Positions 1 to 24,000 of a stretch of 24,000 nt of DNA are shown here, in pieces (positions within the stretch are counted from its first letter, which is position 1; each line of letters starts with the position of its first letter). Source of the stretch: Desulfurococcus sp. GTDB taxonomy: Archaea > Thermoproteota > Thermoprotei_A > Sulfolobales > Desulfurococcaceae. The notes under the pieces were generated by a model. The model had not been told where the DNA came from and did no database searches. It was given only the letters and a program-made list of their open reading frames with translations. Location: positions 55,138 to 79,137 of the forward strand of contig NZ_JAVZPN010000001.1 in the NCBI RefSeq assembly GCF_038881575.1, written 5' to 3'. The position numbers and the translations under genes are program-made.

Positions 1-300
1 GTCGTAATGTTCGGCCTCGGCGGTATCTTCACAGAGGTCTTCAAGGATGTCTCATTCAGGATCGCGCCAATAGATATCAGAGAGGCGTTGGAAATGATCG
101 AGGAGTTAAGGACGTCCAGTATATTCAACGGGTACCGCGGCATGCCCCCGGTTAATAAGCATGCGTTGGCTGATATATTGGTTAAGGTATCCAGCCTGAT
201 AATAGAGAATCCCTGGATAGACTCAATGGATTTAAACCCGGTGATAGCATACCCTGATAAAGCTGTAGTGGTTGATGCCAGGATAATAGTACGCAGGTAG
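1..300 (+). CDS. C-terminal fragment (5' end outside window) of an ADP-forming acetyl/acyl-CoA synthetase family protein
   Basis: Frame 1 is open from base 1 to TAG at 298-300. The tail ...GYRGMPPVNKHALADILVKVS...MDLNPVIAYPDKAVVVDARIIV resembles the conserved C-terminus of archaeal ADP-forming acetate-CoA ligases (by eye). Confidence 0.55.
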   Translation, partial: VVMFGLGGIFTEVFKDVSFRIAPIDIREALEMIEELRTSSIFNGYRGMPPVNKHALADILVKVSSLIIENPWIDSMDLNPVIAYPDKAVVVDARIIVRR

Positions 301-344
301 ATTGCCCTGAGTGATGAGTGCCCGATAACCTGAGCGCGGTGTTG

Positions 345-848
345 ATGAGAGAGGCCTCGGCTGACCAGTGCCATAACCCGTTGATAAGGGGTTTCAGGGA
401 GCAGGATCTAGATGAGGTCGTGGAGATAGATAAGGAGTGCTTCGAGGAGCTCATCCGCTATGATAGAAGCGTCTTCGAGACCATACTCAGCGAGCATGAT
501 GGCAACGTCATTTTCTATGTTGCTGCATGTAATAATGGGTTGGCAGGATACGCCCTAAGCATTGTGGAGGGCAGTGTCTGCCATCTGTACTCGATAGCCG
601 TGAGGAGGATAATGCGGGGACGCGGCATCGGCTCCAAGCTGCTTATCCGTGTCATCGATGAATGTGTTAAACGAGGCTGCGGAATCATGTTACTAGAGGT
701 CGCTACAGACAACGCTGACGCCATAAGCTTCTACCTGAAACACGGGTTTAAGATAGTTGGATTTATCAAAGGATACTACTATGGTATTAAAGACGCCTAT
801 GTGATGAGGAGGATCCTCGGGAGTAAAAGGGTGTCTATTCATGGCTAA
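345..848 (+). CDS. GNAT-family N-acetyltransferase (RimI/Ard1-like)
   Basis: Acetyl-CoA binding motif region SIAVRRIMRGRGIGSKLL, then LEVATDNADAISFYLKHGFKIVG and DAYVMRRIL. ATG at 345; the ORF track starts at GTG 318. The stop overlaps the next gene by 8 nt. Confidence 0.8.
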   Translation: MREASADQCHNPLIRGFREQDLDEVVEIDKECFEELIRYDRSVFETILSEHDGNVIFYVAACNNGLAGYALSIVEGSVCHLYSIAVRRIMRGRGIGSKLLIRVIDECVKRGCGIMLLEVATDNADAISFYLKHGFKIVGFIKGYYYGIKDAYVMRRILGSKRVSIHG

Positions 849-1806
849 GTGTAGGAGGTGTGGTAGGGAAGCTGAGTACAGGGTTTCCTATGCTAAGGCA
901 TGGTTCTGCAGGGAGCACTTCATAGAGTACTTCGAAGAGAGAGTTGTCGAAGCAATCAGGAAATACAGGATGATAAAGCCCGGCGACAGGGTCGTGGTAG
1001 CTGTCTCAGGCGGCAAGGACAGCATGAGCCTCCTCACAGTACTAGTAAAGCAAGCCGGGGAACTAGGTATCAGAGAGGTGATAGGACTCCACCTAAATCT
1101 CGGGATAGATGGCTTCAGCGAGCATGTTGAATCAGTAGTGAGAGAGTACTGTGAAAGACTTGGAGTCAAGTGTCACGTGATCCACTTGAGAGACCTCCTC
1201 GAGCTATCCCTCCCCGAGCTCGCCTCGAAGACGCGGAGGCCCCCCTGTAGTGTCTGCGGGCTTGTTAAACGCTACGTCTTCACTGTTTCAGCGATGACTG
1301 TAAACGCATCTGTACTCGTCACGGGGCATCACTTAGACGACGTGGTTAAGTACGCGTTAAAGAATATATACGTGGGAGACTACAGGTCCCTCACCAGCTT
1401 AAAGCCTGTTTCAGTGGAGGAGGGGTTACCCGTTAAAGCAAGGCCCTTAATAAGCGTTGGTGAGAGGGATATAGAGACCTATGCCAAGTTATCGGGGATA
1501 CCATACGTGGAGGCAAAGTGCCCGTTTAAACATGAAGGCGATGCCGAGAAAGCAGTCAGGGTCTTCATAAGTGAGCTCGAGGAATCCAACCCAGGCGCCA
1601 AGCTAACCCTGTTATCCAGTATAAGCAAGTTGATCCATGAGTACATTGAACCACGGGGATCAAGGGGTTTAACAAGATGCAGCATCTGCGGTATGCCTTC
1701 CTCCAGCGAGGTATGCGGCTTCTGCAGGCTGACTAAGAGGGTTCATGGTAAATACATGGGTGTTGACGTTGCCTCGAAGATTAAGGAGTCCCTTAATGCT
1801 TCCTAG
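841..1806 (+). CDS. PP-loop ATPase, tRNA 2-thiolation protein (TtuA/NcsA-like)
   Basis: PP-loop SGGKDS. N-terminal CxxC...CxxH and C-terminal CxxC...CxxC zinc fingers. PCSVCG plus KCPF cysteines typical of the Fe-S site of TtuA/Ncs6-type enzymes. Confidence 0.8.
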   Translation: MAKCRRCGREAEYRVSYAKAWFCREHFIEYFEERVVEAIRKYRMIKPGDRVVVAVSGGKDSMSLLTVLVKQAGELGIREVIGLHLNLGIDGFSEHVESVVREYCERLGVKCHVIHLRDLLELSLPELASKTRRPPCSVCGLVKRYVFTVSAMTVNASVLVTGHHLDDVVKYALKNIYVGDYRSLTSLKPVSVEEGLPVKARPLISVGERDIETYAKLSGIPYVEAKCPFKHEGDAEKAVRVFISELEESNPGAKLTLLSSISKLIHEYIEPRGSRGLTRCSICGMPSSSEVCGFCRLTKRVHGKYMGVDVASKIKESLNAS

Positions 1807-1833
1807 CTGTTGGCCTGTTTTAACTAGCTGCCG

Positions 1834-2652
1834 CTATTGCATCAACCGCCTTATCTCCCATTTATTCTTTGATTGCTGTAGAACTGGTAGTTTCTCCCTT
1901 ACCTCGCTTATAAGGGATGTATCTATCGTGTACTCAGCGTATGCTTCCCTCCAGCCTAGATCCAGCTCCCTGTAACCCCATGGATTGAACACGCCGCTTC
2001 TCCCCACGAACATATCGCCTGTTTGATCCGCTAGAACTATGTACACAGTGTTTTCATGCGCCCTTATGCTTGCTAGTTTATCGAGTATCTCCTCTTTATG
2101 GTGTCCCTTCACCCAGCCTGCCTGCACGATTATTATCTCGCTGCCCATTAAAGCGGTGACCCTGTACAGCTCTGGGAAGCGTAGATCGTAGCATATCGTG
2201 AAGCCTATCTTAACTCCTTTAATCGATATTATCTTACTTGGTGCATCGCCCGGCTTGAAGAAGCTTGACTCCCTGAAGCCGTATGCGTCGAACAAGTGCA
2301 TCTTACTGTAGACCGGTATCGCCTCGCCTCTATCAGTCACTATTATGCTCGTACTCATGGTTAGCGGTGGAGTATCTGTTTTCTCTATGAAGTGTACCAG
2401 TATAAACACCCCTAGCTCTCCAGCCAGTTTAGCCATCTCAGTCAGGTACCTGCTTGTAAGCGGTGTCTCCGAATAGCTGTATACTAGTCTTGGATCCCCT
2501 ATCTTCAACGGGTTCAACATACTGTACTCCGGGAGAACTACTATATCGGCCTCCTTATAGTTCTTCCTCACTATATCAACAGCCTTACCAGCGTTCTCTA
2601 CTGGGAGATCATTGAAGCCTGCCTGCACTATTCCAATCGTGATCAATGACAT
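1834..2652 (-). CDS. Carbon-nitrogen hydrolase (nitrilase superfamily)
   Basis: Glu-Lys-Cys triad context: VVLPEY, YSKMHLF, FTICYDLRFPE. I place the start at the ATG at 2650-2652 (MSLITIGIVQAG...). The 26-codon upstream extension in the ORF track runs through an IS-end relic. Confidence 0.8.
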   Translation of the reverse strand: MSLITIGIVQAGFNDLPVENAGKAVDIVRKNYKEADIVVLPEYSMLNPLKIGDPRLVYSYSETPLTSRYLTEMAKLAGELGVFILVHFIEKTDTPPLTMSTSIIVTDRGEAIPVYSKMHLFDAYGFRESSFFKPGDAPSKIISIKGVKIGFTICYDLRFPELYRVTALMGSEIIIVQAGWVKGHHKEEILDKLASIRAHENTVYIVLADQTGDMFVGRSGVFNPWGYRELDLGWREAYAEYTIDTSLISEVREKLPVLQQSKNKWEIRRLMQ

Positions 2653-2710
2653 AGCATCCCCTTTTTGAATAATGCACCATGAAAACCTATTTAACCAGTG
2701 AGGCCGAATA

Positions 2711-2781
2711 TTATCCAGGATGCTGGGCAAAAATCTGGTAGCAATACCGCCTTCTCCCCGCCCTAAGGGGCAGGGCTTTCG
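2711..2781 (-). repeat. Orphan copy of the IS200/IS605 (TnpB) right-end-like sequence
   Basis: The reverse complement of 2754-2769 is CCCTTAGGGCGGGGAG, 1 mismatch to the 16-mer at the tnpB stop (15651-15666). A downstream GCTACCA block and an ATCC..GAT block sit at the same offsets as in the reference copy. Confidence 0.6.
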
Positions 2782-3274
2782 GTTGTATGCATCACTGTTA
2801 CTAAGACAGCTCGACGTAGGCCATGCTTGCCGTGGGAACTAATGAAAAGAACGCTGGATCTGTTTGTAAGTAGCAAAGCCTACACCTGAGTGAGATCTTT
2901 AAAAGAATAAGAATGTATACTGGGAATCCCATGAACCGTTGCAAGCATTGAAGCCAGGTATATTAATACTCCACTTACTGTCACCTTACTGAGGGACATT
3001 GCATCTATGCCGGCATCAAGTGCGAAGGTAAATAATGGTGCTGTGATTTGCGCTGTTGATTTGAATACCTTTAAGAGCTTGGGATCAAAGTTACGTGCTT
3101 AATTGACCATAGCGCGGCAAGGATTAGGGATTGTTTTAAGATGAGATTAAACACTGTGCAGGAGACAAACCTGTTCTAGAGAATATTGATATGCTTCTTA
3201 AGAAGCATCTGTGGAAACAACGTGGGAAACCATATCTAGAGCTGATGCACCTTGCATCGATTAAGTATGCAAGT

Positions 3275-3287
3275 GAAAGGAGAAAAA
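3275..3287 (-). terminator. Oligo-T tract immediately after the hmgA stop (archaeal-type terminator candidate)
   Basis: The minus strand reads TAG-TTTTTCTCCTTTC. A 7-bp stem hairpin follows (CTTGCAT/ATGCAAG, 3251-3273). Confidence 0.3.
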
Positions 3288-4571
3288 CTAGTCTAATGGC
3301 TCGCCCTGTAGTGCTTTCTCCACTAGTTGCTTAGCGTAGTCGTATCTTATCCTGCCATCCCTGATCATTTTCTCGGCTACCTTATCTATTAGATCCCCTG
3401 ATGCACCAGCCATTATCGCGAGGTTTCTGGCGTGAAGCCTCATATGGCCTTTCTGAATACCCTCTGTCACGAGGGCTCTTAGAGCGGCTAGGTTCTGGGC
3501 TAGCCCTACTGCAGCCATTACTTCGGCGAGCTCCCTAGCCGTGTTTACCCCTAGGATCTTCAATGCTATCTTTGCCACCGGGTGCACCTTGACTGCTCCC
3601 CCAACAACGCCTATTTGAAGAGGTATCTCAAGGCTTCCCGCAAGATAGTTATCGCTTGTCACCTCCCAGTAGCTGAGGGACTTGTAGACCCCTGTTCTAG
3701 AGGCATATGCATGGGCTCCAGCCTCTATGGCTCGGTGATCCTGCCCCGTCGCGAGGGCCACCGCTATTACTCCATTCATTATGCCCTTGTTATGGGTTAC
3801 CGCCCTGTAGGGATCTATCTCGGCAAGCATAGATGCCTCCATTATCTTCCTGGCTACTTCAAGACCTCCTACTTCCTCGACAGGCGTCGCGGCCCATGCC
3901 CGTGCAACCCTGTATACTGCGTGGTTTGAGACTATTCTGAGCCTTGCTTCCCCACCAGTTATCTTCTCTAGAAGCGGGGCTATTGCTTCAGCCATCGTGT
4001 TAACAGTGTTAGCGCCCATGGCGTCTCTGACGTCTACTACTAGGTGGACTATTATGACCCCGCCTAAAGCGGGGTGCTCCATTACCCTTACCTCGAGGTC
4101 CCTGGGGCCCCCGCCGTATTTTAGCAGGGTTGGATCCTGCTGTGCCGCGTAGTCCAGTAGCTCCTTCTTGGCCTCGATAATCTTCATGGCTTTGAAGCGT
4201 GGGGAGTTTACTTTAACCAGGTGTATTTGGCTGATCATTTCCTGTCTCTCAGCATTTGCAAGTATTCCTTTCCCATGTCTAAGCATCCTAGCTGCATTGC
4301 TTGCAGCTGCTACGACGCTTGTCTCCTCTATAACCATTGGGACAAGGTAATCTCTCCCGTTGATCAGGAAGTTTGTTGCTACTGCGAAGGGATAGCTCAT
4401 CGCGCCTACAACGTTCTCGATCATGCTGTCCCCTATCTTAACTGGTAGGTTACCGAATTCACCCAGCGTCCTGCACTCCTCCTCTGATAGCCCAGCCCAC
4501 TCGCAGACTATCCTCCGTCTTTCTTCAAGAGGGAGCTTGTAGAAGCCCTGTATACGGCTCGTCTTCTCCAT
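3288..4571 (-). CDS. hmgA: Hydroxymethylglutaryl-CoA reductase, class II type
   Basis: 427 aa. Motifs: ENVVG, EETSVVAAASNAARM, VDVRDAMGANTVNTMAEAIAPLLE, THNKGIMNG, EAGAHAYASR, VGLAQNLAALRALVTEGIQKGHMRLHARN. These closely track class II enzymes (Pseudomonas mevalonii / Archaeoglobus type) as I remember them. Confidence 0.9.
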   Translation of the reverse strand: MEKTSRIQGFYKLPLEERRRIVCEWAGLSEEECRTLGEFGNLPVKIGDSMIENVVGAMSYPFAVATNFLINGRDYLVPMVIEETSVVAAASNAARMLRHGKGILANAERQEMISQIHLVKVNSPRFKAMKIIEAKKELLDYAAQQDPTLLKYGGGPRDLEVRVMEHPALGGVIIVHLVVDVRDAMGANTVNTMAEAIAPLLEKITGGEARLRIVSNHAVYRVARAWAATPVEEVGGLEVARKIMEASMLAEIDPYRAVTHNKGIMNGVIAVALATGQDHRAIEAGAHAYASRTGVYKSLSYWEVTSDNYLAGSLEIPLQIGVVGGAVKVHPVAKIALKILGVNTARELAEVMAAVGLAQNLAALRALVTEGIQKGHMRLHARNLAIMAGASGDLIDKVAEKMIRDGRIRYDYAKQLVEKALQGEPLD

Positions 4572-4636
4572 ACCTACGCACCATAGGTAACTATATTATT
4601 ATATAGATAAAAATAAGTATAGTGTGGTGTAGAGGC

Positions 4637-5026
4637 ATGGTTCACGAGTGGGCTCTCGCGGAGTCAATAATATACCATGTTATGAGCCAGGGATACAGGA
4701 AAGTGAAGACGCTGAAGATAAGGCTGGGAGTACTCCAAGGCATTGACAAGGAAATACTGGGGTTCAGCCTAAGGGAGCTGGCATCGATGAATAACATTGA
4801 GATCAAGGATATAGTGCTCGAGGACGAGGAACCCCTATTAGAGTGCAGAACATGTGACTACAAGTGGAGTCTCAGCCCCTCAGCACTAAGTGAGGAGGAG
4901 AGGGAAGCCATACATTTCGTGCCTGAAGCCGTCTACGCCCTGGTGAAGTGCCCTAGGTGTGGTAGCAGGGATTTCACCATAGTCAAGGGACGCGGGGTCT
5001 CCTCAATAGAGGTGGTGTCGGAGTGA
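4637..5026 (+). CDS. hypA: Hydrogenase nickel-insertion protein HypA
   Basis: Canonical N-terminus M(V)HEWALAESI. Zinc site CRTC...CPRCG. Size ~129 aa from ATG 4637. Confidence 0.85.
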   Translation: MVHEWALAESIIYHVMSQGYRKVKTLKIRLGVLQGIDKEILGFSLRELASMNNIEIKDIVLEDEEPLLECRTCDYKWSLSPSALSEEEREAIHFVPEAVYALVKCPRCGSRDFTIVKGRGVSSIEVVSE

Positions 5027-5751
5027 TCGAGGACCCGAGGATCCATAACATAGTCAGGAATCTCTCGAGCATAAGGAATGTATATGCTGTGGTGAGTAGC
5101 AAGGGGGGTGTGGGTAAATCAACTGTTTCAACACTCCTAGCTCTCCATGCTTCAAGGAGATTCGAAACAGGACTGCTCGACATAGACTTCACTAACCCCT
5201 CGACACATATCCTGCTCAACTTGAACCCCGGCGAGTTAAAGTATGAGGAGGAAAAGGGGATTCTACCATATGATTTAAAAGGATTGAAGTACTTCTCGAT
5301 TGTAGCCTACACAATGGATAAACCCCTCCCTCTACGGGGTGAGGCGGCTAGGAGTGCTCTCAGGGAGCTACTGGCAATAATTAAATGGAGCAGGCTAAAG
5401 CTCCTATTCATTGATACACCGCCAGGCATGAGTGATGAACACCTGGACCTAGTATACCTGCTGAGAGACATCGTTAAACCCGTGGTGGTTTCAACACCGA
5501 GCATCCTCTCTGTTAAAAGCGCTGCCAGACTAGTAAGCGTGCTGAGGGAGGCTGGGTTTAAATGGATTGGGTTTATCGAGAACATGGGGAACGGGTCTCT
5601 GAGAGGTAATGAGGTACTCGGAAATGTAGAGTACCTTGGCTACATACCTTACACACCGGGCATCGAGTCCTGCCTGCGCTCAAGGATTGTGGAGGCATGT
5701 ATAGATCCTGGGTTACTTGACTCGGTCATCTCCAGGCTCATTGAAGCCTAG
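5023..5751 (+). CDS. Mrp/MinD (ParA/NBP35) family P-loop ATPase, candidate ATPase-type HypB
   Basis: Deviant Walker A SSKGGVGKST and FIDTPPG Walker B region. GTG start overlaps the hypA TGA (GTGA at 5023-5026). An Mrp/MinD ATPase adjacent to HypA replaces GTPase HypB in Thermococcus. Confidence 0.7.
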   Translation: MIEDPRIHNIVRNLSSIRNVYAVVSSKGGVGKSTVSTLLALHASRRFETGLLDIDFTNPSTHILLNLNPGELKYEEEKGILPYDLKGLKYFSIVAYTMDKPLPLRGEAARSALRELLAIIKWSRLKLLFIDTPPGMSDEHLDLVYLLRDIVKPVVVSTPSILSVKSAARLVSVLREAGFKWIGFIENMGNGSLRGNEVLGNVEYLGYIPYTPGIESCLRSRIVEACIDPGLLDSVISRLIEA

Positions 5752-6414
5752 CCCCAGCCTTGGCTCGAAAGCCATGTCAGCGCTGAGGCTTCTATCTCCC
5801 GCGTCACCTATCCCTGGCATAATGAAATAGTTTTTATCGAGAACTGGGTCCACCTCTATGGCTAGCAATGGTATCTCGCTGAACCTTGAGTGGAAGTATT
5901 CTACCCCGTAGCGGGAGGCGAGTACTGTTGCTGCAATGATTCTCCCCCCTCCCCTAGCATGTACTTCTTCAACCACCTTTACCATCGTCCTCCCTGTGGC
6001 GAGCGTTGGATCCACTACTATAACAGTGTATGCTGCGAGGTTGCCAGGTATCCTTTCATAATATATCTCTGCATCAACCTTGTTCTCACTGATCACTCTT
6101 CTCGCTGCAACTAACCCGAGTCCAGCCCAGGGCACGGCGTCCCATAATCCGTGTGCAAAGGGTATTGAGGCGCCTAACACCCCTATTATGTAAACCGGTT
6201 TAGACGGGTAGAAGCCCTCGGCCCTCCCATGGCCAGAGTCAACGAAGACCCTGCTCCACTCGAGAAGCCTTGAGACCTCGTAGCCCATTATGAATCCAAG
6301 CTTCCTCATGTACTCCCTGAAGAGCCCGGGTGTTGTACCTGGTTTACGGAGTAGTGTTAGATAGTATTTAGCTAGCGGGTTATCGATGACTATAAGTCTA
6401 CCCATGTGTCTCAC
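5713..6414 (-). CDS. upp: Uracil phosphoribosyltransferase
   Basis: PRPP-binding loop VIVVDPTLATGRT, C-terminal YFIMPGIGDAGDR, N-terminal DNPLAKYYLTLLR. GTG at 6414, or ATG at 6405. The 3' end overlaps the convergent gene by 39 nt. Confidence 0.85.
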   Translation of the reverse strand: MRHMGRLIVIDNPLAKYYLTLLRKPGTTPGLFREYMRKLGFIMGYEVSRLLEWSRVFVDSGHGRAEGFYPSKPVYIIGVLGASIPFAHGLWDAVPWAGLGLVAARRVISENKVDAEIYYERIPGNLAAYTVIVVDPTLATGRTMVKVVEEVHARGGGRIIAATVLASRYGVEYFHSRFSEIPLLAIEVDPVLDKNYFIMPGIGDAGDRSLSADMAFEPRLGLGFNEPGDDRVK

Positions 6415-6477
6415 ATTAGATTTAATGTGTTCAGGAGGTTAAAGACCTGTGTTTAATCAATCCTGTTTAAATTTAGA

Positions 6478-8622
6478 TTACTTGTAGCCGAGGTCCCTGA
6501 GCTGCCTATCTATCTCCTCAGCAATCCTTGGACCAAACTTCGGTAAGGAAGCTATCTTTGATAACGGTATCTCAGCCAGATCCCTGAGGCTTTTGACCCC
6601 GTGTTGTATAAGTATCCTTGCCCTAACCCTTCCAATAAGCCTCAGCGTGGTCAGCTCCAATGCGTCCTCCCTTACCCCTTCCTCGATCCTCCTTGACAAC
6701 GTGTCAAGGGCCTTGTGGAACCTTATATCTCCCAGCACTGCTTCTACACGGGCTAATGCATGGGTGATCCATGAAGCCGTATCCCTCATGCTGTAGAGGT
6801 CTCCTGGGCCAATCATATACTTTGATACTATTTCGTCCTCTGAAACCTCGTTTATCCAATCGTAGAGTATCATGGCGTGCATGAATCCATCCAGCCACTC
6901 CTCATAGTCCATGCTTGTTTTCGAAGGCGGGGGTATCATCCCCTGATCAGCCATCTCGAGGGCCGTATCCTCCCATCTCTCCACGATCTTATCCTGTATA
7001 TATGGCGAGCTCCTCTTGAAGTCCGGTGTTAAACAGGCCACGTGGAGCAGGTAGAGGTCTGAGGGCTCAGCTGGCTTCAGCTCCCTGTAGATGCTTATGC
7101 TTAAGGGATCTAGGTAGGTATAGGATGTCACCCTGCCCAGCCTAGTGGCTTTCAGGAAATTATTACTGGACTCAATCATGCCCAACTCCTCGAGTAGTTT
7201 GACAGCTCCCATTATCTTCGCTGACTGGAAGAATGAGCCCTTAGCCTGCTTCATTGAGAGCGTTGATGAGAGGATCCCCGATACCTCCTCAATGCTTGAC
7301 GCCTCACCTGAAGCCACTAGTGATAATACATGTATCCTGAGGCTTCTCTCACTGAGGAGCTTGCCTGCAACCGGCTCAGGGGATCCATTAATATACTTTA
7401 AGGCTTCGCTACTGCTTGATGCATCAGTGATCACGGATTCACCTATTTCATCGTAGCCGGGTCTTCCAGCTCTCCCAGCCATCTGCTTGTACTCCGAGAT
7501 ACTTATATTCACCCTCCTACCCCTTGATGCATCATAGCGCTTCACGGAGACCAGGACCCTCCTAGCTGGAAGGTTGACTCCAGCCGCCAGGGTCGGCGTC
7601 GCGTAGACTATCTTGAGGAGCCTGCTCCTGAAAGCCTTCTCCACAGTGCTCCTAGCTATACTGGATAATCCTGCGTGATGAAAGCCAACGCCTCTCCTGA
7701 TAAGGTCTGAAAGCACGTCTCTCTCAATACTGGTTGGCGCATCCTCCAGCTCCCTGATAAAGGGCTTCACAGCGTCCTCGGGGAGCGTTGGGAGGTGTCT
7801 CGCGGCTTCCACGGCATAATCCTCCACCTTCCTCCTGTTATGTATGAAAACCAGTGTCTGTAACCCTAGTTCAACCACATTGTATAATGGTATGTCTAGG
7901 AATGGATCCCCGTTCTCCAGGTCAACGCTCTCCACCTTATTCTCCACGGGGAAGACTAATCCAGGCTTCTTCTTATCCAGGTATCCCTCAACAAGCCTCA
8001 CAGGCCTCCAATCGGTGTTAACCAGCACCGCGTTAAGCCACTCCGCGAGGGCCTCCGGGTTCCCTATTGTGGCGGAGAGACCTATGATCCTGGTGCCTTG
8101 CCTGAGGAGCCTGGCTGCTATAACCTCTACTATTGGTCCTCGCTCAGGGTCGCTAGCCATATGGATCTCATCTATGACTACTAATCCGATATCGCGGAGC
8201 CAGCTCGGCTTCTGCCTTAGTATACTGTCGAATCTCTCGTATGTAGCCACTATTATATCATACCAGCCCAGGTACTCTGCTGGCTCATCGTAGTCGCCTG
8301 TTGAAACCCCTACCCTCACTCCCAGAGCTTCCAGCGTCTTGAACTCCCCGTGCTTCTCGCTGGCAAGCGCTCTCAGCGGCGTCAGATATACTCCCTTTCC
8401 ATGGTTCAGCCAGTTGTAGACCAGGGCTAGCTCGGCTATGAGTGTTTTACCGGAGGCTGTTGGAGCTGAGACAACGAGGTTCCCCCCGGTGAATAACCCC
8501 TTCTCTACTGCCTCGCTTTGAACAGGGTTCAGCCTCCTTATCCCCCTGGCCTTTAACAGCTCTACGTATCCCTGGGGGAAGCCGTGCTCCAGTAGTATAT
8601 CTATATCCATGGCTTGATCCAC
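6478..8622 (-). CDS. hel308: Hel308/Hjm (Ski2-like) DNA helicase
   Basis: 714 aa. Walker A APTASGKT, DEIH box, SAT motif (LSATIGN), QMAGRAGRPG motif VI, C-terminal helix-hairpin-helix-like domain. Confidence 0.9.
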   Translation of the reverse strand: MDQAMDIDILLEHGFPQGYVELLKARGIRRLNPVQSEAVEKGLFTGGNLVVSAPTASGKTLIAELALVYNWLNHGKGVYLTPLRALASEKHGEFKTLEALGVRVGVSTGDYDEPAEYLGWYDIIVATYERFDSILRQKPSWLRDIGLVVIDEIHMASDPERGPIVEVIAARLLRQGTRIIGLSATIGNPEALAEWLNAVLVNTDWRPVRLVEGYLDKKKPGLVFPVENKVESVDLENGDPFLDIPLYNVVELGLQTLVFIHNRRKVEDYAVEAARHLPTLPEDAVKPFIRELEDAPTSIERDVLSDLIRRGVGFHHAGLSSIARSTVEKAFRSRLLKIVYATPTLAAGVNLPARRVLVSVKRYDASRGRRVNISISEYKQMAGRAGRPGYDEIGESVITDASSSSEALKYINGSPEPVAGKLLSERSLRIHVLSLVASGEASSIEEVSGILSSTLSMKQAKGSFFQSAKIMGAVKLLEELGMIESSNNFLKATRLGRVTSYTYLDPLSISIYRELKPAEPSDLYLLHVACLTPDFKRSSPYIQDKIVERWEDTALEMADQGMIPPPSKTSMDYEEWLDGFMHAMILYDWINEVSEDEIVSKYMIGPGDLYSMRDTASWITHALARVEAVLGDIRFHKALDTLSRRIEEGVREDALELTTLRLIGRVRARILIQHGVKSLRDLAEIPLSKIASLPKFGPRIAEEIDRQLRDLGYK

Positions 8623-8677
8623 TTGGCTCAGGTAATTAAATCCCGTGATGGATATGTATGTAGCCGGGGTGTTTTAA

Positions 8678-10645
8678 TTGTCTAGGAAGATCTTCCACAC
8701 ACTTCTCTCAGTAAGGGAAGCAGTTGAGGAAGTTGTGAAACGGGTGAAGCCTGCCCCAAAAGGGGTAGAGGAGGTTGGTTTAAGGGAAGCCCTTTGGAGG
8801 ATACTAGCAGAAGACATATATGCACTGGTCGACCACCCGCCCTTCGATAGGAGCGAGGTAGATGGTTACGCTGTGAGAAGCATTGATATAGAGTGGAGTG
8901 ATGAATTATCCCCGGTTGAACTCAAGGTAGCTGGCTCAGTAGGGGTTGGTGAGGGACCCAGTATTGCATGCAGGCCTGGTGAAGCAGTTGAAGTTGCCAC
9001 TGGAGCAATGGTGCCAATGGACTGCGACTCCATCGTGATGGAGGAGTACACTGAGAGAACCGGTGAAGTAGTCAAGGTTTTCAGGAGTACGAGTCCCGGT
9101 GAAAACATCTCGACCGCTGGTAGTGATGTATCGGCTGGAGACCTAGTCCTCCTCAAGGGTACCAGGCTCAGTCACGAGCATATAGCTTTACTAGCTGGCC
9201 TAGGGGTTGGAAGGATCCCCGTGTACGTGAGGCCCAGGGCTGCAGTATACTCGACCGGCGACGAGGTCGTGGAGCCAGGTGAGCCGCTGAGTGCCGGCAA
9301 GGTCTATGATGTAAACGGCTACCTTGTGACAAGCTATCTCAGGGAGCTCGGGGTTGATGCTGTATTCAAGGGCCGCCTCCCTGATGACTATGGGAGGCTG
9401 AAGAACGCTATAGAAAGCGATCTCGGAAGCTATGATATGGTTTTCACTAGTGGAGGTACAAGCGCTGGGATCAGGGATCTCGTATACAGGGTGTTCGAGG
9501 AGCTGGGTGAGGTGGTGGTGCATGGTTTGAAGACTAAGCCGGGTAAGCCAACGGTTATAGCTGTATCCAGCGGTAAGCTCCTCATAGGTCTTCCAGGCTT
9601 CCCCTTATCATGCTACATGATACTGAGGGGTGTTGTGAAGCCCATTGTCTCGCTTATGACTGGTCTCAGGGAGGATGAGAGGGTGGTGGAGGCCACTCTA
9701 CCGGTTAGGGTGAGGAAGCAGGTTGGTAAGGCCTGGTTGATACCCGTATCACTGGTTGAAGGGGTCAACGGGTATTCAGCGTACCCCGTATCCTTCAGTA
9801 GTGGTAGCATAGCCTCGCTTATCTATAGTGATGGATACGTTGAGCTCCCGGAGGACCTGGATACCGCTGAAGCCGGGAGCAGGGTGAAGGTCTACTTGTT
9901 CAGGGATCCTCCACCGCCCGGGAGACTTAATATCATCGGGAGCAATGACCCCTTACTCATGGAGTTGTTGAAGGCTACTGGGCTAGCTTACTCCAGCAGG
10001 GTGTTGAACACGGGTAGCCTCGCCGGCTGGCATGCCGTAGCAAGGGGTGAGGCGGATATAGCTCCAACCCACCTACTAGACGAGGAGACACTGGTCTACA
10101 ATACACCATTCCTCAAGAAGTTCAACCTGGAGGGTAAAGCAGTGTTGATCAGGGGCTTCGACAGGCTTATAGGGATAGTAACGGCTCCAGGCAACCCTAA
10201 GAAGATAGAGGGTATAGAGGACTTCCTCAGAAGCGACGTCAGGATAGTTAACAGGGTAAGGGGCTCCGGGATCAGGACTTACCTAGACCACCACCTTAAG
10301 AAGATACTTAGTGAGAAGGGGATACCCTTCGCAAGGGTGAGGGAGCTTGTGAAAGGCTATACATACGAGGTAAAGACGCATACAGCTGTAGCACTAGCGG
10401 TGAAACAGGGGAGGGCGGATGCAGGAATAGCGGTAGGCTACGTAGCGGAGCTATTCAACCTAGGCTTCAAGCCGTTGACATGGGAGGAGTACGACCTACT
10501 AGTACCCGTGGAGAAACAGGGGAAGCCAGGTGTAAGGAGGCTTATAGATATACTGGTTAACAGAGAAGCAATCGAGCCACTACTCCAAGGCAAATACGGT
10601 AAATACTACAGGATACCGGTGAACACGGGGAAGCCGAAAACATAG
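8678..10645 (+). CDS. moeA: Molybdopterin molybdenumtransferase MoeA fused to a C-terminal periplasmic-binding-protein-like domain
   Basis: MoeA N-domain (DHPPFDRSEVDGYAV), MoCF domain (VYSTGDE...TSGGTSAG), then a ~240 aa PBP-like extension (NIIGSNDPLL...). TTG start. Confidence 0.8.
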   Translation: MSRKIFHTLLSVREAVEEVVKRVKPAPKGVEEVGLREALWRILAEDIYALVDHPPFDRSEVDGYAVRSIDIEWSDELSPVELKVAGSVGVGEGPSIACRPGEAVEVATGAMVPMDCDSIVMEEYTERTGEVVKVFRSTSPGENISTAGSDVSAGDLVLLKGTRLSHEHIALLAGLGVGRIPVYVRPRAAVYSTGDEVVEPGEPLSAGKVYDVNGYLVTSYLRELGVDAVFKGRLPDDYGRLKNAIESDLGSYDMVFTSGGTSAGIRDLVYRVFEELGEVVVHGLKTKPGKPTVIAVSSGKLLIGLPGFPLSCYMILRGVVKPIVSLMTGLREDERVVEATLPVRVRKQVGKAWLIPVSLVEGVNGYSAYPVSFSSGSIASLIYSDGYVELPEDLDTAEAGSRVKVYLFRDPPPPGRLNIIGSNDPLLMELLKATGLAYSSRVLNTGSLAGWHAVARGEADIAPTHLLDEETLVYNTPFLKKFNLEGKAVLIRGFDRLIGIVTAPGNPKKIEGIEDFLRSDVRIVNRVRGSGIRTYLDHHLKKILSEKGIPFARVRELVKGYTYEVKTHTAVALAVKQGRADAGIAVGYVAELFNLGFKPLTWEEYDLLVPVEKQGKPGVRRLIDILVNREAIEPLLQGKYGKYYRIPVNTGKPKT

Positions 10646-10680
10646 TAGACAGCGAGGAGTAAAGCGATATACACTAGTTA

Positions 10681-10768
10681 ATCAATGATTGAACACAGTA
10701 GGCTCCATAAGGGGGCAACCCAGCAGCTCGCGGAATTAGTGAAATCCCTGAGTAGGGGAATCATTGAT
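10681..10768 (+). repeat. IS right-end-like segment enclosed by a perfect 10-bp inverted repeat
   Basis: ATCAATGATT (10681-10690) pairs with AATCATTGAT (10759-10768). The interior has CCATAAGGGGG and AATCCCTGA (10743-10751), the latter identical to the 9-mer near the end of the tnpB right end (15697-15705). Confidence 0.4.
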
Positions 10769-10965
10769 GCTAGAAAACCCGTGAAAACCGCTTCCCAAGT
10801 CGTTAAAGGTTACCGTGTTCCCTCATAGTAGATAGATCCCTTGTCCACACAGCTGGGAAAGAGTCAGTACAGCTGACCCAGTGTAACCATTATGGATGCT
10901 TTCAGTTTTTATTATCGATTCCTTGTCTATGCAAACATAATACAGGGATTAAAAGTTGTGGCATG

Positions 10966-12321
10966 CTAGATCTGACTTGCTATGTCCAGTATTTTCATTA
11001 CTGCGTGTACCGCTGTTTCCGCGAATACCCTGATCATTGCTTCTTTACCAGTGTCTCCTGTATCGTAGACTATATCTGCTTTACTGTCTATTGTGAATGC
11101 CTCCCTTATTATCCATGGTATTGACGCGCCTTCTTTCTGCTTTACTTCTGATGGTTCACGTGTTCTATCTATATAGACTATCCTGTATCCTTTTCTAGCT
11201 GCTTTCTCAATGAACCCCCTGCTGTAGGCTATGTTGACTACTGCCCTTACCTCTGGATTATGCTTCACTGCCTCTAGGAGGGCTCTTGCCAGGTGGCTTG
11301 ACGCCCCCGGCTTCACGGGGCCCACCGGCTTCACTGTGTCCATGTATCGTACTATCCTACCTGCCACCGCTGCAACGTCTTCTATTCCCCTAGCGTACAG
11401 GGGGTTTATGATCCTAGCTATATTCATCCCTACCTCGGGGACTAGATGCTTGAATACATCCCTGTTCTCGAGAACCAGTTCAACGGCTTCCTCTACATCC
11501 ATTATTGCCCAGTATTTTTCAGCAGGTATAGCGAGCCACGCAGCAGGGTTCACTGGGCAATGCCCCTTCCCCACCCTGTACCCGTAGCTTATAGCCGTGG
11601 ATATGAATTCCTTAGCTAACTTCACGGCCTCAGGGATCTCGAGTCCCTTGGCCAGCCCGGCGGTTATAGCCGCTGAGAAGCTGCATCCCCCTCCATGGCT
11701 ACATGGCTGGCTTATCCTTGGAGCCCTGTACTCCCTGTACCCGCCACGCCAGTAGAGGACATCGATTGACTCATCGCCCTCCATGTGTCCACCTTTCACC
11801 ACGACCGCCTCGACACCTGTTTCAACAGCTATTACTCTAGCAGCCCTCCTAGCATCCTCGAGGTTCCTTATCTCCATGCCTGCCAACACTTCTGCCTCAG
11901 GCTTATTCGGGGTAGCTACTTTAGCCAGGGGGAGCAGCTTCTCAACGAGCGCTTTAACAGCGTCCTCCCTGAGGAGCCTGGCCCCGGTTTTAGCTATCAT
12001 GACTGGGTCTACTACGAGCGGGAACCCGTATTTCTCGACTGCCCTAGCTACAGCCTCTATGATCCCGGTATTACTCAGCATACCTGTCTTGGCGGCATCA
12101 ACCCCTATGTCCTCAGCCACGGCTTCTATCTGCTTATAAACGATCTCGGGCGGAATATCATGGATGGCTGTGACAGCCACCGTGTTCTGAGCTGTTACAC
12201 TAGTGACTGCTACAGCACCGTGCACGCCTAGAGCCGTAAACGTCTTGAGATCCGCCTCTATCCCTGCTCCACCGCCTGAATCGCTTCCAGCTATGGTTAA
12301 CGCGACCTGGATGGGTTTCAA
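10966..12321 (-). CDS. thiDN: Bifunctional HMP/HMP-P kinase ThiD fused to ThiN-type thiamine-phosphate synthase (ThiDN)
   Basis: 451 aa. The N-terminal ThiD ribokinase-like fold starts with a [10 protein letters not shown] motif. The C-terminal ~180 aa extension is typical of the archaeal ThiN domain. Confidence 0.85.
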
Positions 12322-12368
12322 TTATACTCCCTCCATGATAACCAGGTATTACATGATACGATAACAAA

Positions 12369-12375
12369 TTTATAA
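12369..12375 (+). promoter_or_regulatory. TATA box candidate for thi4
   Basis: TTTATAA (within TTTATAAGC), centred ~37 nt upstream of the thi4 ATG. It lies in the 87-bp divergent thiDN/thi4 spacer. Confidence 0.4.
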
Positions 12376-12408
12376 GCTTAACCCAGGATAGAAACAAGTG
12401 GTGAAACC

Positions 12409-13191
12409 ATGAGCCTTGAATCCCATATAACCCGAGTCATATGGGAGGAAGCCTCAAGGGACTGGGTGGAACTAAGCAGCTGCGACGTAGTAGTAGTAGG
12501 GGCAGGACCCTCAGGCCTCACAGCCGCTAAATATCTGGCTGAGAAAGGATTGAAGACCCTCGTACTAGAGAGGAGGCTTAGCTTCGGCGGGGGAATAGGC
12601 GGCGGAGGAATGCTCCTCCACAAGGCTGTAGTCGATGAAAGAGGATTAGGGATCCTCATGGACTTCAATATAAGGTATAAGCCGTCAAGCATCAAGGGGC
12701 TATACGTGGTGGACACAGCAGAGTTAACAGCTAAGCTAGCCGCCAGAGCCCTCGATGCTGGAGCGAAGATCATACCAGGAATATCAGTAGAAGATGTCAT
12801 TGTGAGATACAACCCGTTCAGGGTGCAGGGAGTAGTAGTAGAGTGGAGCGCCGTCCAGTTCTCAGGACTGCATGTAGACCCATTATTCATAGAGTCAAAA
12901 GCAGTCATAGATGCAACAGGCCACGACGCCGAGGTGTTGAGGATACTCGAGAAGAAGAATCCTGAGTCCAAGGTCAAGATACCCGGAGAGAAATCAGCAT
13001 ACAGCGAGAAAGCAGATGTAGACGTCGTAGAGTACACGGGGAGAGTGATCCCAGGCCTCTATGCCACTGGAATGGCGGTCGCAGCAGTACACGGCTTAAA
13101 CAGGATGGGGCCAATATTCACAGGCATGCTACTCTCAGGGAGAAAAGTAGCCGAGGCAGTAATAAGAGACCTGGAATCAGCACCGAAGTAG
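12409..13191 (+). CDS. thi4: Thiamine thiazole synthase Thi4 (non-Cys type)
   Basis: Dinucleotide fold [57 protein letters not shown]. The only Cys is residue 25. Confidence 0.85.
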
Positions 13192-13965
13192 CTTATTCAG
13201 GGGATTCGGGCTTCATAGGGTTTGATATTGTTTGATATCAAGTCCTCTGCCCTTGGGTTCGGGTCTGGTGAATACTTGTGATCACTTGTAAGTACTTCTA
13301 AATACTTTCTTCATCCCCTCATCCCTTGTTCCCCCGCTCTGTCTGGCTTCACTCTTCATTGCGGGGGCGCTTTGGGGTGACCCGGGCACCCCCGCATACG
13401 CCTGCATAGCTTTTAACCAGATGTTTGTTGCTCCAATAGAGTCTCTATCCATTTTTAGTCTGCATTTTATGCATATAGCTAATCTATTGATGTACACTAG
13501 TCTGCTTCTGCATCTTGGGCACAGTGACGAGGTGTTTCTCGGGTCTACAACTACTATTGGGATGTTGTACTCCAATGCCTTGCTCACTATGGAGTGAATG
13601 AGCCTTCTGTACGCAAACCTCGCCAGCTTCCACCTAATGCTCTTCTCTCTGCTGTTCGCACTTTCTAGAAGCTTATCGAGGCTCTCTAGCACTATGGCGT
13701 GTCTGAGTTTGAAGGCTTTTAGAGTCAGCTTCTTGGCTGCCTTCCAGCACCAGTCAACAACAATATTCCTAGACCTCCTGTGCAATGACCTAACCCTATT
13801 CAGGATTCTGCTATTGTACCTCCACATCCTCGGATACCTCCTCTGAAGCTCCTCAGCTCTAGCCCTCTTGCTCAAAGCCTCTACAAACCTCGTCCTATAC
13901 CTCTTGACTTCAAATCCATCGAATGTTGTAAGTTGCTTGAGGTTTACAACTGAAAGCCTCGCCAT
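13192..13965 (-). mobile_element. 5'-truncated IS200/IS605-family (TnpB-only, IS1341-like) element remnant
   Basis: Holds the tnpB 3' two-thirds plus ~90 bp of right end. The right end finishes with the reverse complement AATCCCCTGA (13197-13206), directly abutting the thi4 TAG (13189-13191). Confidence 0.7.
13282..13965 (-). pseudogene. tnpB: Truncated tnpB (RuvC-II/III and zinc finger retained; N-terminal WED/REC region missing)
   Basis: IVLESLDKL (RuvC-II Glu), CPRC...CIKC zinc finger, MDRDSIGATNI (RuvC-III Asp). It begins at LSVVNLKQ, where an intact copy has LAVDINEK, so the RuvC-I Asp appears replaced by Val. Confidence 0.7.
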
Positions 13966-13983
13966 TTATGGCGGGGATGAAGA

Positions 13984-13990
13984 TTTATAA
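13984..13990 (+). promoter_or_regulatory. TATA box candidate for the small RHH-like ORF
   Basis: TTTATAA (TTTATAAGC), centred ~40 nt upstream of TTG 14027. Confidence 0.3.
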
Positions 13991-14026
13991 GCCTCTGTAT
14001 TCTGTTTCTGGTTATGGTGCTCTAGC

Positions 14027-14173
14027 TTGAGCGAGCGAGAGAAGGCTACTGAGGATGTGAAGGTTAGGCCTAGCACTAAGAGGAAGCTAGATGCTTTGAA
14101 GTCCCATCCTAGGGAGACGTATGACCAGGTTATAACAAGGCTTATAGAGTTCTATGAGAAGCATAAGCAGTAG
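14027..14173 (+). CDS. Small ribbon-helix-helix/antitoxin-like protein (38-48 aa; below the ORF-track cutoff)
   Basis: Manual translation from TTG 14027 (or GTG 14057): (L)SEREKATEDVKVRPSTKRKLDALKSHPRETYDQVITRLIEFYEKHKQ*. The pattern xVxxxTxxxLxxLKxxxxESxxxVIxxL resembles small archaeal CopG/VapB-like antitoxins. Confidence 0.35.
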   Translation: MSEREKATEDVKVRPSTKRKLDALKSHPRETYDQVITRLIEFYEKHKQ

Positions 14174-14186
14174 AGGTTTTTCTTCA

Positions 14187-14537
14187 ATGGGCGATGAGGG
14201 TTTCCTAACCCTGGCTATTGGGGTGAGGGTTAGCCCCGAGCCCGAGGCTGTAGAGCTTCTAAAGAGGTATAGAGATGCTCTGAACTATGCTATTAAAGTG
14301 GTTATAGAGAACAAAGCAACATCGTTGAGTAAGGCCCATAAACTTTTGTACAACACCTTGAAGAATAGGTTCGGATTACCATCGAGAATAGCTCAAGACT
14401 GCTATAGAGAGGCTATTGTGATTGTAAAGTCTTGGCTTAAGAACCCGAGGCGTGGGAGAATACCGAGGGTTAAAACGCTTAGGATGTGGCTAGCCCATGG
14501 ATATGGCTACAGGATTAGAAATGGGGTTCAGCTCTGA
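14187..14537 (+). pseudogene. tnpB: tnpB N-terminal segment (WED/REC region)
   Basis: LTLAIGVRVSPEPEAVELLKRYRDALNYAI...DCYREAIVIVKSWLKN...PRVKTLRMWL is the typical TnpB/OrfB N-terminal pattern. It ends at TGA 14535-14537, before any RuvC motif. Confidence 0.65.
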
Positions 14538-14781
14538 TGTAGGTTTATGTTGGTTGATGTCATCGCCTCATCTCTTTTCCCCTGCATTGGTCTTGGGTTT
14601 GCATCACCCTTAGGGGCGTTCAGGGTGACCCCGGGCACCCCACATCTTGCTGTGTCTCGGGGAGAGCCGCCATCTATATTATCAAACGGCTCTCGATCCC
14701 TCATCGAGGTACCTCCGCGTATATTACTGTATCAAGGGTGTTTATAAGCGTTTCCATCATTATCAACCGATACGAACAGAT
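14538..14781 (-). mobile_element. Nested relic of a second tnpB 3' end (boundaries approximate)
   Basis: 14561-14645 is a same-strand repeat of 13311-13395: CATCGCCTCATCTCTT vs CATCCCCTCATCCCTT, and GGTGACCCCGGGCACCC vs GGTGACCCGGGCACCC. The minus-strand translation ...CGVPGVTLNAPKGDANPRPMQGKRDEAM parallels ...AGVPGSPQSAPAMKSEARQSGGTRDEGM. Confidence 0.6.
14741..14747 (+). promoter_or_regulatory. TATA box candidate inside the nested relic, upstream of the tnpB C-terminal segment
   Basis: TTTATAA (TTTATAAGC), centred ~38 nt upstream of ATG 14782. Confidence 0.3.
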
Positions 14782-15657
14782 ATGAAAAACGAAACAGTTG
14801 CACTAGGCTTTGCTGAGATCATTGGAGGCTATAGACTTAGGATAATTGGCTGGGACAAGAGATATGATCAGTACGAGAGCAGAGAGGCTAGGTTGGTGTA
14901 TAGAAACGGTAAGATGTTTCTTATGATAGCGAAGAGGGTTCCAAAGCCGGCTAAGTATGCTCCAAGAGGTGTCTTGGCGGTAGATATTAACGAGAAGCAT
15001 ATTGTTCTAGGGAACACTGTTTTTGAGAAGAGGGTTGAGACGCCAATCAAGAGGGCTCTACACTTCAAGATACTTGCTGAGAACCTCATGAAGAAGTATA
15101 GCCATGGGAAATACAGGGCATGGACTAGGAAAAAGGTTCTCGAGAGGATTAGAAGCTTCCACAGAAGAGCTAGAAACATTCTCTTGGACTGGGCAAGAAA
15201 AACAGGCTTGGCGATTGTTAGAGAAGCTATGAAAAACCTCTACGCAGTCGCTAGAGAGGACCTCAACGGCTTGATTGAATCTGTTAGAGAGCTTCCGAAG
15301 AGCCATAGAAAGAAACTTATTCTACTCTCTTACAACAAGCTAGTGTATTGGATAGACTGGCAAGCAGAGAAGCATGGCGTGCCAGTGATAACAGTTGATC
15401 CCAGAGGCACATCATCAACATGTCCAAGATGCGGAGCGAAATTCAGAGAAAATGGCTACAGAAGGCTAAAATGCATGAAATGTGGATTCGAAGGAGATAG
15501 AGATACCATTGCTATCCTAAACATTGAGAGAAGAGCTTTAGCCAAGCTCCAGATGGGAGGAGCCCTGGCCCCCTCGACTGCCCCGCAAATGAAAGATGTA
15601 GCCCCGAATAGATGCGGGGAACCAATGAACCCCCTAAAGGGAACCCTCGCCCTTTAG
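14782..15657 (+). pseudogene. tnpB: tnpB C-terminal segment (complete RuvC triad and zinc finger; lacks the first ~120 aa)
   Basis: LAVDINEK (RuvC-I Asp), AVAREDLNG (RuvC-II Glu), CPRCG...CMKCG zinc finger, EGDRDTIAILNI (RuvC-III Asp). The ORF-track start 14647 reads through the nested relic. ATG 14782 is the first start within TnpB-like sequence. Confidence 0.7.
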
Positions 15658-15708
15658 GGCGGGGAGGAGGTCAGCTGCTACCACCAGCCGCGGTGGAATC
15701 CCTGATTC
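15644..15708 (+). repeat. Reference copy of the IS right-end sequence (overlaps the tnpB stop; expected omega-RNA scaffold 3' part)
   Basis: CCCTCGCCCTTTAGGGCGGGGAGGAGGTCAGCTGCTACCACCAGCCGCGGTGGAATCCCTGATTC. It contains GCCC/GGGC and CCACC/GGTGG hairpin arms. The 16-mer core at 15651-15666 recurs at 2754-2769(-), 17007-17022(+) and 21443-21458(-). Confidence 0.65.
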
Positions 15709-16346
15709 TACCTGGTAAAATACTCGTCAAGGCCAAGGCTAAGGGGCGAATACTATACTATAAAGACGCAGGCTTCGCAAGGAAACAGGTTGAAGCAGGT
15801 GAGACAGTAGAGATCTAGCTCATGTTTTCTTCGACTTAAACCCGCAATCCCTGTTCTATCTAGTAATTCAAGTAGTTCATTGAGGTATGGCATATCGTTT
15901 CCTCCAATCATATCGCTCCACACCTTTTTGTTTCATTAAGGCATAAAGAGATACAGCTCGACACAGAAAGCTATAATCTAATGTTTCTGCCCAGTTCACC
16001 AGGGGAATTTATATCGCCAGGTGAATACAGGTGCTGAAAATTTTTCGGTGTTTAGAGGAGGGGTTTATATGGGTTGGTGGGCTGGGTGGAGTCCCTAGGT
16101 GAAACCATATAAAATGATTGGAGCGAACACCCAGGGAGAAACAACAATATCCTTATATATCATTCTAATTCTACTAGTCCCCTGGGAAGGCTGATGTGTA
16201 CGTGAAAAACCCTCTAGGGGGAGGCAAGCCTGAAGGCGAGTTTATGATGATGCCCGGTGTCTCAGTGCTCCTTAGCGATGCTAACCCGGCTAGTGTTAAA
16301 GCATATATAAATGCTGTCCTCAAGTGTGGTGAATGCTAGCCATAAT

Positions 16347-16823
16347 TCAATGACTCGAGAAGTATTTCAGTGCCCATAGTATTTCATCTATTATAGTATA
16401 TATGAGTAGCAGCAGGGACTCCGGGTTCGACTTGTTCGCTATATACTCCTGGATAGCTGTATCTCTTAGTCTAACCCTGTATACAATCACTCTTTCACCA
16501 TCACTTCTCCCTACTACTGGTTTACCCCTATATTCTACATGAGTGATGGTGTACTTGCCGGGTAAGTCGTGGGGCTTCCTCGAGATTAATGGGATCCTGA
16601 GCTCACCGTGTCTAACTGGCTTATGGTTTAAGGCGATTACTGTTATGGAGCCGGGTTCATTAATGTATACATCCTCTACACCGAGCTTCCCGAGGGACCC
16701 GGCATTAATTAGCTGTGCAAGGTATCCTTTCACCAGTACAGTGAGCTCCTCTAAGTCCCCCTGGATGTCGGGATACTTGTTCAAAGCCTGCTCGATATTT
16801 ATACCCATATTCTCGACCCACAA
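16347..16823 (-). CDS. Hypothetical protein (158 aa), no recognisable motifs
   Basis: Clean ORF with an AT-rich upstream region. A likely start is also available at MGINIEQ (16808). No family recognised by eye. Confidence 0.5.
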   Translation of the reverse strand: MWVENMGINIEQALNKYPDIQGDLEELTVLVKGYLAQLINAGSLGKLGVEDVYINEPGSITVIALNHKPVRHGELRIPLISRKPHDLPGKYTITHVEYRGKPVVGRSDGERVIVYRVRLRDTAIQEYIANKSNPESLLLLIYTIIDEILWALKYFSSH

Positions 16824-16864
16824 GATCTATATTTTTTGAATCTTTTTAAATATTTGGTCCGTAA

Positions 16865-16884
16865 AATATATATTAATATATATT
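16865..16884. repeat. 20-bp perfect A/T-only palindrome in the most AT-rich stretch of the window
   Basis: AATATATATTAATATATATT is its own reverse complement. It lies in the spacer between the 158-aa ORF and the 3' end of the VirB4 operon. Confidence 0.8.
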
Positions 16885-16982
16885 GACGCATCCAAGTTTG
16901 AAAACAATATACTGTGGCACCCAGGTCCAGGAATCAGTTGACAATAAACTATAAACCTGGGGCTCTACAAGTTCATGGAAAG

Positions 16983-17031
16983 CCCTAGTAGGGGCAAAGC
17001 CCTCATCCTTTAGTGCGGGGAGCCGTCGACC
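16983..17031 (+). repeat. Orphan copy of the IS right-end-like sequence
   Basis: 17007-17022 is CCTTTAGTGCGGGGAG (1 mismatch to the reference core). The flank AAAGCCCTCATCC matches the 2.7-kb copy. It supplies the last ~10 codons and the stop of the 17003-17341 gene. Confidence 0.6.
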
Positions 17032-17341
17032 TTGATCCCCTATGGCTTAACCAATTCCACCAGTAAATGAATATTAAAGAATAGATGTAAGCCGTCAACA
17101 TGTTCTCTAGGGTCATTGTTTTCCCAGAGTATACTATACTAGCTACTGTCATAGACATCATTAACAAGCCGGTTGCAAGCGCGCCTAGGGAACCGTTTGT
17201 AAGCCACGCGTGTAGCAGGAGTATGCCTGGGATCAGGGTTACCGTGTTCCTCAGCTTCAAGGGGCCAATCAGCTTTTCATCAAGTACTGATGCCTCCTCA
17301 AGGTATATGAAGTCATGGAGCCTCGCCTCCATCCTACTCAC
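17003..17341 (-). CDS. Small membrane protein, PrgI/VirB3-like candidate
   Basis: 112 aa with two or three hydrophobic helices. DEKLIGPLKLRNTV and YSGKTMTLENMLTAYIYS resemble the G-L-(S/T)-x-R-Q and G-(M/L)-x-x-E-x-x-(I/L) blocks of PrgI-family proteins (from memory). GTG start overlaps the VirB4-like stop (GTGA). Confidence 0.45.
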   Translation of the reverse strand: MSRMEARLHDFIYLEEASVLDEKLIGPLKLRNTVTLIPGILLLHAWLTNGSLGALATGLLMMSMTVASIVYSGKTMTLENMLTAYIYSLIFIYWWNWLSHRGSRSTAPRTKG

Positions 17342-19140
17342 CTACTCGTAGAGAATAACCCGAGTTCCTCACTAGTTGCAAGCACCTGTATAAATAGTCT
17401 CTTACCACCTGTCTTCAACAAGCCGTAGCCTGGTGGAGCGTTTACAATGGTGTTTACCTCTGCATCGCTTAAGCCATATATCTCCCTTAATATATTCCTC
17501 CCCTCCTGCTCCTGCCTTAACACTAGTGCAGTGGCTGATTGCTCCAGGATACTCCTGCCCTGCGGGGTTCTAGCGAGATCCTCTGCCCTCTGGGTTACAT
17601 AGATGAATGCAACTCCATGCTTCCTCCCTCTTCTCGCAATGTTCTCCAGTAGCCCCATTAGAGATGGGGTTTCAAGGAATAACCATGCTTCATCAATGAA
17701 GAAAACCGATCTTCCTGTTTTAGAGAGTAGCTTATTGTACGCGTATACACTGATAAGCGAGCTTATAAGCGCTTTCAAGCGCCTAGATCTAATATTCTTC
17801 AACCCGAATATAGTCGACCCCCTTAGCTCTGGGAGCCTCCCCCTGTACACATGGATATCGGGTGGTGCCAATGCTCCCTTGAGGAAGCCCTTTAACTCCT
17901 TGTCGCCGATGACTTCTATAAAGCTCTCTAAGTCAACCACTCTATCACTCTTAACGAATAACTCCCTCCTTAGAACACCCTGTAGCCTCGGGGGTATAGC
18001 GTAGAGCTCTGAAAGCACGTCGGCTACTTGGCCTAGTTCTAGGAATCCTTCTTTAAGTAGTCTAACGGGATCTAAACCTAGCTCCTCGCCCTCAGTGATC
18101 TCCACTGATGTTGCATCAAATACCCTTGAAGCCCTCGTATACTCTGACTCTGGGTCGACACCAAAGTAAACTACACCTCTGTCAAGCTCCCTAAGCCTCT
18201 TCAAGTATATTTTAATAGTCATTGATTTACCGGCTCCTGAGACCCCTAGCACGACGAAGTTGAGGTTAGGTTTGCTCCAGAGATCCAGGATTACGGGGCA
18301 TCCAGAGCCTGAGACCCCGAGGAATACGCCTCGTTCATCCCTCACCTCCTCGTCCACTAGGAAGAAGAATGGTTTAATGGAGTAGGTATCTGTATATTTT
18401 TTCTCAAGCCCAGCGAGTAGTCCACTAGTCTTAAAGTAGTATAGATCCAGCTGTATGTAGGGGGCCTCAGCCTCCAGGCCATGCGTCTTCAATAAGTCTC
18501 TTAACTCTCCAGCCTTATCCTCTAGTGACTTGTAATCCCGTGCTATCATAGTGAGGAGTAAGTGGAACTCATAGAGGTCTGCGCCCCTGATTATCCTCGA
18601 AGCTAGTTCCCCTGCGAGCTCTACACTGGCTTCCTCCCTAGCCCCCAGTACACCTAGCCTTCTCTTCCTCACTGAGTCAGCTATATGGATGGCCCTTGAA
18701 CGCGGGATCCGTTTAAAGACTAATGTAACTTCATCACTAGAGGAGAGGAGCATGTATGTGAAGCCCTCCGGTAGCTTCAATGGATACCTGTAGACAACGT
18801 ATACCCTGGCAATCCTACCGTCCTCGAGTAAGAGTGTCCTAGGATTCGTCAACCCAACTGCCCTCGGCCTCTTAGGTTCCTCTCTCGAGGCATTGAAGAA
18901 TGAGAGGTTTACTCCGGGTGGAGCTAATGCATAGTACTCGTATTGTGCTGTATCTATAGAGTAGGCTCCATACCTGTACTCCTCAGTGATCCTCCTGGCT
19001 AGTAGCACTCCCTCCTTTATCACGGATATCATTGAACTCCATTCCTCGAGAACCAGGTCTCTCTCCGCATCGGTGAGGTTGAAGAATGACACGCCTGTAA
19101 ACCTCCACCATACATGGTTATACATTACCGGGCACCACAC
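17338..19140 (-). CDS. VirB4/TrbE/CedB-family type IV secretion ATPase
   Basis: 600 aa. A long N-terminal VirB4-like region, Walker A VLGVSGAGKS, Walker B VFFIDEAW, downstream YVTQR. ATG at 19125 is an alternative to GTG 19140. Confidence 0.7.
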   Translation of the reverse strand: MWCPVMYNHVWWRFTGVSFFNLTDAERDLVLEEWSSMISVIKEGVLLARRITEEYRYGAYSIDTAQYEYYALAPPGVNLSFFNASREEPKRPRAVGLTNPRTLLLEDGRIARVYVVYRYPLKLPEGFTYMLLSSSDEVTLVFKRIPRSRAIHIADSVRKRRLGVLGAREEASVELAGELASRIIRGADLYEFHLLLTMIARDYKSLEDKAGELRDLLKTHGLEAEAPYIQLDLYYFKTSGLLAGLEKKYTDTYSIKPFFFLVDEEVRDERGVFLGVSGSGCPVILDLWSKPNLNFVVLGVSGAGKSMTIKIYLKRLRELDRGVVYFGVDPESEYTRASRVFDATSVEITEGEELGLDPVRLLKEGFLELGQVADVLSELYAIPPRLQGVLRRELFVKSDRVVDLESFIEVIGDKELKGFLKGALAPPDIHVYRGRLPELRGSTIFGLKNIRSRRLKALISSLISVYAYNKLLSKTGRSVFFIDEAWLFLETPSLMGLLENIARRGRKHGVAFIYVTQRAEDLARTPQGRSILEQSATALVLRQEQEGRNILREIYGLSDAEVNTIVNAPPGYGLLKTGGKRLFIQVLATSEELGLFSTSR

Positions 19141-19190
19141 CTATACTGTAGAAGGGGGTCAAATAATCAGGGCCCTACACGGTATGCTCC

Positions 19191-19198
19191 TTATTTAA
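19191..19198 (+). promoter_or_regulatory. TATA-like box for the pilin/ATPase operon (leaderless geometry)
   Basis: TTATTTAA, centred ~24 nt upstream of ATG 19218. It lies within the ~80-90 bp divergent spacer shared with the VirB4-like operon. Confidence 0.3.
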
Positions 19199-19217
19199 CT
19201 CGTCTACGACACGTAGC

Positions 19218-19493
19218 ATGGGTGGGATAATGGATCTCGTATATCAATTACTCTACTCCCTACCAATAACAGTGACCCCTGAGCCACCGCCTGGCATAGG
19301 TGAAGCCGTCTCAAGGGTGCTCAGCTGGCTCTACTGGCTCTCATGGGTTGCAGTGCTCGGGGCAGGCTTCTACGGTGTCTTAAAGATCGTGACTGGTGAT
19401 AGTGATGAAGGGAGAAGGCTTATCATCAGCGCTATCGTGGGAGGAGTACTACTAGCCTTCCTCTGGCTGATACTATCCGTTCTTATCTCATAG
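19218..19493 (+). CDS. VirB2/TrbC-like conjugative pilin candidate (CedA1/TedC-like)
   Basis: 91 aa. N-terminal leader-like segment, hydrophobic helix 1 (VLSWLYWLSWVAVLGAGFYGVLKIV), short charged loop (TGDSDEGRR), hydrophobic helix 2 (LIISAIVGGVLLAFLWLILSVLIS). It sits 13 nt upstream of an ATPase gene. Confidence 0.5.
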   Translation: MGGIMDLVYQLLYSLPITVTPEPPPGIGEAVSRVLSWLYWLSWVAVLGAGFYGVLKIVTGDSDEGRRLIISAIVGGVLLAFLWLILSVLIS

Positions 19494-19506
19494 CGTCTCA
19501 GCCAGC

Positions 19507-21435
19507 GTGGTACCAGTGCAACTATACCGTGTATTCCCCAGGATCGGGGAGAAGCCGGATCCCAGCGTCCTGGGCTATAGGTTCACTTACTGCCTGTTGA
19601 ATACCGGGGGAAGCCTCAAGGTATTCATCGCCACTGAGCTACCTAGGGATTCTCTCAGTAAATTCATGGATGTCAGGGAGTATAGTGTACAGGAGTTGAC
19701 CGAGGAAACCGGCCTAGAACTATATGTTTCAGAAGCGAGATTGAAGAATAGAAGGGATTTCTGGCTGAGGGACACGATTATACTGGATCCACCGAGCCTA
19801 GCGTCTTCTCTTGGAAGGCCTGGGTTGATGTGTATAGGGTTCTCCAGGGACACCGTGTTAGATGAGATATTCTTCTCGAGGGCTCGTGGGTTATTGAAGG
19901 CTAGAGGGACCCGTGGAGGCAGGGTGGAGGCTGAGGCCATCCTTGATAGGGCTAGGAGAGGGCTATGGACCCTGAGGATAATGGGGGCTGCAAGGGATAG
20001 GATTACCCTTGGGTTGATCGAGGAGAAGTATTCCACGGCATCTTACACAGGCTTTAAATGGGTTAGGCATGCGGCCAGAACCCCTGGTGAACTATGGGGG
20101 TACCTGAAGCCGTTGGAGACGGGTTTCTGGACCCGGGTTTTCCCCGGGGATATACCAGTTGTAACCAGTAGTAGGGTGTATGATATGATGGTTCTCCCTG
20201 ATCCAGCTATACATACCGTTGAATTCGCAAGGAGAAGCCCTCTGCCAGAGGCTGTACCAGTTAGAAGCGGGGCTAATTGCTTCAGGATAGGCTCTACCCT
20301 CAACGGGAAGGAGGTAAGGCTCTGCATGAGTGACCTCGAGAGGCATGTCTACGTTATTGGCCAAACCGGTAGTGGTAAGACTAGTTTCCTTAAGCTCCTG
20401 GTTCACAGGGTGCATGAAACCGGTGAGGCCTCTATCATTGTGATAGATCCCCATGGAGATATGGCTTTAGAGCTAGGTAATGAGATACCCGGTTCATTAC
20501 TCTATGACCCGGTCGATAACCCGTTCAGTATCAATCCTCTTGACCTGCCTAGACACAGGGATAGGGATTACGCTGTATCAGTCGCTATAGACATACTCCT
20601 TGATATCTTCCACGAGGTTTTAAAACTAGTGAACACAGCTGTGAACGTCAGGTACTTGCTTAGAGTCGTCTTGAGAGCCCTGTACTCCAGGAGTGATTCA
20701 CCCACTATGGCGGACCTATATAATACTATACTAGGACTGTATGATGGCAGGGTCACACTGGGAGATCTAAGCGACTACGAGTGGAGGCGCCAAATAGGGG
20801 TGCTCAGGAGTATGCAGAGGCAGTCCCTTATCTCGGCATTATCGAGGCTGGAGCCGTATGCCAGGGATAGATTCCTCAGGGAGTTAACAAGCAGGACCAG
20901 CGTGGACTTCGAGGAAATGCTGTCCCCTGGATCACTAACATTATTCTCCATACCCAAGGCGGTTGTAGGAGGAGACTTAGCCAGATTAATTGCATCAACA
21001 ATAGTTATCAAGACATGGTACGAGGCGCTGGCTAGGCCGAGGCTGGGAAAGCCTAGGACACCCGTGTTCCTCATCATAGATGAGTTCCAATTCGTCTCTG
21101 ATCTCCCATTAATAGATATTATTTTCTCGGAGGCTAGGAAGTATGGGTTACACCTCGTTGTAGCACATCAACACACTGGTCAAATACCGGGCCAGCTAAT
21201 CCAATCAGTGCTTACTAATACAGGTGTGAAACTAGTGTTCCAAGTGGCTGGTGAAGACGCTGAGAAACTAAGCACTATCGACGCCGACTTCGCCAGACTA
21301 CTCCGAAGAACCCTAACATCCCTGTCAACAGGTATGGCCGTATTAAAGATAGCTGGAAGACCTGGAGAGCAGTCTCCACCACCGTTAATTGTTAAACTAG
21401 ATTACCCCGGATCCACCGGGTTGAAGCCGGGTTAG
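19507..21435 (+). CDS. FtsK/HerA-superfamily P-loop ATPase, VirD4/TraG-like coupling-protein candidate
   Basis: 642 aa. Walker A VIGQTGSGKTS followed by VIDPHGD, Walker B VFLIIDEFQ, ARKYGLHLVVAHQHTGQI. The first ~280 aa have no recognisable motifs and no TM helices. GTG start. Confidence 0.65.
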   Translation: MVPVQLYRVFPRIGEKPDPSVLGYRFTYCLLNTGGSLKVFIATELPRDSLSKFMDVREYSVQELTEETGLELYVSEARLKNRRDFWLRDTIILDPPSLASSLGRPGLMCIGFSRDTVLDEIFFSRARGLLKARGTRGGRVEAEAILDRARRGLWTLRIMGAARDRITLGLIEEKYSTASYTGFKWVRHAARTPGELWGYLKPLETGFWTRVFPGDIPVVTSSRVYDMMVLPDPAIHTVEFARRSPLPEAVPVRSGANCFRIGSTLNGKEVRLCMSDLERHVYVIGQTGSGKTSFLKLLVHRVHETGEASIIVIDPHGDMALELGNEIPGSLLYDPVDNPFSINPLDLPRHRDRDYAVSVAIDILLDIFHEVLKLVNTAVNVRYLLRVVLRALYSRSDSPTMADLYNTILGLYDGRVTLGDLSDYEWRRQIGVLRSMQRQSLISALSRLEPYARDRFLRELTSRTSVDFEEMLSPGSLTLFSIPKAVVGGDLARLIASTIVIKTWYEALARPRLGKPRTPVFLIIDEFQFVSDLPLIDIIFSEARKYGLHLVVAHQHTGQIPGQLIQSVLTNTGVKLVFQVAGEDAEKLSTIDADFARLLRRTLTSLSTGMAVLKIAGRPGEQSPPPLIVKLDYPGSTGLKPG

Positions 21436-21466
21436 CTGACGGCTCCTCGCCCTAAGGGGTGATGAC
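21401..21466 (-). repeat. Orphan copy of the IS right-end-like sequence, inverted relative to the 17.0-kb copy
   Basis: The reverse complement of 21443-21458 is CCCTTAGGGCGAGGAG (2 mismatches). It is followed by GGAGCCGTC (shared with the 17.0-kb copy), GTCAGCT and CGGTGGATCC (shared with the reference copy). It overlaps the last 12 codons of the ATPase gene. Confidence 0.6.
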
Positions 21467-21717
21467 TCTATCCTCGCTGGGGCTTTCCTCATTTCTTCGG
21501 GTATCCCTCACTAGGGCGGCATCACTTGTACAGGGCCCGCTGTCAGCCTGCGAGTGGTGCATAGCGAGTCTAGCAGACAATAAGCTAATGCACCAACTCC
21601 AAGTATTGCTGTCTAGTAAAAAGCTTATAAACAAGCTCCCCCGCCTTGAAAGACAAGGCCTCATGAAGCTGTGAACCCGTTAAAAGACGTATTCAGGGAA
21701 CCCTGGGAAAAAGCTCT

Positions 21718-22281
21718 TTAAGCTAGTGCCGGAGGTGCCTGCACTACCTGCTCCTGGGCCGGCTGTGGCGGCTTCAAGCTGAAGAAGGCTACTGCGGCTA
21801 TTATCCACGCTATGAAAACCAGTATTAATCCCACTATTATGATCGTCAAAGCCGCCCCGATCAATAATATAAGTCCTGCTGTCTCCAGGAGCTTCTCACC
21901 TGATTTAGTTGCTAGGAGATCAAGGGATTTCTTGTAGAATAATGCCTCTAATACTAGGATGACAAAGTATACAACGATGAAAAGTAGTACTGTACCAATT
22001 ACTCCTTCTGCCATATGCCGTGGTATACTGGGAGCGAAGGTTATTGCGATCCCTACTATAGATATTGCCATAAATATTATTGTCACTAAACCTATTACAC
22101 CGATTATCACGGCATATAAGGCATACCTGAATATACCCTCCTCCCTATATGTGTCTGAGAGACCCTTCAACCCTATTAGTAACAGTATTAATCCCACTAG
22201 TGCCAGCAACGGGATAAAGACGCCTATTGCCATGAGGATTGATCCTATTCCAGCCAGTATCCTACTCGAGTCAAACTCCAT
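21718..22281 (-). CDS. Polytopic membrane protein, DUF996-like
   Basis: 187 aa, ~5-6 TM helices. ILAGIGSILMAIG...LILLLIGLKGLSDTYREEGIF resembles the archaeal DUF996 signature (from memory). Pro/Gln/Ala-rich tail. Confidence 0.55.
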   Translation of the reverse strand: MEFDSSRILAGIGSILMAIGVFIPLLALVGLILLLIGLKGLSDTYREEGIFRYALYAVIIGVIGLVTIIFMAISIVGIAITFAPSIPRHMAEGVIGTVLLFIVVYFVILVLEALFYKKSLDLLATKSGEKLLETAGLILLIGAALTIIIVGLILVFIAWIIAAVAFFSLKPPQPAQEQVVQAPPALA

Positions 22282-22398
22282 TTCCCTTACCTCACCTATA
22301 TATTAGATCTGTTCTAGACTTAATATAATATAGCCTTATAGGGGCCGTGAAGCACTGATTATTTCACTCCAGGAAGCATTCCTTCTCCAGGGATCTCT

Positions 22399-23991
22399 AT
22401 GGGCATTATGTCTAGTTTACTAGGATACCTCGACTGGATTCTATGGGCTTTAAGCATTAGTGTTATAATAGTCTCAATCATTAAGCATGTCCTGGGACAC
22501 AGGGACTCCGGGGCTTGGTTTCTCAGGGGTGTAGCCGGGCTACTCCTAGCTGGCTTCTCCAGCATCTTAGTTAACTCCCTCTATAATGCATCGCAGGACG
22601 TATTAGGGCATGCCTCCTACGGCTGGATCCTCCACGCGTCTTCATTGGGGCTCGTACTAATTGGTGGATTATATATTGCCATGGGCAGGATCGGTGAAGG
22701 CATCTCCAGTATTCTAGGGGGCATCCTCCTCATTGGGGTTGGGTTGATGGGTATTTACCTAGGCAGCAGTCTCCATGGAGGCTATGGCGGGCCGCTCTAT
22801 GTCTACCTCTACACTGATAAGCAGGGCTATTATGTTGGGGAAGCAGTCGGCCTCTCGGTCTCCATCTCCCCGGGGATCAACGGTGCCTCCTATACTGTTT
22901 CATGGGGTGATGGGGTTGTTGAGGAGTTCGATGGCGGCTCCTCCCTGAGGCTCAGCCACGTCTATAATTCAAGCGGGGCGTATGTGATACGGGTTAATGT
23001 GAGCAGTAGTGGTTTAACAGGCTTCAACAGTATCGCTGTAAGTGTCTCGGATAAACCGTGGACGCCTCCATGGCCCTTCGACATAATAGTCTCCCCTGTA
23101 ACCGGGTTCTTCAGCATGTTCTGGCAAGTTGTCTCAACACCCTTCAACCTTCAGTTGCTCACTACATCCCCCAGGCTTGAGGAGGGGTCGGCTGAATGGG
23201 GTCTCTACGAGCTAACGTTCTCTATCTCGATGAGCGGACTAGGCCTCTACCTGGGGTTCAGGCTACTCCAGGCTGTCTTCGAGGGTGAGTCGAGAGGCTT
23301 CATTGATGTTGTTAGAGAAGCCTTGATAGCCGTGCTCCTATCTCTTACAGCCCCCTATCTCCATAATGCCTCAGTCGACATGCTTAACGCTTTCTCCCTC
23401 AAGGTGGTTGAATGTGTTGATCCAATGCCCTCTATAGCCTCGATACTGGCACTTATATCGACAGGGGTGGCGCTCGGCTTCTTCATACCTGTAGCAGCAA
23501 ATTTAGCCGTTGTATTAACCATTATGCTTGCCTCAGCCTCCGCGCTAGTCGTGATCAGGCACTGGCTCATACTCACCATAACAGTTTCATCACCAATACT
23601 GGCAATCGCATACCTCCATCCAGCTCTACGTGGGGCAATGAACAGGGTAATAGGACTCTGGGGTAGCCTGGTTCTCGCGGGCCCCTTAACAGCAGTGTTC
23701 ATGAGGACCTGGAGCACTCAGGTCGGTGTAGCAGGGCAGGCTTTAACCAGCGTATTCATATACATGATACTACCCAATATAATAGGATTACTGGGTGGAG
23801 TGGGCCCGGTGATTACGAGGAGTGCCAGCATACTATTATACACCGCGCTCGGAGCGATGAGAACAATGGAGGAGAGGAGGCAGACTAGAACACAACGGTT
23901 GCAAGCTGGGGCAAACACGCCTCAAAGAATAAGATTGTTAAATCCGTATCAATCCGGGATACCATCATGGAGAACCAGGGATATCGAATAA
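22399..23991 (+). CDS. Large polytopic membrane protein with an inserted PKD-like Ig domain (VirB6/TrbL/CedA-like candidate)
   Basis: 530 aa. ~4 N-terminal TM helices, a PKD signature (SYTVSWGDG...LSHVYNSSGAYVIRVNV), then ~6-7 further TM helices and a basic cytoplasmic tail. Confidence 0.6.
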   Translation: MGIMSSLLGYLDWILWALSISVIIVSIIKHVLGHRDSGAWFLRGVAGLLLAGFSSILVNSLYNASQDVLGHASYGWILHASSLGLVLIGGLYIAMGRIGEGISSILGGILLIGVGLMGIYLGSSLHGGYGGPLYVYLYTDKQGYYVGEAVGLSVSISPGINGASYTVSWGDGVVEEFDGGSSLRLSHVYNSSGAYVIRVNVSSSGLTGFNSIAVSVSDKPWTPPWPFDIIVSPVTGFFSMFWQVVSTPFNLQLLTTSPRLEEGSAEWGLYELTFSISMSGLGLYLGFRLLQAVFEGESRGFIDVVREALIAVLLSLTAPYLHNASVDMLNAFSLKVVECVDPMPSIASILALISTGVALGFFIPVAANLAVVLTIMLASASALVVIRHWLILTITVSSPILAIAYLHPALRGAMNRVIGLWGSLVLAGPLTAVFMRTWSTQVGVAGQALTSVFIYMILPNIIGLLGGVGPVITRSASILLYTALGAMRTMEERRQTRTQRLQAGANTPQRIRLLNPYQSGIPSWRTRDIE

Positions 23992-24000
23992 TAAATCAAG

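What the first reader, a model, noticed from the sequence alone, without database searches (positions are those of the whole stretch)
15500..15730. Predicted omega-RNA region of the TnpB element, and possible stand-alone scaffold relics at orphan sites
In characterised IS200/IS605 TnpB systems the guide (omega/re) RNA is encoded by the tnpB 3' end plus the right end, and the guide is the flanking DNA just outside the element. Here the corresponding segment has paired arms (GCCC/GGGC around the stop; CCACC/GGTGG at 15681-15696) and ends near AATCCCTGATTC (15708). Its 16-nt core recurs with at most 2 mismatches at 2754-2769(-), 17007-17022(+) and 21443-21458(-). Looser copies lie at 10701-10751(+), 13192-13262(-) and 14598-14620(-). 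At 21467-21664 the minus strand even keeps a faint TnpB C-terminal-like reading (…DAALVRDTRRNEESP…). These orphans would be PATE/MITE-like mini-elements or solo omega-RNA genes whose 'guides' are now host sequence. One example lies ~55 nt upstream of the C-N hydrolase start; two others lie at the ends of T4SS genes.
Basis: inference. Interest (0 to 1): 0.6.

Follow-up and report, generated by a model that had tools for sequence, protein, structure and literature searches.

The report
TnpB guide-RNA end and hairpin relics
The segment is the right end of an ordinary IS608-like TnpB insertion sequence in a Desulfurococcus-type archaeon, with a conserved 128-base guide-RNA-like block, but most of the "orphan" copies are only the transposase-recognition hairpin and lack the guide-RNA scaffold.

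Summary
The 16-nt core does recur (4 sites in the window against 0.01 expected; about 120 hairpin copies in the 1.63-Mb genome). It is the subterminal hairpin shared by the left and right ends of IS200/IS605 elements, not the omega-RNA scaffold.

The sister genome G001 keeps the empty site TTAC|CTGCTACC... in an intact glycosidase gene.

The last 128 nt (15547-15674) are conserved across genera and are retained in protein-less MITEs. One helix shows compensatory changes that alter the TnpB residues, so an omega-RNA scaffold is likely. Transcription was not tested.

The orphans are mixed:
- 2745-2784(-) is a 39-nt "solo" with a left-end foot, one hairpin and a right-end tail, and no scaffold.
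- ~16975-17031(+) is a short right-end relic of another family.
- 21436-21663(-) and 14526-14808(-) are real MITEs that keep 3' blocks.
- 10701-10751 is not a repeat.

PATEs that carry omega RNAs are already published, so this is a new member of a known kind. The solos number 43 in this genome and occur in 28 of 201 genomes of the order. They are the only mildly new observation.

The parts
13944..13947 (+). TTAC, the target/cleavage tetranucleotide immediately 5' of the left end (predicted TAM)
   Evidence: TTAC precedes all left ends and all solos, and flanks vary upstream of it. Empty sites in G001 read TTAC|flank.
13948..13992 (+). Left end: foot AACTGAAAG (guide tetranucleotide AAAG), imperfect hairpin 13957-13976, then GGGGATG and a TTTATAAGC TATA-like box
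   Evidence: It is 1 of 16 left-end-type copies in the genome. It aligns with the left end of the Thermogladius homologue.
14027..14173 (+). Small passenger ORF (DUF7557, RHH-like) between the left end and tnpB
   Evidence: Pfam PF24434, 32.3 bits against a cut-off of 25. The ORF is absent from the Thermogladius homologue.
14187..14525 (+). tnpB, 5' segment
   Evidence: It aligns colinearly with the intact Thermogladius element L144 up to 14525. TIGR01765 gives a weak hit.
14526..14808 (-). 283-nt MITE of a second TnpB family ('B') that splits tnpB. It keeps about 127 nt of that family's tnpB 3' end plus right end, and about 40 nt of its left end.
   Evidence: It appears as a gap in the alignment to L144. 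Positions 14523-14649 are 98% identical to the 3' end of a full-length copy on contig 8, and the other end matches about 1450 nt away in full copies.
14809..15657 (+). tnpB, 3' segment (RuvC and zinc-finger part), with stop codon TAG at 15655-15657
   Evidence: NCBIfam NF040570 guided_TnpB, 102.8 bits against a cut-off of 100. Pfam PF07282, E = 1.8e-18.
15547..15674 (+). Conserved 128-nt block, the predicted omega-RNA scaffold plus right end. It holds helix 15555-15575, helix 15581-15587/15613-15619, small hairpin 15632-15641, guide tetranucleotide GAAC 15641-15644, right-end hairpin 15645-15664 and tail AGGAGGTCAG 15665-15674.
   Evidence: Conserved at 73-94% identity in 20 of 41 related genomes. 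Retained in MITEs. The covariance model gives 146.5 bits.
15675..15690 (+). Flank that would serve as the guide. It is the remnant of a host GH36/raffinose-synthase-like gene.
   Evidence: G001 has the intact gene with TTAC|CTGCTACCACCAGCCA at this point.
13203..13965 (-). Second tnpB ('T2'), 5'-truncated, with its own right end flush against the thi4 stop codon
   Evidence: PF07282 and NF040570 hits. Homology with G001 ends at 13202. Its 3' coding end 13305-13403 gives a weak covariance-model hit of 21.7 bits in which helices 1 and 2 are kept.
2745..2784 (-). Solo hairpin: left-end foot, one hairpin and a degenerate right-end tail, with no scaffold. It sits inside a 417-nt insert (2728-3144) that G001 lacks.
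16975..17031 (+). About 57-nt terminal relic of a third family (tail GGAGCCGTC), with no left end and no detectable scaffold
   Evidence: Only 46 nt are similar to contig 1 position 188457. The relic is shared with G001. The covariance model gives no hit.
21436..21663 (-). About 228-nt MITE-like element of the third family. It has a left-end-like hairpin plus TATA box at 21628-21663, and a 3' block plus right end (tail GGAGCCGTCAG) that abuts the stop codon of the 642-aa ORF.
   Evidence: The left part matches contig 3 position 199735 and the right-end tail matches contigs 4 and 2. The 3' 115-130 nt are conserved in G001, G040 and G030. G001 has a further B-family MITE inserted into its tail.

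Best explanation
Window 13948-15674 is a non-autonomous IS608-like member of the IS200/IS605 family. It carries a small DUF7557 ORF and a tnpB gene that is now split by a MITE of another family.

It inserted 3' of TTAC, and each end carries the same imperfect 8-bp hairpin. As in IS608, the four bases 5' of each hairpin would pair with the cleavage site. That gives AAAG with TTAC at the left end, and GAAC with TCAG, 10 nt 3' of the hairpin, at the right end.

The last 128 nt (15547-15674) overlap the tnpB 3' end and most likely encode the omega-RNA scaffold. The guide would be the adjoining host flank, 15675 to about 15690, and the TAM would be TTAC.

The recurring 16-mer is the transposase hairpin, so its other copies are of mixed kinds. 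They include the element's own left end, right ends of other families, two real MITEs that keep a 3' block, and a 39-nt 'solo'. A solo joins a left-end foot and hairpin to a right-end tail. It most likely arose when the interior was deleted between the two near-identical end hairpins. Solos lack the scaffold and cannot be guide-RNA genes.

Shown: the boundaries, the target site, the conservation, the pair covariation, and the make-up of each orphan. Inferred: transcription, TnpB binding, and how solos form.
For: Boundaries and target site:
- Five right-end copies diverge directly after GGTCAG, and 16 left ends plus 43 solos diverge directly before TTAC.
- Homology with G001 resumes at 15675.
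- G001 has the empty site GAGAATTAC|CTGCTACC in an intact 682-aa glycosidase gene.
- MITEs of this family are present or absent between G000 and G001 with clean TTAC|flank empty sites. Examples are 173, 232, 191 and 290 nt long.

TnpB identity: NF040570 scores 102.8 bits, above its cut-off.

IS608 rules come from PMC3201880: TTAC target, right-end cleavage 10 nt 3' of the hairpin, guide AAAG.

Scaffold:
- The 128-nt block is found in 20 of 41 relatives.
- More than 12 protein-less copies in G002 begin exactly at the block.
- Helix CCCCGCA/TGCGGGG is 90.6% paired. It has CG, GC, AU and GU variants that change Pro to Leu and Cys-Gly to Trp-Arg.
- Whole-structure covariation exceeds all 500 shuffles, and 78.6% of cells pair against at most 53% in the slid controls.

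Orphans.

Solos as left-end/right-end hybrids:
- They carry left-end-specific hairpin variants (TTCTRTGG, CCATTTATGG, CTCATCC) joined to the right-end tail.
- At one orthologous tRNA-flanked site, G000 has a tnpB relic plus right end where G001 has a solo. Both share the rare GGGCTGG variant.
Against: - No RNA data were available.
- No Rfam family matches the window.
- A single-sequence fold of the block is not unusual (z = -1.19).
- Helix 1 is only 64.5% paired.
- The covariation could equally reflect a top-strand ssDNA structure used in transposition.
- This copy's tnpB is broken, so any omega RNA would need a TnpB supplied in trans.
- The only tnpA in the assembly lacks its catalytic-tyrosine helix, and G001 has none. 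Current mobility is therefore unproven.
- Against solos being inert collapse products: at least 7 solos are present or absent between G000 and G001 with clean TTAC empty sites. That is about as many as the polymorphic MITEs.
Confidence: 0.75

Rival explanations
1. One reading: the dispersed copies of the core are stand-alone omega-RNA scaffold relics or solo guide-RNA genes whose guides are now host sequence.
For: Two of the sites are MITEs that keep about 115-130 nt of a tnpB 3' end plus right end: 14526-14808(-) and 21436-21663(-). The genome holds about 13 further copies of the T1-type block that cover at least 100 of its 128 nt without a full tnpB. PATEs that carry omega RNAs used in trans are described in PMC10055086.
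Against: The core is the end hairpin, which left ends also carry. The sites at 2745-2784(-) and ~16975-17031(+) share only 38-46 nt with any other copy and fail the covariance model. Genome-wide, 43 of about 120 copies are 39-nt solos with a left-end foot where the scaffold should be. No guide has a second TTAC-flanked match in the genome.
Confidence: 0.2
2. The 39-nt solos are REP-like minimal mobile units in their own right. TnpA would insert or excise them at TTAC, and they would not be dead products of internal deletion.
For: - At least 7 solos differ between G000 and G001 with exact TTAC|flank empty sites and otherwise conserved flanks.
- Only 1 shared site shows a longer element in one genome and a solo in the other.
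- Near-consensus solos occur in 28 of 201 genomes from 7 of 13 families of the order, while the reversed-pattern control finds none.
- Both boundaries are sharp.
Against: - A solo has one hairpin and only the left guide AAAG. By the IS608 pairing rule, AAAG mismatches the last base of TCAG, so right-end cleavage is not expected. This is an inference from PMC3201880.
- Solos carry several different left-end-specific hairpin variants, which argues for many independent origins.
- Orthologous solos are much more diverged (73%) than their flanks (87.6%; Fisher p = 8e-18), so they are not conserved.
- There is no RAYT-like domesticated transposase. G001 has no Y1 gene at all.
Confidence: 0.25
3. The 128-nt block is conserved only because it encodes the TnpB C-terminus and the cis-acting right end, and it has no RNA function.
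For: The block overlaps coding sequence. The right-end hairpin, guide tetranucleotide and cleavage site are needed by TnpA. The single-sequence fold is unremarkable.
Against: The block is kept at 83-91% identity in MITEs that have no reading frame, and these MITEs start exactly at its 5' edge. IS608 needs only about 45 nt of right end (PMC3201880). Paired positions change together while the encoded residues change.
Confidence: 0.12

Closest known systems
IS608 of Helicobacter pylori (IS200/IS605 family, TnpA 'peel and paste' transposition)
   Same: Both insert 3' of TTAC without a duplication. Both have subterminal imperfect hairpins at each end and the left guide tetranucleotide AAAG. In both, the right cleavage site lies 10 nt 3' of the hairpin foot. 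Here TCAG/GAAC replaces IS608's TCAA/GAAT, and the last pair changes from A:T to G:C. The GAAT value is from my own knowledge; the other IS608 values are from PMC3201880.
   Different: The host is archaeal. The element has tnpB only, plus a DUF7557 ORF. The left cleavage site is 9 nt from the hairpin foot rather than 19. The left and right hairpins are almost identical in sequence. No intact tnpA is present in this assembly or in G001.
TnpB omega/re-RNA of ISDra2 and the Geobacillus ISGst elements, and PATEs that carry omega RNAs (Meers et al. 2023, PMC10055086)
   Same: The scaffold is encoded by the tnpB 3' end plus the right end. The guide is the flank and the TAM equals the TnpA target. 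Protein-less mini-elements keep the scaffold and would rely on TnpB in trans.
   Different: No expression or cleavage data exist here. The sequence and fold are unrelated to any Rfam model. The block is short (128 nt) and contains the TnpA hairpin. An alternative long-range pairing, CCCTAAAGGG with CCCTTTAGGG, is possible.
Sense-overlapping transcripts at the 3' end of IS1341-type tnpB in archaea (Gomes-Filho et al. 2015, PMC4615843)
   Same: Archaeal tnpB genes with a non-coding RNA that overlaps their 3' end.
   Different: Those were shown by RNA-seq in Halobacterium. This is a crenarchaeal family, known here from sequence only.
Bacterial REP elements and RAYT transposases (REPtrons)
   Same: The solos are short single palindromic units derived from IS200/IS605-type ends. 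They are dispersed at tens of copies and are not found inside intact long ORFs.
   Different: The solos have no GTAG tag and no domesticated RAYT flanked by them. Per PMC6006769, REP/RAYT systems are bacterial and archaea have only IS200-type TnpA. Orthologous solos diverge faster than their flanks.
Solo LTRs of retroelements (analogy only)
   Same: A single hybrid terminal repeat is left after recombination between the two similar ends of an element.
   Different: The repeats here are about 20-nt hairpins, not LTRs of hundreds of bp, and the mechanism is inferred.

Membership tests
IS200/IS605 family (IS608-like) | Subterminal imperfect palindromes at both ends, on the same strand | tested here: met
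   The hairpins lie at 13957-13976 and 15645-15664 and include a T.G wobble. The same hairpin occurs in all left-end and right-end copies.
IS200/IS605 family (IS608-like) | Insertion 3' of a fixed tetra- or pentanucleotide with no target duplication, and a precise empty site | tested here: met
   TTAC|element|flank in one genome against TTAC|flank in the sister genome, for this element and for 4 or more MITEs.
IS200/IS605 family (IS608-like) | A Y1 HUH transposase (TnpA) is available | tested here: not met
   The only PF01797 hit is on contig 22 at 258-617. It covers profile positions 3-97 of 121 and so lacks the tyrosine helix. G001 has none. A multi-copy IS collapsed at contig ends may hide a further copy.
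TnpB (RNA-guided nuclease, NF040570) | A match above the curated cut-off that includes the RuvC and zinc-finger C-terminal part | tested here: met
   102.8 bits against a cut-off of 100 for the 3' segment alone. PF07282 gives 66.9 bits. The gene is interrupted at 14526-14808, so this copy is inactive.
omega RNA of TnpB | Encoded on the tnpB strand, overlapping its 3' end, and ending at the right-end boundary | tested here: met
   The conserved block at 15547-15674 ends at the boundary mapped.
omega RNA of TnpB | Conserved secondary structure supported by covariation | tested here: inconclusive
   Helix 2 is 90.6% paired, with double changes. Overall covariation exceeds all 500 shuffles, and the slid controls are far lower. 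However, helix 1 is weak, two alternative 3' structures fit equally well, and an ssDNA structure cannot be excluded.
omega RNA of TnpB | A transcript exists, is bound by TnpB and guides cleavage next to the TAM | not testable with these tools
   No RNA-seq or biochemistry is available. There is no Rfam match.
PATE/MITE of IS200/IS605 | A left end and a right end bracket a short interior with no ORF | tested here: met
   Met for 14526-14808(-) and 21436-21663(-), and for 4 or more T1-type MITEs elsewhere in G000. Not met for 2745-2784(-), ~16975-17031(+) or 10701-10751.
REP/RAYT system | A single-copy domesticated RAYT gene flanked by its REPs, with a conserved GTAG tag | tested here: not met
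   There is no RAYT-type gene. The only Y1 gene is IS200-like, lies inside a left end, and is truncated. The tag here is TTAC, outside the unit.

The most novel reading that the evidence does not exclude
The 39-nt solos (TTAC|AACTGAAAG, one hairpin, AGGAGGTCAG|) may be an archaeal counterpart of bacterial REPs. [quoted passage not shown] That would make it the smallest mobile element of the family. It would explain the 7 or more clean presence/absence differences between two genomes that are about 93% identical, and its spread across 7 families of the order.
Probability: 0.25. Interest if true: 0.6.

Novelty: new member of a known kind. Interest (0 to 1): 0.35.

Why it matters
For annotation, this fixes the true ends, target site (TTAC, the predicted TAM) and guide position of a TnpB family that is widespread in Desulfurococcales. 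That information is needed before anyone tests these thermophilic TnpBs as RNA-guided nucleases.

It also shows that a short recurring motif at a tnpB stop codon cannot be read as a guide-RNA gene. Here the motif is the transposase hairpin, and a third of its copies are 39-nt end-fusion relics.

The comparison with the sister genome documents three things. MITEs have been active recently. An IS-associated 4.4-kb deletion truncated a glycosidase gene. There is a class of solo hairpins whose origin is a small open question: collapse or mobility.

Tried and rejected
- An Rfam scan of the window found nothing.
- A single-sequence fold of the block was not significant (z = -1.19).
- RNAalifold on the raw MAFFT alignment recovered only helix 2 and a mis-registered right-end hairpin. 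I therefore tested hand-defined structures.
- I searched for second targets of 23 flank-derived guides with up to 2 mismatches. None is preceded by TTAC, so there is no sign of exapted guides.
- The site 10701-10751 has no other copy in the genome and no covariance-model hit. I rejected it as a relic.
- Hairpin stability does not differ between solos and true ends, but detection bias makes this uninformative.
- The test of solos against long ORFs gave 0 of 43 inside. It is biased, because a solo carries stop codons in 4 of 6 frames. I use it only to say that none sits in an intact long ORF.
- The search for related loci with the TnpB protein returned only 7 loci, too few to widen the covariation set.
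- I considered that T1 had simply inserted into T2. The reading frame does not continue across T1, and the right flank is a host glycosidase gene. A deletion between two T1 copies fits better.

Full report
**What is at the site**

The window is contig 1, positions 55138-79137, of a 1.63-Mb, 22-contig archaeal genome with 45% G+C. Close relatives are Desulfurococcaceae, including Thermogladius and Desulfurococcales MAGs.

Positions 14187-15657 encode a TnpB. NF040570 scores 102.8 bits, above its cut-off, and PF07282 gives E = 1.8e-18. Alignment to an 80%-identical intact element from Thermogladius (L144) shows that the gene is split by a 283-nt insert at 14526-14808.

A second, 5'-truncated tnpB lies head to head on the minus strand at 13965-13282. 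A small DUF7557 ORF sits between the left end and tnpB.

**Check of the observation**

That is 4 matches against 0.01 expected.

Iterated nhmmer finds about 120 copies of the surrounding 36-nt motif in the genome. Sorting them by their flanks shows what the motif is:
- 16 copies are left ends, of the form TTAC|AACTGAAAG-hairpin-GGGGATG...TTTATAAGC.
- 28 copies are right ends, of the form ...GGGAAC-hairpin-AGGAGGTCAG|.
- 43 copies have the left-end foot on the 5' side and the right-end tail on the 3' side, with nothing in between. I call these 39-nt units solos.

The motif is therefore the subterminal imperfect palindrome of an IS200/IS605 element, present at both ends.

**Boundaries**

Among right-end copies, similarity stops at GGTCAG. 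I fetched the same-genus complete genome G001, which is about 93% identical, in tiles. Its homology to the window resumes exactly at 15675.

At that point G001 has an intact 682-aa GH36/raffinose-synthase-like gene that reads GAGAATTAC|CTGCTACCACCAGCCACGGTGG. Three conclusions follow:
- The element ends at TCAG 15671-15674.
- It sits 3' of a TTAC.

The left flank of the element is not that gene but the interior of the second tnpB. G000 also lacks 4.4 kb that G001 has at this locus. A deletion between two copies of the element is the simplest account. This is inference.

**Resemblance to IS608**

The anatomy follows the IS608 rules (PMC3201880). These are a TTAC target, a left guide AAAG 5' of the hairpin, and right-end cleavage 10 nt 3' of the hairpin. 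Here TCAG is matched by GAAC, where IS608 has TCAA/GAAT. The GAAT value is from my own knowledge.

**The predicted omega-RNA region**

A DNA search of 40 relatives found the 3' end in 20 of 41 genomes. Many hits start at query position about 170, which is window 15549. G002 alone has more than 12 such copies at 83-88% identity.

Alignment shows a 128-nt block, 15547-15674. It is kept both at the end of full tnpB genes and in short elements made only of a left end, a few tens of bases, and this block. IS608 needs only about 45 nt of right end, so the extra 80 nt are conserved for another reason.

On a 49-sequence alignment (A1) the results were as follows:
- Helix CCCCGCA/TGCGGGG (15581-15587 with 15613-15619) is 90.6% paired. 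One of its pairs appears as GC 33, CG 4, GU 3 and AU 1.
- In full-length copies these changes replace Pro with Leu and Cys-Gly with Trp-Arg while keeping the pairing.
- Overall, 78.6% of cells pair, against at most 53% when partners are slid. Covariation exceeds all 500 shuffles.
- Two alternative structures for the 3' part fit equally well.
- Helix 1 is weak, and a single-sequence fold is unremarkable.

I read this as good but not conclusive support for an omega-RNA scaffold. Transcription is untested, and an ssDNA structure is not excluded. This copy's tnpB is broken, so its RNA would have to work in trans. Meers et al. proposed the same for PATEs (PMC10055086).

**The orphans**

A covariance model built from A1 scores as follows across the window:

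| Site | Score |
|---|---|
| 15545-15674 | 146.5 bits |
| 3' end of the second tnpB, 13305-13403(-), helices 1 and 2 recognisable | 21.7 bits |
| 2747-2837(-) | 15.3 bits |
| B-family insert, 14567-14651(-) | 11.6 bits |
| 21436-21549(-) | 4.9 bits (E = 3.5) |
| 17007 | no hit |
| 10701 | no hit |

BLAST against the genome agrees.

- The site at 2745-2784(-) shares only its 38 nt with other copies. It is a solo inside a 417-nt segment that G001 lacks.
- The site at ~16975-17031(+) shares 46 nt with one other locus. It belongs to a family with tail GGAGCCGTC.
- 21436-21663(-) has a left-end-like hairpin with a TATA box, an interior, and a right end. Its 3' 115-130 nt are conserved in G001 and in two genomes of another family. 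It is a MITE with a scaffold-like block of its own family.
- The insert in tnpB, 14526-14808(-), is a MITE of a further family. Full-length 1.7-kb copies of that family lie on contigs 5, 6 and 8. G001 has another copy of that MITE inserted into the tail of the 21436 element, so that family has been active recently.

**What the solos are**

Evidence for a left-end/right-end hybrid origin:
- Solos carry hairpin variants found only in left ends (TTCTRTGG, CCATTTATGG, CTCATCC), joined to the right-end tail. They are therefore hybrids, with several independent origins.
- At one orthologous tRNA-flanked site, G000 has a tnpB relic plus right end and G001 has a solo. Both share the rare GGGCTGG variant.
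- Orthologous solos are 73% identical against 87.6% for their flanks (p = 8e-18), so they are not under constraint.

These points favour collapse of an element by deletion between its two end hairpins.

Evidence against simple collapse:
- At least 7 solos differ between the two genomes with exact TTAC|flank empty sites. That is about as many as the polymorphic MITEs.
- Near-consensus solos occur in 28 of 201 genomes of the order, while a reversed-pattern control finds none.

A REP-like mobile unit is therefore not excluded. A solo has only the left guide tetranucleotide. G001 has no Y1 transposase, and the only one in G000 is truncated. I put this reading at about 0.25.

**Comparison with what is known, and verdict**

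All of the following are published:
- IS608-type ends and targeting.
- Omega RNA from the tnpB 3' end.
- PATEs that carry omega RNAs (PMC10055086).
- RNAs overlapping archaeal tnpB 3' ends (PMC4615843).

The finding is a correct general expectation applied with a wrong boundary, and with the hairpin mistaken for the scaffold. It is a new member of a known kind. The solos were not found in the literature I searched. REP/RAYT systems are described as bacterial only (PMC6006769). The solos are a modest side observation.

Noticed in passing
window 13203-15674, compared with G001:866586-871030: G000 has the two tnpB elements (2.47 kb) where G001 has 4.4 kb of host DNA, including most of a 682-aa GH36/raffinose-synthase-like gene. 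Only that gene's last 48 or so codons survive, at 15675-15818. This looks like a deletion between two copies of the IS.
   Followed up: partly
window 14027-14173 (+): A small DUF7557 (RHH-like) ORF with a TTTATAAGC box lies inside the element, between the left end and tnpB. The 80%-identical Thermogladius element has no such ORF.
   Followed up: partly
window 2728-3144: This 417-nt segment is absent from G001, which has a clean junction there. It is unique in the genome except for the solo at its end. It replaces the region directly upstream of the 298-aa ORF that starts at 2730.
   Followed up: partly
L139 (G000 contig 22) 170-900: The only Y1 transposase gene of the assembly (258-617) follows a normal left end. 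It stops before the catalytic-tyrosine helix, where a repeat-like segment begins. The complete genome G001 has no Y1 gene, although it holds polymorphic MITEs.
   Followed up: partly
G000 contig ends (starts of C1, C2, C5, C8; ends of C3, C5, C6, C7): Identical left-end or right-end sequences of about 92-119 nt sit at eight contig ends. A multi-copy, probably active IS of this family therefore broke the assembly, and its interior is missing from the contigs.
   Followed up: no
G001:860609-860818, opposite window 21440/21441: G001 has a 211-nt MITE of the 'B' family inserted inside the right-end tail of the shared 21436-21663 element. Together with the copy in the window's tnpB, this shows recent activity of that family in both lineages.
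   Followed up: yes
alignment A1, window 15632-15659: CCCTAAAGGG upstream of the right-end hairpin is complementary to the hairpin's CCCTTTAGGG. A-to-G and T-to-C changes occur together in several lineages. In one G002 subfamily this long-range helix replaces the local hairpin, which suggests that the RNA and ssDNA forms may fold differently.
   Followed up: partly
G000 C3:141129 and 141301; C2:114776(-) and 114987(+): Some solos occur as identical tandem pairs (172 nt apart) or inverted pairs (about 210 nt apart), which recalls REP doublets.
   Followed up: no

Follow-up and report, generated by a model that had tools for sequence, protein, structure and literature searches.

To our knowledge, only two archaeal mating pilins have been characterized, CedA1 and TedC, and no sequence similarity is recognizable between them. 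CedA1 is the pilin of the Ced DNA-import system (Aeropyrum pernix APE_0220a, PDB 8DFU), and TedC is the pilin of the Ted system of the Thermoproteales (Pyrobaculum calidifontis Pcal_0765, PDB 8DFT); the two structures are 6.5 Å RMSD apart (PMC9905601). Desulfurococcus and the Fervidicoccales possess VirB4 instead of CedB/CedD and are grouped in that respect with the Thermoproteales (PMC11868833). No naming of the pilin and pore of this VirB4 system was found in the literature (cf. PMC11868833). Archaeal conjugation modules also are known from Sulfolobus pNOB8-type plasmids and from thaumarchaeal ICEs (PMC6563490), and no naming of a pilin of the PPPG-motif family described below was found in the literature on those elements.

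The DNA analyzed here, termed the window, is a stretch of 24,000 nucleotides from Desulfurococcus sp. (contig NZ_JAVZPN010000001.1, positions 55,138 to 79,137). The initial annotation of this stretch proposed a conjugative pilin of 91 aa at positions 19218-19493. The proposal is evaluated below against the fold of the predicted protein, its family, its genomic neighborhood and the described systems.

Results

The candidate pilin gene

The ORF at 19218-19493 on the + strand is unannotated, its translation reproduces the 91 aa of the initial annotation exactly, and no other sizeable ORF occupies this interval. The length did not stand. An alignment revealed that ATG 19230 is retained in the D. 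mucosus ortholog in which ATG 19218 is missing, and both close homologs of the candidate are 87 aa. The true gene therefore most likely comprises 19230-19493 and encodes 87 aa. The segment 19218-19229 is probably a 5′ UTR in which GGTG may act as a Shine-Dalgarno-like element. The two features are:

19230..19493, + strand: candidate VirB2-like pilin gene, 87 aa plus stop (translation, ortholog lengths, conserved start, dN/dS, AF2, PF18895)
19218..19229, + strand: four additional codons (MGGI) of the 91-aa version (ATG 19218 unconserved in D. mucosus)

The window and D. mucosus proteins share 71% identity, with dN/dS of 0.21 and pS of 0.54. The ORF is a real gene that is conserved and under purifying selection.

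Fold and N-terminus of the predicted protein

In the AF2 model of the window protein (pLDDT 86), residues 23-54 and 58-86 form the two helices of a hairpin. The layout described originally, in which two hydrophobic helices are separated by a charged loop and the second helix lies at the C-terminus, is upheld both by this model and by hydropathy. Thus, the pilin-superfamily trait of a small hydrophobic helix-loop-helix with a short polar/basic loop is present. The loop has the consensus G-D-x-x-x-G-K/R-K/R in the family alignment. The elements of the protein are as follows:

19263..19301, + strand: conserved motif PITVTPEPPPGIG, residues 12-24 (family alignment, pN/pS, N-terminal comparison)
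19296..19391, + strand: helix alpha-1, residues 23-54, aromatic-rich and moderately hydrophobic (AF2 secondary structure, hydropathy)
19392..19418, + strand: charged loop TGDSDEGRR, residues 55-63 (AF2, family alignment)
19401..19487, + strand: helix alpha-2, residues 58-86, strongly hydrophobic and reaching the C-terminus (hydropathy, AF2)

The two-helix hairpin is a generic fold, and hairpins carry little Foldseek signal: a Foldseek search against the PDB produced nothing at E≤0.001, and the 32 matches listed were to generic helices with no pilin among them. The family profile matched none of the solved pilins in the PDB at E≤10 in a set that includes VirB2 8EXH. Similarly, a PDB sequence search with the window protein matched no pilin, and phmmer with family member P0024 recovered no pilin chain from PDB sequences. 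Alignment by hhalign of the family with A. tumefaciens VirB2, for which the query was checked against 8EXH/8CUE, was not significant. In the proposed comparison with CedA1, TedC and VirB2, no similarity to these pilins was shown by sequence or by Foldseek; the fold predicted by AF2 is a helical hairpin. The candidate pilin most likely represents a third sequence family beside CedA1 and TedC.

The PITVTPEPPPGIG segment is the most constrained of the gene, with pN of 0.03 versus pS of 0.51. Comparison of N-termini placed this motif straight after the signal-peptide cleavage region in the homologs. Signal-peptide calls were made with a purpose-made heuristic. Most homologs tested possess a Sec-type leader consisting of a basic n-region, a hydrophobic h-region and an A-x-A/AQ site before ITVTPxPPPG. 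By the same heuristic, a canonical signal peptide is absent from the N-termini of the window and D. mucosus proteins; in the former, 11 weakly hydrophobic residues that include no basic n-region precede PITVTPEPPPG. Thus, the leader-like N-terminus that was ascribed to the window protein is a property of most of its homologs, and the sequence in the window protein itself is noncanonical. Leaders comparable to those of the homologs are found in VirB2, TraA and TedC (PMC9905601). As CedA1 is unprocessed (PMC9905601), a cleaved leader is not universal among solved conjugative pilins.

An archaeal protein family related to T4SS pilins

A three-sequence profile built from the window protein and two close homologs retrieved 29 cluster representatives at E≤1e-3 among 1.84 billion proteins. 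The family is archaeal with at least 29 clusters, occurs also in Archaeoglobus and Nitrososphaerota, and in most members combines a signal peptide, the ITVTPxPPPG motif and two hydrophobic helices. A search of metagenome contigs with the pilin returned a near-identical strain only.

The best Pfam match of the window protein is T4SS_pilin PF18895 (E 9e-4, 19.6-19.7 bits, below the gathering threshold of 26.6). The match extends over model positions 9-71 of 71 (63 positions) and includes both helices. The values lie barely within those used in a T4SS survey to recognize VirB2-like pilins, namely i-E<0.001 and >50% model coverage (PMC12102498). PF18895 also is the commonest Pfam match in the family (11/22 members, best E 4e-5, all sub-threshold), with ≤4 members for any other Pfam family. 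TrbC/VirB2 PF04956 was matched by 2/22 members, and two archaeal members scored individually gave ≤16 bits with this model compared to a gathering threshold of 27.9. Protein P0017, which was retrieved by the three-sequence profile with an E of 7e-7, is a bona fide PF18895 protein (68 bits, E 6e-19) that links the window protein transitively to PF18895.

Neighboring genes in the window

The candidate was described originally as the first gene of an operon whose second gene specifies a secretion-type ATPase, and as facing a VirB4-like gene across a short shared region. Both statements agree with the arrangement observed:

19126..19229, no strand: divergent intergenic region of 104 bp, with two TTATTT(A/G)AC TATA-like boxes
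19191-19199, + strand: TATA-like box for the pilin operon (conserved between window and D. mucosus)
19160-19168, − strand: TATA-like box for the VirB4 operon (conserved between window and D. mucosus)
19507..21435, + strand: VirD4/TraG/HerA-type ATPase, 642 aa with no TM segment, second gene of the pilin operon (Pfam)
17338..19125, − strand: VirB4-like ATPase, 595 aa from the conserved ATG 19125 (Pfam, NCBIfam)
17003..17341, − strand: orf112, a 112-aa two-TM protein whose gene overlaps the VirB4 stop (synteny, weak PrgI match)
21718..22281, − strand: DUF996 four-TM membrane protein, a conserved neighbor in D. mucosus (Pfam, synteny)

The TTATTTAAC boxes are candidate divergent promoters; a scan for bacterial sigma-70 promoters and terminators was set aside as the host is archaeal. 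The VirD4-type gene begins 13 nt downstream of the pilin candidate. Its product matches DUF87, TrwB_AAD_bind, T4SS-DNA_transf and TraG-D_C in Pfam, and its best NCBIfam match is CedD, far under the cut-off. The VirB4-like gene matches AAA_10, P-loop_TraG and DUF87 in Pfam, and VirB4-like CD1110, TraC and VirB4_CagE in NCBIfam. Homologs of the latter gene form 73 clusters in Desulfurococcaceae, Ignisphaera, Zestosphaera and Fervidicoccus, and a search for related loci with the VirB4 protein gave one archaeal locus only. Compared with the CedB/CedD equivalog cut-offs, the neighboring ATPases scored 29.5 bits versus 700 and 56.6 versus 600. In D. mucosus, Ignisphaera and metagenome contig L020, the orf112 gene likewise directly adjoins VirB4, and its product, which matches PrgI weakly (E 0.05), is tentatively a VirB3/PrgI-like candidate.

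The T4SS-like module in the window lies amid housekeeping genes, with neither an integrase nor a ParB or TFIIB gene visible there, and thus may represent a domesticated element or a remnant. Rfam and tRNA scans of the window found nothing and thus provide no evidence of an integration site.

A pore candidate with a pilin-like hairpin

A polytopic membrane protein is encoded further downstream:

22399..23991, + strand: 530-aa polytopic membrane protein, VirB6/CedA/TedA-like pore candidate (synteny, architecture, weak PKD matches)
22405..22602, + strand: pilin-family homology region, the N-terminal hairpin (residues 3-68) of the 530-aa protein (hmmsearch, hhalign)

From the N-terminus, the protein comprises the pilin-like hairpin, a second hairpin, a PKD-like domain and ~6 TM helices. 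Six further distinct loci (L001, L017-L021, L023) retain it together with the system. No direct similarity to VirB6 was shown, and the AF2 single-sequence model (pLDDT 45) was too poor for a structure search; the protein is a VirB6-like candidate on the basis of architecture and synteny. The pilin profile matched the N-terminal hairpin by hmmsearch in 7/7 members of the 530-aa family tested, and hhalign aligned the pilin family with the 530-aa family over 63 columns with 95.6% probability and an E of 1.2e-8. Judged by these profile alignments, the candidate pilin is homologous to the N-terminal hairpin of its cognate pore candidate, and a trait shared by the Ced, Ted and VirB systems is present. 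The same pilin/pore paralogy is reported for CedA1/CedA and VirB2/VirB6 (PMC9905601).

Homology to an integral part of a 530-aa membrane protein, together with the lack of a signal peptide in the window copy, also would suit a T4SS channel subunit (VirB3-like, or a 'VirB6 N-terminal module' that has become detached) that remains in the membrane and at no stage assembles into an extracellular filament. Gram-positive T4SS classes have no major pilin genes (PMC12102498), and monoderm T4SSs function without a VirB2 pilus. Nevertheless, we consider a channel subunit unlikely, as orf112 beside VirB4 is the better VirB3/PrgI-like candidate, most family members have cleavable-looking signal peptides, and the pilin/pore paralog pair does yield pili in Ced and Ted (PMC9905601). 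Surface display or a filament also is the better fit for a homolog at locus L005, where a complete pilin domain (E 2e-16) forms the C-terminal end of a 1792-aa adhesin-like protein (CARDB, Laminin_G_3). The gene for this fusion adjoins a free pilin gene, and its product would look like a tip or minor subunit that co-polymerizes with the major pilin.

Linkage in other genomes

Homologs beside VirB4-like genes in other genomes, as anticipated in the initial annotation, were found in D. mucosus, Ignisphaera and metagenome contig L020 in differing gene orders. With the window, these make four rearranged loci in which the pilin gene is linked with VirB4-like, VirD4-like and VirB6-like genes. The window and D. 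mucosus share one arrangement, in which the VirB4-like gene and the pilin-VirD4 operon point away from each other and the VirB6-like gene is close by. In L020, it is the VirD4-like gene that diverges from the pilin gene, and VirB4 and VirB6-like genes belong to the same cluster. The order in Ignisphaera (L023) is pilin, a 56-aa ORF, hp78 and the VirB6-like gene, with VirB4 and VirD4 ~6-10 kb away. The L020 and L023 clusters adjoin TFIIB-like, ParB, resolvase and methyltransferase genes.

Hydrophobic proteins with two helices abound and weakly match many membrane families, and among members of this family weak matches to CbtA, Phage_holin_2 and DUF4064 also were noted. Moreover, three loci with distant homologs (L007, L009, L011) contain no VirB4 or VirB6 on the contig stretch in NCBIfam, Pfam and Walker-A/TM checks. 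These observations would accord with an unrelated small membrane protein, such as a holin-like protein or a transporter accessory, that lies beside T4SS genes by chance. Such an explanation is highly improbable given the recurrence of the same VirB4, VirD4 and VirB6-like set in four loci with differing gene orders, the specific homology to the VirB6-like N-terminus, and the predominance of PF18895 among the Pfam matches of the family.

The hp78 proteins (77-81 aa, two TM helices) are encoded directly upstream of the VirB6-like gene in L017, L018, L019 and L023. That hp78 replaces the PPPG-motif pilin in relatives of the window system was ruled out, as both are encoded in one operon in Ignisphaera L023; apparent absences in other loci partly reflected truncation of those loci. 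The position of hp78 next to the pore candidate and its co-occurrence with the PPPG-motif pilin in L023 would be compatible with a minor or accessory role for the latter, the main subunit being an hp78 protein or the product of a gene outside the window, and other small two-TM proteins in related clusters (hp78, orf112 family) could in principle be the filament subunit. Sequence downstream of the VirB6-like gene is unseen because the window stops there. A minor pilin is nonetheless improbable: neither the window ORFs nor 20 kb of D. mucosus sequence (L001) yielded an hp78 homolog, and hp78 itself has no signal peptide and no pilin-family Pfam match, possesses a soluble-looking N-terminal segment and is not matched by the pilin profile.

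Discussion

The gene at 19230-19493 probably encodes the major pilin, the analog of VirB2, of a chromosomal T4SS-like DNA-transfer apparatus. The VirB2-like reading gains support from the fold, the linkage with T4SS genes, PF18895 as the best family and pilin/pore paralogy. The computational checks that ran were favorable or uninformative rather than contrary.

The topology of the pilin, its non-processing, polymerization and lipid content, and the DNA substrate and direction of transfer, are inferred in the following scheme. The 87-aa protein would insert in the membrane as a hairpin with the short acidic N-tail and C-terminus outside and the K/R loop in the cytoplasm. As in A. pernix CedA1, no signal peptide would be cleaved from the window protein, although processing appears to occur in most members of its own family. 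The VirB4-like ATPase and the VirB6-like 530-aa protein may pull the subunit out of the membrane, following which it would polymerize to give a hollow pilus containing lipid, or a short conduit at the least. Single-stranded DNA supplied by the co-transcribed VirD4-type ATPase would then cross the pilus between cells.

A more speculative suggestion, which we put forward as doubtful, is that the protein is the pilin of a third archaeal chromosomal DNA-exchange system, distinct from Ced and Ted, in Desulfurococcus, Ignisphaera and Fervidicoccales. Such a system would be characterized by full-length VirB4, a VirD4/TraG ATPase that is devoid of TM segments and co-transcribed with the pilin, a VirB6-like pore with an extracellular PKD domain and a leaderless pilin. 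It could both export and import chromosomal DNA because a coupling-protein-type ATPase is present. If true, the pilin family, which extends to Archaeoglobus and Nitrososphaerota, would mark conjugation-type pili across much of Archaea.

Naming the 87-aa 'hypothetical protein' and its family of at least 29 clusters as candidate pilins would fill the pilin/pore gap of the VirB4 system. The combination of ITVTPxPPPG and two helices provides a sequence handle for putative conjugation-type pili in archaeal genomes and MAGs, and D. mucosus is a cultivable organism in which the pilus can be sought by cryo-EM. With the candidate, pilin/pore paralogy would be known from three independent cases; the concept itself dates from 2023 and is unchanged by it.

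Among the described systems, the pNOB8-type plasmids and ICEs likewise pair a VirB4/TrbE-like with a VirD4/TraG-like ATPase and encode VirB6-like and VirB3-like membrane proteins, and their TFIIB-like, ParB, resolvase and methyltransferase neighbors recur in L020 and L023. In contrast, the window module resides among housekeeping genes and is not accompanied by visible integrase, ParB or TFIIB genes. The bacterial VirB2-like pilins of PF18895/PF04956, including those of Patescibacteria (PMC12102498), share the helix-loop-helix and the G-D/x...G-K/R loop with the candidate, whereas the scores are sub-threshold and the family here is archaeal with a distinctive ITVTPxPPPG N-terminal motif.

CedA1, too, is a two-helix pilin encoded on a crenarchaeal chromosome. 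Leader cleavage is lacking in CedA1, as is likely for the window protein, and the homology of CedA1 to the CedA N-terminus parallels that of the 87-aa to the 530-aa protein. However, the PDB search disclosed no sequence similarity to CedA1, no NCBIfam Ced model matches the pilin, and the neighboring ATPases are far under the CedB and CedD cut-offs, with VirB4 present instead in Desulfurococcus (PMC11868833). Compared with TedC, sequence similarity is undetectable with the family profile against PDB chains, the window protein is without a canonical leader, the operon partner is a VirD4/TraG-type ATPase that is not among the named Ted components, and the lineage is Desulfurococcales whereas TedC homologs are reported in Thermoproteales only. 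Nevertheless, TedC is likewise a small hairpin of two helices whose gene accompanies those of a VirB4-like ATPase and a VirB6-like polytopic membrane protein, and in TedC, as in most members of the family, a probably disordered stretch separates a signal peptidase I-type leader from helix 1. Furthermore, the Ignisphaera pilin gene is located upstream of the pore gene, as tedC is upstream of tedA, and the system described here resembles Ted in having a full-length VirB4 and not a CedB/CedD pair.

Results

The open reading frame at 19218-19493 on the plus strand translates exactly as described in the initial annotation and is located between two large ATPase genes in the ORF map. Two close homologs were recovered when 5.8 billion proteins were searched by word index, one with 98% identity and the other, a Desulfurococcus mucosus 'hypothetical protein', with 71% identity, each of which comprises 87 aa and begins at the residue matching the second ATG of the window sequence (19230). 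The start was assigned to this ATG as alignment with D. mucosus DNA revealed that it is kept whereas that at 19218 is not. The codon alignment yielded pS and pN values of 0.54 and 0.17, respectively, with dN/dS of 0.21 and the tightest constraint in the segment PITVTPEPPPGIGEAVSR. Judged by the conserved start and this ratio, the frame is a genuine gene under constraint that encodes 87 aa. Thus, the gene proposed initially is upheld, but its length of 91 aa is reduced by four residues. The database entries of the homologs read 'hypothetical protein'.

Features surrounding the candidate pilin gene (19230-19493, +) in the window
17003-17341, minus strand: orf112, a 112-aa two-TM protein; overlaps the VirB4 stop codon; weak PrgI/VirB3-type match (E 0.05)
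17338-19125, minus strand: VirB4-like ATPase; Pfam AAA_10 and P-loop_TraG; NCBIfam VirB4-like CD1110, TraC and VirB4_CagE
19160-19168, minus strand: TTATTTGAC mirror-image element positioned for the divergent VirB4-like gene; conserved in D. mucosus
19187-19199, plus strand: CTCCTTATTT(A/G)AC element upstream of the pilin gene (TTATTT(A/G)AC box at 19191-19199); conserved in D. mucosus
19507-21435, plus strand: VirD4/TraG/HerA-type ATPase; DUF87, TrwB_AAD_bind, T4SS-DNA_transf and TraG-D_C
21718-22281, minus strand: DUF996 membrane protein (Pfam)
22399-23991, plus strand: 530-aa polytopic membrane protein (ORF map and hydropathy)

The divergent orientation of the pilin and VirB4-like genes noted initially was confirmed by the ORF map and by Pfam and NCBIfam matches. 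The VirD4-type gene begins 13 nt beyond the pilin stop codon and the two probably are co-transcribed, in agreement with an operon headed by the pilin gene in which a secretion-type ATPase gene is second. This ATPase possesses no TM segment, and its best NCBIfam match is CedD with a score far under the cut-off. The CTCCTTATTT(A/G)AC and TTATTTGAC elements are putative archaeal TATA boxes, which suggests paired promoters for VirB4 and the pilin that could be co-regulated. The pilin and VirB4 genes each have one copy of the TTATTT(A/G)AC box ~35-40 nt 5′ of the ATG.

Housekeeping genes (HMG-CoA reductase, Hel308-type helicase, UPRTase, TtuA and thiamine genes) occupy the leftmost 13 kb of the window and are followed by two TnpB-type (Cas12f1-like_TNB) IS genes within 13282-15818. 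To the right of the latter, a raffinose-synthase-like gene is reduced to its 3′ end (15612-15818). In a 95.5%-identical strain (locus L025) the IS is absent and the raffinose-synthase-like gene is intact at 691 aa. Given the housekeeping flank and the arrangement in this strain, the T4SS-like module is assigned to the chromosome, with a left flank rearranged by IS activity that truncated the raffinose-synthase-like gene. Of the TnpB genes, that on the minus strand is a fragment of 227 aa, and that on the plus strand may be divided between ORFs of 127 and 336 aa. Several long ORFs at 11231-12231 (+) and 12378-13037 (-) are antisense to thiamine biosynthesis genes (451-aa ORF, 10966-12321; 260-aa ORF, 12409-13191) and look like shadow ORFs given their Ser/Thr/Ala/Leu-rich translations.

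An AlphaFold2 model of the pilin based on a 22-sequence family alignment had a mean pLDDT of 86; its two helices, which span residues 23-54 and 58-86, are connected through the tip of the TGDSDEGRR loop. The model reproduces the anticipated helical hairpin with a charged loop and a second helix that runs to the C-terminus. By hydropathy, the C-terminal helix is very hydrophobic, and helix 1 is moderately so and Trp/Tyr-rich. Positive charges (K52, R62, R63) flank the loop; the N-terminal tail bears D2, E18 and E25, and the first basic residue is R29. Application of the positive-inside rule to this pattern predicts a cytoplasmic loop with both termini outside. Membrane-stage VirB2/TraA-type pilins have this same topology.

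The window protein and its two close homologs were combined into a HMMER profile, which identified 29 proteins at E≤1e-3, including six at E≤1e-10, among 1.84 billion cluster representatives. The members, among them proteins from Ignisphaera, Fervidicoccaceae, Archaeoglobus neptunius and a Nitrososphaerota MAG, indicate an archaeal family that spans several phyla. A conserved motif, (I/V)-T/E-(V/I)-x-P-x-P/A-P-P-G, precedes helix 1, which is followed by a G-D-x-x-x-G-K/R-K/R loop and helix 2. A Sec-type signal peptide, made up of a basic n-region, a hydrophobic core and an A-x-A/AQ site, is present at the N-terminus of most tested members. In contrast, as just 11 weakly hydrophobic residues precede the Pro motif in the window and D. 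mucosus proteins, these two lack a canonical leader. The leader-like N-terminus noted initially therefore applies to most of the tested homologs, but not to the window protein.

The sole Pfam match of the window pilin at E≤0.01 was PF18895 'Type IV secretion system pilin' (E 9e-4), which covers model positions 9-71 of 71 with 19.6 bits, below the gathering score of 26.6. The match barely satisfies the inclusion criteria of a T4SS survey (i-E<0.001, >50% model coverage; PMC12102498). PF18895 was matched by 11 of 22 family members (best E 4e-5), TrbC/VirB2 PF04956 by two of 22, and families other than PF18895 by at most four of 22 each. The window-derived profile also retrieved the protein P0017 (E 7e-7), which is a genuine PF18895 protein with three repeats (68 bits) and so links the window pilin transitively to PF18895. 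The family profile found no solved pilin among PDB sequences, a set in which pilins are present, even at E≤10, and similarity to Agrobacterium tumefaciens VirB2 was not significant in hhalign. With Pfam signals under the gathering score and no solved pilin matched, the protein likely belongs to the VirB2/T4SS_pilin superfamily at sub-threshold scores; the searches do not support its placement in the sequence family of TedC or of CedA1.

The pilin profile matches the N-terminal hairpin region in every member of the 530-aa family, and hhalign of the two families gave a probability of 95.6% (E 1.2e-8, 63 columns). These alignments identify the pilin as a paralog of the N-terminus of the 530-aa pore candidate. 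From its N-terminus, the latter carries a hairpin resembling the pilin (residues 3-68), then another hairpin, a PKD-like beta domain (~residues 130-230; weak Pfam matches) predicted to be extracellular, and ~6 TM helices. Its single-sequence structure prediction had a pLDDT of 45. Pfam and PDB profile searches with the family revealed no similarity to VirB6, CedA or TedA. Such an architecture could belong to a VirB6/CedA/TedA-like pore, and the protein, which accompanies the VirB4 system in six further distinct loci, likely is the analog of VirB6, CedA and TedA.

Homologs of the VirB4-like protein formed 73 clusters, mostly of 45-57% identity, from Desulfurococcaceae, Ignisphaera, Zestosphaera, Fervidicoccus and related MAGs. 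Linkage of pilin homologs to VirB4-like genes was found in D. mucosus, a metagenome contig (L020) and Ignisphaera (L023). The D. mucosus order is that of the window: orf112, VirB4, divergently the pilin, VirD4-like, DUF996 and the 530-aa protein. In L020, a pilin homolog with a signal peptide is divergent from the VirD4-like gene, and the cluster also includes VirB4 (47% identical to that of the window), an orf112 homolog, a 530-family protein, and TFIIB-like and ParB genes. In Ignisphaera the pilin homolog is first in an operon with a 56-aa ORF, hp78 (a 77-81-aa two-TM family) and a 530-family protein; VirB4, orf112-like and VirD4-like genes are 6-10 kb distant near resolvase and methyltransferase genes. 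As linkage persists through three differing gene orders, it argues for a functional association. Linkage in Fervidicoccaceae is suggestive only, the longest contigs with the pilin and VirB4 homologs each being 19,617 bp. Distant family members (L005, L007, L009, L011) showed no VirB4 on the stretches available, and often precede a polytopic membrane protein or occupy MGE-like contexts. The orf112 gene is kept beside VirB4 in D. mucosus, Ignisphaera and L020. The D. mucosus record has no gene called at orf112, and instead a 71-aa ORF on the opposite strand (L001 7917-8132) that probably is spurious.

In the hp78 proteins the N-terminal segment is amphipathic and there are two TM helices; their genes are always directly upstream of the VirB6-like gene (L017 10724-10957; L018 17083-17325, minus; L019 5755-5991; L023 17245-17490, minus). 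They showed no significant Pfam match and no match to the pilin profile. Replacement of the pilin by hp78 in relatives was considered and dropped: both occur in one operon in L023, and so are distinct components. A minor alternative is that hp78 is the filament subunit in the relatives that carry it, but no homolog is present among the window ORFs or in the 20 kb of D. mucosus examined. A VirB3-like, CedA2-like or minor subunit role for hp78 could be envisaged.

Locus L005 encodes a 1792-aa adhesin-like protein (4316-9694, +) with CARDB, Laminin_G_3 and filamin-type domains that ends in a complete pilin domain, including the Pro motif (E 2e-16). The domain forms the last ~80 residues (1732-1811 of the stop-to-stop ORF from L005 4253), and adjoining genes encode a free pilin and a ParA/VirC1-like protein. 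The fusion may be a tip adhesin or a minor subunit that co-polymerizes with the major pilin.

Discussion

The alignments and predicted fold show the 87-aa product to be a small and conserved hairpin protein whose family is T4SS_pilin-like. The pilin would enter the membrane without leader cleavage, be dislocated by the VirB4-like ATPase at the VirB6-like platform, and polymerize, lipid probably included, to form a conjugation-type pilus or a short conduit; DNA would move from cell to cell through this structure. Export of DNA is plausible given the coupling-protein-type ATPase, whereas CedD, to which this ATPase has a sub-cut-off match, is an import factor (PMC11868833).

In D. mucosus, a T2SSE/FlaI-type ATPase gene (L001 1881-3140, minus) and unannotated neighbors, none of which occurs in the window, are located ~5-8 kb away from the T4SS-like module. 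Type IV pili (Ups) cooperate with Ced in Sulfolobales, an arrangement that the D. mucosus locus recalls.

Archaeal conjugation-type pili are already established (PMC9905601), and Desulfurococcus and Fervidicoccales are known to have VirB4 instead of CedB/CedD (PMC11868833). As TedC homologs are reported in Thermoproteales only (PMC9905601) and neither study names the pilin of the Desulfurococcus-type system, the proteins described here appear to constitute a third archaeal pilin sequence family, in this case in a leaderless form. Although conceptually unsurprising, the family is of use in annotation and offers a target for cryo-EM. The Aeropyrum pernix CedA1 pilin is unprocessed (PMC9905601), as proposed for the window protein. 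Moreover, the relation between the 87-aa and 530-aa proteins is that of pilin and pore in other systems: CedA1 likewise is related to the N-terminus of CedA (Beltran et al.; PMC9905601), and VirB2 to VirB6, albeit more weakly (66.6% probability, E 0.001; PMC9905601).
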